From the IMG/VR virus record IMGVR_UViG_3300047476_001057, positions 32,001 to 96,000 of that record: a stretch of DNA of 64,000 nucleotides; one strand, 5' to 3'. Source of the stretch: a virus. Position 1 is the stretch's first letter; each line of letters begins with the position of its first letter. The notes beneath the pieces are model-generated. The model ran no database searches, was not told the origin of the DNA, and saw only the letters and a list, made by a program, of their open reading frames with translations. Below are positions 1-64,000 of the stretch, in pieces. The position numbers and the translations under genes were made by a program.

Positions 1-1464
1 AAAGACACGTTAATTTTTGGTGAACATATTGACTGGATATGGATAAATGAAACATGGGGTGGTGTAAAGATTGGTCCCAATAGACCTGCTTTTTGGGGAC
101 AAAATAACCCTGGTGGTATTAATCCAATCTATCTTGGTTTGAATGGAGGAAAACCAGGATCTATTCCATTCCAGTTTAAAGGAGATGCAACGCTTTATGG
201 CTGTAAACTTCCTGTGGAAGGTGCTGTATTTGGTGACAGGAACACCCGCAGTATTTCACTGGTAGATCTGATGAAGCCATTCCAGATAGGCTATAACATA
301 GTTAATAACCAGATTGCTGACATTCTCGTAGACGAGCTTGGCACAGTGATACTTTTGGACCAGAACGCTTTACCACGTCACTCTATGGGAGAAGACTGGG
401 GTAAAAATAATCTGGCCAATGCCTATGTGGCTATGAAGAACTTCCAGATGTTACCGCTGGATACTACCATTACTAATACAGAGAACGCATTAAGTTTTCA
501 GCATTATCAAGTACTTAATCTGGAGCAGACACAGCGTTTGCTTTCACGTATACAGCTTGCTACTTATTTTAAGAACCAGGCTTTTGAAGTCATTGGTTTG
601 AACCCACAACGAATGGGTCAGCAAATGGGTGTACAAGACAGTGCAAAAGGTCTTGAAATGGTGCAGTCTGCATCTTATGCTCAGACAGAGCATTTGTTTA
701 TACAGCACTCAGATTATTTAATGCCACGTGTACATCAGATGCGTACAGACCTGGCTCAATACTATAACTCTCGCAAGCCTTCATTAAGGCTTCAATACAT
801 AACATCTGCAGACGAGAAAGTAAACTTTCAGATTAATGGTACAGATCTGCTTATGCGTGATCTAAATATTTTCTGTACTACTAAGGTTAACTCACGCTCT
901 ATAATGGAGCAGATGAAACAGTTGGCTTTAAGTAATAACACAACTGGTGCTTCTATTTATGATCTTGGAAATATTATTAAGGCTGATTCTATAGCAGAGA
1001 TATCACATGTGCTAAAAGCTGCTGAAGAAAAAACCAGAGCTCAAAAAGAAGCCGAGTTCCAGCAACAACAACAACTCCAGCAGGAACAGCTTGCTTCTAT
1101 GGAAAGACAGAAACAAATGGATCTGCAATTTAGGGCAGAAGAAGCTGAGAAGGATCGTCAAAAAGATGTTACTGTGGCTGAGATCAGGGCTGCTGGTTAT
1201 GGTTCTACTATGGATATCAACCAAAACCAAGAATCTGACTATATGGATGCTTTGAAAGATATTCGTCAGACCGAGCAGTACCAGCAGACTATGAACTTTA
1301 AACGTGAGCAGGAAGTCAACAAGACTAGCATGAATCAGCAGAAACTAACGCTGGATCGTGAAAAACTACAGGCTCAAAAGGAAATAGCTGATAAGCAACT
1401 TGAGATAGCACGTGAGAATAAAAACAAGTATGACGTGCAGAAATCTAATAAGAAAACAAAATAA
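1..1464 (+). CDS. Portal protein, C-terminal part (5' end upstream of window)
   Basis: Frame 1 is open from base 1 (KDTLIFGEHIDWIWINETWGGVKIGP...), so the track start at 139 is not the real start. The WIWINExWGGVKIG segment, the Q/E-rich coiled-coil C-terminus and the position before scaffold and MCP fit crAss-like portals. Confidence 0.8.
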   Translation, partial: KDTLIFGEHIDWIWINETWGGVKIGPNRPAFWGQNNPGGINPIYLGLNGGKPGSIPFQFKGDATLYGCKLPVEGAVFGDRNTRSISLVDLMKPFQIGYNIVNNQIADILVDELGTVILLDQNALPRHSMGEDWGKNNLANAYVAMKNFQMLPLDTTITNTENALSFQHYQVLNLEQTQRLLSRIQLATYFKNQAFEVIGLNPQRMGQQMGVQDSAKGLEMVQSASYAQTEHLFIQHSDYLMPRVHQMRTDLAQYYNSRKPSLRLQYITSADEKVNFQINGTDLLMRDLNIFCTTKVNSRSIMEQMKQLALSNNTTGASIYDLGNIIKADSIAEISHVLKAAEEKTRAQKEAEFQQQQQLQQEQLASMERQKQMDLQFRAEEAEKDRQKDVTVAEIRAAGYGSTMDINQNQESDYMDALKDIRQTEQYQQTMNFKREQEVNKTSMNQQKLTLDREKLQAQKEIADKQLEIARENKNKYDVQKSNKKTK

Positions 1465-1543
1465 GTCTTTTTAGTTATAGCTCTATTATACGGTCCTTAG
1501 CTCCTAAAGCTCTACAAAACATAAATTCGTAAGGTTTAAAGTT

Positions 1544-1560
1544 GTATATTTTAAATGTAG
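1544..1560 (+). promoter_or_regulatory. Putative phage promoter motif, copy 1 (GTATATTTTAAATGTAG)
   Basis: One of five similar intergenic motifs, each ahead of a gene block. Confidence 0.5.
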
Positions 1561-1589
1561 AGATATACAACAAAAACCAAACGTAATCT

Positions 1590-2864
1590 ATGGAAAACCA
1601 AACAAATGTACAAACATCTGTACAACAAGTAGATCTTGATATAGACAGCTGGTTAGGAGCACCTGGAGCTGACAGTATTGTTACTCCTGCAACACCACCT
1701 GCAGGATCAGATTCTAAGCCAAATATTTTTTCTGCAAAAGGTACCGATCTCAGTTTTTTGGACAAGGACGAAGAGGATGCTGATGATAAAGATGATGAAA
1801 ATCCAGATGCTGCTTCTAAAGGTCAGGTTTCCCGTGAAACAGTAGATGAGATTGTTAATGACCTGGATGACGAAGATCAGAATGATGCTGAGAGAAAATC
1901 CAAAGGTGGACGTCCCAAAACTGAGAAGTCTGGTCTTGTGGAGTTTTTGAAAAAACGTATAGAGTCAAAGGAAATGTTTGCCTTTGATGACTTTGATGAA
2001 AGTAAACAATCTCTGGATGATTACTTAGGTAGTCTTGCAGAAAAAGATATAGAAGAACTGTGGCAGGCTAATATGGATAACCTCAAAAATGAGGTGGCTG
2101 CCAAGACTCCACAGGAGTTTTTTGAATCTCTTCCGGATGAACTTCAATATGCTGCTAAATATGTAGCTGATGGAGGACAAGACCTAAAAGGACTGTTTAA
2201 AGCTCTTGCTCAAGTGGAGGAAGTTAGAGAGCTAGATCCTACCAAAGACAATGACCAGGAGTTTATTATCCGTCAGTATTTGCAGGCTACACAGTTTGGA
2301 ACTGCCGAAGAGATTGAAGAAGAGTTAACCACTTGGAAAGATCTTGGTGTTCTTGAAAAGAAAGCTAAGCAGTTTAAGCCAAAGTTGGACCAGATGCAAG
2401 AGGAAATTGTGCAGGCCCAACTGGTAGAACAAGAAGCTCGCCAGGCTCAGCAGCAGGAAGCAGCACAGGCTTACATGAATAATGTATTTGAAGCTCTTCG
2501 TCCTGCAGAAATCAACGGGTTAAAACTTGATAAAAAAACCCAGGCTCAACTATACTCTGGTCTTACTCAACCTCAGTATCCATCTATTAGTGGTCGTCCT
2601 ACAAACCTGTTAGGGCATCTTTTAGAGAAGTATCAATTTGTTGAGCCTAACTACCCACTGATTGCAGAAGCTCTTTGGCTTTTGTCTGATCCTGAGAATT
2701 ACAGATCACAATTGGTAAAAACTGGTAAGAATGAAGCTGTTGCTCAAACAGTAAGACAGTTAAAAACAGAACAGTCTAGAAAAAATACCAGCTCACCTGT
2801 TGAAGATAACGATGATCCAAGGCCACGCAAACTTACAAGGCCGGCTAACATATTCAAACGATAA
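1590..2864 (+). CDS. Putative capsid scaffolding/assembly protein (conserved gene between portal and MCP)
   Basis: 424 aa; very acidic, disorder-like N-terminus, helical Q/E-rich middle, short basic C-terminus (RKLTRPANIFKR). Function inferred from position. Confidence 0.6.
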   Translation: MENQTNVQTSVQQVDLDIDSWLGAPGADSIVTPATPPAGSDSKPNIFSAKGTDLSFLDKDEEDADDKDDENPDAASKGQVSRETVDEIVNDLDDEDQNDAERKSKGGRPKTEKSGLVEFLKKRIESKEMFAFDDFDESKQSLDDYLGSLAEKDIEELWQANMDNLKNEVAAKTPQEFFESLPDELQYAAKYVADGGQDLKGLFKALAQVEEVRELDPTKDNDQEFIIRQYLQATQFGTAEEIEEELTTWKDLGVLEKKAKQFKPKLDQMQEEIVQAQLVEQEARQAQQQEAAQAYMNNVFEALRPAEINGLKLDKKTQAQLYSGLTQPQYPSISGRPTNLLGHLLEKYQFVEPNYPLIAEALWLLSDPENYRSQLVKTGKNEAVAQTVRQLKTEQSRKNTSSPVEDNDDPRPRKLTRPANIFKR

Positions 2865-2901
2865 GCTATTTATTTTATTAACCCCTTAAATCCGATGCCC
2901 T

Positions 2902-4521
2902 ATGGCAACCCCAGTTCTTAACAATGGTATCTTTCTACGGGATACAAGCTACCAAACTAGCTCGCACGTAGATTCTTACCACCTTTCTAACCTGCTTAAA
3001 TCAGCAGAGCCAACTGACCTCGGTCCAGTTGACCTGTGGGCTATGGCACAAAAGGTAGAAATGCCTTTGTACCAGATGTCTTCTTTTGGCGGAAAGAACG
3101 TAATCTCTGTAGATAACGCACGTGGTGAGTACAAATGGCAAGTGCCTGTTGCACAAGATCTTCCTTATATCGTTGAAGACATTGAGTCTGCTAACGCTAC
3201 TAAAGGTATTGACGGTCAGTCTTTCAAGATCAAGATCAACAAGCGTTCTTTTGGTCATGGTGATATCGTCACTTATGACAAGTACAATGGTGTTGAAATG
3301 TACATCACTGCTGATGACATCATCCCTGCTGGCGATGGTTTCATTTACACAGTTCAGTTGGTGAACAATGACAACGCTAAGTATTTAGACAACAAATACC
3401 TCAAAGTTGGAACTAAAGTATTCCGTAAGGGTTCTGCCCGTGGTGAATACGGTGAAAGGTTCTCTGACTTGGGTAATGTATCAGCTGGTTTCCGTGAATT
3501 CTACAACTACGTTGGTGGTGCAGAAGCTCACGTACACTACAGCATCTCTTCTCGTGCAGACTTGATGTTGAAAGGTGGAATGAAAGCTGACGGAACTGTT
3601 CCTGTTATTGAGATGTGGAGAAACTTCGACAAGAGTGTTGATCCTTCTATTTCTAGCTTGGAAGACATGGCTTCTAAGATGGGTAAAGACTATGTAAAGA
3701 AAGCTTACCAATCTGGCCAGTTGTCTAGAACTTTCTTGACTACTTTGGAAGCAGCTCATTTGACTAAGATTGCTAACGACATCGAGACTTACCTTATGTG
3801 GGGTCAAGGTGGTAAAGTTAAGCAAGACGGTCCAGATGACATCAGACTTTCTGTTGGTCTTTGGAAGCAGCTTGACAACTCTTACAAGCGTATTTACAAC
3901 AAAGGTTCTTTCAACCTTGAGCTTTTCAAATCTGAGATCTTCAACTTCTTCAACGGTAAGGTTGAGTTCCAGGGTCCAGATCCTAAGCGTCAGTTGATTG
4001 TTCAAACCGGTATGGGTGGTATGAAGCTTGTTAACGAGGCAATTAAGAAGGAAGCTATCAACAGCGGACTTGTTATCAATGCTTCTGAGATCGGAGCTAT
4101 CACCGGTAAAGGTATGGATCTCAACTTTGGTTTTGCATACACTCAGTACGTTATTCCTTTCTTGGCTAACGTTAAGTTTGTATTGAACCCAGCGTTTGAT
4201 AACGTACACACTAATGACATTGAGAACCCAATCATTGACGGTTTCCCATTGTCTTCTTACAACTTCATCATTTTTGATATCACAGATAACACTAACGACA
4301 ACATCTTCATGTTGAAGCTTAGCTGGGATAATCAATTGAAATGGTTCTATCAGAACGGTACCATGGATTACATGGGACGTACTCAAGGATTCCAGAGCTC
4401 TGGTAACTTCAACGGTTACAGAGTGTTCATGACTCAAACAATGCCTGCTATCTGGGTGAAAGACCCAACCAAGGTGTTGAAGATCGTTATGAGGAACCCA
4501 ATCACTGGTGGATCATTCTAA
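2902..4521 (+). CDS. Major capsid protein, crAss-like
   Basis: 539 aa; segments such as GEYKWQ, ETYLMWGQGG, SVGLWKQLD, VQTGMGGMKL, VKFVLNPAFD and IWVKDPTKVLKI match my recall of crAss-like MCPs. Codon usage is strongly biased, as in highly expressed genes. Confidence 0.92.
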   Translation: MATPVLNNGIFLRDTSYQTSSHVDSYHLSNLLKSAEPTDLGPVDLWAMAQKVEMPLYQMSSFGGKNVISVDNARGEYKWQVPVAQDLPYIVEDIESANATKGIDGQSFKIKINKRSFGHGDIVTYDKYNGVEMYITADDIIPAGDGFIYTVQLVNNDNAKYLDNKYLKVGTKVFRKGSARGEYGERFSDLGNVSAGFREFYNYVGGAEAHVHYSISSRADLMLKGGMKADGTVPVIEMWRNFDKSVDPSISSLEDMASKMGKDYVKKAYQSGQLSRTFLTTLEAAHLTKIANDIETYLMWGQGGKVKQDGPDDIRLSVGLWKQLDNSYKRIYNKGSFNLELFKSEIFNFFNGKVEFQGPDPKRQLIVQTGMGGMKLVNEAIKKEAINSGLVINASEIGAITGKGMDLNFGFAYTQYVIPFLANVKFVLNPAFDNVHTNDIENPIIDGFPLSSYNFIIFDITDNTNDNIFMLKLSWDNQLKWFYQNGTMDYMGRTQGFQSSGNFNGYRVFMTQTMPAIWVKDPTKVLKIVMRNPITGGSF

Positions 4522-4534
4522 GATAATAGTCTAA

Positions 4535-4562
4535 ATCCGGGGGAGCCGTAACTCCTCCGGAT
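4535..4562 (+). terminator. Strong hairpin 3' of MCP (terminator or mRNA-stabilising stem)
   Basis: ATCCGGGGGAG-CCGTAA-CTCCTCCGGAT, 11-bp stem with one G-U pair. No clear U-tract follows. Confidence 0.45.
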
Positions 4563-4590
4563 GCGGACTTTCACTTAAAACCCCAAAACT

Positions 4591-4776
4591 ATGCAAGCAA
4601 TTATTGCTAAGCTCCTCGGAGCTAACCCTAAGACATCTATTCTCGGACTTTTGATTGCAGCCCTTGGTATCGTTCACGAAGCTTTGAAAGCTGGTGAAAC
4701 TGATTTCATGAATATTGCTATTGCAGTATTGATGGGTGTGCTTGGTCTTAAAGCTTCTGACGGAGCTAACAAGTAA
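4591..4776 (+). CDS. Small two-TM membrane protein (holin-like)
   Basis: 61 aa; two hydrophobic stretches (SILGLLIAALGIV, IAIAVLMGVLGL). AAAACTATG start context matches the other genes. Confidence 0.6.
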   Translation: MQAIIAKLLGANPKTSILGLLIAALGIVHEALKAGETDFMNIAIAVLMGVLGLKASDGANK

Positions 4777-4788
4777 AAAAGTAACAGT

Positions 4789-5002
4789 ACTCAGAAAGGA
4801 TAGCGGCCACCAGCTTAGCTGGCTAAAACACCCTCACTAGTCTGAGTCATTTTACCCCTCCTGGGATAGTATCCCCGGACCGTACCCCGCTTGGATCTCA
4901 GTATCCTGGCTCTAACCTGTTGTACGCAAACCGTGATGATCACACGGAGAGCTTGCAACTCTCAACAGGTTCAACATGAGGTCGCAGATTGCGGCCACTA
5001 GT
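4789..5002 (+). ncRNA. Candidate structured non-coding RNA or cis-element
   Basis: Intergenic and more GC-rich than its flanks. Stems: ACTCAGA/TCTGAGT, TAGC..CAGC/GCTGGCTA, GGGAT/ATCCC, GGAT/ATCC, plus a three-way junction at 4914-4971. I recognise no known family. Confidence 0.45.
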
Positions 5003-5024
5003 TCAAAAACCAAAAAACCAAACT

Positions 5025-6038
5025 ATGAGTGTAACTATTGTAGAGAAGTATCCACAGAACAAACGTTCCAGCATTGCTATCAGACCTTTCTTTGATCCAA
5101 TGGTGGACAATATGGGACTTCAGAAGTATGGCTTATCTCTTTTTGATGGAGCCTTTCATGAAGAACCCATCACTTGTTTAGAGATTAATGGTATTAAAAG
5201 ATACGTTACCGGCCTTAATGAGTTTGCTCCTGAAGTAAAGGATCTTCCTTTAGAAGAACAGGAAGCAAAGATTAAACAGATTAGAGCTGTAGTAGCAGAA
5301 CTTGAAAAACAACTTGCTGCCAATGTGATTGATCCTAATGATGATCAGTTTTGGAACAAGGTGAAGCTTTTAAAACCAAACAATGATGAGTTCTGGGACA
5401 AGATAAAAATCCGTTGTGGTAACGAACCGGTATATCTAGAGCCTGAAAAAGACCCTTATGATCTCATCAGACTTTATGCAATAGACGCAGGTGGGTTTTC
5501 TATCGTAGCTAAATCTTTAGAAGAAGCACGCAGAATGCCAGTACCTCCTAAATTTTATCTGGACAAACTAGAAGAAACAGCTTCTATCCAGACAGAGGTG
5601 AAGAAACTTCGTAACAAAGCTTTGGCTGAATTACAGAAGTTGTTTGACAAAAATCAGAACAAGCTTCTTTATGTAGCTAAGGTTCTTGATCCAAACAGTG
5701 CTCAGTACAAGAAGTCAACTCCTAATGATGTAATCTATGATAACATGGATAAGTACATCAACGGTGAGCTGGTAGATAAAGACAAGCGTAAGACAGGACA
5801 AAGATTCCTGGATGCAGCTAACCTGGATATGGAAACCTTGAAGATCCGTGCTATTGTAAAAGATAGTGGCTACTTTAAGTTTATAGCTCCAAAAGCAGAT
5901 GGATTTATCTATCATATGAAGACTGGTACCATGATGGGAAGAACACCTTCTGATGCTGCAGAGTTTTTAAAGAACCCTATGAACGAAGAGATCCTGATAG
6001 ATCTTACCAAAGCAGTAGAAAAATACTGGAACCAGTAA
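5025..6038 (+). CDS. Conserved crAss-like protein downstream of MCP, function unknown
   Basis: ATG at 5025 (AAACTATG context) is more likely than the TTG at 4989. Helical, K/E-rich; syntenic with the crAss capsid module. Confidence 0.6.
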   Translation: MSVTIVEKYPQNKRSSIAIRPFFDPMVDNMGLQKYGLSLFDGAFHEEPITCLEINGIKRYVTGLNEFAPEVKDLPLEEQEAKIKQIRAVVAELEKQLAANVIDPNDDQFWNKVKLLKPNNDEFWDKIKIRCGNEPVYLEPEKDPYDLIRLYAIDAGGFSIVAKSLEEARRMPVPPKFYLDKLEETASIQTEVKKLRNKALAELQKLFDKNQNKLLYVAKVLDPNSAQYKKSTPNDVIYDNMDKYINGELVDKDKRKTGQRFLDAANLDMETLKIRAIVKDSGYFKFIAPKADGFIYHMKTGTMMGRTPSDAAEFLKNPMNEEILIDLTKAVEKYWNQ

Positions 6039-6044
6039 TAAGAT

Positions 6045-6743
6045 ATGACAAACGCTCTCATACAGATTAAGATTAAGCAAAGATTGAATAAGCTGGCATC
6101 ACTGGATTATGATAATCTGGAGTGCTGGCAGATTCAGGAAGCTTTCAATAAAGCTCAGCTAGAATGGGTGCGTAGGATGATCTACGGCATGAACATTCGT
6201 AGAGAAAGTTCAGAGCAAACCACAGGTCTTATAGATGATCTACGCGTTCTTTTAACCAGTAGTAGTCTTGTTTCTGTTGATAAAGGAATCTTCTATGAAG
6301 GTCAATTGCCTGCAGACTATCTCTACTACGTAAGAGTAGACACTATGGCTAAATCTGAATGCTGCCCTGAAAGAAGGATGGTGGTGTATGAAGTGGAAGA
6401 AGCCAACATGGGAATCTTACTTATTTCTGATACAAAGGGACCCAGCTTTGAATGGGCTGAAACACTAAGCACTCTGGTAGGAGATAAAGTGAGGGTGTAT
6501 ACAAATGATGAGTTTGACATAACCTCTATGACACTTGTATACTACCGCAGACCAAGAGACGTAAAGTTTAATGGTTGCGTGGATCCTTCTACCGGTCAGT
6601 CAATAATTGCAGATGTTATCTGTGAATTTAAAGATGATATAGCCGAGATCCTTGTAGACGAAGCAGCAGCTATTTTGGCAGGAGATATAGAAAGTATGAA
6701 TCAGTATCAGAGAGAAACTCAAAATGCACAAAGAAATAGCTAA
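6045..6743 (+). CDS. Putative head-tail connector / ring protein
   Basis: 232 aa; helical termini (EAFNKAQLEWV; EILVDEAAAILAGDIE) around a beta-rich core with YYRRPRDV. Resembles crAss ring proteins; position fits. Confidence 0.5.
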   Translation: MTNALIQIKIKQRLNKLASLDYDNLECWQIQEAFNKAQLEWVRRMIYGMNIRRESSEQTTGLIDDLRVLLTSSSLVSVDKGIFYEGQLPADYLYYVRVDTMAKSECCPERRMVVYEVEEANMGILLISDTKGPSFEWAETLSTLVGDKVRVYTNDEFDITSMTLVYYRRPRDVKFNGCVDPSTGQSIIADVICEFKDDIAEILVDEAAAILAGDIESMNQYQRETQNAQRNS

Positions 6744-7159
6744 TGGCACTAACTAAGATACCTAGACCAGCTCCTATGGGCCCATGTACAGAGACAGCAG
6801 CTATGATTGCTCATGCTCAGGCACTGACTGTAAGCATACATCAGTTGCACCTGAAGATTTCAGGACCTGGATCATATGCAGCTCATAAAGCTCTTGGTAA
6901 TTTCTACGAAGATTTACCCGGACTGATTGACTCAGTAGCAGAACAATACCAAGGAGCCAGGGAAAAGATCCTGGATATTCCAGCGGTAGCAGCTTACAAG
7001 TGTGGATCTGTACAAGAAGCTCTTTCTCACATGAAAGAACTATATAACGAGATCCAGGAGTTGCAGAAGATCATGCCTTTCTCAGAGATTGTAAACCAGT
7101 TGGATGAGATGAAAAGCCTTATAGCTTCTACCAAGTACAAACTAATGTTCTTACAATAA
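6743..7159 (+). CDS. Dps/ferritin-like four-helix protein
   Basis: HQLHLKISGPGSYAAHKALGNFYEDLPGLIDSVAEQY aligns with the Dps pattern H-x2-H..G..H..Y..D-x2-AE. Start overlaps the previous stop (TAATG). Confidence 0.65.
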   Translation: MALTKIPRPAPMGPCTETAAMIAHAQALTVSIHQLHLKISGPGSYAAHKALGNFYEDLPGLIDSVAEQYQGAREKILDIPAVAAYKCGSVQEALSHMKELYNEIQELQKIMPFSEIVNQLDEMKSLIASTKYKLMFLQ

Positions 7160-7197
7160 CTTATTTTTTTATTTATAACCCCTAAATCTAAAGCCCT

Positions 7198-8580
7198 ATG
7201 TATTTTCCTCATGCCTTTAGAAAGAGCTATATTCCTGCCGTATCAGGCGGATCTCTTTCGCTCGCATCAAGTGGCTCTACCGCTGCCCTCACTGCAGGTC
7301 AGTTGGGTGTGTTCAATGCTCAGTCTTTTGCAGCATTGACCTCTGGAGCAGCCACTCCGTTTATCATTGCTCAAGGTTCTTACTTTGCTGCTGACAAAAT
7401 TGGTCCCGTACACGGTGGTTACCAAGAGTCAATCAAGTCTAAAGTGATCAACCCTAAGTACATCAGCCGTGTTATCAAGGTTGCTGGTAAGTCAGCTCAG
7501 AACCAAGTTGTATCTGTATCTGCAGCTGTAGGATGTGACATCGTATGTGACAAGACCTACAGACTCCGTTTGGATATTAAAGGTTCTCCTGCTCTCCGTT
7601 TCTTGAGCCACAACTTGTATCGTACTTTGGATGCTTACACTGGATGTTGTGCAGTTGATGGTCAGGTTAACTTGGTTGACCCGGCTTCTGTACTTCTTTC
7701 TTGGAAAGACCAGATTAACGACTGGCCTTTGATGAAAGATTTTGTTCAGGCTAAAGTGTTCAAGATGTCTACAGCTTCTGTAGCTATCAACCCAACTGCT
7801 GCTTCTGCAACTATCGTTGTAGCAAACGCTGACGCTGCTAGCTTCCAGGTAGGTGAGAAGGTTGTTCATGCTTCTTTGGCTGGCAACTCTATCGTTGTAT
7901 CTGTTGGTGCTGCTGATTCAGCTGGTGCTGGTAATGCTAACATCGTATTGAGTAAAGCTGCTATTGCTTCTACAGACGGTAACGCTAAGATCTACTCTGA
8001 GATTAGCTCTGCTTCTTACGTAGCTGCTACTGGTGCTGCAATTGACTCAGTTGATGCTCATCTTGACATTGCTGTATCTTATGTAGATACTAAGTTTGGT
8101 GCTGCTACTTTCACTCCAACTGACTTCTACGAATTGGAGCCACTTTTTGTGTATCCTTCATTTGTAGATGAGAGCGGTGAGCCTTGTGAAGTTAAATGCT
8201 TCTCTAGTGCAGAAATCCAAGCTCCTCGTCAGGCTTCTGGTCTTGGTGAAACTGTACTTCGTGACCTTATCCTTTCTAGCCGTTATGCTCAGAATGCTTA
8301 CCCTGACAGCGGACGTGTTGAGTCTTTCCGTATGAGAGAGATTGAAACTGATCCAAAGATCCAGGAACTTTCTAGCGTAGCTAACAGGAACAGCTTGTTC
8401 GATCAGGTAATGATCCTTCACTCTGTACCTCGTTTCAACAACCCTACCGGTACATTTGACAATGACCAGTATTTGTTGGTGGTGCATGTTCCTGCTGGAA
8501 CTAACGTATCTGCTCTGACTGACTTCGTAGTCAACTCAGCGGTAGCTGCTGGTAACGCAGTATCTTTGGAAAGCTTCTAA
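7198..8580 (+). CDS. Putative auxiliary capsid / abundant structural protein
   Basis: 460 aa; codon bias and leader like the MCP gene. C-terminal ILHSVPRFNNPTGTFDNDQYLL and position resemble the conserved crAss capsid-module structural gene. Confidence 0.55.
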   Translation: MYFPHAFRKSYIPAVSGGSLSLASSGSTAALTAGQLGVFNAQSFAALTSGAATPFIIAQGSYFAADKIGPVHGGYQESIKSKVINPKYISRVIKVAGKSAQNQVVSVSAAVGCDIVCDKTYRLRLDIKGSPALRFLSHNLYRTLDAYTGCCAVDGQVNLVDPASVLLSWKDQINDWPLMKDFVQAKVFKMSTASVAINPTAASATIVVANADAASFQVGEKVVHASLAGNSIVVSVGAADSAGAGNANIVLSKAAIASTDGNAKIYSEISSASYVAATGAAIDSVDAHLDIAVSYVDTKFGAATFTPTDFYELEPLFVYPSFVDESGEPCEVKCFSSAEIQAPRQASGLGETVLRDLILSSRYAQNAYPDSGRVESFRMREIETDPKIQELSSVANRNSLFDQVMILHSVPRFNNPTGTFDNDQYLLVVHVPAGTNVSALTDFVVNSAVAAGNAVSLESF

Positions 8581-8606
8581 GCTCTACAAAATATCCACAG
8601 AAAAAC

Positions 8607-8636
8607 GGGAGGGTGTATGCCCTCCTTTTTTCTTTT
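8607..8636 (+). terminator. Intrinsic terminator
   Basis: GGGAGGGT-GTAT-GCCCTCC followed by TTTTTTCTTTT. Confidence 0.85.
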
Positions 8637-8656
8637 GGACAGGTCCGCAAGATTTT

Positions 8657-8672
8657 GTATATTATTATTGAG
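8657..8672 (+). promoter_or_regulatory. Putative phage promoter motif, copy 2 (GTATATTATTATTGAG)
   Basis: Directly after the terminator and before the next gene block. Confidence 0.5.
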
Positions 8673-8715
8673 AACCTCTACATATTTCTATATAAATCTA
8701 TAAAGTTTACAACTC

Positions 8716-9258
8716 ATGGCCAGCAAACATCAGTTAAGTTTAGAGCTGCCTGATACAAACAATATCAAGGTATTACGCATTTTTGACACATCTCTTTACG
8801 GAGAAGGTCTGAATGTAGACTGTGCCACTCTCAGAGTAACTGCTCCTGGTTTTAACATGCCTCGTTCTATAGAGGTACTTCCCCACTTTAATTTAGTACT
8901 TAATGCTTGTAGTCTTGGACTACAAAACACCGGATGTGGAGAGATTTCTCAGATCCTTCCTGACGGTATTTACGTTATAAACTATTCTGTTTCTCCTAAT
9001 AATAGTGTGTATGTAGAATATAACCATTTGCGTATGACCCAAACGGTCAACCGGTGGTATAATTTGTTATGTGAAGTGGAGCTGTCAGGTTGTGAACCTG
9101 ATGCTGATGTAAAAGAACAACTTGAAGAATTAAGACAAATAAAGAGCTTTCTTGATGCAGCTAAAGCCAAGGTGGAATATTGTCATGAAGCTGAGAAAGG
9201 TATGGAGCTTTTTCTGTATGCAAAGAAAAGACTGGATAAACTTACAGCTACCTGTTAA
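8716..9258 (+). CDS. Hypothetical protein, probably structural
   Basis: 180 aa; beta-rich N-half, helical C-half, several Cys. Confidence 0.55.
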   Translation: MASKHQLSLELPDTNNIKVLRIFDTSLYGEGLNVDCATLRVTAPGFNMPRSIEVLPHFNLVLNACSLGLQNTGCGEISQILPDGIYVINYSVSPNNSVYVEYNHLRMTQTVNRWYNLLCEVELSGCEPDADVKEQLEELRQIKSFLDAAKAKVEYCHEAEKGMELFLYAKKRLDKLTATC

Positions 9259-9270
9259 AACCAAACCTAT

Positions 9271-9420
9271 ATGAAAACATGTACAAACTGCGGTGCTCAA
9301 ATCACTTGCGGGTGCCAAGAAAGAACAGCTTCAAACGGAAAACAAGTATGTTCTAATTGCATTACAGCTTATGAGAACAGTCTCCAAACACTAACTAATG
9401 AGAAGCCTCCTAGCCAATAA
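9271..9420 (+). CDS. Small Cys-rich, probably metal-binding protein (49 aa, not in ORF track)
   Basis: MKTCTNCGAQITCGCQERTASNGKQVCSNCITAYENSLQTLTNEKPPSQ*. CxxC, CxC and CxxC motifs; AAACCTATATG context; fills the gap between its neighbours. Confidence 0.7.
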   Translation: MKTCTNCGAQITCGCQERTASNGKQVCSNCITAYENSLQTLTNEKPPSQ

Positions 9421-9994
9421 AGTCAAATATTACAAGTCTTTTGCTGATACTGTCTACGCAGACTATAAAAAGCTGCGTTATGGGATAGCTACGTGTAAAC
9501 CTACCGCTGATATGGACCTGGCTATGGTACGTAAAGACATTGTAGACTGGCAGAGTAATGAAGATGATGGTGCACTTTCTGATGTGCAGATTCAGTACCA
9601 GACATGGCTACCTGTAGAATATGATGATGTATTGTATTCAAGAGGTGGAACTGGGTATATTCAGACAGGTACACCTACTACTCCTGCACCATTTGGTGTA
9701 AGTTATAATTACGGCAACGGTTCTCAAAACATTATAGAAGTTAATGCCGGTGGTTGTATTACCAGGATTAATCTTAATCCTGCTATTACAATCAACCAAA
9801 ATACTGCTTTTGAGTTTACTCAAGCTACACCAGCTACTACATGGGATATTATACACAACATGGGTATTACTCCTAATGTTTTTACAGAAGATACAAGTGG
9901 TAATGACATAGAAGGTGTAATAGAAGTGGTTAACAGCAATAGGATCAAAATATACTTCACTCAGGCCGTAGCTGGTAAAGCTTTCTTATCATAA
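9398..9994 (+). CDS. Putative virion protein with C-terminal TW-x-I-x-HN beta domain
   Basis: C-terminal TTWDIIHNMGITPNV...GKAFLS is paralogous to the C-termini of the next two genes. Confidence 0.55.
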   Translation: MRSLLANKVKYYKSFADTVYADYKKLRYGIATCKPTADMDLAMVRKDIVDWQSNEDDGALSDVQIQYQTWLPVEYDDVLYSRGGTGYIQTGTPTTPAPFGVSYNYGNGSQNIIEVNAGGCITRINLNPAITINQNTAFEFTQATPATTWDIIHNMGITPNVFTEDTSGNDIEGVIEVVNSNRIKIYFTQAVAGKAFLS

Positions 9995-9995
9995 C

Positions 9996-10526
9996 ATGGC
10001 AGTAAAAAAGTATTTACACGACATTGATCTTTCTACTAACCGGTTGTTAAATGCCAGGTTAAGCCCTATTACTTCGGCAGAAAGAACAGCATTAGCATCT
10101 CTTTATAATGCTGATGACAAGGGTGTGTTAGTGTATGATACGGATGAAGAAACTTTTTACGGCTGGACAGGTAATGCCTGGGTTTCTATGGCTGGTATTT
10201 CCACCGTAGAACTTCAGCAATTAGACTTTGCATATAACAACTCGGTTACAAGTGTGGATTTGGTGTCTACTGCTACAGAGATGACTATCACTATTAACCG
10301 TCAGAATGCTCCGTCTATATCCGACTTTAGAAAGTATGCCCACATGCATACCCAGACGTTAGCTTCTGCTACTTGGACTGTAGCTCACAACCTGGGAAAA
10401 AATCCAAGTGTCTCTATTGTAGACAGTGCGGAAGAAGAAGTGATAGGAGAGGTACAACACGTAGATGTAAATAATCTCATCATAAGATTCTCGGCTGCAT
10501 TCAGCGGGAAAGCGTATTTAAACTAA
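9996..10526 (+). CDS. Putative virion/fibre-associated protein
   Basis: N-terminus KKYLHDIDLSTNRLLNARL is paralogous to 10546; C-terminal TWTVAHNLGKNPSV...GKAYLN domain. Confidence 0.6.
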   Translation: MAVKKYLHDIDLSTNRLLNARLSPITSAERTALASLYNADDKGVLVYDTDEETFYGWTGNAWVSMAGISTVELQQLDFAYNNSVTSVDLVSTATEMTITINRQNAPSISDFRKYAHMHTQTLASATWTVAHNLGKNPSVSIVDSAEEEVIGEVQHVDVNNLIIRFSAAFSGKAYLN

Positions 10527-10545
10527 ACTAAGAAAAATCTAAGCC

Positions 10546-11748
10546 ATGGCTAAAAAGTTTTTAACTAATCTAGACCTCACGAAAAACCAGATACTCAACG
10601 TAGCGTTGCATAATCTGGCTTCAGCTCCTGGTACACCGGTTCAAGGTCAGGTGTATTTTAACACTACAGACAAGAAGATTTATTACTATGACAGTACTGC
10701 CTGGATAGACATTTCAGGTGATATTCGTGATGTAATAGGTGGTAGTGGTCTTACTGCTGCTAACGTTGATGGTGCAGTTACTCTTGATGTAAATGTAGAT
10801 AATGCTACCATTGAGATTTCTGCAGATACTCTCCGTGTAAAAGATCTTGGTATCAGCACTGGTAAACTTGCAGATAGTGCTGTAACTACAATCAAGATTA
10901 ATGCTAATGCCGTAACCTTTGCTAAGATTCAGCAGATTGCTGCATTGAGAGTACTTGGTAACATGGGTGGCGGTGTTGCTGATGTAGCAGAAGTTACTGT
11001 TATTACAGACATGGCTAATGCCAGTTCAACTACTCTTGCAACATCTTCTGCTATCAAGACTTATATTGATGGTCAGGTTGGTGAACTAGGTAATCTTGAA
11101 GGTGGATGGGATGCTTCAAGCGGATCATTTCCTGTAGGTTCTACACCAGTTTCAGGTACTAAAAAAGGTGATTACTGGTATGTTACTACTGCTGGTACAA
11201 CCGGTGGTATTGTTTTCAACGTAGGTGATGTTATTATTGCCAATAAAAATGCTGCTTCTACATCATCTGCAGCTGACTGGATTGCTCTTGAAGTAAATCG
11301 TGGTCAGGCTTCCACAACTGTACTTGGCTTGGTAACTCTTGCAACAGATGCAGAAGTACAAACAGGTACTGATTCTAACAAGGCGATAACTCCTTCTTCT
11401 CTTTCTGCACGTACAGCTACTGAAACTCGTACAGGTTTGGCAGAGATAGCTACTCAAGCGGAAGTTGGTGCAGGTACCGATGACACCAGGTTTATTACTC
11501 CTCTCAAATTAGTCACTCACTTACAAGGTTATGTTGGCGGTTATGCTACAAACATTGGTGATGGAAGTGCTACATCTTTTGCTCTTTCTCATGGTCTGAA
11601 CTCTTCAGACGTAGTTATATCTGTTTATGATAATGCTACCAAAGAAGAAGTAATTACAGATGTTGCAATTACATCAGCTTCAGTAGTAACTGTAAGTTTT
11701 GCTGTTGCACCGACTACTAACGCCTATCGTGTAGTTATTAAAAAATAA
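10546..11748 (+). CDS. Putative tail fibre / fibre-like protein
   Basis: 400 aa, A/T/G/S-rich; repeated ATxAEVxxGTD motifs, GQVYFNTTDKKIYYY module, C-terminal FALSHGLNS domain. Confidence 0.65.
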   Translation: MAKKFLTNLDLTKNQILNVALHNLASAPGTPVQGQVYFNTTDKKIYYYDSTAWIDISGDIRDVIGGSGLTAANVDGAVTLDVNVDNATIEISADTLRVKDLGISTGKLADSAVTTIKINANAVTFAKIQQIAALRVLGNMGGGVADVAEVTVITDMANASSTTLATSSAIKTYIDGQVGELGNLEGGWDASSGSFPVGSTPVSGTKKGDYWYVTTAGTTGGIVFNVGDVIIANKNAASTSSAADWIALEVNRGQASTTVLGLVTLATDAEVQTGTDSNKAITPSSLSARTATETRTGLAEIATQAEVGAGTDDTRFITPLKLVTHLQGYVGGYATNIGDGSATSFALSHGLNSSDVVISVYDNATKEEVITDVAITSASVVTVSFAVAPTTNAYRVVIKK

Positions 11749-11757
11749 TAACCCTGG

Positions 11758-12156
11758 ATGAGGTTTTTAACTCAAATACTTGCAAAAGCAGGGATTACAG
11801 TAGATGGTACAGCAACACTAAATAATTTAGCTAATGCTGCAGCAGATACTGATAGATTTCTAGTAAGTGACTCCGGTGTGGTTAAGTACCGCACCGGAGC
11901 TCAACTTATGAGTGATCTTATGGACCGTATGCAGTCCGATTATGATTACAACATAGGAGGAACTAAAAACAGTACAAATAAAACTTTTATATTATCATCA
12001 AATTATATAGCTGGATCAACCAGAGTTTATATGAATGGTATACGTCTTACTCCTGGTGCTGAGTATGATTATGTTGAAGCAGGCACTAACCAAATAACTT
12101 TTACTAATGCACCAGACTCTGGTGATCTTATTGTTGTTGATTATATTAAATCCTAA
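11758..12156 (+). CDS. Putative fibre-associated protein with Ig-like beta domain
   Basis: RVYMNGIRL..DY..ITFTNAPDSGDLIVVDY domain, also present in 12176 and 14046. Confidence 0.55.
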   Translation: MRFLTQILAKAGITVDGTATLNNLANAAADTDRFLVSDSGVVKYRTGAQLMSDLMDRMQSDYDYNIGGTKNSTNKTFILSSNYIAGSTRVYMNGIRLTPGAEYDYVEAGTNQITFTNAPDSGDLIVVDYIKS

Positions 12157-12175
12157 CCCATAAAACTATTTAAAA

Positions 12176-14032
12176 ATGCCAGTTACACAAGTAAGAAGTA
12201 AACAGCAGTTCCTCGTCACGGACAACGTGTCATTTCAGGATCTGTATCGTCTCACGAACCTCGTTAACCCTACTAACGCTCAAGATGCAGCAACCAAAGC
12301 GTATGTAGACTCTGTTAAGCAAGCATTGGATATTAAGGACTCTGTAAGAGTTGCTACTACTGGTGCTGAATCTTACACTATTGCTACAGGTGCTGTTACA
12401 CAGATTACAGGTACTACTATTGATGGTGTTACTATTGCACTGAATGACCGTATTTTGATCAAGAATGCTCCAGCTGCTACTGGAGCTGGTGCAGGTGCAG
12501 GATCAGCTAACACTTCAAACCCTGCCAACGGTATTTACGTTGTTACGACTGCAAGTCCTAACATTATTGTACAACGTGCTACAGATGCTGATGTTAGTAC
12601 AGAAGTAACTGCAGGATTGTTTGTGTTTGTTACTGAAGGTACTGCAAGTGCAGATAACGGTTATGTATTAACTACAAATGATGCTATCATCTTAAATACA
12701 ACTGGTCTTACTTTCACTCAGTTTTCTGGTGCAGGTCAAATTACAGCAGGTGCTGGTTTGACAAAGACTGGTAATACTATTGATGTAGTAGGTACTGCAG
12801 GTAGAATTATAGCAAATGCAGATTCTATTGATCTTGCTACAGTTGGTACAGCAGGTACTTACACTAAAGTTACCACTGACGCTTATGGTCGTGTGAGTAG
12901 TGCTACTCAGGCTACAACTTCAGATATTGCTGAAGGTACTAACCTGTATTTTACAAATGCTCGTGCTCAAGCTGCAATTACTGGTGGTGCTTCTTCTATT
13001 GTTACAGCTAACTTAACTGCAAGCCGTGCTTTAGTTTCTGATACAAACGGTAAGGTTGCTGTTTCAACTGTTACTGACACAGAACTTGGATTTGTTGGTG
13101 GTGTTACTTCTTCTATCCAAACTCAGTTAAATAACAAGCAACCGCTTGATGCTGACTTGACAGCTATTGCTGGACTTGCAGGTACAACTGGTTTACTTCG
13201 TAAAAATGCTGCAGACAGCTGGTCTTTAGATACTAATACGTATTTGACTGCTGCCAGTGGTGTAACTACATTCTCTGGTGGTAGTACAGGTCTTACACCA
13301 GCTTCTGCTACAAGTGGTGCTATCACTCTTGCTGGTACTTTAGCTCTTGCTAATGGTGGTACCGGTGCAACTACTGCTGCAGCTGCTAGGACAAACCTCG
13401 GTGCAACAACAGTAGGTGCTAACTTATTTACACTTACAAACCCTTCAGCAATTACGTTTTTAAGAGTAAATGCTGATAACACTGTATCTACTCTTAACGC
13501 TGCTGATTTTCGTACTGCAATTGGTGCAGGTACTGGTAACGGTACTGTAACCTCTGTAGCAGTATCTGGTGGTACAACTGGTTTGACTACTTCTGGTGGC
13601 CCGATCACGGGTGCAGGTACAATTACCCTTGCCGGTACTTTGGTTGTAGGAAATGGTGGTACTGGTCTTGCTACTACACCTGGTAACGGTCAGTTGTTGA
13701 TCGGTAACGGTAGTGGATATGCTTTAGCTAATATTACTGCAGGTGCTGGTATTACAGTGACTAACGGTGCAGGTACTATATCAATTGCAACAACCGCATT
13801 AGCAGCTACAAACTTTGTAACTCGTGAGGTACCTACAGGAGCTGTAAATGGAACTAACCCAACATTTACGCTTGCTAATACACCAACTCTTGGAACTGAA
13901 GAAATTTATGTAAACGGTATTCTTCAGAATGGTGGTAGTAATGACTATGCTATTTCTGGTGCAACTATTACATTCCAAACAGGAGCTATTCCTCAGAACG
14001 GTGATGTTGTTCTTGTTACTTATAGAAAATAA
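12176..14032 (+). CDS. Tail fibre protein
   Basis: 618 aa, G/T/A-rich; QDAATKAYVD motif, IKDSVRVATT domain, YTKVTTDAYGRV and LALANGGTGATTAAAARTNLG fibre repeats. Confidence 0.75.
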   Translation: MPVTQVRSKQQFLVTDNVSFQDLYRLTNLVNPTNAQDAATKAYVDSVKQALDIKDSVRVATTGAESYTIATGAVTQITGTTIDGVTIALNDRILIKNAPAATGAGAGAGSANTSNPANGIYVVTTASPNIIVQRATDADVSTEVTAGLFVFVTEGTASADNGYVLTTNDAIILNTTGLTFTQFSGAGQITAGAGLTKTGNTIDVVGTAGRIIANADSIDLATVGTAGTYTKVTTDAYGRVSSATQATTSDIAEGTNLYFTNARAQAAITGGASSIVTANLTASRALVSDTNGKVAVSTVTDTELGFVGGVTSSIQTQLNNKQPLDADLTAIAGLAGTTGLLRKNAADSWSLDTNTYLTAASGVTTFSGGSTGLTPASATSGAITLAGTLALANGGTGATTAAAARTNLGATTVGANLFTLTNPSAITFLRVNADNTVSTLNAADFRTAIGAGTGNGTVTSVAVSGGTTGLTTSGGPITGAGTITLAGTLVVGNGGTGLATTPGNGQLLIGNGSGYALANITAGAGITVTNGAGTISIATTALAATNFVTREVPTGAVNGTNPTFTLANTPTLGTEEIYVNGILQNGGSNDYAISGATITFQTGAIPQNGDVVLVTYRK

Positions 14033-14045
14033 TTTGTAATTACTC

Positions 14046-17000
14046 ATGGCAGTAACTAACGTAAGAGGTCGACAGTTAAAAGATGATGACGTATTAAGGC
14101 AAGACCTGAACACTACGGTGTCCGGGTCTGCCGTAATACGCAGAGTTTTTGCTGGTGTTAATGCAGGAATAAGTTTAGCATCAACAGGTGTAGATAGTGG
14201 TACTGGTGATGTGACTATTTCTTTATCTACTTCTGGTGTTAACGCAGGAACATATGGTAGTTCAACTATTGTTCCTATTATTACAGTTGATACTTTTGGT
14301 AGAATTACAAGTATAGGTACTGCAGCAGTTAGTGGTGGAGGTGGAACTGGAGGAAGCTCCGTTCGTTGTGAGCAAAGTTTAACTGCAACAGCTGGTCAAA
14401 CTGTTTTTAGTGGATTAACTTGTACTCTTACTTCTGGTTATTTTGATGTATTTATTAATGGTGTAAAAGTAAACTCATCTAGTTTTACAAATACTACAAG
14501 CAGTATTACATTTGTTGATGGTCTTGCTGCTGGTGATATTGTTGATATAGTTAACTACGGTATATTTTCTACATCTGTAACTACTGCTAATGGTTTTACA
14601 GGTACGGTTGCTAATGCAACAACAACTCCAGAAATTACACTATCTACTTCTGTTGCCGGTATATTAAAAGGTTCTGGAGGAGCTTTAGTGGCAGCAGTTG
14701 CAGGTACAGATTATGCTGCAGCTGTTCACACTCATGTTATTAGTCAAGTGACAGATGCTGCAAGGTGGTGGAATAACTTTGGTGACAATCATGCTACCAG
14801 AACGCAGTTTGATCCAACTACTGCATCTTATGGTTTTGGTTGGAGATTTGTACAAGGTAATACTAACGGACCTGGTACAGGTGGAAGTCAGTTCTATTCT
14901 TTATATGTAGGTCTTGGTAATGACTATCCTGCTACTGGAGCTGGCTCATACGGTATGTATCTTGCCATAGATAGAAACGTAGCTGTTCCTTATTTGTCAA
15001 TTAGGTATAATGAAGCTAACGTACTTTCTAGCTGGAGAAAAATTGCTGCAGGAAGAGCAGACTTTTGGTCAACTGCCCGCACGTTTACAATTGGCAACAC
15101 TGGTAAATCTGTAGATGGTAGCAGTAACGTTTCCTGGACACTTGCAGAAATAGGAGCCCAGGCTGCTTTAGGTTTTACACCTGAAAACAGTGCTAACAAA
15201 GGAGCTGTAAACGGTTATGCTTCTTTGGATGCTGCTGGTAAAGTTCCATCTACTCAGCTTCCTTCTTATGTAGATGACGTATTAGAATTTGCTAACCTAG
15301 CAGGGTTTCCTGCAACAGGTGAGACCGGAAAGATTTATGTTGCAATTGATACTAATAAAAGCTATCGTTGGACTGGTTCTGTTTATGTAGAAATACAAGC
15401 TTCTCCAGGAACTACTGATTCTATAGTAGAGGGTTCTACTAATTTATACTTTACAAACAGCAGAGCAAGAGCTGCTATTAGCATGACTAATAGTGGCACA
15501 TTTGGAGGAGCTACCTACAACAGTGCTACAGGTGTTATTAATGTACCAAACTATACAATTGCTGGATTGGGTGGTCAGCCCTTAGCTACTAATCTAACTT
15601 CTTTAGCAGGATTAACTTTTGCATCTACATCTTTTGTAAAGATGACTGCAGCTGGTACGTTTGCTTTAGACACTAACACATATGCCCTAACAAACCAGAC
15701 TATGTTTATTGGTACCACTTCGGTTACCATAAACAGAGCTTCTGCTGCTTTATCTCTGACAGGTGTTTCTATAGATGGAAACGCAGGTACAGTTACAAAC
15801 GGTTTATATACAACCGGTGATCAGACAATCACTGGTCAGAAGACATTCCCAAGTGCTATTGCAAATCGTCCTATAGTTCCTGGTGGTATTATAGCACTTG
15901 CAACAGGAGATGCAGACGCTGATATCTGGGGTATATCTGAACAATACTATCCTTCTAACCCTACTACGGCTGATGCATGGGGCATGAGATGGAACGCTCT
16001 TAATAATGAAATACAGTTTGTAGGTGGTGGTACTAACAGAGTTATTGTTGATCTTGATCAAGGTGATCTTACTGCTGCTTCATTTATACGCTCAGGTGGA
16101 ACAGCTTCTCAGTTTCTCAAAGCTAATGGAACTGTAGATTCTAATACTTACTTAACAGGTAATCAATCTATCACTTTAAGTGGAGATGCTACAGGATCTG
16201 GTACCACATCAATAGCGGTTACGTTAGCCAATTCTGGAGTTACTGCCGGTACGTATAATAATGTTACGGTTAACGCTAAGGGTCTGGTTACCGCTGGATC
16301 AAACGTATCTTATCTAACTTCTTATACAGACACACTTTCTTCTGTTACAGGTAGAGGTAACACTACTGCCACTCGTATTGGTGTTGCCACCGGAGCTGCG
16401 TTAGACTTTGTAGCTGCTGGAAATACAGGTACTTGGATTGGCGGCATTACAGACTCTACAACAGGTTGGACTATAAGTACAAATGGTATAGGTTTTAAAT
16501 CTGATAACACTACTTATGCTGCTATTGCCATAGCATCAGCTAATGGTCTTTTATACTTTGCAAGAACAGCACAAGCTGCCGGAACCATGAACTCATGGTT
16601 GGAGGTTAATAATGCTGGTGTGGCAAACTTCAAACTTGCCAGACCTCAGCACAACGGTAACAACCTTGCACTATTTAGTGAGATACCTACTAACCTAAAC
16701 CAGCTTACCAATGGTCCTGGTTACACTAGTAACACTGGTACAGTAACTTCTGTAGCTATGACTGTACCAACGGGTTTAACTGTTTCTGGTACACCAATTA
16801 CTACATCTGGTACATTTGCCCTTACTTTTACTGCAGGTTATTCTATTCCAACAACTACATCTCAGACTAACTGGGATACAGCATATACACACAGTCAGGC
16901 TACCACTGGTTCTGTACATGGTAGCACAACAGTAGGTGGCAACCTCTTAAGGTTGGCTAATCCATCAGCAGTAACATTCTTACGTATAAATGCGGATAAT

Positions 17001-17939
17001 ACCGTATCAACCCTGGATGCTGCTACATTCCGTACAGCAATTGGAGCAGGTACAAGCAGTACAACAGGTACAGTTACGTCTGTATCTGGTACAGGTACTG
17101 TGTCAGGATTAACATTATCTGGTACAGTGACCTCTTCTGGTTCCTTAACCTTGGGTGGTACACTTGCCGTTACTGCTTCTAACTTTAGTTCTCAGACAGC
17201 TAACACATTCCTTGCTGCACCAAACGGATCTGCTGGTGTTCCAACATTCAGAACTATAGTAGCTGCTGATATTCCAACACTCAATCAGAACACGACTGGT
17301 TCCGCTGGTAGTGTTGCTAACTCATTTATTGTACGTGCTGATTCAGGTACTATAGAAGGTACCGACATTTATACGTTCAATGGTTCTGCTGGTAAGAACC
17401 TGAATATTGTAGCGGGTACTAACGTAACTATTACCAAAGTTGCAGGTCAATGGACTATTGCAGCAACTGGTGGTGGTGCTGGTGTAACTGATGGAGACAA
17501 AGGAGATATCACTGTAAGTGCATCCGGTGCTACCTGGACTATTGATAACGGTGTAGTGACTGTTGCTAAACTTTCTGCAACCGGTACACCAAGCTCTACT
17601 ACGTTCCTTCGTGGTGACGGTACCTGGGCTACGCCGGCGTCCGGTGGCGGAGGTGGTTACACTGTTACTGCTCATCTTACTTCAAACTATACAGAAACTG
17701 CTACATCTGGAACTAAGATTATAAAGTGTGACACTACAAGTGCTGCGTTTACAGTTACACTTCCGACTGCTGTGGGTAACCAAGCAACACTTATTGTTAA
17801 GAAGTTAGCTGGTACTAATATTCTTACGGTAGACGCTGCAGGTTCTGAAACTATAGATGGTGGTTTGACTGCAGATTTGTATGAAACACAAGAATCTATC
17901 ACTTTAATATCTGATAACGCAAACTGGTTAATTATATAA
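14046..17939 (+). CDS. Long modular tail fibre protein
   Basis: 1297 aa; [10 protein letters not shown] and [10 protein letters not shown] repeats, [27 protein letters not shown] module, knob-like insert; modules shared with 12176. Confidence 0.75.
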
Positions 17940-17942
17940 TTT

Positions 17943-18770
17943 ATGGCATATAATCCTAACATAAATGTTGGACCTCTTGATGGTACAGCAGCCAACAACA
18001 CTCTTGCTGAAGCAGTAACAGCCGTAGCTACAGGACCTGGTTATTCTCTAAGATATAATCCTGCAGACTTAGGTACAGCTACCAACTCAACATCTGTTGT
18101 TAACGTTGATGGTGCTAACTCAGTTACTGTTGCAATAAATACAAACACAACAGGAACTTTTATAATTGAAGGTACAGCAGATAATACTAACTGGCTGGTA
18201 CTTGAAGTTTTTGATAGTGCACTAGATATTTGGGTAAGTGGTATTAGTCATACACCAACAGCAGGTAAAGTGTATCAGGTTATTACACAGGGTTATCGTC
18301 AACTTCGATTGAGAACTGTGACGACACTAGGTGCAGGAATGAACCATTTTTTTACACTTACTAACTCTCAGTCTTTTATTGGTGGTATTGATACTGGTGC
18401 AGCTCCGCACAACTTTGGTTATGCTATTCTTTCAAGATCAGGTGAATACACTACTGCTCAGACTGGTGTGGCATTATGGACACCAGGAACAGGAAAAAAG
18501 TTTGTGGTTACTGACCTGACTATTTCTACTGGCGGTACCACTGCAGGTATTGTGACTGTATGGCAAGGAGCTTCAGCTGACACTGCTTATACGGCTGGTA
18601 CAGATCCTGTGTTGTTTAGAGGTGAGTTTGCTCCTTCTGCTACAGTTAGACCAGGTATGGTAAAAAGTTTAAAGAGTCCTTTTTGTTCTACAACCAATGA
18701 TCATATATTGCGTGTAACTACATCAGCAGCTATGACAGTATATATTCAAGTACAAGGATATGAAATCTAA
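17943..18770 (+). CDS. Putative virion/fibre-associated beta-rich protein
   Basis: 275 aa, T/G-rich, tightly packed in the fibre operon. Confidence 0.5.
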   Translation: MAYNPNINVGPLDGTAANNTLAEAVTAVATGPGYSLRYNPADLGTATNSTSVVNVDGANSVTVAINTNTTGTFIIEGTADNTNWLVLEVFDSALDIWVSGISHTPTAGKVYQVITQGYRQLRLRTVTTLGAGMNHFFTLTNSQSFIGGIDTGAAPHNFGYAILSRSGEYTTAQTGVALWTPGTGKKFVVTDLTISTGGTTAGIVTVWQGASADTAYTAGTDPVLFRGEFAPSATVRPGMVKSLKSPFCSTTNDHILRVTTSAAMTVYIQVQGYEI

Positions 18771-18773
18771 TCT

Positions 18774-18971
18774 ATGGAAAAGATAATAGAACTATTTAAT
18801 AAGACAGCAGACGGTAATGGTAACGTCAACTTGATTGCAGAATGCAACGGGTATGTAGATGGTGTATTGAAGATGCAGTTTTCACGTAGTCCGTTTACTT
18901 ATCCGGATACCATGACTGATCAGCAAATTATTGATGACTTAAGATATGGTGTTTACGCAATCTACTTTTAA
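18774..18971 (+). CDS. Small hypothetical protein
   Basis: 65 aa; fills the gap exactly; TAATCTATG context. Confidence 0.6.
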   Translation: MEKIIELFNKTADGNGNVNLIAECNGYVDGVLKMQFSRSPFTYPDTMTDQQIIDDLRYGVYAIYF

Positions 18972-18973
18972 GT

Positions 18974-19726
18974 ATGGCAATTAGTATACGTGCAACAGGA
19001 ACATATGTAAGTACTGGAAACAACAATACGCTTACACCAGCTATACCTGCAGGTACAACTGCAGGAGATATGATGCTTTGTTTTGTAGCAGGTAAAGAAT
19101 ATAACTCTGTGCAAACTATGAACCAAAACTGGGTTACTTTAGGTTTTGCAACAGATGGTACTGTAGCATCAGATACAGACCTGGGTTCTATAAGGGTGAC
19201 AGCTTTTTACAAAATACACACAGGAGCAGAAACCAACCCTACTGTTACAGGTACCGCTAACGAAGCGGTAGGTGCTGTAATAATAGTTTTTCAAAAAGCA
19301 GCTGGTGTATTTTGGGGTGTTCCTGTTGGAGCAGGTGGTGGTGATAATACAGCCGGTACTGGTTTTAGTGTAACGGCATCTAGCAACTTTGGCATCACTA
19401 CTAATGATATGGTAGTAGGTTATGCAGGTATACGTTCAGATGCAGGTACACAGTCTGCTATATCTATCACAGCAACTGGTGTCACTATGGGTACATTTAC
19501 TGAGTCACCTACAAATGATTTGGTTAATACAAACCGTGACCAGATGGCAATGAGTGGTGGTTACAGACTTGCAACTGCAGGTACATCAACAGCAGCTCCT
19601 GTCTATGCGTCAACATTAGCAGCATCTCATACTGGATCTGCTTTTATGGTTAGACTTAGAGAGGTTAACTCTGATCCATGGGGAAACAATAATCCTTTTG
19701 GAACTATGGGATTTTTTGGAACATAA
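18974..19726 (+). CDS. Putative virion surface protein (beta-sandwich)
   Basis: 250 aa; PAGTTAGDMMLCFVA-type N-terminus seen in phage surface proteins; T/A/G-rich. Confidence 0.5.
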   Translation: MAISIRATGTYVSTGNNNTLTPAIPAGTTAGDMMLCFVAGKEYNSVQTMNQNWVTLGFATDGTVASDTDLGSIRVTAFYKIHTGAETNPTVTGTANEAVGAVIIVFQKAAGVFWGVPVGAGGGDNTAGTGFSVTASSNFGITTNDMVVGYAGIRSDAGTQSAISITATGVTMGTFTESPTNDLVNTNRDQMAMSGGYRLATAGTSTAAPVYASTLAASHTGSAFMVRLREVNSDPWGNNNPFGTMGFFGT

Positions 19727-19747
19727 AAACAATAAAGAGCTACAGAT

Positions 19748-22700
19748 ATGGCAATGAACAAACAAAGACGGACCAGTAATATACTGAACATAGTATCCTA
19801 TGATACTAGTGGTAATGTTACATTACCTGCAGGTTTGACTGTGTCAGGATTGGCGTCAGCTGGTTTTGTGAAGACAAACGCATCTGGTGTTATGTCTATA
19901 GATACTAATGTCTATCTAACTACTGCCGCTGATTGGTTTGGAGCCGTAACTACTGGTGGTACTCTTGACTTTAATCATGTTACTAATACAAGACCTGGTA
20001 CAGGATATACACTTTTGCTTGGTAGTGCTACCAATGGTCCAGGTAATGGTGGTATTTATTATCACACTTTAAACTTTGAGTATTCTTCTAAGAATGGTAC
20101 CGGTAATATATCTCAGTTTGCTATAGCATATGGATCTCCTGGTAACGACCTTAAAATGAGAGGTCGTTATGATAGTGTTTGGACCTCTTGGGTGACTTTT
20201 TTAAACAGTGGTAACTATAATTCTTACTCTCCAACACTTACTGGTGGAGGTGCGTCTGGAACCTGGGGAATTAATATTACAGGTAGTGCAGGCTCTGCTG
20301 CTGTTCTTAATGGGTCAGGTCAAGGAATAACTTATCAAGCTGGTGATGGTAGTCTTGTATATAGTTATGCTCATCTTACTACTGCAGCGGGAATATTTGC
20401 TACTAGTGATAATGCAAATGGTATTTTAACTGTTAGCAGGCATCCTGGTAATTATTATAGTCAGTTTGGCTTTAGTTCTAACGGAAATCTTTATTACAGA
20501 AACTTTGTAAACACTGCTATCAATACCAGCCAAGCTTGGAAGACTATACTAGATAGTGGAAACTCTCCGTTTGCTGCAAACATGAATCAGAATGTAAGAA
20601 CATCTGATAGTGTTACATTCCAGAATATTTCAGTACAAGGTATTTCTCAAAATGATATAGTAGGTAGACCATATGCTACTTGGGGAGCTACTAGTGCAAC
20701 AGGACCTGTTGTTATTAAGTTTCCAGGTACTAGTGCAAACTACGGAATGATCCATGCTGTCATTGACATCTACGAGTATACCTCAAATAATGTATGTACT
20801 ATTATAGTGGGAGGTCACAACTGGTCTTCTTACTGGGTTAACTATGGAGCACAAGTTTTAGGTTTTACTGATAAACCTGTAAGAGTAGCATTTAAAGATG
20901 GACAGTATTGCATAGTAATTGGTAACTCAACTTCATCATGGTCATATGGTCAAGTTATTTTACGCAAAATAAGCAATGGTCCATTCTATCAAGGCTCGAT
21001 GAACGTTAGTATAGGCTATACAGCAGCTATTGAAGCTGATAGTTACACCTGGGTATCTGAAGATCTGAGAGGGTTGAGAGTACCAAATATTATATCTGTA
21101 AATGGAAATACAGTACTTCATTCAGCTAACTACAATTCTTATGCTCCAAGCTTAACCGGATCAGGAGCTTCAGGAACATGGGGCATCAGTATTTCTGGTA
21201 ATGCTGCTACAGCAACATCAGCTACAAGTGCTACAATTTTAAACAGTAGTCACTATATTCAAAGAACTGGTACATCTGGTAACTATAATACAGATTTTAG
21301 TAACACACCAGTTGGTACGTACAGATTTCTTGGTGATGCTAACGGTGTTACAAATAATCCAGGGGGTACTTGGTGGTTTGTTGAAAACTTTAGGCACATT
21401 AATCCTGACAACTCATGGGGAACTCAAGTTGCTTGGGGTTGGGAAGATAATGCTAATAGGCTAGCTACCAGAAATGTTCAAGCAGGTGCTTTTGGTTCTT
21501 GGGTATATTATCTTAACTCATCTAACTATAACTCATATGCTCCTACATTAACTGGTGGTGGAGCAAGCGGTACGTGGGGTATTAGTATTTCTGGCACTGC
21601 TGCTAATGCTAACACTCTTGATAGTATAGATTCAACTGGTTTTGGAAGAGCTTTTAGTTCTAGCTATAGTTTTCACGGGACAAATGCTTCTATTGATACT
21701 GCTACTTTTATTAATATATTAAATAGTCAAGGAGCATTTAACCAACCGTATTGGGTAGCCCGTGGCAGCTGGTGTTATGCTTGTAACGGTTTTATCAATG
21801 ATACAGGTGTAGGTGCTATTCATCTAGCAGGATGTACTGTAGAGGTTATAGGTGATGCAACTAACTTTACCATACGTGTTCATACACCGACTACATCTAG
21901 TAGTGGACTTCCTAACAGAGAATTTGTGTATGTTCAAAACAGCACAGGGTACAGCCCTGGTTGGAGAGTGTTGTTTAATAATGTAAACTACACAGACTAT
22001 ACTGTTACAAAAACTGGTGGCGGTGCATCCGGTACTTGGGGTATAAATATAACAGGTACTGCAGGATCAGAAACATTAGCTACTGTAATGAGCAGAGGTG
22101 CTAGCTCAGGTACATACATGACATTGTCTGGAGGAGGTATTTTTTACGCAGGTCAATATTATTTTAGAAGTAATGTAGGAAGTACAGTTTATTTAGGAGC
22201 ATCAACTACTACTTCTCCACCCCTTCAAGTATATTCAGATGATGGTGGTCCTGCGTTTATGTCATTTCATAGGGCAGGAGTTTACGCTGTCAATATGGGT
22301 CTTGATCCAGATAGCGTGTTTAGAATTGGAGGTTGGTCTGCAGGAGCTGACAGACTTGTACTAGATATGTCTGGTAACTTGTCAGTGCCTGGTCTTATGT
22401 CAAATGCACAGAGTTATACTGGAGGATGGTTCAGAAATAATACAGCTAACACAGGTCTTTATAACGAGAACACCACAATGCATTTCTCTTCTAAAGATAA
22501 CGGTTACTGGGACGTTTCTTCTACAATGTCTGTATCATCTATCAGGTTTTTTACAGGTGGGCATGTGTATGCTGGAACACTTAGAGGATATGTATATGCT
22601 ACTAATAATAATGAGATTGGATTTTTAGATCAAAGCGGTAACTGGATTTTTAGATGCCTTACTGGGAATAGTTATTTAACTGGAACATTTACAGCAACTG

Positions 22701-23014
22701 GTGACGTAATAGCTTACTCAGATGCTCGTATTAAAACCAATGTTCAGACTATAGATAATGCTCTTGAAAAAGTTATCAGCATGCGTGGCGTTACATACAA
22801 CAGAACTGATATAGAAGATAAGTCTGAAAAAGTAGGTGTAATAGCTCAAGAGATCGAACAGGTACTTCCACAAGTGGTAACTAAGGATGATACCGGTATA
22901 CTAGGTGTTTCTTATGGTAATATTACAGCTGTATTGATTGAAGCTATAAAAGAACAACAGCTTAAGATAGAAGCATTAGAAAACCAGATAAGATTTATAG
23001 TAGAAAACAAGTAA
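19748..23014 (+). CDS. Tail fibre / receptor-binding protein with C-terminal intramolecular chaperone (peptidase S74)
   Basis: C-terminal YSDARIKTN...GVIAQEIEQVLPQVV...VSYGNITAVLIEAIKEQQ is the S74 autocleavage pattern (Ser codon at 22718). Knob-like domains are separated by repeats. Confidence 0.85.
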   Translation: MAMNKQRRTSNILNIVSYDTSGNVTLPAGLTVSGLASAGFVKTNASGVMSIDTNVYLTTAADWFGAVTTGGTLDFNHVTNTRPGTGYTLLLGSATNGPGNGGIYYHTLNFEYSSKNGTGNISQFAIAYGSPGNDLKMRGRYDSVWTSWVTFLNSGNYNSYSPTLTGGGASGTWGINITGSAGSAAVLNGSGQGITYQAGDGSLVYSYAHLTTAAGIFATSDNANGILTVSRHPGNYYSQFGFSSNGNLYYRNFVNTAINTSQAWKTILDSGNSPFAANMNQNVRTSDSVTFQNISVQGISQNDIVGRPYATWGATSATGPVVIKFPGTSANYGMIHAVIDIYEYTSNNVCTIIVGGHNWSSYWVNYGAQVLGFTDKPVRVAFKDGQYCIVIGNSTSSWSYGQVILRKISNGPFYQGSMNVSIGYTAAIEADSYTWVSEDLRGLRVPNIISVNGNTVLHSANYNSYAPSLTGSGASGTWGISISGNAATATSATSATILNSSHYIQRTGTSGNYNTDFSNTPVGTYRFLGDANGVTNNPGGTWWFVENFRHINPDNSWGTQVAWGWEDNANRLATRNVQAGAFGSWVYYLNSSNYNSYAPTLTGGGASGTWGISISGTAANANTLDSIDSTGFGRAFSSSYSFHGTNASIDTATFINILNSQGAFNQPYWVARGSWCYACNGFINDTGVGAIHLAGCTVEVIGDATNFTIRVHTPTTSSSGLPNREFVYVQNSTGYSPGWRVLFNNVNYTDYTVTKTGGGASGTWGINITGTAGSETLATVMSRGASSGTYMTLSGGGIFYAGQYYFRSNVGSTVYLGASTTTSPPLQVYSDDGGPAFMSFHRAGVYAVNMGLDPDSVFRIGGWSAGADRLVLDMSGNLSVPGLMSNAQSYTGGWFRNNTANTGLYNENTTMHFSSKDNGYWDVSSTMSVSSIRFFTGGHVYAGTLRGYVYATNNNEIGFLDQSGNWIFRCLTGNSYLTGTFTATGDVIAYSDARIKTNVQTIDNALEKVISMRGVTYNRTDIEDKSEKVGVIAQEIEQVLPQVVTKDDTGILGVSYGNITAVLIEAIKEQQLKIEALENQIRFIVENK
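20213..22057 (+). repeat. Four protein-level repeats NY(N/T)xYxxxxTGxGASGTWGIxIxG inside the S74 fibre
   Basis: Copies start at 20213, 21128, 21524 and 21986. Amino acids are conserved; codons are diverged. Confidence 0.85.
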
Positions 23015-23016
23015 GT

Positions 23017-23538
23017 ATGGCATTACAAAGTTCAGGACCTATCAGTTTGTCCCAGATCAATACAGAGTTGGGTAGATCTTCTACTGCAGCTATTACATTG
23101 AACACTGCTGAAGATGGTGGGTATGTTGCTATTAACAGCTGTTCTACAAACAAACCTTCTGCTACTAACCCGGCAGCCATGAGTGAGTGGTATGGATATA
23201 ATCATACTGCATCTTGTGGTATATCTTGTAGCTCAACTCCTTTTACTATTGACCCACCAGCATGTGGTGTTTTTGAATCTCAACAGGTAAATATTGGTTC
23301 TGCTACTGGAACAGTAACTATTAATTATACGTATTCATTAGCATCTGGTTTTGGATATCATGAAGGATATGTATCTGTTTTTTATGGTCCCGTAGATGAA
23401 GGAAACATAGTTGCCAACACTCCTGTTTTAGTTGTGCAGTCAGGTGGGACTACAACTATAAGCGGTACACTTAGTTTTACTGCCAATGGTTCTTACCCGT
23501 ATTACATTGTCAGATATACTGATTTTTACTGTTATTAA
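23017..23538 (+). CDS. Fibre-tip/adhesin-associated protein
   Basis: MALQSSGPISLSQINTELG N-terminus is typical of small proteins encoded just after S74 fibres. Confidence 0.6.
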   Translation: MALQSSGPISLSQINTELGRSSTAAITLNTAEDGGYVAINSCSTNKPSATNPAAMSEWYGYNHTASCGISCSSTPFTIDPPACGVFESQQVNIGSATGTVTINYTYSLASGFGYHEGYVSVFYGPVDEGNIVANTPVLVVQSGGTTTISGTLSFTANGSYPYYIVRYTDFYCY

Positions 23539-23549
23539 AACCTACACTT

Positions 23550-23888
23550 ATGCCAGGAATACTTTCTCTTACACTTGCTTGTCCCGTATTAAACACTGTT
23601 TATCTTTCAGGAGATGTTATAGGAACTAACTTAGAACAGATAAGATTCAGATCAAGAATAAACTCTTGTAGTGGTACTATTACTAACACAGGATGTCAGA
23701 TTGATATTAGTTATAATTGGACAGACCAGAGTTTTAACAGCGGAACCGCTACAGCTACGATTGCTGCAGGAGCCAGTCAAACCATTGTTACTCCATCAGG
23801 AGAACCTATTAGTAGTTTTAGTTTTAATAGTATTGCTTTTAACGGAGGCAGTTGTACAGGATATAGTAGTAGTATAAACGCTTGTTAA
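23550..23888 (+). CDS. Hypothetical beta-rich protein
   Basis: 112 aa, packed in the operon, 5 Cys. Confidence 0.55.
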   Translation: MPGILSLTLACPVLNTVYLSGDVIGTNLEQIRFRSRINSCSGTITNTGCQIDISYNWTDQSFNSGTATATIAAGASQTIVTPSGEPISSFSFNSIAFNGGSCTGYSSSINAC

Positions 23889-23920
23889 ATATTTTTAATT
23901 TTTAACCTTTATAAATCTTT

Positions 23921-24289
23921 ATGAAAACTTGGATTATTTTTAGCATGGACACTGCTCCCCAGGAAGGAGCTCTTTTAGACGTTGTAAAAAAAGTTTACTG
24001 GATTCGTCAAGGATCTCTAGTAGATCAAAACGGTAATACTTTTTACGGAGACTGTCATGGTTCAACAGTGTGTCCTTCCCCTAGTGAAACTGACTTTACT
24101 GCTTACGCTGATCTTACTGAAGCAACTGTTAAAGGCTGGCTTGATCAGCTGGTTGACGTTGAAGCTGTAGATGGGGTTATTGATGATAAAATTCACAAGG
24201 CTCAGTTTCCTGATATTGTACAGCTGCCTTTACCATGGCAACCTGAACCTGTTTTACCGGTACCACCTGCACCAGAACAGGGTGAATAA
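23921..24289 (+). CDS. Small fibre-associated phage protein
   Basis: VVKKVYW...DFTAYADLTEATVKGWL pattern, common next to fibre genes of aquatic phages. Confidence 0.55.
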   Translation: MKTWIIFSMDTAPQEGALLDVVKKVYWIRQGSLVDQNGNTFYGDCHGSTVCPSPSETDFTAYADLTEATVKGWLDQLVDVEAVDGVIDDKIHKAQFPDIVQLPLPWQPEPVLPVPPAPEQGE

Positions 24290-24297
24290 GATGTGTA

Positions 24298-24337
24298 TAT
24301 TTTTGTAAAGATCTACAATATAGATAGAATATATTTG
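24298..24337 (+). promoter_or_regulatory. Two matches to the Bacteroidota sigma -7 box TAnnTTTG
   Basis: TATTTTTG at 24298-24305 and TATATTTG at 24330-24337, in a 70-nt intergenic gap. Chance matches are possible in AT-rich DNA. Confidence 0.35.
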
Positions 24338-24360
24338 TAGAAGTTTAAACTAATATACCC

Positions 24361-24849
24361 ATGGAAAAAATCACCCTTAAATTGTTTGAGTTCTATAACT
24401 TAGATGCTGAACTCAACGGTGCCATCAATCAGCAGACTGGTGCCAAAATCTCTTCAGGTCTTTTGCAGGAAAAACTTCCTCTTGTTACCAAGTACTGGCT
24501 TTCAGACTTGGGCAAGAAAGTAGCTGCTGAAAAAGCTGCTATTGAAGAGCTTAAAAATGATCTTATTAAAAAATACGGAAAGGCTGACGACAAAGGTGGC
24601 TTTACCATTCCTATGCTCATTGACGAACTTGATGAAAAAGGAGAGATAGTAAAGTCTGTTAATGAAGACGGTTCTGAAGTGAGTAAAAAGATATTAAACC
24701 CTGATTTTCAAGCATTTGAGAAGGAGTTTAATGAGCTTCTTCAGACAGAAAAAGATCTGGAGTACAAAGGTTTCAAGCTTACTGAGTTTGAAAAAGTCGA
24801 AACCTCTGAAAACTACGAAACCTTTTTCCGTATGGTAATAGTAGAGTAA
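24361..24849 (+). CDS. Helical phage protein (DUF1617-like; possible fibre assembly chaperone)
   Basis: EKLPLVTKYWL...KNDLIKKYGKADDKG pattern; acidic; last gene before the terminator. Confidence 0.5.
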   Translation: MEKITLKLFEFYNLDAELNGAINQQTGAKISSGLLQEKLPLVTKYWLSDLGKKVAAEKAAIEELKNDLIKKYGKADDKGGFTIPMLIDELDEKGEIVKSVNEDGSEVSKKILNPDFQAFEKEFNELLQTEKDLEYKGFKLTEFEKVETSENYETFFRMVIVE

Positions 24850-24877
24850 GCCTGCTTTTTTGATATACGTTGTCTAT

Positions 24878-24907
24878 AACCACCTCCTTTCCAGGGGGTG
24901 GTTTTTT
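24878..24907 (+). terminator. Intrinsic terminator
   Basis: AACCACCTCC-TTTCCA-GGGGGTGGTT followed by a T run. Confidence 0.85.
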
Positions 24908-24927
24908 GTTTTTCTTGTAGAAATTCA

Positions 24928-24943
24928 GTATATTATATTGTAG
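24928..24943 (+). promoter_or_regulatory. Putative phage promoter motif, copy 3 (GTATATTATATTGTAG)
   Basis: Directly after the terminator, before the Cys-rich gene block. Confidence 0.5.
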
Positions 24944-24997
24944 ACCATCTAAAAAGAAAACTGTACTTCCGGAGTTTACCGGATAATCCTATATTCT

Positions 24998-26233
24998 ATG
25001 TTACCTACTAAGTCCAATACTGCTGAACAGGGCTGTGCTCCTGTATCCTCTAATTGTGTCGTATGGCAGGGTCCTGCATTGCCATGCCTAAACCTTTGCA
25101 ACGGTGACACTGTTTCTGATGTAGTTTACAAGGTAGCTAATGATCTATGCACCATCAAAGATGAACTAGATCTAACAGACCTGGATCTGACTTGCCTGGT
25201 CTCTTTTTGCTCTTCTACTAACCCTGCTCCAACTACCAAGACCCTGTCAGCAGTATTGGATTTTATTGTTAGAAAAGTATGTTGCCTAAGTACTACAATA
25301 GGAGGCATCACTCCAGGGAACAGCTACACAGAACCTAACCTGGCTTTACCCACTTGTTTACAGTATCAGAATGGTCAGGGTCAGACTGTTACTCAACTCC
25401 AGCATTCTCAGTATTCACTTACCCTGGCTCAGAAGATCTGCCAGCTGAATACCACCGTGAACCAGCACACTTCCCAAATCTCTAACCACGAGACTAGAAT
25501 TACCACTTTGGAGAATGCTCCAGGTGCTGTGCTACCTACGGTTACTCCAGAATGTCTGCTTACTCCAGGAACTCCTGTACAAATGAATGTTTTGTTGGAC
25601 GAACTGGAAGCTCAGTTTTGTACACTCAGGGGTGTACTTGGCACTAATAACGCACTGACAGCAGCGGCTGCCCAGCAGTGTGCTAACCTTGGTGCACAAA
25701 ATGCTCTTAGCCAGGCAGGTACGCTTTCGTCTCTTGCAGGATGGAATGGTAGTATTTCTAATCTGGCCCAGTCTTTTCAGAACTTGTGGATTACCGTGTG
25801 TGACATGAGGGCTGCTATAAATGATCTTAAGAATTGTTGTTCACAGGTAGATTGTACTCAATTTATTTTGAGCTACACTGCTTCTGCAAATAGCCTTCGT
25901 CAGGAGGTATACTTAGACTTTAATCCTGGTACAATTATTCCTGCAGGATTTGCAAACTGTTCTCAACTTGGATCTTTGGTTACTATATCAGATGGTGTAA
26001 ATACCAAGGAGTTCCGTGTTGATCTGGTAAGTCTTGCTTCAAGCACTAACACATTCACTGCTATTGTAGCAGGATCTGGTGTAACAGGAGTTGCTTTGAA
26101 TACATCATTGCAATATACAGTCACTGTAAATGGTTGTATTGTAAAAGATGGCAAGACTTGTGAAAAAGCTGTTGTAAGAACTGTGTCTGTTCCATGTCCA
26201 ATTGTATCTAACGTAACTGCTAGCTTGGTATAA
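24998..26233 (+). CDS. Cys-rich protein with coiled-coil segments, putative fibre
   Basis: 411 aa, about 22 Cys; heptad-like stretch QLNTTVNQHTSQISNHETRITTLE. Confidence 0.55.
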   Translation: MLPTKSNTAEQGCAPVSSNCVVWQGPALPCLNLCNGDTVSDVVYKVANDLCTIKDELDLTDLDLTCLVSFCSSTNPAPTTKTLSAVLDFIVRKVCCLSTTIGGITPGNSYTEPNLALPTCLQYQNGQGQTVTQLQHSQYSLTLAQKICQLNTTVNQHTSQISNHETRITTLENAPGAVLPTVTPECLLTPGTPVQMNVLLDELEAQFCTLRGVLGTNNALTAAAAQQCANLGAQNALSQAGTLSSLAGWNGSISNLAQSFQNLWITVCDMRAAINDLKNCCSQVDCTQFILSYTASANSLRQEVYLDFNPGTIIPAGFANCSQLGSLVTISDGVNTKEFRVDLVSLASSTNTFTAIVAGSGVTGVALNTSLQYTVTVNGCIVKDGKTCEKAVVRTVSVPCPIVSNVTASLV

Positions 26234-26234
26234 T

Positions 26235-26801
26235 ATGAATATAAATCTTAACTGGTCAGTTGGAGCAAGTGCTGCATCTCAGGATGTACAATACAAACTT
26301 GCATCTTCTTCAACATGGATAACTCATTCTAATGTTGCAGGAAGCATTACTACAGCTGGTATCACTGGACTTCAGGATAATCTTATTTATGATTTTAGAG
26401 TGGTAACTAATTGTACAGGAGGTACACCTTCACCAGGATCTGCCACTCAACAAATAAATATAATATGTCCTACGGTAACAACTACAGTTACTGATACTAC
26501 ATTTTCTTATAGTTTTTTACATATTGGAGGTTCTGTTACTTCTTATAGTGTACAGCTTTTAGATTCAGCAGGAACCACAGTTTTACAGACACAAAATCCT
26601 GCCGTTAGCTCTACAGTTACTGGAGTGTTTAGTTCTCTTACACAAACAACAGTATATGGAGTTAGGGTGACAGCTGTAGCCGGAACATTTAACAAACAAT
26701 GTTCTATTGTTTATGATACTACAAGTGCTACACCAACATGTAATCCACCAACTAATCTTACAGCTGTTTTAGTAGATGAGCAACCTCCTATTCAAGAATA
26801 A
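26235..26801 (+). CDS. Fibronectin type III-like domain protein
   Basis: LNWS...VQYKLASSSTW...ITGLQDNLIYDFRVVTNC is an FN3 pattern; a second FN3-like unit ends LTQTTVYGVRVTAV. Confidence 0.7.
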   Translation: MNINLNWSVGASAASQDVQYKLASSSTWITHSNVAGSITTAGITGLQDNLIYDFRVVTNCTGGTPSPGSATQQINIICPTVTTTVTDTTFSYSFLHIGGSVTSYSVQLLDSAGTTVLQTQNPAVSSTVTGVFSSLTQTTVYGVRVTAVAGTFNKQCSIVYDTTSATPTCNPPTNLTAVLVDEQPPIQE

Positions 26802-26815
26802 TAATACTATAAAAT

Positions 26816-27469
26816 ATGTCATGCGGTTGTTATAATAATGATCTTCCTTTGGTAAACTGTAATCCATGTGCAGATTGTGCTCCTTTACCTAATACACCGC
26901 TACCTCCCTGTGTAGGTGGTGAACCTTGTGAGGAGATTCTTGGCGTAGAATGTTCAGGATATACAGGACCTAATCTTCCTGCTTTTGGTATTTTGAACCA
27001 GGATAGATTGCTCACTATGCTTTTAAAGATGCATAAGGTTATTAATCCTTTGTTAGCTAATCCTATTCCTATTGTAAGTTATACAGCTACCTCTACTACA
27101 ACTACTCCTATGGTAGTAAGCTATCTTGGGCTAGGACCGGTATACACTTCAACAGCTGGTGCTACAGGTGCCGGTACAACAATCACTGTAGGATCTACAA
27201 CAGGTCTTGCTGTGGGTATGACGCTAACAGTACTTTCAGGAACAGGTGCTTTTGCTGCTAATACTACTGTAACCGGTATTATAAATGCTACTAGTTTTAC
27301 AGTTTCACAAGCTCCTTCAACTGCTTTATCAGGCGGGGCTACTATTATAAAAGCTGTGGGAAGTAACCACGAAATCTTTACCGTTACAGTTGTTCAGGGA
27401 ACACCACAAAGCTTTGAAGCTTTTGCTACATCACCAGTAAAGCTTTCTGGTACCGGAACTATTGTATAA
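26816..27469 (+). CDS. Protein with Cys-rich N-terminus and beta-rich C-terminal domain
   Basis: 8 Cys in the first ~47 aa; ECSGYTGPNLP resembles NCVVWQGPALP of 24998. Confidence 0.55.
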   Translation: MSCGCYNNDLPLVNCNPCADCAPLPNTPLPPCVGGEPCEEILGVECSGYTGPNLPAFGILNQDRLLTMLLKMHKVINPLLANPIPIVSYTATSTTTTPMVVSYLGLGPVYTSTAGATGAGTTITVGSTTGLAVGMTLTVLSGTGAFAANTTVTGIINATSFTVSQAPSTALSGGATIIKAVGSNHEIFTVTVVQGTPQSFEAFATSPVKLSGTGTIV

Positions 27470-27479
27470 AAACTAACCT

Positions 27480-27902
27480 ATGTCTTGTTCAACTTTTAAA
27501 ACACTTCAGGTTTCATTTGTAGCTCCAGAAATTGCTCCCGCCAATGGTTATTTGGTCAAGTGGAGAGTAGTAGGAGACACTCTATGGAATGAAGTGACTC
27601 AATATGGTAATCCTGTAACTATTGCAGGCGTACCAGCATGTTTTAATATAGAAGGTACTATCCAGGCAAATTGTGGTAATGGTAATTTTGGTCTTCCAAT
27701 AAACTTTGCAGCTACAGGTGGTACTACTACTTGCTATCAGTTTACGCTTTTAAATACAGGAAATTATACATATGTTCCTTGCGGACAGGTTGATCAAACT
27801 ATAACTGTTTCTAATAATATCAATTCACCTACACAAATTTGTGCAAAAGATGGTACAGTAACAGGAGGTTCTTTTACAAGAACAGTTCAATGTACTGCTT
27901 AA
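27480..27902 (+). CDS. FN3-like domain protein
   Basis: VSFVAPEIAPANGYLVKWR is paralogous to 27915. Confidence 0.55.
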   Translation: MSCSTFKTLQVSFVAPEIAPANGYLVKWRVVGDTLWNEVTQYGNPVTIAGVPACFNIEGTIQANCGNGNFGLPINFAATGGTTTCYQFTLLNTGNYTYVPCGQVDQTITVSNNINSPTQICAKDGTVTGGSFTRTVQCTA

Positions 27903-27914
27903 TACTACACTATT

Positions 27915-29069
27915 ATGGCATTTATACCAGTTACTCCTCCTACTAGTTCTAATAATGAGTGCCTTACATGCACTTCAACTAGAAGTATATCAGTTAGTTT
28001 TACTGCAGCAAGCCCAGCTCCTGCTAACGGGTATATTGTAAAATGGAAAAAAGTATCAGAGCCTATAAGTTCATTTGTTCAGGTGATACCTAATCCTACG
28101 GCATCTCCTGTTACTATTAATAATGTACCTGCTTGTGACGATATTGATGTAGTTGTACAAGCATCTTGTGGTCCAGGTTTTTCTAGTCAAGAAGTTACAG
28201 CTGTAGCAACTGGTTTAGGAGTTGCTTTAAAATGTGGATGTGGGTATCAGGGTGATATAGATAATATGAATTTCTATATTTATCCTTCTATACCTATTGA
28301 TTTTACAGGAATACAGAATGGCAGTACTATTACGCTTGCTTATGATTCTATAAGTAGAATTAACCGTTTTGAAATATATAATGTAACAGACTCAACAATT
28401 ACGGTATCATCAGGTTGGGCAGGTTTAGCTAACTATCCAGGTCCTTGGGGAGCATCTAACAATACACCTACTACAGGAGACATTACTTTTATATATGATA
28501 ATACTAAAACCTATGTACTGAACGTACAAGTGGGTGGTGCTGATCCTAATAATCAGACAAACGATGCATGGAGTGTAGTACTTGGATGTACTTACGTTGC
28601 TCCTCCTCCAACTTATTATTATTATCAAGGAACACTTTGCAGTGGAACCACTACTGAAACTTTCCGTTCAACTGTTAATAATCTGCATACACTGAATGTA
28701 GTGGTGAAAGCCAATGCTACTTCTATGAACAATACAGTGCAGTGTTTTAATCAGATTACCAATAACGCACAGGTTAATACCAATGATGTTATAGATACAT
28801 TTGCTAACTGTTTTATCTGTAATGGTAATGCAGCTTATGTACCTATTACTAACTTCTACAATCCTTGTACATTAAGTGCTACCGGTGGAATAACTGATGC
28901 TGATATATATCTTCCAAATGGTACAGTAGATGTAGCATTGGGTGTAACACTACTCACTTCTACTGGTGCTGCTCATACTACAGTTTCATTGATAGCTTCA
29001 TCTAATGGAGAGATATTTAATGTAAATGAGTTTGGTCAAGTAGTAAGTTCAACTAATCAATTCTGTTAA
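27915..29069 (+). CDS. FN3-like multidomain surface protein
   Basis: VSFTAASPAPANGYIVKWK N-terminal domain followed by beta-rich, Cys-containing domains. Confidence 0.55.
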   Translation: MAFIPVTPPTSSNNECLTCTSTRSISVSFTAASPAPANGYIVKWKKVSEPISSFVQVIPNPTASPVTINNVPACDDIDVVVQASCGPGFSSQEVTAVATGLGVALKCGCGYQGDIDNMNFYIYPSIPIDFTGIQNGSTITLAYDSISRINRFEIYNVTDSTITVSSGWAGLANYPGPWGASNNTPTTGDITFIYDNTKTYVLNVQVGGADPNNQTNDAWSVVLGCTYVAPPPTYYYYQGTLCSGTTTETFRSTVNNLHTLNVVVKANATSMNNTVQCFNQITNNAQVNTNDVIDTFANCFICNGNAAYVPITNFYNPCTLSATGGITDADIYLPNGTVDVALGVTLLTSTGAAHTTVSLIASSNGEIFNVNEFGQVVSSTNQFC

Positions 29070-29112
29070 AATAATAGTCAGTGGTTTTGTTGGTTTCCAT
29101 CTGACATAACAA

Positions 29113-29147
29113 AGCCCCGGTGTTTCTACACATGGGGCTCTTTTTTT
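29113..29147 (+). terminator. Intrinsic terminator
   Basis: AGCCCC..GTGT-TTCT-ACAC..GGGGCT followed by CTTTTTTT. Confidence 0.8.
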
Positions 29148-29166
29148 AACTATTGTTGATAACTTC

Positions 29167-29192
29167 TGTAGAACTTTTGTTTAAGTTCTACA
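29167..29192. promoter_or_regulatory. Perfect 10-bp inverted repeat, operator-like
   Basis: TGTAGAACTT-ttgttt-AAGTTCTACA, 42 nt upstream of the 29235 start. Confidence 0.5.
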
Positions 29193-29234
29193 TAATAGAA
29201 TTAATTTCATACACCGTATACCAACCCTAAACCT

Positions 29235-30551
29235 ATGAATCTAATTAACCAAGTGTACGGCTCACTTAAATGGAAAAAAACAGATGAGTGGTGTGCTACA
29301 AAGTTAGGTATTTCTCTACAAAAATACCAAGAAATTAAGAGACAAATTCTACAGACAAAAGAACTTTTACAGACTGAACTGGACAACAGTTTAGTTGATC
29401 TTGCTGGTAAACGGATGCTTGATCTGATAGATGATGAGCAGATCAAGAATGAGTATATATCAGAACTGGAAGATCAGTTAGTAGAAGCCATCAACCAGCA
29501 TAAAGAAAAGGTGGTTGAGTTTAGAGAAGATCTAGAAAACGGTACAGCTGAAATAAAGGGTGTGGCGTTCTCAGAACCTAAAAGCCCTGAAGAGATAATA
29601 CGTATTCTTAAGATAGACACTACAAAATGGAAGCTGTCATCTTACTGGAACAAACAACACAAAGAGTATTGGTTGATATCAGCCATGGTTTCCCAGGTTA
29701 AACCAGAACCACAAGATTTTATAAAACATACATTAGAAAACTTCCAACCTAAATATGTTCCTGTAAAGGAAGTTCATATTAACACCAAGTTTGAAAACCC
29801 CACCGTTGCAATATTGTCCGTTCAGGACTTACACTTTGGTAAGGAAGGGAACCTTACCGTTACAGAAGACTTTAAGAAAGCCGTTACTAACCTGACACTT
29901 AGAGCTTACATGAGCCACCGGATTGAGAAGATCATCTATGTCTTTGGTGGAGATTTGCTGAACATGGATACGTTCATGGGGCAGACCACCAAAGGCACAC
30001 CGGTGGATAATGACATGCGTGCCCAAGAAGCTTACAATGAAGCTTTTGATGCTCTCTATTGGAGCATTAATCATATTAAGCAGTTCTGTAATTTTTTAGA
30101 AGTGGTTTACCTTCCAGGTAATCATGACCGTCTAAGTTCTTACCATCTGGCTCATGCCTTAAGTAAGTGCTTTAGTGCGGAGAATGATATTGTATTTGAC
30201 GCAGAATATGCAGAGAGAAAGGTAAAGGTATGGGGAGCTAACTTCTTTGGCTTTGAGCATGGAGACGTAACCAAGAAGTGGACACCGTTGGTTTATGCTA
30301 CAGAGTTTCCTCTGTTCTGGGGATCCACCATTTACCGCACCTGTTATACAGGACACTTCCATTCTAAAAAGACTACAGAGTATGTCACAGATAATGAGAT
30401 ACACGGCTTTGCTCTGAAGCATCTTCCTTCTTTATCCAGGTCAGATTACTGGCACTATCATAACAAGTTTACAGGTTCAAAACGCCAGGCAGTTATGGAA
30501 GTTCATGACTACCACACAGGTAAGATATCCGAGTTTACCTACAATGCTTAA
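29235..30551 (+). CDS. Calcineurin-like metallophosphoesterase with N-terminal HTH-like and coiled-coil region
   Basis: All five motifs present: QDLHFGK, GGDLLN, PGNHD, FEHGD, TGHFH. Confidence 0.85.
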   Translation: MNLINQVYGSLKWKKTDEWCATKLGISLQKYQEIKRQILQTKELLQTELDNSLVDLAGKRMLDLIDDEQIKNEYISELEDQLVEAINQHKEKVVEFREDLENGTAEIKGVAFSEPKSPEEIIRILKIDTTKWKLSSYWNKQHKEYWLISAMVSQVKPEPQDFIKHTLENFQPKYVPVKEVHINTKFENPTVAILSVQDLHFGKEGNLTVTEDFKKAVTNLTLRAYMSHRIEKIIYVFGGDLLNMDTFMGQTTKGTPVDNDMRAQEAYNEAFDALYWSINHIKQFCNFLEVVYLPGNHDRLSSYHLAHALSKCFSAENDIVFDAEYAERKVKVWGANFFGFEHGDVTKKWTPLVYATEFPLFWGSTIYRTCYTGHFHSKKTTEYVTDNEIHGFALKHLPSLSRSDYWHYHNKFTGSKRQAVMEVHDYHTGKISEFTYNA

Positions 30552-30589
30552 ACTCTACAAGTTTAACTAGGAAACTTCATGGATTTTAC

Positions 30590-30606
30590 GTAAATTATTA
30601 ATGTAG
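30590..30606 (+). promoter_or_regulatory. Putative phage promoter motif, copy 4 (GTAAATTATTAATGTAG)
   Basis: Intergenic, before the tail-core block; very close to the GTG start, so the mRNA would be almost leaderless. Confidence 0.45.
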
Positions 30607-30611
30607 AACTT

Positions 30612-31199
30612 GTGGCCACAAAGTACAAACAACCAGACCTAAACGCTCCCAGGTATCGCCCTAAAAAGCTAAACCTGACAAACAGCAATGTTTACAACCA
30701 GTTCGTGCAGGAGAATCCCAGGTTTAGTTCACTTACAGCTACCCAGTTCAAAGAGGTAATCAGCAGCTTTAACGGCAAGATCTGGAACAAGGTCATAGAA
30801 AGCCGTGATGGTGTGGAACTACCGGAGCAACTGGGTTATTTGTTTATTGGGACTTGTCCTCGTAAACAAGGTGATAATCCTGACTTTAGGAAGAGTAATC
30901 AATACGGGAAAAAGATCCAGAATCAAAACTGGGAGTCTGATCAGTATGTAGCTAAAATTTTCTACACCAACTTTGAAACTAAGTACCGGTTTAAGCATCA
31001 TGAGATGTGGGGCTTTACCGGACTTCGTGACTTTAAGAGAACAGTAGCTAAGACCTATCCCCAGGAGTGGAAGAAATATGTGCAAGTAGATAACCTGGTT
31101 AAAGTGAGCTTATTGTTCCGTAAGCATAAGTTCAAAGACTTTAAGAAAAACGAAACTCAGAAACTCCTTGAGGAGTATGATGAGTTTAATCTGGACTAA
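30612..31199 (+). CDS. HU/IHF-like DNA-binding protein of crAss-like phages
   Basis: Basic; FKEVISSFNGKIWNKVIESRDGVELPEQLGYLFIG resembles the HU/IHF helix-helix-strand core; syntenic before the ring and muzzle genes; GTG start. Confidence 0.6.
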   Translation: MATKYKQPDLNAPRYRPKKLNLTNSNVYNQFVQENPRFSSLTATQFKEVISSFNGKIWNKVIESRDGVELPEQLGYLFIGTCPRKQGDNPDFRKSNQYGKKIQNQNWESDQYVAKIFYTNFETKYRFKHHEMWGFTGLRDFKRTVAKTYPQEWKKYVQVDNLVKVSLLFRKHKFKDFKKNETQKLLEEYDEFNLD

Positions 31200-31202
31200 C
31201 CT

Positions 31203-31874
31203 ATGAAGACCACCATTGGAGATGTACTCTCAAGAATCCGTTCCCAGGTAAAGGCGGTAAGGCAAGATGCTTTACTGACTGACCGGGTTATATACTCTTT
31301 TGTCAATAAGCACTCAAAGTGGTTGTTGAAACGTGAAGATGCAAAAAACCAACTGATGGGATATTCAGGGGTTCTTCAGACAATGGAGTTTGTGGAGTTG
31401 ATCGAAGTAGACAAGGTAGAAGCTTGTTGCACTGGAATAAAATCTGACTGTACTATCAAACGCACCAAAAATAAAATGCCTGTGTTTATGCAGGGTTATT
31501 ATGGTCCGTTAATTCGTACAGTAGCATCTTTGGATGGATCTGAAGAATTGCAACCTACAGTTCCTAGCTCTTACATTGCAATGTCTAAGAGCAAGAACTT
31601 TAAATACAATAAGACTAAGTACTTCTGGTATCTTGATGACTATCTATACTTTCCTGATCTTGAGTGGGATGCTGTACGTATAGAAGGAATTTTTGAAGAT
31701 GATATTTCTGCTTTTACATGTGCTGATGATAGCTGTGTTCAAGGTTCAGACCGCTCACTAAACATTCCTGATTATCTTCTGGGTGAATTAGAGTCTGCTG
31801 TATTTAAAGATTTGGCAGGTATGTTGCAAATGCCTGTAGATCCCATTAATGATAAACAAAATGCTGCCCGTTAA
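31203..31874 (+). CDS. Putative tail ring / adaptor protein
   Basis: TIGDVLSRIRSQVK N-terminal helix, YFWYLDDYLYFPD, VRIEGIFED; crAss tail-module synteny. Confidence 0.55.
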   Translation: MKTTIGDVLSRIRSQVKAVRQDALLTDRVIYSFVNKHSKWLLKREDAKNQLMGYSGVLQTMEFVELIEVDKVEACCTGIKSDCTIKRTKNKMPVFMQGYYGPLIRTVASLDGSEELQPTVPSSYIAMSKSKNFKYNKTKYFWYLDDYLYFPDLEWDAVRIEGIFEDDISAFTCADDSCVQGSDRSLNIPDYLLGELESAVFKDLAGMLQMPVDPINDKQNAAR

Positions 31875-31879
31875 CTGCT

Positions 31880-32746
31880 ATGAAAACAGAGCCTAAATAC
31901 CGCACGTTTGATGAGCTGCTTAATGAGGTGGCTGCAGATTTTACTCAGTATAATAATGAGGGTATGATTGAACCTGGACAACTAATCAAAGTTGCTCAGA
32001 GAGTCAGTTATGACCTGGGTCTTCGTATTCATGGTACCAAAGAAAAAATATTAGACATAGAAAAAAGCAAGACTAAACTACCTGATGATTTCTATGTACT
32101 TAACTATGCTATGCTTTGCGGCAAGTATACTGTTTCTCAACCTGTTTTGCAGGGACGCCAGACTGAAGATATTATTCTTTCTTCTAATCTCTGCAAGAAA
32201 TGCGGAGCTCCTGATCCACAATGTACCTGTGAAAAAACATACACTGTAGAGTGCAAAACTGGTGAAAAGGTATTTGTACAGGTTGTAGAGAAACGTGCTT
32301 ATGAAACCAAGACTTATGAAACTTTTGAAAGGGTTGACATTAGTCCTGTAACCGGAAGACAAGATGCCTTAACTACCACTGGTAGAGCTGGTTACATCAA
32401 GAACGGATTCATTTACACAAACATAGAAGAAGGAAGGCTGTACATTTCTTATCAGGGTGCTTTAGAAGATCATGACGGAAATCTTCTTGTACTGGACCAT
32501 CCTATGATTAATGAGTATTATGAATATGCTCTTAAGCAAAGGATCTTGGAAAACCTGTTTATGAACGGAGAAGATGTGACACAGAAAATGCAGTTGGTTG
32601 AGCAGAGGTTAAGAGCAGCCCGTAACAATGCTCTCACTATTGTTAACACTCCAGACTTTGCTGAAATGAAACAGCTGTGGGAGACAAACCGTAAAGCTCA
32701 GTATGCAAAATATTACGACATGTTCAAGTCCGGATACGGCTGGTAA
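31880..32746 (+). CDS. Putative tail tubular / ring protein
   Basis: TKLPDDFYVL, YIKNGFIYTNIEEG, ISYQG..LVLDHPMINEYYEYAL; carries a CxxC-x6-CxC insert. Confidence 0.55.
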   Translation: MKTEPKYRTFDELLNEVAADFTQYNNEGMIEPGQLIKVAQRVSYDLGLRIHGTKEKILDIEKSKTKLPDDFYVLNYAMLCGKYTVSQPVLQGRQTEDIILSSNLCKKCGAPDPQCTCEKTYTVECKTGEKVFVQVVEKRAYETKTYETFERVDISPVTGRQDALTTTGRAGYIKNGFIYTNIEEGRLYISYQGALEDHDGNLLVLDHPMINEYYEYALKQRILENLFMNGEDVTQKMQLVEQRLRAARNNALTIVNTPDFAEMKQLWETNRKAQYAKYYDMFKSGYGW

Positions 32747-33113
32747 ACTACCTGCACGTGCTACCACTACGGTGAAGTTTCCAACTTACAATTGTAAACT
32801 TGTCATTACCGTAGTAGATAGTGTTAAAAAGGAAGTGGAAAAGCTATATAAAAAATATAAGATAACAGAGCCGTTTGATTTTGAAGCTGAAGGAGCCTTA
32901 GTAATGCCTGGTACGGAAACATATTATCTGTTATTAGATAATGCATTTCTGACACATAATACAATAGCTCATGAAATATTTCATGCTGCTGTAAGAATAA
33001 CTGAAGACAGAGATATTACTGATGAAGAAGCCCAGGCGTGGATGGCAGGACATATAACAGAGACATTGTATAAGTTTTTAGAAAAGAAGAAGCTACAAGT
33101 AAAACATGGCTGA
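32703..33113 (+). CDS. Small zincin-like metallopeptidase (HExxH)
   Basis: IAHEIFHAA (32970-32984) followed by DEEAQAW. The true start may be downstream of 32703 (e.g. GTG near 32772). Confidence 0.65.
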   Translation: MQNITTCSSPDTAGKLPARATTTVKFPTYNCKLVITVVDSVKKEVEKLYKKYKITEPFDFEAEGALVMPGTETYYLLLDNAFLTHNTIAHEIFHAAVRITEDRDITDEEAQAWMAGHITETLYKFLEKKKLQVKHG

Positions 33114-36100
33114 ACAATCACAGAACCCAGGAGCTGTTACTAATTCCTTTACCAAAGGAATGGTAAAAGACATGAATGAGACTTTCGTTGGAGAGGGTCT
33201 GTGGACACATGCCCGGAACCTGGTTAATAACTCTCATGAAGGTCATACAGGTGTGGTAGGTAATGAACCAGCCAACCTGCATTGTGTTACACTTCCTTAT
33301 GATCTTATTGGTGCTATACATCTTACAGATGATCAGTGGGTTATTTTTACAACAGATGATGTAAACTCAGAGATAGGTATTTTTGATGAGAGCCAATGCA
33401 GTTATGAGAAAAAGGTAAACGATCCTTGTCTTGGTTTTAAGCGTTCCCATCTTATTACAGGAGCTTCCCGTAAAAGGTTTGATTGCGAGCGTCCTGTATA
33501 TTGGGCGGATGGTCTAAACCCTGACCGTTTCATGGACCTGGATAATATTCCATGGAAGTATACAGAAACAAAAGTAAATGACTGTATAGTTAAAACAATT
33601 ATAGAGCCAAGACAGCTTGACTGTGAAAAGATAAGGATAGCTCCTTTGTTAAAATCTCCTTGTCTTGTATTGTCAAAGGGAAAAACCTCTGGTAGTTTAC
33701 CCAACGGATCTTACCAGGCAGTAATAGCTTACTCAGATAATGGCGTAAGGTTTACTAATTACATAGGACTCTCTGAAGTGCAATCTTTGTTTACACATGA
33801 AAACGTAAGTTCATCTCTTGAGCTTACCGTGTCTAGCATTGACACCACTTATGATGAGTTTGAACTAGTGATACTTGCCAGAATCAACGGTGCTACTGTA
33901 GCAAAGAAGATAGGAAACTACTCTACTTCACAGGGTATTATTTACATAGACCGCTGGGACCAGGAGTATGAAACAGTACCTGTTGCACAGATTGTGTTCC
34001 GTGGTGACGCTTCAGAAAAAGCAGATGCTATCTATGAAGTGAACAATTACCTCTTGAAAATAGGAGACTATTCTAAGTTTAAGTTTAACTATCAACAGCA
34101 GGCAAATAGGATCAAAACAAACTGGGTTGCTGTTGAATATCCGGCTGACTATTACCATAAAGGTGGTAACAACACCGGTTACTTAAGAGATGAACAGTAT
34201 GCCTTCTTTATAAGGTTTATATATAACACAGGTGACCGTTCTGATTCTTATCACATCCCGGGTCGTGCTGCAACAGCTGCTGAACGTGCAAACGTTTTTG
34301 GTGGTGATGCATTTGAAACCCAGGGATCTAATCCTGTAACAAGAGAACGCTGGCAGGTGGAGAATACTGCCACTATAGACAGTCTTGTATTATCTAAACT
34401 TTCTGACGGTGGTAAAGTAATTGCTACGGGTAAGATGGGTTACTGGGAAAGTTCAGAACAGTATCCTGCTGACCGTTTTGATATATGGGGAGACCTCTGT
34501 GGTAAAAAGATCAGGCACCATAAAATGCCTGATGTAACTATTGCAGGTGGTAACATAGTGAACCACTTCTCTAACCAAGGTCAGAACATTGTTATCCTTG
34601 GTGTACAGTTTTCTAACATTACAGCTCCTGTAGATAACCAGGGTAATATAATCAACTCTATTGTTGGTTATGAAATACTTCGTGGTTCAAGAGAAGGTAA
34701 TAAGACTATTATTGCTAACGGTATGTTCAATAACATGAGAACATATCCAATACCTGGGGAAAACAGCATACAGGGATTATATCAGAATTATCCTTATAAT
34801 GATCTTCGTCCTGATTCATATTTGACTAGTCAGGAACAGACAGGTACAAATGGTACTGTAGACCCTAAGTCTACAAAACTTAGTGGTTACAAACAAAACG
34901 TATTTTCTTTTCATAGTCCTGAAACTACTTTCTCTAATCCTTATCTTAATGCAAGTGAGGTTAAGATTTATCAAGAGTTATCTGGTACAGCATTGGGATC
35001 TTTTATTAATCCATACAAGCATCCTAAGTTTAAGGTATCTACAAACTTTACAAGTGTACTTTCTAAACTTCTTTCAGTTATAGGTACTGTAGCTGCAATA
35101 GCAGGAACTGTAGGTGGTGGTTTTGATCTTAAGATGGAAGCTGATAATGATACACCTATCAATCTTCCTTTGACAGCAACACCTTCATACGCAGGTGACT
35201 ATGTTACTGTACTTGGGTCTGGTGCTTCTCCAATAACTACCGCACAGTTCTTTGCTACAATAGCTGCTAATGGTATTATTCTTACTACTTTAATTGCAAC
35301 AGGTATATTGCCTGGTATATATGATCAGCAGTTTACACGTTTGTTCTTATACTTATCACCCAAAGTCCAATATGCTGCTCAATATAATTCCCATGGGTTT
35401 TATAACAATGGTATTCCTGCTCAAGTTGGAGCAAGACGCCGTGAAGTTGTAGACGCTATCTACGTTAAAAACAACATGCAGTCTTTTAATGCAAGGTATG
35501 CTATTAATAACATGAACCGTGCTGGATTTGTAGCTGTTGAAATACCTGAGAATAATACACTTAATAATCCTACTACTGTTGATGACAGTAGGTTTACTAT
35601 TGGTGAAAAAAGTGCCACACTTAATACTATATACCAAAGTAATATTTCAGGTCATTATGGTGCTTTGAAGATAAACATGCCTTCTCAGTATGGACAGTTA
35701 AGTACAATTAAGCAATTGCCTATATCTGGAGGTTGTGTACATAACCTTTCACTTTTACCAGGTGCTAAGATGACTAGTCCTGTACTGTTTGGTGGAGATG
35801 TGTATATAAACAGGTTTACCGAAAAAAATACCATGTTGTTTTTTACAGACTGGTTACTTGGTGAACCGGATGAGACAGAGTATGATTATACACTTTATGC
35901 AGCATTACCATATCCGCGTTTTTGGATAAACAATGAGTCTAAGCATTCTGCATTCTTTAAGTTATCAAATAGTTATCGTGTACTTGACTATAGAAGCTCA
36001 GGTACATTTTATATAAAGAGAGGTTATTTCTACTTGTTTAATTCAGGTGTAAGAGACTTTTTTGTAGAGAGTGAAGTAAACCTAGCATATCGTGATTGGG

Positions 36101-37680
36101 ATGAAGAACCAGGTAAGCGTCATTATGATCCTTACAAGTTTTCTGATTTAAATAACATGTTCCGTAGTGATGTAGTTAAGACCGGAAACTTTTATAAGTA
36201 TGATTACAACCTTAGCATATCTAAGCTGTTCAGCTCACATATCACATGGGGTAATGTTTTAGGTTTGGATTACGATCCTGCAGTTGCTGAAACATGTTAT
36301 GTATACAGACCATCAAGAGTGAGATACTCACTTCCTCAGCAGGAAGAATCAAAGAAGGATAACTGGAGAGTATATCTTACAAATAACTACAAGGATTTCA
36401 ATGGTCCGGTTACTTCTATCAAACCCATAAATAAGACAGGTGCCTTGTTCATGATGGCACGCCAGAGTCCTATGCAATTTATGGGTGTGGAAGAACTTAA
36501 GCTTGACGGTACAGGTGCAAAACTTACTATTGGTGATGGTGGATTGTTTAATCAGCCTTTACAGTCTGTAGTTAATGCTGAAGCTTCATTTGAATACGGA
36601 AGTTGTCAAAGTAAAAATGCTGTAATTAACACAACCCATGGTGTGTTTTGGGTTTCCCAAAATCAAGGTAAGGTGTTTCAATATACAGGTCAGCTTGCTG
36701 AGATTAGCCGTAACGGTATGAAATGGTGGTTTGCTCAATACCTTCCAAGTGAGCTTTTGAAAGCTTTTCCAAACTATCCTTTATATGATAATTCTGTAAA
36801 GGGAGTTGGTGTACAGATGATGTATGACAATACCAACGAAATACTTTATATCACTAAGAAAGACTATAAGCCTCTCTTTAATGATATGATATATGACAAC
36901 AATGGCTTCTATAGAGTTGTCAATGGTATTAAAACCTACTATGCTTTTAATAGTGCAGGCTTTGAGGATGCATCATGGACTATAAGCTATGACTGCAAGA
37001 ACCAGATGTGGTTATCATTTCATGACTGGAAGCCATCATATATGCTGCCTGCAAAGACTCATTTTATGAGTGTAAACGGCAACAGTGTATGGAAACATAA
37101 TTCACGTTGTGATTTGTTCTGCAACTTCTATGGTGTGGACTATCCTTTTGATATAGAGTTTGTATCCAGCACTGGTCAGACTGTTAACTCAGTAAGAAAC
37201 ATAGAATACCTGCTTGAAGCGTACAGATACTATAATGGATGTAAAGATAAATTCCACATTCTGGATCAAAACTTTGACCAGGCTATGGTGTATAATTCTG
37301 AGCAGGTATCAGGTCTCCTTGAGCTTACTCTTAAAGACAAAAGCAATCCTGTCACTATGCTTAGTTATCCACAGGTTCAGTCACAGTCTATTAAAATCCA
37401 ATATTCTAAAGAAGAACAGAAGTATAGGTTTAACCAATTCTGGGATATTACTAAAGACCGTGGAGAGTTTAATGGTGTTAGTCTTCCAATGTTTGTAACA
37501 AAAGCAAGTGGTTATGACTATGCTATTAATCCACAATACGTAAACTACCAGAAATCACCTCTTGAACGCAAGAAGTTCCGTCATGTTGTAAATAGGGTGT
37601 TCTTACGTAAACTAAAAAGTGGTGACGTAAAATTATTGTTTAAGATATCTAACCAAAAACTTCTTCAATCTCCTAGATGA
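33106..37680 (+). CDS. Tail stabilisation / muzzle protein (P22 gp10-like position)
   Basis: 1524 aa, beta-rich; FTKGMVKD N-terminus, WTISYDCKNQMWLSFHDWKP near the C-terminus; size and synteny match crAss-like muzzle genes. Confidence 0.75.
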   Translation: MAEQSQNPGAVTNSFTKGMVKDMNETFVGEGLWTHARNLVNNSHEGHTGVVGNEPANLHCVTLPYDLIGAIHLTDDQWVIFTTDDVNSEIGIFDESQCSYEKKVNDPCLGFKRSHLITGASRKRFDCERPVYWADGLNPDRFMDLDNIPWKYTETKVNDCIVKTIIEPRQLDCEKIRIAPLLKSPCLVLSKGKTSGSLPNGSYQAVIAYSDNGVRFTNYIGLSEVQSLFTHENVSSSLELTVSSIDTTYDEFELVILARINGATVAKKIGNYSTSQGIIYIDRWDQEYETVPVAQIVFRGDASEKADAIYEVNNYLLKIGDYSKFKFNYQQQANRIKTNWVAVEYPADYYHKGGNNTGYLRDEQYAFFIRFIYNTGDRSDSYHIPGRAATAAERANVFGGDAFETQGSNPVTRERWQVENTATIDSLVLSKLSDGGKVIATGKMGYWESSEQYPADRFDIWGDLCGKKIRHHKMPDVTIAGGNIVNHFSNQGQNIVILGVQFSNITAPVDNQGNIINSIVGYEILRGSREGNKTIIANGMFNNMRTYPIPGENSIQGLYQNYPYNDLRPDSYLTSQEQTGTNGTVDPKSTKLSGYKQNVFSFHSPETTFSNPYLNASEVKIYQELSGTALGSFINPYKHPKFKVSTNFTSVLSKLLSVIGTVAAIAGTVGGGFDLKMEADNDTPINLPLTATPSYAGDYVTVLGSGASPITTAQFFATIAANGIILTTLIATGILPGIYDQQFTRLFLYLSPKVQYAAQYNSHGFYNNGIPAQVGARRREVVDAIYVKNNMQSFNARYAINNMNRAGFVAVEIPENNTLNNPTTVDDSRFTIGEKSATLNTIYQSNISGHYGALKINMPSQYGQLSTIKQLPISGGCVHNLSLLPGAKMTSPVLFGGDVYINRFTEKNTMLFFTDWLLGEPDETEYDYTLYAALPYPRFWINNESKHSAFFKLSNSYRVLDYRSSGTFYIKRGYFYLFNSGVRDFFVESEVNLAYRDWDEEPGKRHYDPYKFSDLNNMFRSDVVKTGNFYKYDYNLSISKLFSSHITWGNVLGLDYDPAVAETCYVYRPSRVRYSLPQQEESKKDNWRVYLTNNYKDFNGPVTSIKPINKTGALFMMARQSPMQFMGVEELKLDGTGAKLTIGDGGLFNQPLQSVVNAEASFEYGSCQSKNAVINTTHGVFWVSQNQGKVFQYTGQLAEISRNGMKWWFAQYLPSELLKAFPNYPLYDNSVKGVGVQMMYDNTNEILYITKKDYKPLFNDMIYDNNGFYRVVNGIKTYYAFNSAGFEDASWTISYDCKNQMWLSFHDWKPSYMLPAKTHFMSVNGNSVWKHNSRCDLFCNFYGVDYPFDIEFVSSTGQTVNSVRNIEYLLEAYRYYNGCKDKFHILDQNFDQAMVYNSEQVSGLLELTLKDKSNPVTMLSYPQVQSQSIKIQYSKEEQKYRFNQFWDITKDRGEFNGVSLPMFVTKASGYDYAINPQYVNYQKSPLERKKFRHVVNRVFLRKLKSGDVKLLFKISNQKLLQSPR

Positions 37681-40600
37681 TGAATAAGCTGTTACAACTT
37701 TTAGTAAGCACTGGAGATGTTTCTCATAAAGTGTTACCTACCTATCAGATGAGAGGAGAGGTTAGATCTATATCTCGTGGTGACATTCAGGGAGCTCCTA
37801 TGCCTGTTATAAAAATGACAGCTGAGGAAGCTAAGAGATTGCAAATGCAGAAGATGGCTCAGCAGGCTATCGCTAACCAGGCTACATTAAAACCCGGTTC
37901 AAAACTTACAGATCGTGATGCTCTGTTAGAAAAGAACAGACAATATGCTGCATCAACAGGTAAAAGATTTAACCCTAACACCGGTGGTGTAAGTCCATTG
38001 TTATCTGATAACACAGACAGAACAATGAGACGTGTCCAGGAAAACATAGTTAATCCGATGTTGCAACTGGAAGGTCTAATGACTGGAGCAGGTCTTGTTG
38101 GTAAAGGAGCAGGTAGTATAATGCAAAGAATTGCTCCGGCAATTGAAAACATAGGGTTTAATACGTCACGTAATATTAGAAAAGCATTTCCTGGTTTTGT
38201 AGATAAAAGAATGAGGGCTATAGATAAAGGAAACAAGTGGAGTCAGGAATGGTACAGTAATCCAACTATTCAGCAACGATATAATGATTGGATTGAAGAA
38301 TCTTCTCTGTTAAAACCAGAAGCGGCTTTATATCAAAGTCGTATAATGGACATTGCACCTACTGTTATTCGAGGTATCAATCTTGATAAGAGTTATGCTA
38401 ACAGACTTAGTGGTACTATAGCCAGAGATAACTATGAAAAACTTTTAAAAGAAGGAGCTATTACTAAGGGGACTACAGATCGTTTTGGGTTTGGAAAAAA
38501 TGATGTTGTAGGAAGGTATAGTCACGGAAGTAATGATGCTCTTATAGATGTATTGCATCCAGCTCTTGGTAGAAAGTTTAATACTGCTAATACTACAGTG
38601 CATGAAAACATTCATGCAATTACCAGAGGAAATGACGGACTTACTCAGAACGCTAAGAGTTTTTTAAAAGCTCCTTTTAATAGATCAACAGGTAACAAAT
38701 ATGATAAATATTTAACTAATCCAACTGAAGTGCATGCTCGCATTGGTGAACTCAGACGTCAGTTTGGACTAACTCCTGAAACAAAAGTAGATATATCTAC
38801 TATGAATAGAATTATGGAGTTGGGAAAACAAGGTAAAACTTCTGTTGATAAAAGATGGTTTGAGCTTGTTAATGACAAATCTAAATTAAGATGGTTGTTT
38901 AATAATGCTCCAACTGTTACAGTACCTATAGCTGGTGCAGCTCTATTAGACCAAAAAAGAAAAGGTGGAGTCATTATAGATTCTCGTGGTCAATGGGCTT
39001 ATCCTGGTAAACAAACTATAGTACCTACACCCACTGGGCAAATAACCATGCAGGGTGTTCCCTATCCTGTATATGGACAAGATGAAACTGGCTATGGTCA
39101 GATGATGTATCCTGATGGTGAATATGAATTTCCTGGTGAGATGGTGTATGAAACACCCATGATGAGTAAGGGTGGACAGCACGGTGGTCTTGACCGCTGG
39201 TTTGCAGAAAAGTGGGTAGATGTAAAAACAGGTAAAGCATGTGGCAGACAAGAAGGTGAGAAACGTAAAGGATATCCTGCCTGTCGTCCTTCCAGAAGAG
39301 TGAGTGAGGATACACCAAAAACAGCATCAGAACTTTCTAGTTCTGAGCGTGAGAAATTCAAGAGATCTAAAACTTCAAGTGAACGTATAAACTATCAACA
39401 CCGTAGAAAAGAATATGGTGGAGAACAAACTGAAACAGATATGACTAACAAACCGAACAACCCGTCATTATGGTCCAGAGCTAAGTCTTTGGCTAAACAA
39501 AAGTTTAATGTATACCCTTCCGCATATGCCAATGGTTGGGCTGCTAAGTGGTATAAATCTAAAGGTGGTACCTGGAGAAAAGCTGAGTATGGTATGGAAG
39601 TACCTATGATGGCTGAAGGTGGTAAACCTGAGTGGCTTATGGAGGCTCAGCTTAAAGCTCAAGGTTATTCAGGAGATGCACTCCGTCAGAAGATGGCTTC
39701 TATGGCTAATGGTGGAGAACCTCAGAATGCAGGTTTTCAGGCATTGCCTGAAGCTGTTCAGGAAAAGATTATGAATAGCATGGCTTATGGTGGATATATG
39801 GGTGAAATGGCTTACGGTGGTAGTGCTCAACAAGCTGCTATTGCTATTGCCATGAAAAAAGCAGGTAAAAAACCAAAGTCTATGGCAGATGGTGGAGAAC
39901 CTAACGGTGAGATGGCACTCGGTCAGATGGCTGCTGTACAAGATAAAATGAATAAGCTTCTTAAGTTTGTTAGACCAGAAGATAACTTAGATCCATGGAT
40001 TGCTTCTAAGCTTGCTGTAATGGATCACAGTGCAGACGCTATTGCGGACTACATGATGTACGGTCCTGATGCTGAAGAGATGGAAGAGCAAGAAATGAAA
40101 GGTGGCGGCTATGTTGTTACAAGAAGCAACGATCGTAAAGGTAAGACTCATAAAGTGACTGGTCCTGACGGAACTGTTAAATACTTTGGTGACTCGAAGC
40201 TTGGTCAGCATCCAAGAGATCCAGAAAGAAAAGCTGCTTTCTATGCACGTCATAAAAAGAACCTTGAAGGTAATCCATACTTCCGTGCCTTTGCAAGAGC
40301 AACATGGGAGAACGGTGGACAGATAGACGAAATGGCAAACGGTGGTTATATCGGTTATGATGGAAAGCGTCACATGTCTTCTACACCCACATGGTCTGGA
40401 AACATGGGTTATCAAACTGGTGGTGAACCTTTGTGGCATGCAAACTGGAACGATGCTGAACAATCTTATGAATCTATAGATCCGATTGCAGAACAGTTTA
40501 ACCAGGATGTAGCAGCTATGCCAGCACGTGCTGTATCTATGAATGTTCCTGCAAGTGCTCCTGTTGCTAAAGCAGTGGCTCGACCACGTAGCAAAGGATC

Positions 40601-41471
40601 TAGCTACAGTGTGGTTGACTACATGAATAGCCTAGATATGCCATCTGATTATGCTACACGTAAAGCCCTTGCAGAAGAGTATGGTATAAAAGGATACAGA
40701 GGAACTGCTGATCAAAATATGATGTTGATTTCTGCTATCAGTCAAGCAGTAAAGTCTCAGGGATCTAAAGCAGCTGCTGTTTCTACACAATCAGGTTCTG
40801 CGGACTATGCTATGAATAGCAGTAATATGCTTAGAAGAGGTTACACTGCTTCTAGTAACCCATTCATGTTTGGTGAAATACCTCAAAGACCAGCTGTAAA
40901 AACTTCTGGTGCAGCTAAAGCTGCTGCAGCTAAAAAAGTAAATGCAGCTAATGCTCAAGATGCAGAAGATGCAAGATCGTTTGCTAAGTATAAAACAGAA
41001 GATCCATATTTCTTTGCAGAAGAATCTGATCCATCGTGGGTAAAGGCTATTGATATGCCTTTTACTTACTTAAGAGATCTTGGTGCCCAAGTTGTTTTAG
41101 ACCAAGACTTAATGGCATTAGGTCAACTACTTGCTCTTGGTGCAGGAACGAGGTTTATTAAGGGTAAATCTAAGATAGAGCCTTACTACGGAGGACAGAA
41201 AGCTTTGCCAAGAATGCCTGGTAAATCACTGCCTGCTCCAGCTGCCCCTGGTCCAAGAGGTCCTATTCCTGGACCTGCAAGTGGTGGATACATTAAGCCA
41301 GGAGTTCCAGGTACATCTCCAAGAGGTTTTGAAATTCCAAGTGCTGGTTTAAGAAGTCCGGGTTATCCAAGGTTTGCTCAAGGTGGACCTGTAGTGGGCG
41401 ATGAAATGGAAGTAACTCCTGAACAACTTGAACAGCTTCGTGCACAAGGATATCAGTTTGAAATAATCTAA
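37677..41471 (+). CDS. Mosaic cargo / internal virion protein with GG-delimited modules
   Basis: 1264 aa; HENIH zincin domain, several small basic modules, a DUF3597-like SVVDY..RKALAEEYGIKGYRGTADQN module, 13 xxxGG motifs. Start overlaps the muzzle stop (ATGA). Confidence 0.6.
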   Translation: MMNKLLQLLVSTGDVSHKVLPTYQMRGEVRSISRGDIQGAPMPVIKMTAEEAKRLQMQKMAQQAIANQATLKPGSKLTDRDALLEKNRQYAASTGKRFNPNTGGVSPLLSDNTDRTMRRVQENIVNPMLQLEGLMTGAGLVGKGAGSIMQRIAPAIENIGFNTSRNIRKAFPGFVDKRMRAIDKGNKWSQEWYSNPTIQQRYNDWIEESSLLKPEAALYQSRIMDIAPTVIRGINLDKSYANRLSGTIARDNYEKLLKEGAITKGTTDRFGFGKNDVVGRYSHGSNDALIDVLHPALGRKFNTANTTVHENIHAITRGNDGLTQNAKSFLKAPFNRSTGNKYDKYLTNPTEVHARIGELRRQFGLTPETKVDISTMNRIMELGKQGKTSVDKRWFELVNDKSKLRWLFNNAPTVTVPIAGAALLDQKRKGGVIIDSRGQWAYPGKQTIVPTPTGQITMQGVPYPVYGQDETGYGQMMYPDGEYEFPGEMVYETPMMSKGGQHGGLDRWFAEKWVDVKTGKACGRQEGEKRKGYPACRPSRRVSEDTPKTASELSSSEREKFKRSKTSSERINYQHRRKEYGGEQTETDMTNKPNNPSLWSRAKSLAKQKFNVYPSAYANGWAAKWYKSKGGTWRKAEYGMEVPMMAEGGKPEWLMEAQLKAQGYSGDALRQKMASMANGGEPQNAGFQALPEAVQEKIMNSMAYGGYMGEMAYGGSAQQAAIAIAMKKAGKKPKSMADGGEPNGEMALGQMAAVQDKMNKLLKFVRPEDNLDPWIASKLAVMDHSADAIADYMMYGPDAEEMEEQEMKGGGYVVTRSNDRKGKTHKVTGPDGTVKYFGDSKLGQHPRDPERKAAFYARHKKNLEGNPYFRAFARATWENGGQIDEMANGGYIGYDGKRHMSSTPTWSGNMGYQTGGEPLWHANWNDAEQSYESIDPIAEQFNQDVAAMPARAVSMNVPASAPVAKAVARPRSKGSSYSVVDYMNSLDMPSDYATRKALAEEYGIKGYRGTADQNMMLISAISQAVKSQGSKAAAVSTQSGSADYAMNSSNMLRRGYTASSNPFMFGEIPQRPAVKTSGAAKAAAAKKVNAANAQDAEDARSFAKYKTEDPYFFAEESDPSWVKAIDMPFTYLRDLGAQVVLDQDLMALGQLLALGAGTRFIKGKSKIEPYYGGQKALPRMPGKSLPAPAAPGPRGPIPGPASGGYIKPGVPGTSPRGFEIPSAGLRSPGYPRFAQGGPVVGDEMEVTPEQLEQLRAQGYQFEII

Positions 41472-43199
41472 CTTATGAAAATACGTATTACTAAAAAAGG
41501 TCTTCCTAAAGCCCAGATGTGGAATAGTCAGCCTGGTGTTCAAATGCAAACACCGGCTCAATCTAGCTATAACTGGATGAATTTCAGCCAGGAGCAGGTT
41601 CCTTTACCACGCACTACGGTTATTAATCCTGATGGTACACAAAAAACCACTGGTAATTTTGGTGAACCTACTATACAATATAGAATGTCTGAACAGGGTA
41701 CACCTTTGAACCAGGGTAATATTGTACCTCTTAATACCAGACCTAATATAATGAAAACCCTTCAGGGAGTATCAACAGTAATGAATGCTATTTCTCCGGT
41801 GGCTGATCTTCTTGATACCAGAAGAAAGAATAAAGAGATTGAGCAAGCATACAGAGACAGTCTTGTAAGGATGGGTCCTGTTGATTATACACAGAACCGT
41901 GGTGACTATGAGATCAATACTGGTATGGTAGATCCGTATAACACAGGTGCTAAAAGTAAAGGTCAGTTTGCAGGAGCTTATTATACTCCTATGGCACAAG
42001 ATGGTCTTAGTCTGGGTCCTATTTCTTTTAGTGAGGAACCTGTAAGACGTAATGTATATCAGACAGCACCTCTGGAAATAACCAGAAGTGTAGCAGCTTC
42101 TACTTATGTAAAACCTCCGGTAGTTAAAAATATGTCTGTAGAAAAACCATCTGCTGCAGGATTTAAAGATTTTATTGCAGCTAAAGAAAGCGGTGGTAAT
42201 TACAGAGCTTTACCTAAGGATAGTTCTGGTAAACTTGTTTCATCTGCAGCAGGTAAATATCAGTTTTTGTGGAATCAGCATAAAGGTTGGATAAGCAAGG
42301 TGACAGGTGTTTCTTCTAAAGAAGAATTTCTTAATAACCCAGAAGCCCAGGAAAAAGCTTTTGAATACTGGGATGCTACAGTGCTTACACCTAACGCAAA
42401 CAAGATTAAACAGCAATTAAGTGTAGCTGATTCTGTAGAACAAATAAAAGCTAAAATACATTTTGCAGGACCTGCTGGTGCGTATAGATTCTATTCTACA
42501 GGACAGGAAACCAGAGATGCTTTTGGAACAACAACATCTACCTATGAAATGGGTGGAGAAAATACACAGCCTATGAAAATACGTATTACACAAGAACCCA
42601 TGGACAACATGGAATATGGCGGACAGCTTGGGTATGGTTTTGATTTGGGAGGACGCCGTGTTTACACTGATATGCCTGAGTCAACATCTGATACAGTAAA
42701 TAATACTATTGGTCCTGTACCTAGAGAGATGGCTAATATAGAAGCTGAGAAAGGTGAAACCATGTTGTCTGATGTAGACGATGATGGTATGATGGAACAC
42801 ATGAAGATTGGTGGTAAGCGTCACTCTGAAGGTGGTACTCCACTAGCTGCAAAACCTGGTGACTTTATCTTTTCAGATACAAAGAAGATGAAGATTAAGA
42901 ATCCTGCTTTACTTGCACTATTTGGTAAGTCAGCTAAGAGTGGTGGTTACACACCTGCACAACTTGCCAAGCAGTATGACATCAATAAGTACAAAGCCAT
43001 CCTGCAGGATCCAAACAGTGATGCTGTATCTAAGAGAACAGCTGAAATGATGCTGGGTAACTACGAGAAAAAGCTTGGTATGATTTCTCTTGTACAAGAA
43101 GCCAAGAAAGGATTTCCTCAGGGTATTCCTGCTGTAGCAGAAAGCGTAATGCCTGAAGCTAAGTTTGGTGGTTACCTTGAAGAGTATCAAGTAGGTGGT
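38952..43199 (+). repeat. Dispersed [M/F/Y/W/K/A]-x-x-G-G motifs in two adjacent cargo proteins
   Basis: GG codons start at 38964, 39171, 39417, 39618, 39711, 39789, 39816, 39891, 40101, 40314, 40341, 40419, 41382, 42552, 42618, 43167 and 43194. Confidence 0.8.
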
Positions 43200-44450
43200 A
43201 GTCCTAGGAAAATGACTAAAGCTGAATATGAAGCTGCATTAAAGAAAGGTGAGTTTAAACAGATAGGCAACTCTCGTATAGCTGAAAGAACATGGCAGGA
43301 AAAAGTAAAAGATGAGGTTCCCGGTCAGGCTGCTCAGTTTAAAATAGAAACAAGTAAGGGTCCTGGTAAAGGTAGTGCATCTTTCAATAAGGCTTTTGGT
43401 GATGCTCGTAAAGCAGGTCTTAAAGAGTTTACATTTAACGGAAAGAAATTCAACACCGGTCTTTACAAACCAGGAGAAGGTAATAAGGTTCTTGTAAAAG
43501 CAGCAGTAGAAGGAACACCTGCTGAGTATAAAGAAAGAAAGGAACAAATTACTTATGACGAAGCTCCTGGTATACCAACTGTTCCAGATTTTACTCCTTC
43601 AGAAAATAACACTCCTTATGGTTGGACGCAACAGGATATAAACAATGCATTGCTTGCTATGAGCAACCGTGCAGGTATTAAGAAGTATCCAAGTGTACGT
43701 AGAGACTTCAACCCTGTTATGCCTGACTTTAGAAACATGGACTGGAGAGGTAAGGCTGCAGAGTTGCAGGGTACATATAACTCCCAAATGAATACGCTTG
43801 GTACATATCAAAGTCCTACGTCTCTTGCAGCTAATGCATCGTTTATGGCAGGTCAACAGGCTGAGAATCTTATCAACCGTGCAATTGAACCTACAGAACA
43901 ACAAAATGTGCAGATTTATAATCAGGTGTCAGGTCAGCGTGCCGGTATAATGAACCAGGCTTTGGCTAATGCTGCACAGAATACATTCCTGCGTTCACAA
44001 GATAGAGCTGTATTAAATCAGCAATATGACAATGCTGTTAGGGATGCTAATGCGGCAATGATACAGACTATCAACCAAGGTATGACAAATGCATCAGGCA
44101 TCTACAATACTAATCTTGTAGAAAGCCCATACTACTTCTATGATCCACGTACACAAAAGATGAAGTTTAACTCAGAGAATGCACGTGCAGCTTTTGAAGC
44201 AGCAAGAAGATCTGCAGGACCAAATGAATCAGATATGGCTGCTCAGTATATGACTTTGCGTAGTAAACTTACTGGTGTACCTGAAGATAAAAAAGATGAT
44301 GTTGCTCAAATGATGATGGGTCTTGGTAAAACAGGAAGAACATCATCTACTACTTATCCTTTCAATCCCACTATGAACAGAACAACTGTTCAGCAACCTT
44401 TTAATCCTTATTACAATCCCTATCTCAATCCTGCAATGAGGGATCAGTAA
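41475..44450 (+). CDS. Cargo / ejection protein with lysozyme-like (lytic transglycosylase-type) domain
   Basis: IAAKESGGNY (putative catalytic Glu at 42186) and AAGKYQF; ANIEAEKGE..GKRHSEGGT motif of crAss cargo proteins; Q/N/A-rich helical C-terminus. Confidence 0.65.
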   Translation: MKIRITKKGLPKAQMWNSQPGVQMQTPAQSSYNWMNFSQEQVPLPRTTVINPDGTQKTTGNFGEPTIQYRMSEQGTPLNQGNIVPLNTRPNIMKTLQGVSTVMNAISPVADLLDTRRKNKEIEQAYRDSLVRMGPVDYTQNRGDYEINTGMVDPYNTGAKSKGQFAGAYYTPMAQDGLSLGPISFSEEPVRRNVYQTAPLEITRSVAASTYVKPPVVKNMSVEKPSAAGFKDFIAAKESGGNYRALPKDSSGKLVSSAAGKYQFLWNQHKGWISKVTGVSSKEEFLNNPEAQEKAFEYWDATVLTPNANKIKQQLSVADSVEQIKAKIHFAGPAGAYRFYSTGQETRDAFGTTTSTYEMGGENTQPMKIRITQEPMDNMEYGGQLGYGFDLGGRRVYTDMPESTSDTVNNTIGPVPREMANIEAEKGETMLSDVDDDGMMEHMKIGGKRHSEGGTPLAAKPGDFIFSDTKKMKIKNPALLALFGKSAKSGGYTPAQLAKQYDINKYKAILQDPNSDAVSKRTAEMMLGNYEKKLGMISLVQEAKKGFPQGIPAVAESVMPEAKFGGYLEEYQVGGSPRKMTKAEYEAALKKGEFKQIGNSRIAERTWQEKVKDEVPGQAAQFKIETSKGPGKGSASFNKAFGDARKAGLKEFTFNGKKFNTGLYKPGEGNKVLVKAAVEGTPAEYKERKEQITYDEAPGIPTVPDFTPSENNTPYGWTQQDINNALLAMSNRAGIKKYPSVRRDFNPVMPDFRNMDWRGKAAELQGTYNSQMNTLGTYQSPTSLAANASFMAGQQAENLINRAIEPTEQQNVQIYNQVSGQRAGIMNQALANAAQNTFLRSQDRAVLNQQYDNAVRDANAAMIQTINQGMTNASGIYNTNLVESPYYFYDPRTQKMKFNSENARAAFEAARRSAGPNESDMAAQYMTLRSKLTGVPEDKKDDVAQMMMGLGKTGRTSSTTYPFNPTMNRTTVQQPFNPYYNPYLNPAMRDQ

Positions 44451-44488
44451 ACCTGTTAAGTTTAGTTTTAAACCTTTCAGATTTTTCC

Positions 44489-44505
44489 GTATATTATTAA
44501 TGTAA
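44489..44505 (+). promoter_or_regulatory. Putative phage promoter motif, copy 5 (GTATATTATTAATGTAA)
   Basis: Intergenic, immediately before the 44509 ATG. Confidence 0.5.
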
Positions 44506-44508
44506 CCT

Positions 44509-47499
44509 ATGGCAACATTTATACAAGGTGTAACTGATACGAACTTAGATCCGGTGCTTTTCACACCGGACTATAGTTTTTTGAGATACAACCTACAGAA
44601 GAAGTCTGCTCAGTACGAGCAGGGTTTGAAATCTGTATCAAATGCTTATGGCTCTCTAAAGAAAGAGTTGAGTGATCCCATTAACGTAGAAAGAAGGGAC
44701 AACTATCTAAAAGCTGCTGAAACAGAACTGCAAAAGATTGCATCAGCTGATCTGTCTTTACAGCAGAATGTGAATGCTGCTAACGCTATCTTTGATCCAA
44801 TTGCTACTGATCCTGCCATTGCTTTTGATGCTTATCATACAAGTCGTATTAAACGTGAGCTTTCTGAAATGGAAAGCTGGGCTGACTCAGAAGACATGGC
44901 TACACGTAAAAAATTTAACAATGAGATATACAGCTGGTTGAAACGTGACTTAGATGGTTTAAAAAACGGTAATGGTGATATTAAGAACTATAAAGTTCAG
45001 GGACGTAAAGCCTGGGCTTTTGTAGATGCTCAAGATATTGTCAACCAGGCTGCTAAGGACATGGGTTACAAAATAGAAAATGATTCTCTTGGTCAACCCT
45101 ATATTATAACTACCATTGGTGGAAAAACCAACAGAGAGAGTTATGAACTTTTTGCTCAAAATGTTCTTGCTGCTAACCCTGTTTACCAGCAACAAACAAA
45201 GATTTTGGGTCAGGCAAGAATAGAAAATATTCTTGATTTTTATAAAAATGATCCTCTTAATGCCGGACTAGACAAAACACAACTTCTTAATAAGTATTCA
45301 GATGTTGCTTACACAGAAGGACGCAACAGGCAAAAAGGTTATATAGAAAATCTTAATGAAAAGCTGGCTGTACAAAAGGCAGACTACATTGCTTTTCATG
45401 CTGCCAATCCTAATCCCCAAGGTGAGACACTTGCTCTTATGCAACGAAAACTGGCAGATCTTAATCAGTTTAAAAGTCAGGTAGATAACATTCAAAAAGA
45501 GTATAGTAATACTTATGGTGCAGATGATGCAGCTTTTAAACTGAAGAAAGAAAACTTTACCAAGCAGTTTATTGAGAATCCTGAAGGTTATTTTGCTAAC
45601 CAGGTAAGAACAGAAGATGTGGTGCGTTGGTCTAATATCCGTTCGTCTTTTGGTACTGTATCAATCAAACCTGACCAAGGATATATATCTATGGTCAATG
45701 CTGCTGATAAAGCTTTGAACACTTTGAATAATATCAAGGATGATCAGTTTGACAACCAGATGGACGTTGAAGAACTTAAAGTGAAACAGCTCAATGCTGC
45801 TCTTAAGTTACAAGGTAAAACTGCTACTGGAGAACGCAAGAAGAACGCAGATGGTACTGATAAACTTCCGGATATAGAATTCAACGGTATCAGTTCTACA
45901 CAGGTAAATGTTACTACAAAGATTGATCAGCTTAAAGATGAACTAGCCTTGGCTAAAGCTGGAGCAATTACTAATATGACAAGCACCTTTGGTGGATTGT
46001 ATTTGTTAGAGAATATGGGTACTAAACCAGAAGATGTAGCATTGATCCGACAGTTCTTTACCAACCAACAGTTTCAAAGTAATGCCAAACCTACTAAAGA
46101 ACAGGGAGTAGCATTAAAGAATGCTTACAGAAATCTCTTTTCTTTTGTAAAACTTAATAACAGGGATGAAGCTCTCACTGAGATGAGAGGGCAGGTAGAT
46201 AAGAATATATCAATTGATAAAGTAGATTTTCCAGGCTTGTTGAAAAAAGCTGTTGCCAATTATGTACCCAAAGATGAAGAAGAAAAACAAGCCATTCGTA
46301 ACATCTTTGAGTATGACAAGAACCAGGCTTTGATTAAAACAAAGACAGATGCTATCAATAAAGGAGTAAACTTTGTTGGCAAGACCATCATGAACCAAAC
46401 GGATGAGGAATTAAAAAAGTTAGTCAAGAAAGAAGGTGATGATTATCGTTTACTAGATAAGAATGATGTAAAAGAATGGTTCAACGGTTTAAAAACCAGT
46501 GGTCAATTAAATGATGCTCAGCTTGAAGAACTTGCTGGAGCTTATATAAACGGTAAAGTAAAAGTTAATATTACTAAACCAGAAGGAGCAGCTTCTGCAG
46601 CTCGTAGTGGTGGCAGTACTTTGGGATATGTAGATATAACATACAATGATAAAAAGTATTATTTAAACGGAACCAATCCTAATATTATTAATTCTGCTGA
46701 TTATATAAAACTTTCTAAACGGATTAATGAGCGTATTCCTGTACCTGAGTTTGAAGCATCTGTACCAGGTGCTGTGGTAAAAGGTTCTGCTGGCTATATT
46801 TTCCGTGGAGACACAAAAGAAAAGACCAGGGAATTTTTGGCTAGTCCTACTCAGGATAATTCAAACATATTTATAAGTGAAGACGGAACTGCTAATGGAT
46901 ATGCCCAGGTAGATCCGGAACAACAAAAACAAATCAGATCTGCTCTTGCCAGTAAGGAAAATGTGGAGATGGTCAAGCTTTGGGTTAACTCTCCTATTAA
47001 TGAAGGAAAGCAGGTGGTTGAAGTAACTTTTGCTGCTCCTAAAAGTGAGAAGGATACTAATCCAGCTGCAGGAAAAACTTTTTATTTTCCTATTAACGTA
47101 AATGAAAGAACATCTGATATCTTCAAAACATTTGCAGAAGTAAATGATGAGTTTTCTAACTACTCTACTAAGAACGAACCTTATGTGATGGACTATCACC
47201 AGGCTTCTGGTGTAATGGCAAAGATATATGCTGATCAACCCGGTTCACGTACAGGAACAGTAAGAGTATATACTAAATATGATCCTGTTACACGTCAGTA
47301 TGGTGATACATGGATCGAGCAGAAACCTTTACAGTTTAATCTTAATAACATTTCTTTTTCAGAACTTAAGGATGTTATTTACAATGATGTATTAAGTCCT
47401 TATGTTTCTTCACATATGGCTTATACAAAACAGATGCAAACTCAGCAGGCTGCTCAAGGAACTTCAAATCCCTGGAACCAGTTAAAGTTAAACTGGTAA
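44509..47499 (+). CDS. Large cargo / ejection protein
   Basis: 996 aa, helical N-half (FTPDYSFL..QYEQGLKSVSNAY); position before the vRNAP genes. Confidence 0.55.
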   Translation: MATFIQGVTDTNLDPVLFTPDYSFLRYNLQKKSAQYEQGLKSVSNAYGSLKKELSDPINVERRDNYLKAAETELQKIASADLSLQQNVNAANAIFDPIATDPAIAFDAYHTSRIKRELSEMESWADSEDMATRKKFNNEIYSWLKRDLDGLKNGNGDIKNYKVQGRKAWAFVDAQDIVNQAAKDMGYKIENDSLGQPYIITTIGGKTNRESYELFAQNVLAANPVYQQQTKILGQARIENILDFYKNDPLNAGLDKTQLLNKYSDVAYTEGRNRQKGYIENLNEKLAVQKADYIAFHAANPNPQGETLALMQRKLADLNQFKSQVDNIQKEYSNTYGADDAAFKLKKENFTKQFIENPEGYFANQVRTEDVVRWSNIRSSFGTVSIKPDQGYISMVNAADKALNTLNNIKDDQFDNQMDVEELKVKQLNAALKLQGKTATGERKKNADGTDKLPDIEFNGISSTQVNVTTKIDQLKDELALAKAGAITNMTSTFGGLYLLENMGTKPEDVALIRQFFTNQQFQSNAKPTKEQGVALKNAYRNLFSFVKLNNRDEALTEMRGQVDKNISIDKVDFPGLLKKAVANYVPKDEEEKQAIRNIFEYDKNQALIKTKTDAINKGVNFVGKTIMNQTDEELKKLVKKEGDDYRLLDKNDVKEWFNGLKTSGQLNDAQLEELAGAYINGKVKVNITKPEGAASAARSGGSTLGYVDITYNDKKYYLNGTNPNIINSADYIKLSKRINERIPVPEFEASVPGAVVKGSAGYIFRGDTKEKTREFLASPTQDNSNIFISEDGTANGYAQVDPEQQKQIRSALASKENVEMVKLWVNSPINEGKQVVEVTFAAPKSEKDTNPAAGKTFYFPINVNERTSDIFKTFAEVNDEFSNYSTKNEPYVMDYHQASGVMAKIYADQPGSRTGTVRVYTKYDPVTRQYGDTWIEQKPLQFNLNNISFSELKDVIYNDVLSPYVSSHMAYTKQMQTQQAAQGTSNPWNQLKLNW

Positions 47500-47501
47500 G
47501 T

Positions 47502-50500
47502 GTGAACCCTATGGAAAAATTTACAATAGATCCTGGTTTATATCTGCCTTCAGATCCTTTGCCACAGGCTATTTCTCCTGTCATACAAGACTATGAGAAC
47601 AGCGGTGCTTTTATACAATCACAGCAGGATTATGCTGACAGCATTTCTATGCCTGGTGACAGCATTACTGATCTTATAAATAAGGTGGAACAATACCAGG
47701 CTCAGAGTCGTGCTCTTCTTGATCAAGGCAATCCAGAAATTCCTGTTGGTCCCGGTTATCAGTTTAATATGAATGGTGTCATGAACAAACTTGCCCGTTC
47801 TTTAAATCCTGAGAAACCAACACTACAGGCATCAGCTGCTCCAATGACTCTTGGTTCTCAGAGTGACTTTGATCGTTATGCACAAAGTGAAGACTTTCAG
47901 ACATTTGGTTATGTTCCTTCTTTAGGAAGTGAGCAGGAATACCGCTATGGTCGTGCAATGACCTGGGGAGACACCGTGGGTAAAGCATTTGCTGGTGGTT
48001 CTGCACTAGCCTGGGATACTTTTGTAGAAGGATGGAAAGGTTGGGGAAGAATGACGGAAGCTCTTTTTACGTGGGATTCTTCAAAGCTAATGGGATCTGA
48101 AGAAGAACGCTATGAGATAGCTAAAAAACAAGAAGAGATATTTAATAAGTATGCTATTTATAATACTGCTGAATCAGAAGACTCTCTTCTAAACAGACAG
48201 TTTTTTGGTAACATGTTGCAGCAAACCGGATTTACAGTAGGTGCGTTGGGTCAGATGGCTCTTGAAACATATCTCACTGCCGGTTTTGGAAAAGCTATCA
48301 GTGCTGCAGTGGGTGGAATTGGTAAAGCAAGAGGGCTTAAGACAGCCATGAATGTTGGAGAACTTATTAACGATACCCGTAAGGTTCAACAGGTCATCTC
48401 TAACACACAAAAGGTAAACAATGCTCTTAAACTTATTCCCCGTTCTATAGTACCTCTCTATGGTACAGCAGAAGATATGATTAAAGCTGGTAAAGCTGGT
48501 GCAGGTACTTTACAACTTGGTATGCTGCTTGGTGGAGGTATTAAACGTGAGTTGAGTATATTTAATATGGCTCGTTCAGAAGCCATATTTGAAGCAGCTT
48601 CTACATATAAAGAACTTGAAAATAAACTTGTGCAGGACTTTGTTAACACTAATGGACGTGAGCCAAGTGTAACAGAGCTGGAAACTATAAGGCAAACAGC
48701 AGACAATGCTTCTGCGGACAACTTTGCTACCAATCTGGGTATTCTTACACTAATGAATAGAATTCAGTTTGGTAACATGTTTAAAAACTTTAATACATCC
48801 CGTAAGATATTTAGCAGTAATGCTACTGCCTTGGGTGATGATGTATTTGAAGTGAGTGGAAAAGTGGGAGATAAAACGATAAAGAAAGTATATGAAAAAG
48901 GATTTGTAGGAAGACTTGGAGCTGTAAGAGATATTTCTAAAACTTTTGGAAAAAAGAAAGCAGCATGGGAAGCTGCAAAATCAGCAGGTCTTGGTATTAT
49001 GAAGTTTGAAGGATCTGAAGGTGCTCAGGAACTCTTGCAAGAAGCTTCTAATAAAGGACTTAGTGCTTACTATTATGATCTTTATAATGGTAAGAAAGGA
49101 TATAGTTCTAAGATTGATAATGTACTTTCCAGTATACAAAATCCTATCACTGACATTGATGGTGCAAAAACGTTTTTAATGGGGGCCTTAACAGGTCGTT
49201 TTATTGCACCGTTCTCTTATGCAGGAGGTAAGTTGTTTGCAGGTAAAGAAGGAAAAGAAATAGCAGCTAAAAAAAGAGAAGCTGTAAATATCATTAACAC
49301 TTTTTATACTGACCCTACTCAATATACAAAGGAGTGGATAGCTAACGTAAAGGTGCAAAACCGTGCAGCTGAAAACATGGAACAGGCTGTTGCTAACGGT
49401 GACAAATATACGTTCTATAATACTAAAGACTCTGCTTTTGCAAAAGCTGTTTCTTCAGCTATCAAGCTAAATATGTATGAGTCTTTGAAAGGTACACTAA
49501 CTGAACTTGGACAGGACCTTACAGAGCAAGAGTTTAAAGAAGCGTTTAACATGGATGCCACTGCAGCTAACCGTGAAAACGTTCAGCAGTTTATGGGTAA
49601 GGTTGTAGGTCAGATGGACGAATATTACACCCTTTACAATAACTTAAAAGATAAGTACGGAGACAGGATTGTTCCTGAGCTCTATCGTTATAATAAGCCT
49701 GAGGAGTATGAGCGTGTAAAGATTGCCAAGATAGCTCTTGACAATGCTATTGAGATGCTTACTACCAACGTATTCAAAGCACGCCAGACTACTAAAAGAG
49801 CAGCACAACTCCAGAGTGAGATAGCTGCCAATGCTAACATTGGTGCTTCTTCTATAGAAGTATTAAATAAGTTGGGCAGTGAGCAGTCTATAGGTGATCA
49901 TATCAGCATGCTTAACAAAGAGATCGGCTTTTATGAAAAAGCTGAGACACTAGATGCTGAACAGAAAGCCATACTTAATCTAAAGAAACAGGAACTCAAA
50001 CTTAGCCAGGCATGGCAGGATGCGTTTGAAGATGTAATGACCGGTCAGGGTGAAAGTTTTTTTGAAGAAGGATCCATTAAAAAGATTTATGAAGCATATG
50101 AGAACCTGGTAAACTTTTATAACAAAAGTGAAGAAAAGAATGTCTCTGTTTCTATAGAAGATATAGAAGACAACTTTACCAAGTTCCTGGATTACATACA
50201 GCTTAACAAAGATGGCAAAGCTTATATAGATGCCATGAACCTTCTTGCTGACCCTTACAACATGAATCTCATCATAGAAGCTACCAAGTCTTCTATAGAC
50301 GAGATGGGTAAGATCATGCAAAAGGAACACCTTGAAGAGGTAAACAAGATAGCTGAAGATCCCAAGCCTCCTGTTGAAGTGCCTCCTGCTGAAGATCCTG
50401 TTCCTCCTGCTACTGATCCGGTGGTTGTCACCACTACTGAAACAGCACAACCAGCCACTGAAATACAACCTGAAGTTAAACCGGCAGAGAATGCCGAGAT

Positions 50501-50828
50501 GGAAAATGCTCTTAAGAATGCTTATGATAAGTATAAAGCAGATGCAGAAAGAGCTGGTAATCCTGTAGCCAACTATGACCAGTGGAAAGACTTTAGTGCT
50601 GCTGCAAAAGAAATCCGCAAAGGATTTCAAGCTGCCCCTGCTACAGAACAGACAGAGGAACAACCAGAGACCTATGCAGAACAGTTTGATGTGGCTGCTG
50701 TCAATACAGAAAACATATCAGAAGATGTTGTAGATCAAATATTGAGTTCTACAAAATCAGAAAAAAGTGATAACTTTGAGAACAAGGTTGATGACTTTTT
50801 TACTAACCTGACCGTTTGTAATATCTAA
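47502..50828 (+). CDS. Large cargo / ejection protein with hydrophobic, Gly/Ala-rich helices (possible membrane channel component)
   Basis: 1108 aa; GFTVGALGQMALETYLTAGFG, RSEAIFEAA and EGSEGAQELLQE motifs typical of podophage ejection proteins; P/E/A-rich C-terminal linker. Confidence 0.55.
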   Translation: MNPMEKFTIDPGLYLPSDPLPQAISPVIQDYENSGAFIQSQQDYADSISMPGDSITDLINKVEQYQAQSRALLDQGNPEIPVGPGYQFNMNGVMNKLARSLNPEKPTLQASAAPMTLGSQSDFDRYAQSEDFQTFGYVPSLGSEQEYRYGRAMTWGDTVGKAFAGGSALAWDTFVEGWKGWGRMTEALFTWDSSKLMGSEEERYEIAKKQEEIFNKYAIYNTAESEDSLLNRQFFGNMLQQTGFTVGALGQMALETYLTAGFGKAISAAVGGIGKARGLKTAMNVGELINDTRKVQQVISNTQKVNNALKLIPRSIVPLYGTAEDMIKAGKAGAGTLQLGMLLGGGIKRELSIFNMARSEAIFEAASTYKELENKLVQDFVNTNGREPSVTELETIRQTADNASADNFATNLGILTLMNRIQFGNMFKNFNTSRKIFSSNATALGDDVFEVSGKVGDKTIKKVYEKGFVGRLGAVRDISKTFGKKKAAWEAAKSAGLGIMKFEGSEGAQELLQEASNKGLSAYYYDLYNGKKGYSSKIDNVLSSIQNPITDIDGAKTFLMGALTGRFIAPFSYAGGKLFAGKEGKEIAAKKREAVNIINTFYTDPTQYTKEWIANVKVQNRAAENMEQAVANGDKYTFYNTKDSAFAKAVSSAIKLNMYESLKGTLTELGQDLTEQEFKEAFNMDATAANRENVQQFMGKVVGQMDEYYTLYNNLKDKYGDRIVPELYRYNKPEEYERVKIAKIALDNAIEMLTTNVFKARQTTKRAAQLQSEIAANANIGASSIEVLNKLGSEQSIGDHISMLNKEIGFYEKAETLDAEQKAILNLKKQELKLSQAWQDAFEDVMTGQGESFFEEGSIKKIYEAYENLVNFYNKSEEKNVSVSIEDIEDNFTKFLDYIQLNKDGKAYIDAMNLLADPYNMNLIIEATKSSIDEMGKIMQKEHLEEVNKIAEDPKPPVEVPPAEDPVPPATDPVVVTTTETAQPATEIQPEVKPAENAEMENALKNAYDKYKADAERAGNPVANYDQWKDFSAAAKEIRKGFQAAPATEQTEEQPETYAEQFDVAAVNTENISEDVVDQILSSTKSEKSDNFENKVDDFFTNLTVCNI

Positions 50829-50836
50829 TATACCCT

Positions 50837-53800
50837 ATGAACAAGTGTAGTATAAGTATCCAGACTTTTGCTGACTTTACCAAGCAACTGTTGGCACAAG
50901 ATGCCAAGTATAAAAACTTTGCAGAAGTGGCAAAGTTTATCATCAAACGTCCTGGACAACCGGATAGTGTAAAGATGGTAGCTCTTAAAGGGCTTGCCAA
51001 GATATATGACCAGCTGTCTAAAAAAGATAACACTTTTAGTTTCTCTGCAGATGACAGCAAGATCATTGATGTAGACCTTGAGAAGGATAACTTAGAAACA
51101 CAGTTTAAGAATATTGCTGCTAACTACCAGGTGCGTCCGGTAAGTGGTCCTTCTATAGACGCTATCAGAAGTGACATAAAGAACCTTGCAACACTTCCTG
51201 TATTACAGCTGCAAGATGCTGTTACCAAAATCGTAAAAGACATAGCGGCCCTTGCCAAGACCAACTTCCGTAAGAGTGCAGACGAGATGGTTAAGTCTAT
51301 TGGTGAACTCTATGACAGAGCTATCAATGAACTTGCAAAGAATACAGGTGTAAGTCCTATCATCCGTAACTCTCTCACACAGCTTCTTAACACAGAAAAG
51401 AACATTGCTACAGAAGCTGCCAGTGATTATATACCCTTAAAGAACACTATCTATGGTGACACCAAGCTTATTGTAAAGAAAGATGGTAGTGTGTTTGAAG
51501 TGTTAAAAGACAACAATGGTAAGTTTATAGACATTAACTCACAGGATGGTACAACCGAAGTTGTATTTGACAGAAGTGCCGGTGACCAGTTGTTTAATCT
51601 CAGGGTTGACTCTTCACCTTTTGTAGGTGGTAATGATGGTACACAGTATATTTTTTCTCACAATGAACTGAGAAATGGTATGAACCTCCGTGACCGTACC
51701 GGAAAAGTGATGACCAACCAACTTCTTGGTTTGGACAATCCCCTTTCTGCTTTAGAAGTAATAGCATCACGTACAGAGGTAGACCGCAACCAGGATCGTA
51801 TCCGCAGGATCCGTACTGAGATCCCTAACCGTACACTTGAAACACAGGAAGTAGCCTCACAGCAAAAAGCTTTGCTTGCAGGAAGTCCTGTACTCACTGT
51901 GTTTTCTCCAGTAGATGGAGCACAGATCCAGTTCAGAATTCCTGGACAACAGGGAGCTATGATACTATACGGTATAGATAACTATGCTATAGTTTATCCT
52001 GATAACCGCACAGTGCCTGTTGACTTTTCTGAGTCTCAGAAAGAACTTATTCTAAAGCTTGCCCGTAAGAACACCACTAATGAAAACGGTGTAAACGTAA
52101 CAGAACCTCTTACAGAGGAGGACTTCTATAACCTGAAAGCCAGCTACGAGAAGTTTAAAGATTTCAAGAAAGCTGTACAGGAAATACTTGACCTTAACAA
52201 AGACCAGGCTGAGGTTGTCTTACCGCAGGCTTTGGTTAATACATATATCAGTCTTGCCCGTACAGGTGAGACTATTGCTGTTGCCCCCACTGCCGATCAG
52301 CAAGCTAGTTTATCTACACTTTTAAATAAAGAAGGCAATCCTGGTCAAATTAGCTTTAACGTTGTTGAAGCTCTTGATGATGAAAACTACTCAGAACCAC
52401 GCCGCGTAACCAAACCGATCATGGTTGCCAAGCAGGGTGGTGTGTGGACATTCATATCAGACCTGAAGGGTAATGAGATGATAGCAGTAGAGCGTGATGG
52501 CAAGACAGAATACATAACGTTTTCTGACTACATGCAAAACGTTCTTAATGTTTCTCCTGAGATTACTATACCAAATTTCCCAAGTGCTTTTGCATGGTTG
52601 TACCAGAAAGCTAACGGTAAGTTTCAACCTATTGCACTTAAGTATACACCTGTAGAAACAAGTGCAGATATTGCACGTCTTGCCATGGGCTTTGGTCAGC
52701 TGATCAAAAAGATGAATGATCCCCAGGCTGAAGGACCGAGAGAGCTCAGAAACTTCAACCTGAACAACTTTGGGTTTTCTCCTTACAACCCAACAGGAGC
52801 AACCAGCTTTGCCGGTGACTTTGATAGTTTCAAAGATCCAAGTGGTGAACGCAGTGTATCTATCCAGATCCATCCTATGACTATGAACTGGAGCCAAGTG
52901 CCACGTGATGTAAGAAAAGCTCTTACTATTTACATAGACGTTCCTGTAATGAATGCATTCTTACAGGTGGTACGTAAGGCTGCAGAGATGCCTGCCTTTA
53001 AATCACAGAAGCTTGACCTGAACACAACTGCCGGCAGAAATGCCCTGGTGAAGTTTATAGATGAAGATCCTCAGCTCCGTAAAGAGTTAATGGGTGCTTA
53101 TGAAGATATCAATACCCATATCTACCGTAAGTTTCAGGGTATAGGAGAGAAGCTTACCAAGACTTCTTATAACGGTGAGTTTGACATACCTAAGATCTAC
53201 ACCATTATGGAAAATGAGAAGAGTGATCTTAGTGGCAGATGGAAGCTTAAAGTGAAGGACCGTCAAAGTGGTAAGGATATAACCAACATGGATAACTACC
53301 GTAGCATGACTACGGAAGAAGTGTTCAGCTTTGGTGGTATACAAGCTGTGTTTGCAGGACCAAATGTTTCTGCTGTACAGACAGTAAACAAACCGGCACC
53401 GGTAACACAAAACCCGGCTAACAATACTGCTGCAGATAATGTACCTGGTACTACAGGTGGTATGCAGATAGACCTTGACTTTGAAGACGGAGCTTTTGAG
53501 CTTGCCATGGACACAGAGCTTTTCCAGGCTTACCAGGCAGGACAGTTCCAGCAGGAGCTTGACTGGATCAAGGCTAACCTTCCTAAAGATATAACAGTAG
53601 AAGACCTTGCCGAGATCATGGATGATCTGAAAGCTGAAGGTCGTGTACTTGGTTACTTTAGAGACAGGGTTATCTACCTTAACGAGCAACTTTCAGGCAG
53701 GGGATCTGGATACCATGAAGCATTCCATGGTGTGTTTCGTAAACTCATGGACGCTGCAACACGTGAGCGTTATCTAAACCTTGCTAAAGAAAAGATGGGA

Positions 53801-56800
53801 GCTGTTTCCAAAGAGCAGATTCAGGAGTTCCGTCAGAGACGTTCTCTCTATCATCTTTCTAATGCACAGGTAGTAGACCGTATGGCAGAAGAATACCTGG
53901 CTGACAGGTTTAAGTCATATAAGTTAGAAGGACGTGGTGCCCAGGAAGGATGGTTAAAGAAACTTCTAAACCTAATAGACAGCATCATTCGTTTCTTTAA
54001 CAAGAACTATAAAGAGATAGACAGCCTGTTCCAGAGAATAGACACAGGTTTCTATAAGAACGCACAGATAGTAGGAGAATTCAAGGAAGGAGCGTTTGAA
54101 ATGCTGCCTACCCGCAGCACTCTTGTAACAGGACCAAACGGTAAAGCTGTACAGAGAAAGAACTTCCTTAATAAGATTGAGCAGGCACAGCTTGTTAACC
54201 GTCTTGCTGAACTGGCTTCTTTCTCAGTAGGTAAAAACTTTGAAGAGAAGTTTGCAGCAGCCCGTAAAGAGTTAATTGCTGAACTAAACATAGATAACCT
54301 GGTAGCCCAGAATCCTTCAGAGGAAGCAGCTATTCGTGCACGTTACGAATCTATCCTCCAGGATAAACTATACACACTTGGTGTACCTGTATCCATGATC
54401 AATGAAACAAGTAATGCTGCTATGGACCAGAACATTAGTCTGATCCAGGCGGACCCTGCACAGCTGGCAGCTTATAACAAGCAGCAGGCTGATGCACTGA
54501 AGTCACTGAAGCAGCAGGTAAACCAGAAGCTGAACAAGATTTCTATAGCAAACATGTACTTTGATCCTGAAGCTATGCTCAGTGAAGAGGAGTTTGATGA
54601 AGATGATCTTGGTGATGAAACAAACTACGAGGATAGCTTTGTAAACATGAACACCCTGGATGGTCTTAGCCGCCAGTTCCGTTCATTCTTTGGGCTGATC
54701 TCTTACATCCATACAGATGACCTAGGTATAAAAACTACCCGCATGGTAGATGGAGCTACAGTGTTTGATACCATGATGAAGATCTTGGCTGACACTCCTG
54801 TAGAGAACATGATGACCCGTATGGAAGAGACCCTTGAAAAGATGCTGGAGTCTGAGAACATGCTGGCATATGAGCGTCTTAATGCAGTATGGGATAAGAT
54901 GAAGAAGTACTTCGGTCTTAACGAAGACAACCAGCCTACACGTAACACCAACCTGTACAACCAGTTTATTGATGTATTCAATGTAGCTGATCTTTCTACA
55001 GATGTTTATTATGTAAACACACGTAATGACTCTTCATCACTAAGGGTTATTGATGCCACTATACAAAATGACATCAACCAGTACTACGAGAAGCTGAGAA
55101 GAAAGTATGAGACCAGCTTCATGAAGAAGTCTGTTAAAGAGCGTGAAGAGATCCTGCGTCTGGCTAAATCTGTTATCAAAACAGAAGTGACCACACCAAC
55201 AGACTTGGGTAGCCAGAGTTTTAACTCACTGAAGGCTAGAGCCAAGAAAGTACACAAGGCTCTATCTGATATGGGTATAGTGCTGCCTTTGCATACTATC
55301 ACTTACTCACTCATTGCTATTGACGTAAAAGAAAACAAAGTGGAGCTTAAACCTAAGAGCAAAGCTTTGAAGCAATACATCCTTGACCAGGAGTTGATCA
55401 ACACTGGTGCCTACCTTGACAAAGACTTCTTTGACAAGCTTGTTAGATATGTAGATGAAAACACTAACATCTTTGACAAGACTGTAGATAAAGATATTGC
55501 TGCAGATGGTACACTGGGTCTTAGTGATCTTGAAAAGAACCAGCTCCGTTTAAAGAAGAGAGGTCTTGGTCTTATCAATTCTGTACTGAAGAAGACCGGA
55601 CGCTACGTTGTTAAATATGATCTTGACACTGTAGTTTCTGTGTTCCGTAATGCAGAAGGTAAGAACGTTTACCGTTATGTACGTTACACGCCACCACTGG
55701 TTATCTCCCAGTCTTTGAGAGAGAACGGATGGCAGGGTACTTATACTAACTTCCCTGTTATTGCAAGATTCTTGCAGGACAACCCACTCACTGCTAACAA
55801 ACCTGAGAACCTGCTCTACTTACAGAACCTTGAGCTCAGAACTTTTGGTGGTGCACGCCAGACACTCAAAGGTGTAGAGCGTGACGGTGTTACTGCAAAG
55901 ACTATTGACACTGCAGGATACTATCTTTCTTATGTGCTGATGTCTATGAACCGTAAGACAACGGTTAATAACAATGCAGCTATCACCACTTTCTCAAGGA
56001 TGCTTACACAGAATGAGGCATCTAACACTATATACATGGTACCTAATCTTTACAAGAGAATGGTTACCAGTGCTGGTTATGTATCTGAAGACAAGCAGAA
56101 CCTGGTAGTAAAAGGTTTTGTAGATGTTATCAAGCAGGAATACCAGCGTATACAAAGAGAGTGGGCTACACGTAATGACCAGAACAAGGAGAAGTTTAAT
56201 AACTACAACGCTGTTTTGAACCAGGACGGATCTGTAAACACAGAAGATCCATCTCTGCGTGCATACAACTTTAACATGCTGGCAGACTTCTTTGAGTTTA
56301 ACAATCCTGCATCCAGGACTGCTAATCCTCAGCGTGCTGACATCCGTAACCAGCTTATACAAAGTGCAAAAGATGGTGTGAAGTTTGACAAGCTTGACCT
56401 TGGTGCACTGGAGCGTGAGCTTCTTAACTATGCAGAAGAGAAGTTTGCTGCCCACTTAGATATACTGAAGTCTTACAAGCTTGTTGAAGAAGACCAGCAG
56501 ACTGGTGGACTTACAAGCCGTCTGATCCCTGACAGCTACAGTGTTGATGGTACATCTGTCAGTATTGAGACAGAAGATTCCAACCTGGAGTCTTATCTTA
56601 AAGATGTATACTTCAACGTATTTATAAACAACCTGCAGGTATCACAGTTCTTTGACGGTGATATTGCCATGGGTGTTAAGAACTTTGCTGACTACTTTAA
56701 GCGTCAGAAGATGAACGTTGCTGCCGGTCCTTCTATGAAGAGTGGTAGCCATAATGTAGCTTATGTAGATGAGATCACTTTCCTTATCAATGAGTCTGAA

Positions 56801-59800
56801 CTTGAAGAAGGTCAGTATGATGAGAATGACGAGATGCCTGAAGGCTTTGCAGGGCGTGCCCAGAAAGTCAAAGGCTTTGATGGTCAGTCTATCACTACCA
56901 TAGAGCACCGTATTGAACAATACCGTAAGCAGGGTAGGCTTGTAGATGATGTAGAAGGTCAGAAGTCTGTAGAAGAGATTCTTAAAGCCAGCCGTTACAG
57001 AAAACTTACAGAAGAGGAAGTAGAGTTCCTTAAAGATAACAAGGTGGTACTAGGTCCAAAGAAAACCGTAACCGGTGCTTTGGTGTACTACCATAAGCAA
57101 GCAGAACACATACTGTTCCGTACAGACAGTTCTTACATGGTTGTACCGGACGGCATGACCCGCAGCCAGGTAGAGAAGAGACTTGCTGAACTATATAACC
57201 AGGCAGACATCTTTCGTTCCAAGTTACGTAATGCAGATACATATGATGTCACTGCAGATGGTGGTGTGGAGTTTATTGAAGACCAGCTCCGTGATCTGTA
57301 TACCCAGATACATCGTTATTGGGAACCACTACCTCACCGTGTTGCCCATCACAATATGCTGAACTCAATGGAGACTAACGACATTGATCAGCTCATGGAT
57401 CTTACAGCTTCCAAAAAAGCTACACTGCTTCCTGTAAAAGTTAATGAAAGAGGCATTACTGACCTTGGCAAGTCTAAACTCAGTGTTCCTAACATATATA
57501 AGTTTGACCAGGTAGAAACTTCTAAGGTGTCTACTGACATCAGTTCTACTACACAGCTTCAGCATTTGATAGATGCAGACATCAACCTTGACGATAAAGA
57601 GGTGGACTCTAATCTGAAAGATGCAGTGTTGCAGTATCGTAAGCTTACCGGCAGACTTTCTGAGGTGAGCCTGGACAGACTGAACAACATCATCAAAGAT
57701 GAAAATGGTAATGTAGACGTACGTGCTATTATCCGTAGCATGAGAGATGGTCTTGAGTCACAGGGAGCTGACAGCAATACGCTGAAGTTCTTTGAAATTA
57801 GAGACGACCAGCCTGTACACAACATCAATCTTCCTTTGCTGAAGAAGATGTTTACTTACTACTACTTTGCTTTCTACTCTAACAATGTGTTTAACAAACG
57901 TCAGAGTGGTAGAAAAGACTATATCATTACCAGCTGGGGATACAAGCTTATTGAAGACCGTGCTACCGGTGAAATCATTAAGAGTGACGAGATAGCTAAA
58001 GACCCACAGAAGTATAACGACAACTCTAAGTATAAGCTTCGTTATCCTGGTGTAAAGTATGATGCTGCTAATGATCGCTACATCGTAGAGGTGATGGTAC
58101 CACGTCCATACTTTAAGAACCAGGAAGAGATTGACCTGTTTGAGCGTAAGCTCAGTGAGTTCCTTTCTACCCGTATTCCAACAGAGGACAAGCGTTCTAT
58201 GATTGTGGCTAAGGTGGTGGACTTTATTGATGGTGCTTACCAGAATGCTATCGTCATCCCTCAGATCATACATATCCTGTCAGGTTCTGACCTTGACATT
58301 GACTCTCTCTATTCTCATACGTTTGCTACCTATGAAGACTTCAATGGTAAGCAGAAAGTATATGGTGAGGCAAACACTCCTAAAGAGCAGTTTGTGGAAT
58401 ACCTCCAGAGCATGATGGAAGATAAGACGCTTGCTCCACTTGTAAAAGCAGAACTGGATAAGGTTTATAAAGAGCAAGTTACTGATGTACCTGAGTCTTT
58501 AGAGGATCTTGCAGAAGACCTGAACCTGCCGTTCTATAACTATACAAAGGAGCAGTGGATTGCTGCTTTGGATGAACTGCGTAAACAGCGTAATGATTAC
58601 TATGAGCAGGCACAAGCTATAAAGGAAAGGCGTAAGCAAACCCAGGAAATTTACCAGAGACTTAAAGCTGAGAATGAGCAGATGGTGCAGGAGATCACTG
58701 ATGCACTTAAAGCTTCTCTGAAAGCTGAGGGTATTGACACTACACCGGACGAGTTTGCTGAACTTCTTTGGGAACAGACTTCTGTAATGAGAGAGCGTTT
58801 TCGTGAGCAGGGTAGTCTTCGTGAGTCTTTAGAGCAAATGAATTATAGCATTAAGGTGGCTTATGATATAGTGACATCTGCTAATAACAAGATCCGTAAC
58901 TCCCGTAATGAACTGGAGCGTATCAGCAGACTGATGAAAGTGCTTGCTACACTCAACGTACTTGCCCGTAAGAAGATGCCTGTCACTGTAGCTCAGTATA
59001 CTAAGGAAGCATCTAAGAAAGGATCACTTGTACCTGAGACATTACAGAACGACTTGCTCCAGGCTAAGATGGACATCCTTGGTAATCCTTATACGTTTAA
59101 GAAACTATACATACAAGAACGTTCTGACGTTTCCAGGTTTGAGAAGATAGCTGTGGCTATGAAGAAAACCATCAAGGACGTTATCAACAAGAATAACATC
59201 TTCTCACCAGACGGTATTATTGGATCCCGTGACATGGTGAAGAGTTCCGGTGCAGGTATTGGTATTGCTGCCAACATCAACAAGTTTGCTGCTTTTGCTT
59301 CTAAGAAAGGACTTAGACTTAATGCTCCGGTGTGGAGTGTAAACGGTAAGAACTATGTAGACTTCACTGCAGACAGTGAGAGCCGTCCTATCTCAGACAT
59401 TGGTAACGCCCTGGGTATGCAGGCTGACGCCAAGAGTAATCCTATCCCGGCTGTACTTAATCTTAATGAGGTTAGCTTACCTATCACTCTTGTAATGATT
59501 GCACAGAAGCTTCCGCTTGAGATGGCTATCACGATCAACTCTGTACCACTGGTATCTAAAGTGATCCAGCGTGTTATGGAAGAGAAACGTGAGATCCGTA
59601 CCATAGCTGACCTCTTTAACAAACGCAGTCTTACAAGCATAGCCCGTGAAGAAATGAGCACTGCTATCGAGCAGCTCAAAGAAGACGGCTTGCAAGCTGA
59701 GCTATTTGAAGTAGATGATGAACAGAACATCATCTATGACATGGCAGGTAATCCTAAGTTTAAGAAGGACCTAATGCTGGAATATGAGTTTGACTATACT

Positions 59801-62350
59801 CCTGCAGAAAGAACATCTGCAGAAGAGTTTGGTTTCAAGCTTTCTGATAAGATGGGTATACAGTTATCTGATGCTGCTGCCCAGATCTACCTGCTTAACA
59901 AGTACATCCAGACCAGCAACCTTAACAATGACGTGTTTGCTTTGGGATCTATTCTGAATCTTTACAAGAAACTTAAGCCAAGCTGGAAGAGTGTAGACCG
60001 TACGTTGAAGAACTACGATTATTTCACTAGTGTGTTTGCCAATGAGAAGAGCCAGTTTGCCAACATACAAGAGATCCTTGAAAACTCTCCTGAGTTTAAG
60101 CCATTGATACAAGCGTTGAAAGAGCTATCTGAAAATGCAGAGACCATCCTTATAGAACGTCATCCTGTTATGAAAGCCATTGATGATACTATCAAAGGTG
60201 GACTTCAGGCGTTCAACCTGGATGAACAAGTAGAGCAAAGACTTACTGACCAGATAACTAAGTTCTTTATAATCAATAAGTTCAGAGAGGAAACTGAAGC
60301 AGAGCTTAAGGAAGAACTGGCTAAGCCAACTCCTAATCCTCTGACTATCCAGTCACTGAAGAGTGCTCTTGAAATGTTCAAGGCTGATTTCTGGAAGGGT
60401 GAACCTTCTAATGCAGATGTCACTTCTATAGAGCAGGACTTCCAATATCTAAAAGACAACCATGAGGGTAATCCTTTTGTGGACTATCTTAAAGAACGTA
60501 CACGCCAGGGTATGACTTTCGTTGAAGCCCTGAGCCGTATGAAGCTTGAGAAAGAATATGCAGAAAACATCAATGATGGTTTCTTGTTACTACAGAACTC
60601 AGCTGACAGCCGCAGTAAAATCATAGCCCGTAAGTTGTTCCACTATACACTTGTAAAGGACGGTCTTGGTTATGGTTCTAATACGTTCATCAGCTACATC
60701 AATCCTCAGGACCCTCAAACTTTTGAAAAGATATCCAAGTATCTCAACCAGCTGCAGGCAGGCTTGATTGAGTTTAATAAGAAGAACCGTGCTCTTATAC
60801 AAAAAGGTAAGACAGAAAGTTACTACAAGAAGTTCAATGATCTTCTTAATGATTTCTTTGGTAAGAAGACAGACCTCAATGTATACATCAGTTCTATTAT
60901 CAGCCGTATAGGACTTTATGCAGGTAACAATGACATCATGGTGAAGAGCCGTATGGCACTTATCAAAAGCAAGAAGAGCCGTTTTGCCGGTATAGATCCT
61001 GCTTTGATAGAAGAAGAGATGAAGTATCTGCTTCCTGAGACATACAAGCTCAAACCAAAAGAAGTATATACAGAGCTGGAAGACAACCCTGAGAACATAG
61101 AGTTCTGGTTGCCTACTTCTAAAGAAATGGGTGTGGGTAAGATTGTAATAGATACTGCACAGACCTATTCTAATATATCTAACATCATCCTGTCCCAAAT
61201 GAACATCCGCCAGGGTGCACAGTTTAATGGTGACCAGGGTCAGGTGCAGACTTATGTATTCCCGCTGTTTGTAAAGAACAACTTTGGCCAAGTGTTACGT
61301 CTTACAGAAATAGATGGTACACGTCTCAGTGAGAAAGTAATCAACAACCTGACATCAAAACTCCAGGGAAAATCATATAATGATACTGTATCCGGTGTGC
61401 GTGCTACATACGTAGTTGCAGAACAGGAAGGTACAGACAGTATTCTTAACCTTGGATTCAGTGAGCAGGAAGCTCGTGAGCTTTACAAGTTTGCACAGGA
61501 AGATAATGATAACGCATTCCTTGACATCAGCCTTACAGGCAAGTTTGAGCAGGTGCTTCAGAAACTACGTAACGTGTACAAGGTAGAGCCTAAGCGTCTT
61601 AACCTCTTAGCACGTATTGTTAGAAGTGAAGTGATGAACGGTGCTGCTATCACCTTTGAAAAGCAGAAGAACAACTTGTTCTATGTAGACTACACTGTTG
61701 ATACAAAAGACCGTGGTCCTGTACAACGTAAACTTTACTTCCGTCCGAGTGCTGCAGATCCTCTGAGCATCACTATAGAGATGAGAGAAAGAGAAGTAGT
61801 TACCGGTATAGAAACTCTGGTTAAGCTTGAAGATGACATGCGTGAGTTTCCAGCGGTAGAGATCGAGTTTGTAAAACGTGGTAAGCAATTCCGTGGACCT
61901 AAGGTTGCCAAGCCAGCTAACCCTACCACTAAAGAAATGGTAGATGAAGTGGTGAAAACTTACCAGGTTCCTCAGGGCAGAAAGCTTAAAACAAGACTAA
62001 CATTTACTACCTTTGCAGATACACAGTGGAACCTCCAGAAAGAGAACCTCAACCTGGAAAAACTGGTACAGATCTTCAACGATGTACACACTGTTCCATT
62101 GAACCAACCAGCTCCTGTACAGGAAGCTGCACCTGCTCCTTCTTCATTTACTATCCCAGCCGGTTTTGCACTGCGTCCTGGTGCTCCTGATGTAAAGACT
62201 TATGTATCCCAGATGCGTAAAGTGAGTGACAAGAGTGAGGCTGAGCTAATAGAGATGTACAAGAAGATTAACCTTGTTGCTGTCTCTACAGGGAACATAG
62301 ATGATGTAAGAAAGGACAAAGACTCCGGTGAGTGTATAGCAGAACTTTAA
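50837..62350 (+). CDS. Giant virion RNA polymerase (two-barrel, crAss-like) with zincin domain
   Basis: 3837 aa; GSDLDIDS catalytic DxDxD (58289-58303), upstream TRIPTEDKRS and DYFKR motifs; YHEAFH (53714-53728) plus EEYLAD zincin motif. Corresponds to the known crAss-like vRNAP (phi14:2 gp66 type, DFDID). Confidence 0.88.
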   Translation: MNKCSISIQTFADFTKQLLAQDAKYKNFAEVAKFIIKRPGQPDSVKMVALKGLAKIYDQLSKKDNTFSFSADDSKIIDVDLEKDNLETQFKNIAANYQVRPVSGPSIDAIRSDIKNLATLPVLQLQDAVTKIVKDIAALAKTNFRKSADEMVKSIGELYDRAINELAKNTGVSPIIRNSLTQLLNTEKNIATEAASDYIPLKNTIYGDTKLIVKKDGSVFEVLKDNNGKFIDINSQDGTTEVVFDRSAGDQLFNLRVDSSPFVGGNDGTQYIFSHNELRNGMNLRDRTGKVMTNQLLGLDNPLSALEVIASRTEVDRNQDRIRRIRTEIPNRTLETQEVASQQKALLAGSPVLTVFSPVDGAQIQFRIPGQQGAMILYGIDNYAIVYPDNRTVPVDFSESQKELILKLARKNTTNENGVNVTEPLTEEDFYNLKASYEKFKDFKKAVQEILDLNKDQAEVVLPQALVNTYISLARTGETIAVAPTADQQASLSTLLNKEGNPGQISFNVVEALDDENYSEPRRVTKPIMVAKQGGVWTFISDLKGNEMIAVERDGKTEYITFSDYMQNVLNVSPEITIPNFPSAFAWLYQKANGKFQPIALKYTPVETSADIARLAMGFGQLIKKMNDPQAEGPRELRNFNLNNFGFSPYNPTGATSFAGDFDSFKDPSGERSVSIQIHPMTMNWSQVPRDVRKALTIYIDVPVMNAFLQVVRKAAEMPAFKSQKLDLNTTAGRNALVKFIDEDPQLRKELMGAYEDINTHIYRKFQGIGEKLTKTSYNGEFDIPKIYTIMENEKSDLSGRWKLKVKDRQSGKDITNMDNYRSMTTEEVFSFGGIQAVFAGPNVSAVQTVNKPAPVTQNPANNTAADNVPGTTGGMQIDLDFEDGAFELAMDTELFQAYQAGQFQQELDWIKANLPKDITVEDLAEIMDDLKAEGRVLGYFRDRVIYLNEQLSGRGSGYHEAFHGVFRKLMDAATRERYLNLAKEKMGAVSKEQIQEFRQRRSLYHLSNAQVVDRMAEEYLADRFKSYKLEGRGAQEGWLKKLLNLIDSIIRFFNKNYKEIDSLFQRIDTGFYKNAQIVGEFKEGAFEMLPTRSTLVTGPNGKAVQRKNFLNKIEQAQLVNRLAELASFSVGKNFEEKFAAARKELIAELNIDNLVAQNPSEEAAIRARYESILQDKLYTLGVPVSMINETSNAAMDQNISLIQADPAQLAAYNKQQADALKSLKQQVNQKLNKISIANMYFDPEAMLSEEEFDEDDLGDETNYEDSFVNMNTLDGLSRQFRSFFGLISYIHTDDLGIKTTRMVDGATVFDTMMKILADTPVENMMTRMEETLEKMLESENMLAYERLNAVWDKMKKYFGLNEDNQPTRNTNLYNQFIDVFNVADLSTDVYYVNTRNDSSSLRVIDATIQNDINQYYEKLRRKYETSFMKKSVKEREEILRLAKSVIKTEVTTPTDLGSQSFNSLKARAKKVHKALSDMGIVLPLHTITYSLIAIDVKENKVELKPKSKALKQYILDQELINTGAYLDKDFFDKLVRYVDENTNIFDKTVDKDIAADGTLGLSDLEKNQLRLKKRGLGLINSVLKKTGRYVVKYDLDTVVSVFRNAEGKNVYRYVRYTPPLVISQSLRENGWQGTYTNFPVIARFLQDNPLTANKPENLLYLQNLELRTFGGARQTLKGVERDGVTAKTIDTAGYYLSYVLMSMNRKTTVNNNAAITTFSRMLTQNEASNTIYMVPNLYKRMVTSAGYVSEDKQNLVVKGFVDVIKQEYQRIQREWATRNDQNKEKFNNYNAVLNQDGSVNTEDPSLRAYNFNMLADFFEFNNPASRTANPQRADIRNQLIQSAKDGVKFDKLDLGALERELLNYAEEKFAAHLDILKSYKLVEEDQQTGGLTSRLIPDSYSVDGTSVSIETEDSNLESYLKDVYFNVFINNLQVSQFFDGDIAMGVKNFADYFKRQKMNVAAGPSMKSGSHNVAYVDEITFLINESELEEGQYDENDEMPEGFAGRAQKVKGFDGQSITTIEHRIEQYRKQGRLVDDVEGQKSVEEILKASRYRKLTEEEVEFLKDNKVVLGPKKTVTGALVYYHKQAEHILFRTDSSYMVVPDGMTRSQVEKRLAELYNQADIFRSKLRNADTYDVTADGGVEFIEDQLRDLYTQIHRYWEPLPHRVAHHNMLNSMETNDIDQLMDLTASKKATLLPVKVNERGITDLGKSKLSVPNIYKFDQVETSKVSTDISSTTQLQHLIDADINLDDKEVDSNLKDAVLQYRKLTGRLSEVSLDRLNNIIKDENGNVDVRAIIRSMRDGLESQGADSNTLKFFEIRDDQPVHNINLPLLKKMFTYYYFAFYSNNVFNKRQSGRKDYIITSWGYKLIEDRATGEIIKSDEIAKDPQKYNDNSKYKLRYPGVKYDAANDRYIVEVMVPRPYFKNQEEIDLFERKLSEFLSTRIPTEDKRSMIVAKVVDFIDGAYQNAIVIPQIIHILSGSDLDIDSLYSHTFATYEDFNGKQKVYGEANTPKEQFVEYLQSMMEDKTLAPLVKAELDKVYKEQVTDVPESLEDLAEDLNLPFYNYTKEQWIAALDELRKQRNDYYEQAQAIKERRKQTQEIYQRLKAENEQMVQEITDALKASLKAEGIDTTPDEFAELLWEQTSVMRERFREQGSLRESLEQMNYSIKVAYDIVTSANNKIRNSRNELERISRLMKVLATLNVLARKKMPVTVAQYTKEASKKGSLVPETLQNDLLQAKMDILGNPYTFKKLYIQERSDVSRFEKIAVAMKKTIKDVINKNNIFSPDGIIGSRDMVKSSGAGIGIAANINKFAAFASKKGLRLNAPVWSVNGKNYVDFTADSESRPISDIGNALGMQADAKSNPIPAVLNLNEVSLPITLVMIAQKLPLEMAITINSVPLVSKVIQRVMEEKREIRTIADLFNKRSLTSIAREEMSTAIEQLKEDGLQAELFEVDDEQNIIYDMAGNPKFKKDLMLEYEFDYTPAERTSAEEFGFKLSDKMGIQLSDAAAQIYLLNKYIQTSNLNNDVFALGSILNLYKKLKPSWKSVDRTLKNYDYFTSVFANEKSQFANIQEILENSPEFKPLIQALKELSENAETILIERHPVMKAIDDTIKGGLQAFNLDEQVEQRLTDQITKFFIINKFREETEAELKEELAKPTPNPLTIQSLKSALEMFKADFWKGEPSNADVTSIEQDFQYLKDNHEGNPFVDYLKERTRQGMTFVEALSRMKLEKEYAENINDGFLLLQNSADSRSKIIARKLFHYTLVKDGLGYGSNTFISYINPQDPQTFEKISKYLNQLQAGLIEFNKKNRALIQKGKTESYYKKFNDLLNDFFGKKTDLNVYISSIISRIGLYAGNNDIMVKSRMALIKSKKSRFAGIDPALIEEEMKYLLPETYKLKPKEVYTELEDNPENIEFWLPTSKEMGVGKIVIDTAQTYSNISNIILSQMNIRQGAQFNGDQGQVQTYVFPLFVKNNFGQVLRLTEIDGTRLSEKVINNLTSKLQGKSYNDTVSGVRATYVVAEQEGTDSILNLGFSEQEARELYKFAQEDNDNAFLDISLTGKFEQVLQKLRNVYKVEPKRLNLLARIVRSEVMNGAAITFEKQKNNLFYVDYTVDTKDRGPVQRKLYFRPSAADPLSITIEMREREVVTGIETLVKLEDDMREFPAVEIEFVKRGKQFRGPKVAKPANPTTKEMVDEVVKTYQVPQGRKLKTRLTFTTFADTQWNLQKENLNLEKLVQIFNDVHTVPLNQPAPVQEAAPAPSSFTIPAGFALRPGAPDVKTYVSQMRKVSDKSEAELIEMYKKINLVAVSTGNIDDVRKDKDSGECIAEL

Positions 62351-62374
62351 TACCTAACCCTACGAAACATACAT

Positions 62375-64000
62375 ATGGCCTGTCAAGTATTTAGAAATCC
62401 CAAGCGTGAAATCGTTAAGGTGGTTGCACCTAACGGACAACCTTCTAACTTATACAAGGACATCCTTGCCCGCCCTGAAATGCAGGGTAATAAAGAGGCC
62501 GCCTTGGATGCCTGGTTGGTTGCTTATACAGATGATTTTAAGAAAGTCCATGGTGACTGGGAAAAGAGTCCAAAGACTTTTAAAGGAGTGCTGGACAGCA
62601 ATGGTGAGCCAGTATATAACCTTGTATTACCTGGTGCTGTATATAATCTTTCTGATGTAGCAGAACAGTTTGCTTACCAGCAAGAAGAACTTGAGAGAAA
62701 CTTTAGATTCACTTCAGGCTTGACACTCATGAGCCGTGATAAAGCCCAAAGAATAGCAGACTGGGTAGCTAAGAATAACAAATACAACTCTGTCAAAGTA
62801 AGCATCCGTGGTGTAAATGATGGTTCTAAGATTATGTATGCCGTGGATATAGCTGAGAAACCTTTAAAAGAGATTTACAAACTTCAGTCCCAGCAAGCTA
62901 TTGAACTACAGAAAGCCAGGGTAAACCAGGTGATCAACCGTCTTGCAGTTAAGTTTCCAAAACTGGAGACCAGATGGATTAGACCTGAAGATTTGGATCA
63001 AAAAGATCATGCTATAGATGTATCTACTGTACGTGGTTTTGTACGTGACGGTGTAATTTATCTTGTAGAAGGAAGAGCTACTGAGTCAGTAGCTATAGAA
63101 GAATTACTACATCCTTTTATTGAGTCACTGTTTCAAGACAACCTTGCTCTTTTTACAGGACTGTTCAATAAGGGTAAGGAGCGTTACTCGGATCTGTGGA
63201 AAAAGATTCAGGGAGCCTATCTTGACAGCCGTGGTTTTACTGAGGCTGATCGTAAGAAAGAACTTGTCACTCGTGTATTACAGCAAGTATTGCAGGAAGA
63301 CATGAACAATCCTGAGAAATCTTTTCAGGAGCTGAAGTCTCTTTTACAAAGATTCTTTAACTGGCTCAGTGAACTCTTGCAGGAAGTATTTGATATCCGT
63401 ACAGACGGTAACATCATGATCCAGGCATACAACCTGCCTACCAAGATCAGCTACGAAGAGCTTTCTGAAATCATCAACACTAAGAACGTACAGCTTTCTA
63501 CAGCTGTTGCCAATGCTAACTCATACAACACAGACGGTGAAATGGACAACCAGGAACTAAACAGTTCCAAGGACCGTAAGCTTGCCCGTGTAGAGGAGCA
63601 GATGGACATAGTGCGTAAGGTGATTGGTGATCTTAAAAAAGCTAAGGGCACTGATGCTAAGATTGCCACACTTGAAAAGGTGTTGGTTAACTTAAACAAG
63701 TACCGTCAGATCATACAGAATGATGAATACACTGTGTCGGTTACTAACCTTACCGGTGGCGGTGAGATAGATAACCAGCAGGCTTATAATGACTTTAAAG
63801 AGTTTGGTACGTTCATCCACTTTGTACTTGAGAACGTTCAGAAGATGAGCGTTGAGTCAGGTAAGAAAGTAACAACCATTCTTACCCGTGAGATGTTTGA
63901 TATGCTAGCTGACAGCTATCCTGGTGAGTTTAACATCGTTAACCTGGACAGAAACCAGATGTACGAGATGAGCCAGGAGATGATCAGCTATCTTCAGTTC
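62375..64000 (+). CDS. Giant vRNAP-associated cargo protein, N-terminal part (runs off window; not in ORF track)
   Basis: I translated it by hand: open from ATG 62375 (MACQVFRNPKREIVKVVAPNGQPSNLY...) to base 64000 with no stop. Contains degenerate zincin EELLHP (63098) and SVT...GTFIHFVLE (63737-63830). Confidence 0.8.
   Translation, partial: MACQVFRNPKREIVKVVAPNGQPSNLYKDILARPEMQGNKEAALDAWLVAYTDDFKKVHGDWEKSPKTFKGVLDSNGEPVYNLVLPGAVYNLSDVAEQFAYQQEELERNFRFTSGLTLMSRDKAQRIADWVAKNNKYNSVKVSIRGVNDGSKIMYAVDIAEKPLKEIYKLQSQQAIELQKARVNQVINRLAVKFPKLETRWIRPEDLDQKDHAIDVSTVRGFVRDGVIYLVEGRATESVAIEELLHPFIESLFQDNLALFTGLFNKGKERYSDLWKKIQGAYLDSRGFTEADRKKELVTRVLQQVLQEDMNNPEKSFQELKSLLQRFFNWLSELLQEVFDIRTDGNIMIQAYNLPTKISYEELSEIINTKNVQLSTAVANANSYNTDGEMDNQELNSSKDRKLARVEEQMDIVRKVIGDLKKAKGTDAKIATLEKVLVNLNKYRQIIQNDEYTVSVTNLTGGGEIDNQQAYNDFKEFGTFIHFVLENVQKMSVESGKKVTTILTREMFDMLADSYPGEFNIVNLDRNQMYEMSQEMISYLQF

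Follow-up and report, generated by a model that had tools for sequence, protein, structure and literature searches.

Between the major capsid protein gene and the gene for a 337-amino-acid (337-aa) protein, an uncultured freshwater crAss-like phage encodes a compact RNA three-way junction with a pseudoknot. The substitutions found among its relatives leave us nearly certain that this junction is a real RNA structure under selection, and its well-supported core of 56 nucleotides (nt) is small enough for immediate biochemistry. Tentatively, we favor the reading that the element may act in cis on the capsid mRNA to set a boundary, direct processing, or confer stability. The DNA that we analyzed (called the window here) is a 64-kb stretch of an IMG/VR virus record of 126,629 bp that is ~97% complete.

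The junction is built from three helices (P1, P2, and P3; Table 1). P1 is conserved over 7 bp, and in the window its strands extend to AACCTGTTG (4914-4922) and CAACAGGTT (4963-4971), which are complementary at 9 of 9 positions. A linker (GTACGCAAAC; consensus, GUAYGCRNAC) leads from P1 to P2, which has 4 conserved bp and the loop ATGATCA (L2; consensus, N-UGAUCA). P2 runs directly into P3, and P3 runs directly into the 3' strand of P1, with zero unpaired bases at either transition. The 7-nt loop on the 5 bp of P3 (L3, CTTGCAA; consensus, YUNGCAR) has the format of an anticodon loop (pyrimidine, U, three pairing bases, A, purine), and positions 3 to 5 of this loop pair with a triplet of the linker to form the pseudoknot. 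In the preliminary description, P1, P2 (CCGTG/CACGG), P3 (AGAG/CTCT), and the outer stem of a hairpin farther upstream (4789-4795 with 4841-4847) had been drawn, and all four are present where they were placed; the three-way junction stands, although the conserved lengths of its helices differ from those drawn. About 25 positions are invariant or nearly so, many of them unpaired, and the invariant unpaired bases in the main form of the element are GUA, AC, UGAUCA, and UUC. The sequence 3' of P1 is UUCAACAUGAGG in the window and UUC(A/U)A across homologues.

Table 1. Features of the capsid gene region (window coordinates except for the last row)
Feature	Coordinates	Strand	Description or basis
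Major capsid protein gene	2902-4521	+	539 aa, crAss-type capsid; PHROG 11589 (major head protein), E value = 5e-30
Post-stop hairpin	4535-4562	+	ATCCGGGGGAG...CTCCTCCGGAT, no U-tract; sequence
Small ORF	4591-4776	+	61 aa; ORF list; between capsid gene and RNA region
Noncoding spacer	4777-5024		248 nt, between 61-aa ORF and 337-aa gene
Domain U	4789-4847	+	Outer stem ACTCAGA/TCTGAGT, inner 3-bp AGG/CCU, hairpin CCAGC-TTA-GCTGG
Two C-rich tracts and P0-type hairpins	4855-4910	+	Tracts, 4855-4861 and 4885-4888; hairpins, 4860-4878 (GGATAGTATCC top) and 4889-4910
Core three-way junction with pseudoknot	4915-4970	+	Covariation, covariance model
P1	4915-4921/4964-4970		7 bp
Linker P1-P2	4922-4931		10 nt
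P2	4932-4935/4943-4946		4 bp; loop, 4936-4942
P3	4947-4951/4959-4963		5 bp; loop, 4952-4958
Pseudoknot	4926-4928/4954-4956		3 bp, GCA with TGC
P4 hairpin	4980-4996	+	GGTCGCA-GAT-TGCGGCC; 5' leader of 337-aa gene
A/C-rich leader	5004-5024	+	AAAAACCAAAAAACCAAACT, no Shine-Dalgarno; directly before 337-aa start codon; one site in window
337-aa gene	5025-6038	+	Usual downstream neighbor of junction; 162 relatives in IMG/VR
Sister-clade terminators	L301:4139-4239; L302:4130-4183, 4442-4540; L303:4139-4223; L304:1905-2044

The case for selection on structure comes from comparison. From the 162 relatives of the 337-aa protein in IMG/VR we took 80 loci, and a BLAST search of the spacer against these loci aligned, in most of them, just an island of ~59 nt (window 4914-4972) at 79 to 95% identity; outside this core the spacer was otherwise unalignable. 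In an alignment of 54 distinct copies (A3; a smaller alignment, A1, holds 34), 96.5% of the cells at paired positions could pair, compared with 33 to 41% when the partners were slid by 1 to 3 columns. Compensatory double changes occurred at 14 of the 19 pairs, and none of 500 shuffles reached the observed covariation score. RNAalifold found P1, P2, and P3 unaided and placed the G/A-C/U pair at the junction in P3 rather than in P1 or P2. A covariance model matched 69 of the 80 loci with scores of 57 to 91 bits, always on the plus strand, and it found one copy only in the 126.6-kb genome. G-U combinations greatly outnumber A-C combinations in paired positions (41 versus 6), which indicates that the folding and functional form is the sense-strand RNA of the operon. 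The covariation among relatives that had been suggested as a check is thus present, and the earlier proposal of a structured noncoding RNA of the capsid operon is upheld, with the sense strand as the one that is read. Folding energy, suggested as another check, gives a weak case from the single sequence: the z-score is -2.6 for the junction, -1.76 for the whole spacer, and between -0.1 and -2.6 for homologues, with nearest-neighbor energies that ignore the pseudoknot.

A protein-coding open reading frame was considered and rejected as the source of this conservation. The core varies in length (66, 67, 69, or 70 nt) through indels in P2 and L2, its substitutions compensate one another in pairs, and copies in which the loop reads CUGAUCA lack the ATG that L2 contains in the window. 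The same pairing data bear on the idea that the conserved object is a DNA site, with palindromes that bind a protein or are methylated or with single-stranded or cruciform DNA that serves replication or packaging. Near-invariant TGATCA, which contains GATC, and the occurrence of the element only once in the genome, like origins and packaging sites, would suit such a site. However, it is pairing and not sequence that covariation has preserved, the excess of G-T over A-C means that only one strand, the transcribed sense strand, folds well, and stems of this length could not hold a cruciform stably. GATC itself is ordinary in this genome and is not avoided (264 copies versus 230 expected), and we regard a DNA-level function as highly improbable.

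The pseudoknot is itself visible in the evolutionary record. The linker and P3-loop triplets covary among distinct copies (GCA/UGC in 39, GCG/CGC in 9, and GCC/GGC in 5), and two variant forms of the element, B and C, carry GUA/UAC and (A/G)CG/CGU, respectively, so that pairing is always kept. Pairing between linker and P3 loop, which the preliminary description had offered as an alternative conformation, is therefore real. The same substitutions yield P3 loops with UCGCAA, UGGCAA, or UUGCAG, which break the TTGCAA palindrome; since the loop is used for the pseudoknot, we consider this palindrome incidental.

The P2 loop behaves differently from the P3 loop. Its hexamer, UGAUCA, is nearly invariant in the main form (54 distinct copies; IMG/VR and metagenome scan), and one lineage carries UGGCCA, a double change of the two central positions that keeps the palindrome. 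A search of IMG/VR and a metagenome scan (89 matches in the latter, 1 of them real) for other central dinucleotides returned only this lineage, with no single-change TGNNCA. Outer positions of the hexamer have changed without compensation (CGAUCA and UGAUCG, each once), and one locus (L057) is without the UGAUCA loop. Two aligned loci (L003 and L140) carry the linker TACGCAGA and CTGG-CTGATCA-CCGG. The UGGCCA lineage is a weak hint that the loop may pair with itself, resting on one evolutionary event.

These loop data bear most directly on the possibility that a discrete, stable small RNA is cut from the operon transcript, acts in trans, and might dimerize or oligomerize through its UGAUCA loop. 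The hexamer is a perfect palindrome whose sole variant at the two central positions is again a palindrome, and a location 3' in the gene with the highest expression would make the RNA abundant. That variant stands for a single event, however, and the uncompensated outer changes, L057, and forms B and C, in which this loop is missing, also count against the idea. The element is not bracketed by a promoter or terminator: no sigma-70 promoter beyond chance was found around it, no terminator-like site occurs in positions 4300 to 5300, and no stem there is followed by a U-tract. Multimerization driven by two palindromic loops, as proposed earlier, is not sustained, given that TTGCAA is not conserved and is engaged in the internal pseudoknot and that P2 is absent from forms B and C. 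Nor did the suggested likeness to the loop-loop pairing of phi29 packaging RNA (pRNA) survive, as L2 and L3 are not complementary to each other and the pRNA model was unmatched. A trans-acting small RNA is in our judgment unlikely.

Forms B and C delimit what the fold can do without. In form B (4 distinct sequences), a GGG...CCC mini-hairpin takes the place of P2, and GUA of the linker pairs with UAC of the loop CUUACCA. P2 is missing from form C (3 distinct sequences), where (A/G)CG pairs with CGU of the loop CUCGUAA. Both occupy the same site as the main form in closely related phages (capsid, 90 to 97% identical; 337-aa protein, 83 to 94% identical), and both retain P1, P3, and the pseudoknot, with the linker sequence changed almost completely. 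All forms therefore share a core made up of P1, P3, and the pseudoknot between loop and linker, and P2 with its UGAUCA loop is dispensable. Pattern scans for further members of forms B and C returned only the known loci and two chance matches. A more drastic change is seen in L032:2960-3005 (IMGVR_UViG_3300008116_000303), where a 111-nt deletion between two CATGA repeats takes the whole of P3, one half of P2, and the 3' strand of P1 and fuses the truncated junction directly to the start codon of the 337-aa gene. The deletion may have arisen in nature or during assembly; unless it is an assembly error, the element may be dispensable.

The distribution of the element is narrow. It is present in ~110 IMG/VR contigs of one phage clade with capsid proteins 84 to 100% identical, and all 101 matches to a strict pattern in IMG/VR fell in that clade and between the capsid gene and the 337-aa gene. 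In every locus whose sequence includes the upstream DNA, the capsid gene lies upstream of the motif, with or without an ORF of 50 to 76 aa in between; the 61-aa ORF of the window is found in only some relatives, and others have such ORFs of 50 to 76 aa or none at this site. Among 185,579 GTDB genomes, 7 matches to the pattern were obtained, of which 1 was real (73 bits; L197:3688-3754, JBIICJ010000153.1), on a 5-kb contig in a Lake Mendota metagenome-assembled genome (MAG) labeled "Micavibrio sp." This contig is probably misbinned DNA of the same phage clade and not evidence of the host. In sister clades with capsids 49 to 60% identical, the junction was not found, and a hairpin with a U-tract, that is, a terminator, follows the capsid gene or the capsid gene and a small ORF.

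The carriers of the element are abundant uncultured freshwater crAss-like phages with genomes of ~127 kb and a crAss-type capsid, and the homologues of this capsid have the Pfam domain PF23898 (Crass_capsid). The nearest cultured capsid is that of Leptolyngbya phage Lbo-JY46 (29% identity), followed by those of crAss-like phages and of the Cellulophaga phages phi17:2 and phi4:1. No such fold occurs in the 64-nt spacer that follows the capsid gene of Lbo-JY46, and blastn against 50,697 phage records returned no cultured-phage DNA relative. The capsid gene, the 61-aa ORF, and the 337-aa gene are all on the plus strand, and neither the 337-aa and 61-aa proteins nor the 74-aa and 150-aa proteins of related loci matched a PHROG or Pfam family. 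Among the scored candidates from public metagenomes, 3,149 proteins belong to the capsid family at an E value of ≤1e-20, many of them on contigs of 125 to 135 kb. Separately, several short palindromes are strongly avoided in the window (1-64000; observed versus expected, GCGC, 0 versus 103; CGCG, 3 versus 103; TCGA, 15 versus 230), as are GGCC (20 versus 103), AATT (164 versus 510), and CTAG (79 versus 230), a pattern suggestive of selection imposed by particular restriction systems. The 248-nt spacer holds 2 of the 20 GGCC sites of the window.

The junction is the last of a series of modules that follow the capsid stop codon, namely, a post-stop hairpin, an optional domain U, a C-rich tract, a P0 hairpin, and the junction. 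Relatives have a comparable long hairpin, GCAGGGGG...CCCCTGC, at the post-stop position. Domain U, present in 45 of the loci examined, is supported in its own right: over 14 distinct copies, 96% of its cells are paired versus 22 to 43% in slid controls, with double changes at 8 of 15 pairs. A C/U-rich tract occurs in 52 of the 54 distinct copies. A P0 hairpin, whose stem covaries and whose conserved top is GAUAGUAUC-like, is found in 43 of the 54, and in copies that lack it the tract abuts P1. The window has two such pairs, one P0-type hairpin after each C-rich tract, and these are the two GGAT...ATCC hairpins already recognized in the preliminary description. A search for a pairing partner of the C-rich tract gave as its best candidate the 5' strand of P3, which did not exceed chance (3.9 nt versus 3.6 nt in shuffles). 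Of the repeated pieces that had been pointed out, GCGGCCAC does recur, at 4803 and 4991 (2 copies versus 0.18 expected, a count reached in 3 of 100 shuffles), whereas CACTAGT is not enriched (10 copies versus 16 expected). In three loci (L013:2830-2895, L054:2830-2898, and L058:2800-2880), the P0 hairpin and the junction are separated by a further conserved module of ~60 nt, which reads CUGGAACCGACCAG - AUGAGUAUGGGAGUCAUGACC - GGAAAGGAG... and has no Rfam match.

Downstream of the junction, a P4-type hairpin of variable sequence occurs in all loci in which the 337-aa gene comes next and is absent when other ORFs follow the junction. Relatives conserve the A/C-rich leader as AAAAACCAAAMAAACCAAAC, and a leader without a Shine-Dalgarno sequence fits initiation of the Bacteroidota type, so the host may be a member of the Bacteroidota. 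Extra ORFs (74 to 77, ~150, or 935 aa), when present, lie after the junction and before P4 and the leader of the 337-aa gene. In loci with such an insertion, P4 thus remains attached to the 337-aa gene, and the junction goes with the capsid side of the spacer. Across loci, the junction lies 10 to 290 nt from the preceding stop codon and 6 to 60 nt from the next start codon.

This arrangement bears on whether the element could be an operator in the 5' leader of the following gene, where a phage or host protein would bind, with the UGAUCA loop as its recognition site, and set downstream expression. In favor of this idea, a start codon always lies within that short distance, and UGAUCA is nearly invariant across the 54 distinct copies, IMG/VR, and the metagenome scan. 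Phage operators of this kind exist, the pseudoknot of T4 gene 32 being an example. Candidate RNAs upstream of gp32 genes are among those described by Fremin et al. (PMC10690425). On the other hand, the gene that would be regulated is not constant, being the 337-aa gene in some loci and an ORF of 74 to 77, ~150, or 935 aa in others; forms B and C lack P2 and L2 despite the close similarity of their capsid and 337-aa proteins to those of the main form; and P4 and the leader, not the junction, accompany the 337-aa gene. The element may control downstream expression, but an operator of this design seems to us rather doubtful.

We return to the boundary, processing, or stability reading as the one we tentatively prefer. 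The operon transcript would carry the element as a cis-acting boundary that defines, processes, or protects the 3' terminus of the capsid message, which is very highly expressed, or, equivalently, shields the 5' end of the downstream message, so that capsid output would be uncoupled from that of the following genes. The knotted fold would then count for more than any single loop sequence. This reading is favored because the junction travels with the capsid side of the spacer, because it sits where relatives carry terminators while its own clade has no terminator there, and because the natural variants keep topology and not sequence. Several observations count against it. The ordinary predicted stability of the fold (z-scores of -0.1 to -2.6) suggests no obviously strong block to exonucleases, invariant unpaired bases are less typical of a generic stabilizer than of ribozymes, aptamers, or protein sites, and the short, constrained gap to the next start codon, as opposed to the variable upstream gap, would fit a 5'-leader role equally well. 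The contig L032, with most of its junction gone, counts against the reading as well, unless it is misassembled.

The invariant unpaired bases lead directly to the possibility of a new small self-cleaving ribozyme that would cut the transcript at or near the junction, so that the capsid message would end in a hairpin cap and the downstream message would have a folded 5' start. The element is compact and pseudoknotted, many of its ~25 invariant or nearly invariant positions are unpaired, and its ordinary thermodynamic stability suggests that its function lies in a tertiary fold. It is also a single-copy, intergenic element of a phage late operon, and hammerhead, twister, pistol, and hatchet ribozymes often sit in such places. 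Yet no Rfam ribozyme model matched at E values of up to 10, core motifs of the hammerhead, HDV, twister, and pistol ribozymes are lacking and the connectivity is unlike that of each, and forms B and C have replaced almost the whole linker, which a catalytic core would normally not tolerate. Self-cleavage is, on balance, an unlikely function. A more general proposal, that the element represents a new functional RNA class in DNA phages, either a small self-cleaving ribozyme or a phage counterpart of the exonuclease-resistant knotted RNAs, and sculpts the capsid operon into messages of differing stability, we consider somewhat speculative and rather improbable.

Whatever its function, the element offers a clean case for a new Rfam family, new with respect to Rfam 15; the 10,006 candidate structured RNAs that Fremin et al. 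(2023; PMC10690425) predicted from IMG/VR may already include it. Three natural structural variants define its minimal core. The phage clade that carries it is very abundant in environmental metagenomes, with thousands of capsid homologues, and belongs to the crAss-type capsid lineage, about whose late gene regulation almost nothing is known. A processing or stability element would show how these phages overproduce capsid without a terminator, and a catalytic or nuclease-resistant element would constitute a new RNA class.

Comparison with known RNA systems began with Rfam 15. The 64-kb window gave no matches at the gathering threshold, and at E values of up to 10, positions 4400 to 5400 gave three chance matches, none on the element, in keeping with the earlier statement that no Rfam family was recognizable. 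Nine loci with the main and variant forms gave only one subthreshold match, to 6A, on the P4/leader region. A tRNA or tmRNA was rejected, as ARAGORN found none in the window and no Rfam tRNA or tmRNA model matched. The element does resemble tRNA in that P1, with its 7 bp, adjoins P3, with its 5 bp and 7-nt loop, much as the acceptor stem adjoins the T arm, and, loosely, in that the loop-linker triplet contact recalls the elbow formed by the D loop and T loop. It differs in having two arms only and no CCA or discriminator context; a tRNA-like structure was likewise rejected, as the T-loop consensus is missing from the P3 loop and the sequence on the 3' side is UUC(A/U)A rather than NCCA. The terminators of the sister clades occupy the equivalent position, but the element is not an intrinsic terminator, since no U-tract follows its stems and its fold is branched and pseudoknotted rather than a simple GC-rich hairpin.

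The phi29 pRNA is also a phage RNA organized around a three-way junction with two hairpin loops. In contrast to the present element, pRNA is 120 to 174 nt long, lies near the genome end of phi29-like phages, and multimerizes in trans through two mutually complementary loops, and an RNA of this type was rejected here because L2 (UGAUCA) and L3 (YUNGCAR) are not complementary, L3 covaries with the linker, and no Rfam pRNA model matched. Compared with a retroviral dimer initiation site (DIS), the UGAUCA palindrome is nearly invariant and the UGGCCA lineage is palindromic as well, alongside CGAUCA, UGAUCG, and forms that have no such loop. The known small self-cleaving ribozymes (hammerhead, HDV-like, twister, twister-sister, pistol, and hatchet) were rejected because no Rfam model matched, a CUGANGA...GAAA core is lacking, and the helices follow an order unlike that of HDV, twister, or pistol ribozymes.

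The exonuclease-resistant RNAs (xrRNAs) of flaviviruses and plant viruses are likewise small three-way-junction or pseudoknot folds in which topology, not stability, does the work. In both, P1 encloses two hairpins, P3 runs directly into the 3' strand of P1, and a hairpin often follows. Unlike in xrRNAs, the P3 loop of the element pairs with the P1-P2 linker and not with downstream sequence, and no partner was found for its 5' C-rich tract; no Rfam model matched, and a bacterial host would use other decay enzymes. The likeness is one of layout. In genomic position, the element resembles Mu-gpT-DE, an Rfam motif located downstream of Mu-like major head genes. Although Rfam scans of the window and the nine loci gave no sequence or structure match to it, and although it belongs to another phage group and the three-way junction with its pseudoknot sets the present element apart, each is an orphan conserved RNA directly 3' of a phage major head or capsid gene.

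Follow-up and report, generated by a model that had tools for sequence, protein, structure and literature searches.

Two adjacent proteins, A and B, encoded in the 64,000-nt stretch of viral DNA analysed here (the window) are predicted cargo proteins built as strings of modules, in which joints of the form PhixxGG probably mark cutting or docking sites. The motif, a hydrophobic anchor three residues ahead of a Gly-Gly pair, is real, specific to the cargo genes and family-wide; its sites fall in predicted disordered linkers, at module borders and where genes of relatives begin or end. Its presence at the module joints, leaders and tails of cargo proteins offers a handle on crAss-like cargo: it predicts cut or anchor sites and delimits the modules, so that thousands of proteins now without annotation could be annotated.

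With its ring proteins, muzzle, cargo and giant RNA-polymerase-associated proteins, the window represents a virion module of Crassvirales-like type. The gene 5' of A encodes a muzzle-like protein of 1524 aa (matching a phrog virion structural protein), with CrAss_Ring_1 and CrAss_Ring_2 encoded further upstream. Flanked by the muzzle gene on one side and the giant cargo genes on the other, A and B occupy the positions of C1 and C2 in crAss001, and the gene order around A is kept in six related records and in crAss001. A and B are predicted to be ejected cargo proteins of a marine crAss-like podophage, packaging and delivery being deduced from gene position and crAss001 virion data (PMC10172136). 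Over 1,700 relatives are known for A, and for B about 2,000. Protein A consists of a leader, a Gly-rich hydrophobic stretch, a zincin domain, an array of small modules and a C-terminal tail; protein B of the leader MKIRITKKGLPKAQ, a transglycosylase-like module, a junction, a second leader copy and a conserved core (Table 1).

Table 1. Features of the cargo region, with positions in the window.
Feature	Position	Strand	Remarks
136-aa gene with AHEIFHA, candidate small zincin	32703..33113	+	between ring-1 and muzzle genes
Protein A	37677..41471	+	ORF, 1264 aa; directly 3' of muzzle gene, cargo C1 position
Zincin-fold metallopeptidase-like domain of A (residues 150-425)	38124..38951	+	HENIH 309-313 (38601-38615)
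KRKGG	38955..38969	+	first junction, after zincin domain; alignment starts cluster at A426-437
Beta-rich module (A434-494, RGQW..ITMQGVPYPVYG)	38976..39158	+	pLDDT >90
DUF5872 module (RWFAEKWVD..CGR..YPACRP)	39147..39374	+	Pfam PF19197, E 6e-19
MSKGG junction, then QHGG	39162..39176	+	49 alignment ends at A500
KEYGG junction	39408..39422	+	between DUF5872 and YPSAYAN modules
YPSAYANGWAAKWY module	39441..39581	+	includes KSKGG (part of fold); matches PF19197 positions 1-45
Nine-motif run	39609..40424	+	15 nt each, each in a stretch with pLDDT <50; starts: MAEGG 39609, MANGG 39702, MAYGG 39780 and 39807, MADGG 39882, MKGGG 40095, WENGG 40305, MANGG 40332, YQTGG 40410
DUF3597-like unit	40455..40769	+	Pfam PF12200, E 1e-8; PHROG endolysin-type matches over A940-1047
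FAQGG and conserved 27-residue C-terminal tail PVVGDEMEVTPEQLEQLRAQGYQFEII	41373..41468	+	
Protein B	41475..44450	+	ORF, 991 aa
Lytic-transglycosylase-like module (AKESGGNY..AAGKYQF)	42138..42503	+	
Double junction YEMGG-ENTQP-MKIRITQEPMDN-MEYGG	42543..42623	+	internal copy of B's N-terminal leader between two motifs
Tandem pair AKFGG-YLEE-YQVGG	43158..43199	+	alignment ends cluster at B572-576
HEAFH, zincin-like domain of 3837-aa giant cargo protein	53714..53728	+	residue 960

All 17 motifs listed in an earlier note on this DNA are present where it had placed them. In A these are KRKGG (427), MSKGG (496), KEYGG (578), MAEGG (645), MANGG (676 and 886), MAYGG (702 and 711), MADGG (736), MKGGG (807), WENGG (877), YQTGG (912) and FAQGG (1233); in B, YEMGG (357), MEYGG (379), AKFGG (562) and YQVGG (571), with the variant MAQDG at 173. 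The genome searched (126.6 kb, 97% complete) encodes 144 proteins besides A and B. A per-residue count against this proteome, suggested together with the list, revealed clear enrichment: [MFYW]xxGG occurs 16 times in A and B (11 and 5), compared with 17 times in the remaining 37,888 residues, or 7.1 versus 0.45 per 1000 residues. Shuffled sequences gave means of 1.7 for A (p<0.001) and 0.9 for B (p=0.0035). M[AE]xGG is found seven times in A and B and never in the other proteins, and plain GG shows only weak enrichment (19 against 12.7 expected). The four larger downstream proteins, described earlier as lacking such a series, indeed contain 0 or 1 copy each. Scaffold and portal contain none, and the capsid protein has two chance-like PhixxGG inside its fold. 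Six related records have the motif exclusively in the 2-4 genes that follow the muzzle gene, at densities as high as 21.6 per 1000 residues. Across 2,471 GG sites in relatives, M is enriched 7-fold at -3, with A or Q at -2 and E or Y after GG; the linker consensus is hydrophobic(-6)-x-x-[M/Y/F/W](-3)-[A/Q]-x-G-G-[E/Y/Q].

The motifs had been proposed to fall at the borders of self-contained units, which the comparison of A with 234 relatives supports: 73% of the 835 BLAST alignment ends lie within 8 residues of a motif, against a mean of 26% (maximum 30%) under random placement. Twelve of the 13 GG sites in A425-930 are in AlphaFold stretches with pLDDT <50, and in a 40-sequence alignment the GG pairs are nearly invariant while neighbouring residues vary. 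Furthermore, several modules of A and B are separate genes in other phages, consistent with the suggested concatemer. This is exemplified by the KEYGG joint, where 87 relatives have a gene border (27 end at A577-579 and 60 start at A589); fused forms carry GG in 35 of 35 cases and the anchored form [MFYWKA]xxGG in 34. In other phage lineages the same modules are fused without the motif, so linking as such does not require it. Two further candidates, KSKGG (A627, absent from the earlier list) and ESGG (B237), were rejected as junctions as they lie inside folded modules.

Such borders might also be scars of gene fusion. The motif and its polar spacer would then be translated remnants of old gene ends, spacers and start regions, kept by repeated fusing and splitting of neighbouring cargo genes, and some junction Met residues may be internal starts. 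Relatives' gene borders do map to the joints, the Met codons at A589, A736 and B367 have a start-like nucleotide context (top 3% among internal ATGs), some relatives have MAEGG, MQQGG or MKSGG at their N-terminus, and the spacers after the motif are rich in Asn, Gln and Glu (A-rich codons). The remaining internal ATGs of A and B, however, look ordinary (mean score -4.0 versus -4.1 elsewhere), and about 40% of the anchors at GG sites in relatives are Y, F, W or K instead of M. Natural C-termini do not carry a terminal GG (1 of 234 relatives ends near one), the motif's Gly codons follow the normal usage of the genome, and the GG pairs are nearly invariant beside variable neighbours. We regard this origin as improbable.

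Among the modules of A, the beta-rich unit gave weak, cupin-like fold matches, and in many relatives a separate gene begins with it, these relatives starting at A426 or A458. The DUF5872 unit is a stand-alone gene of 78-87 aa in phage C72C1 and in Prochlorococcus phage P-SCSP2. The YPSAYANGWAAKWY module is 92% identical to Synechococcus phage proteins, and pLDDT is not low at residue 630. The nine-motif run separates short helical modules, a basic peptide and the KYFGD module, and the DUF3597-like unit is probably wall-binding. Pfam confirmed the earlier DUF5872 and DUF3597 assignments; that of DUF5754 found a faint match only (E 0.33).

In B, the unit previously called a muramidase is recognized by its ES...AAGKYQF signature and by 41% identity to a protein of Leptolyngbya phage Lbo-JY46, but has no profile match, Pfam and PDB sequence searches having returned nothing for the module. 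In relatives a GH24 lysozyme or an M23 peptidase takes its place. The internal MKIRI leader copy occurs in 87 of 119 B relatives, with a GG 5-11 residues upstream in 81 of 88 copies and PhixxGG downstream in 85 of 88, whatever module precedes. Transglycosylase-like, M23, GH24 and other unrelated enzymes of the B family all join the core via GG-x5-MKIRIT..PhixxGG. The B domain before AKFGG-YLEE-YQVGG may be the counterpart of the gp45 domain that binds the portal in crAss001.

The motif also bounds N-terminal leaders and the C-terminal tail, as expected of a processing or loading signal. It is found in the first 35 residues of 55 out of 366 family N-termini and of one of the 144 other proteins of the phage. 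Leaders ending in GG are 16-30 residues long and read MKIRIT..M[AE]YGG in the B family and ..KMQKGG or ..YQEGG in many members of the A family; the leader of A itself is degenerate (YQMRGE). At the other end of A, 104 of the 234 relatives stop at the aligned C-terminus. Of 152 tails, 150 have a GG ahead of the end, at a distance of exactly 27 residues in 96, and the tail is also present in Leptolyngbya phage Lbo-JY46.

One of the readings in the earlier note was GG-specific cleavage. A classical Gly-Gly cysteine protease (clan CE or C39-like, of phage or host) would then cut after Gly-Gly. The adenovirus protease recognizes (M/L/I)xGG-X, and ASFV pS273R cuts polyproteins at Gly-Gly-X. As in those systems, a hydrophobic anchor with Gly-Gly is repeated in virion core precursors and cleavage would release small basic peptides; YQTGG also resembles the SUMO tail, and the GG-ended leaders fit. 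The anchor of A and B, however, lies three residues before the first Gly, at P5 rather than at the hydrophobic P4 of adenain-type sites (P4 being Ala or Gln), and the motif occurs in tandem arrays. The proposed full-genome search, covering Ulp1/adenain, C39 and HK97-type prohead proteases, found none of them: a six-frame HMM search left Peptidase_C48, C5 and C39 (clan CE profiles PF02902 and PF00770; PF03412) unmatched at E up to 1, where a very divergent clan CE enzyme could escape, and Pfam scans of about 70 proteins revealed no peptidase. Carrier hosts range from Bacteroides to a cyanobacterium, which makes a single shared host enzyme unlikely. We consider a cysteine protease of this kind quite unlikely. 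T4 (capsid targeting sequence with gp21, LxE) and phiKZ (gp175, S/A/G-x-E) process internal head proteins. They resemble A and B in having packaged proteins with a short N-terminal leader that ends in a recurring motif, also present between modules, but they possess a prohead protease that cuts capsid and scaffold at the same motif. Neither was found here: among prohead-protease families the individual search covered the HK97 type, whose profile PF04586 was unmatched in the genome, and the gene that separates portal from capsid resembles one for an acidic scaffold. Double-glycine leaders cut by C39 peptidase domains (PMC6363468) are, like the A/B leaders, 16-30 residues long and contain an amphipathic stretch ending in Gly-Gly; the A/B system differs in lacking a detected C39 domain or transporter, in a hydrophobic spacing shifted by one residue and in an internal, repeated motif.

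That no Gly-Gly-specific protease is visible in the window is true for cysteine proteases only, since HExxH zincin domains, overlooked before, are present. The predicted domain in A has PTEVHA about 40 residues after HENIH, and all 16 sequences compared share H, E, H and PTE-HAR. Its AlphaFold model (pLDDT 85.5, pTM 0.85) matched nearly exclusively zinc peptidases in the top VIA rows, at modest Z scores of 5-6.3 (ECE-1, Z 6.3; PepO; neprilysin; PPEP; thermolysin), and weak Foldseek and phmmer matches point to the same class. The 136-aa gene gave a faint SprT-like Pfam match (E 0.094), and gene and motif are also found in the nearest relative, L091. The giant-protein domain matches crAss001 gp47 (E 6e-8), and each of the seven genomes examined has YHEA[FW]H in its giant cargo protein (G001-G005 and crAss001, with gp47, included). 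HExxH is enriched 40-fold in the family, with 68 sites against 1.7 expected. New in this analysis are the modelled zincin domain of A, this enrichment and the constancy of YHEA[FW]H.

As the leading explanation we tentatively favour, at somewhat less than an even chance, a processing code of putative cleavage sites read by packaged zincins. A and B resemble polyvalent beads on a string: their small modules, each folding on its own (basic units of the DUF5872 type, units that bind or cut the wall, and a zincin peptidase), are connected by predicted disordered linkers that all carry the motif. The chain would first be loaded through leader or tail signals. A co-packaged zincin, with the giant cargo protein's YHEA[FW]H domain as the candidate, helped or replaced by cargo-embedded zincins, would then cut at or beside the motif, either in the filled head or after ejection, freeing the small modules and removing the leader and tail peptides. 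This reading draws on the enrichment and restriction of the motif to A and B with a defined positional profile; on its coincidence with alignment ends, gene borders and low-pLDDT stretches; on the joining of the same modules without it elsewhere; on the leaders and the fixed GG before the tail end; on the single junction shared by unrelated B-family enzymes; and on the candidate enzymes themselves. If correct, it would assign a protease role to zincin domains so far unexplained in giant proteins of the virion RNA-polymerase type, and would offer a natural way to deliver many small proteins from a single gene. Several points count against it. Zincins usually select a hydrophobic P1' residue, not Gly-Gly. 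The cargo-embedded zincins are diverse and absent from the cargo clusters at two of seven loci, and just 15 relatives of the A type were found. Junction motifs are missing from capsid, scaffold and portal, no HK97-type prohead protease was found, natural C-termini near GG are rare, and the tandem arrays exceed the needs of a cutting site. The giant proteins of crAss001 appear intact on gels, and its gp45 is modelled as one portal-spanning chain (PMC10172136, PMC6235969).

A chain that stays whole is possible too and nearly as likely as the processing code. Short amphipathic turns capped by Gly-Gly would act as multivalent stickers or hinges that hold the extended chain at sites recurring along the portal, ring and muzzle channel or inside the capsid; the beads would thread through the tail singly, with the leaders and the C-terminal tail serving for docking. 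Units of 6-13 residues that end in GG form conserved tandem arrays (spacing peak at 9), which fit docking or hinges at least as well as cutting. A conserved motif requires a conserved reader, and the conserved set consists of structural proteins. The genome searches found no dedicated protease, and capsid and scaffold are free of the motif. In T7, gp16 works with its transglycosylase domain uncut. Gut C1 proteins have 3-5 such motifs each. In gp45, FDTGG, FAEGG and FAYGG adjoin resolved anchor segments, the motifs (17, 260 and 559) lying just outside the pieces resolved on ring proteins (214-245) and portal (425-552), and the authors model a single chain bridging the two. In the resolved structures the motif is, however, not seen bound to a partner, and docking does not account for why modules that are separate in relatives need exactly such a joint, for the internal B leader copy between two motifs or for the 40-fold zincin excess.

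The crAss-like phage order is not known to have a maturation protease. Rather doubtful is an extension of the processing code by which PhixxGG would be an order-wide crAss-like maturation code and the giant-protein YHEA[FW]H zincin the cargo protease, cutting C1/C2-type chains in the head or on entry and releasing dozens of small effectors and DNA-binding peptides.

The closest general parallel is the polyvalent proteins of phages and conjugative elements (Iyer, Burroughs, Anand, de Souza and Aravind 2017, PMC5512222). These combine unrelated domains in one late or virion-gene polypeptide, including wall-degrading and zincin-like units with heavy module shuffling, and are predicted to be delivered into the host and to process themselves by zincin domains, a precedent for the processing code; the N4 virion RNA polymerase, with such a zincin-like domain, is packaged uncut, which counts against cutting here. 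Protein A likewise has at least two unrelated domains (zincin, beta module, DUF5872, DUF3597 and others) with the zincin-like domain at A150-425 in the chain, and relatives add YkuD, glucosaminidase, amidase, GH24 and M23 domains. In contrast, A/B modules are mostly tiny (30-80 residues), and one motif stands at essentially every joint, leader and tail, whereas PMC5512222 does not appear to define a junction motif; none of the LPD families it describes was detected here.

Among crAss001 cargo proteins, C1 (gp45) and C2 (gp46) (Bayfield et al. 2023, PMC10172136), gp46 has no motif, and gp45 has three against 13 in A and no embedded enzyme modules. Pairwise BLAST against gp45 or gp46 was not significant (best E 0.25-1.1), with short shared features only (FQALPE..A.GG and the leader pattern). 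In gene position gp45 resembles A, following the muzzle gene with ring-protein genes upstream, and it has a similar N-terminus: a basic leader, PhixxGG and then a Gly-rich hydrophobic stretch.

Every one of the 17 Gly-Gly motifs that the earlier note had listed in the two adjacent cargo proteins, A and B, lies where it had been placed, and the enrichment that it implied was confirmed by counting. Protein A has 11 copies of the motif, hydrophobic-x-x-Gly-Gly (PhixxGG; here [MFYW]xxGG), and B has 5, where shuffled sequences give 1.7 and 0.9; the remaining proteome has 17 in its 37,888 residues. M[AE]xGG is found 7 times in A and B together and nowhere else in the proteome. Plain GG is scarcely above expectation in the two proteins, showing that the signal is the anchored motif and not glycine content. 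The four large proteins downstream have 0 or 1 motif each and so lack the series, as had been claimed, and capsid, scaffold and portal are also without the motif, unlike in T4-type systems. A DNA-level recombination signal was considered and rejected, as codon choice for Gly in the motifs (GGT-GGA/T) follows the genome norm. The observation is solid, and reaches further than the earlier note knew: the motif marks junctions, leaders and tails in cargo proteins across a large marine branch of the crAss-like phages.

The phage record is 126.6 kb long (97% complete by the IMG/VR rating) and the window, its bases 32001-96000, carries a crAss-type virion module, with the same gene order as in crAss001. 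In that phage gp44 is the muzzle, gp45 and gp46 are the cargo proteins C1 and C2, and gp47, gp49 and gp50 are giant RNA-polymerase-associated proteins (PMC10172136). Neither A nor B could be accepted as a BLAST homologue of gp45 or gp46, the matches not being significant. Among cultured phages, Leptolyngbya phage Lbo-JY46 comes closest in its capsid protein, with 29% identity. A tyrosine integrase with Phage_integrase, SAM-like and arm-binding domains suggests that this crAss-like phage is temperate or integrates. The last giant cargo protein has a PD-(D/E)XK nuclease domain match (E 5.6e-5) at residues 473-595.

Features of the virion module and of its surroundings (window positions unless marked as genome; L005, L006 and L090 are stretches of this genome)
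Feature	Length (aa)	Position (strand)	Remark
Tyrosine integrase		genome 7898-9010 (-)	on L005
ATE_C-like protein	224	genome 25756-26430 (+)	L006:5756-6430; 6.2 kb ahead of window
Major head protein		2902-4521
Tail ring proteins 2 and 1			Pfam CrAss_Ring_2, CrAss_Ring_1
AHEIFHA gene	136	32703-33113 (+)	between ring-1 and muzzle genes
Muzzle-like structural protein	1524	33106-37680
Protein A	1264	37677-41471
DUF5872-related units		39147-39581 (+)	apart, in reversed order
Protein B	991	41475-44450
Further module protein	996
Further module protein	1108
Further module protein	3837	50837-62350	YHEAFH signature at 53714-53728 (+)
Last giant cargo protein	2177	genome 94375-100908	L090:375-6905

The region A425-925 (numbers are residues of protein A) has 1,708 word-seeded relatives, the slightly longer A422-1264 has 5,588 HMMER relatives, and B200-620 has 1,978. 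A positional profile of 2,471 GG sites, drawn from 120 relatives, shows Met at -3 in 32% (a 7-fold enrichment) and an aromatic residue (Tyr, Phe or Trp) there in 26%. Ala or Gln occupies -2, another hydrophobic position is at -6, and GG is mostly followed by Glu or Tyr. In six related records, located via the muzzle protein, the density of the motif rises to 7-22 per 1000 residues across the two to four genes that follow the muzzle gene, and the genes flanking this cargo set have none. The C1 proteins of gut crAss phages have 3-5 related motifs each, such as MFAYGG and LFDEGG, with a modest excess over shuffles (p 0.004-0.05 in four of five; p 0.17 in crAss001 gp45), and show a weaker echo of the cargo motif. 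A literature search returned no paper describing a Gly-Gly motif for the cargo proteins of Crassvirales.

The claim that the motifs fall at module borders held when A was aligned to its relatives: 73% of 835 alignment ends are within 8 residues of a motif, whereas random placement had a mean of 26% and a maximum of 30%. At the KEYGG joint, 60 relatives begin exactly at A589 and 27 stop at A577-579, and all 35 fused forms read ..xGGExxExD-M. Met codons of the motif were rejected as internal starts in general, since the ATGs inside A and B resemble ordinary internal codons in score; start-like context was found only at A589, A736, B367 and B376, of which three are gene starts in relatives. In the B family, 87 of 119 proteins repeat the N-terminal leader MKIRIT internally, with GG 5-11 residues upstream in 81 of 88 copies and PhixxGG 5-25 residues downstream in 85 of 88. 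The module upstream of the copy varies (it can be transglycosylase-like, an M23 peptidase, a GH24 lysozyme or one of several more), indicating that the joints are independent but built alike. Furthermore, the shared C-terminal tail has a GG ahead of it in 150 of 152 proteins, and 96 of these keep it at exactly 27 residues from the end; a motif lies within the first 35 residues of 55 of 366 family N-termini, compared to 1 of 144 other proteins of the phage. Other phage lineages fuse these small modules without the motif, which is therefore lineage-specific and dispensable for linking. That the motif is a mere scar of fusion appears improbable.

An AlphaFold model of A425-930 places 12 of 13 GG sites in regions that score below pLDDT 50; the sole exception is KSKGG within the YPSAYAN module. 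The beta module A434-494 was considered as an enzyme and dismissed, having just weak cupin-like fold matches. The YPSAYAN unit corresponds to positions 1-45 of the Pfam model DUF5872 and the WF..CGR unit to positions 41-110; as both are separate genes in several phages, this Pfam family joins two mobile modules into one.

A classical cysteine-protease system cutting at Gly-Gly is unlikely, because Peptidase_C48, C5 and C39 are undetectable. Together with S78, these were sought as representatives of clan CE, C39 and HK97-type proteases, and none was detectable in the genome. Scanning about 70 of the phage's proteins, about half of the small ones among them, against Pfam and PHROG gave no annotated peptidase, and LPD23 gave no match. 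The genome also encodes an arginyl-tRNA-protein transferase C-terminal domain match (ATE_C, E 2.8e-7), unusual in a phage; it was rejected as a reader of Glu N-termini, since only the nearest relative has it as well (71% identity).

Our tentative preference is that the motif is a processing code in the cargo chains, which would be read by packaged zincins. The segment A150-425 has invariant HExxH and PTE-HA, is modelled with confidence (pLDDT 85.5), and its top structural matches are zinc peptidases nearly throughout, with modest Z scores of up to 6.3. Within the A family, 58 of 247 proteins have HExxH, at 68 sites in all (1.7 expected), and it is found in the cargo clusters of five of seven loci. 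These embedded zincins are diverse, and that of A, rejected as a universal reader, has only 15 relatives, making them poor candidates for a conserved one. A better conserved candidate reader, judging from sequence, is YHEA[FW]H in a giant cargo protein, present in this phage (residue 960), in the related genomes G001-G005 and in crAss001 gp47. The surrounding domain of the 3837-aa protein, with its zincin-like signature, matches gp47 (E 6e-8), and is a conserved HExxH domain of crAss RNA-polymerase-associated proteins. The abundance of HExxH domains and this candidate fit a prediction from the literature, by which polyvalent proteins are processed by zincin domains, although that work also notes that N4 packages its virion RNA polymerase uncut (PMC5512222). 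The 136-aa gene has a faint SprT-like match and may encode a small virion-module zincin; its counterpart in the nearest relative is at the equivalent place (L091:9598-10008).

It is also quite possible that the motif is never cut, and acts as a hinge or dock. The linkers often have conserved tandem arrays of GG-ended units of 6-13 residues with a spacing peak at 9, such as GG-YIPEMMYGG-YDYMDEGG, which exceed the needs of a cutting site and resemble a multivalent sticker or hinge. In addition, GG is almost never seen at natural C-termini in the family, which counts against cutting. In crAss001 gp45, modelled by its authors as a single chain bridging ring-bound and portal-bound segments (PMC10172136), motifs at 260 and 559 are just past the resolved ring-bound (214-245) and portal-bound (425-552) segments.

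Many linkers in relatives of A (e.g. P0017, P0021 and P0163) contain a GG-MPCYECGG-MYAEGG unit, absent from A and B of the window, with a copper-chaperone-like MxCxxC motif inside GG-ended arrays. The cultured cyanophage Lbo-JY46, on which the literature search found no paper, has homologues of the cargo set (L009, PP438436.1 77867-82844; proteins XAI97384-97386) with a MKIRIIGLPKAQ leader, an FQQGG + ..LGYDFEVV tail and an RGQW-type beta module fused to a transglycosylase-like unit, and is a tractable system for testing of the motif.
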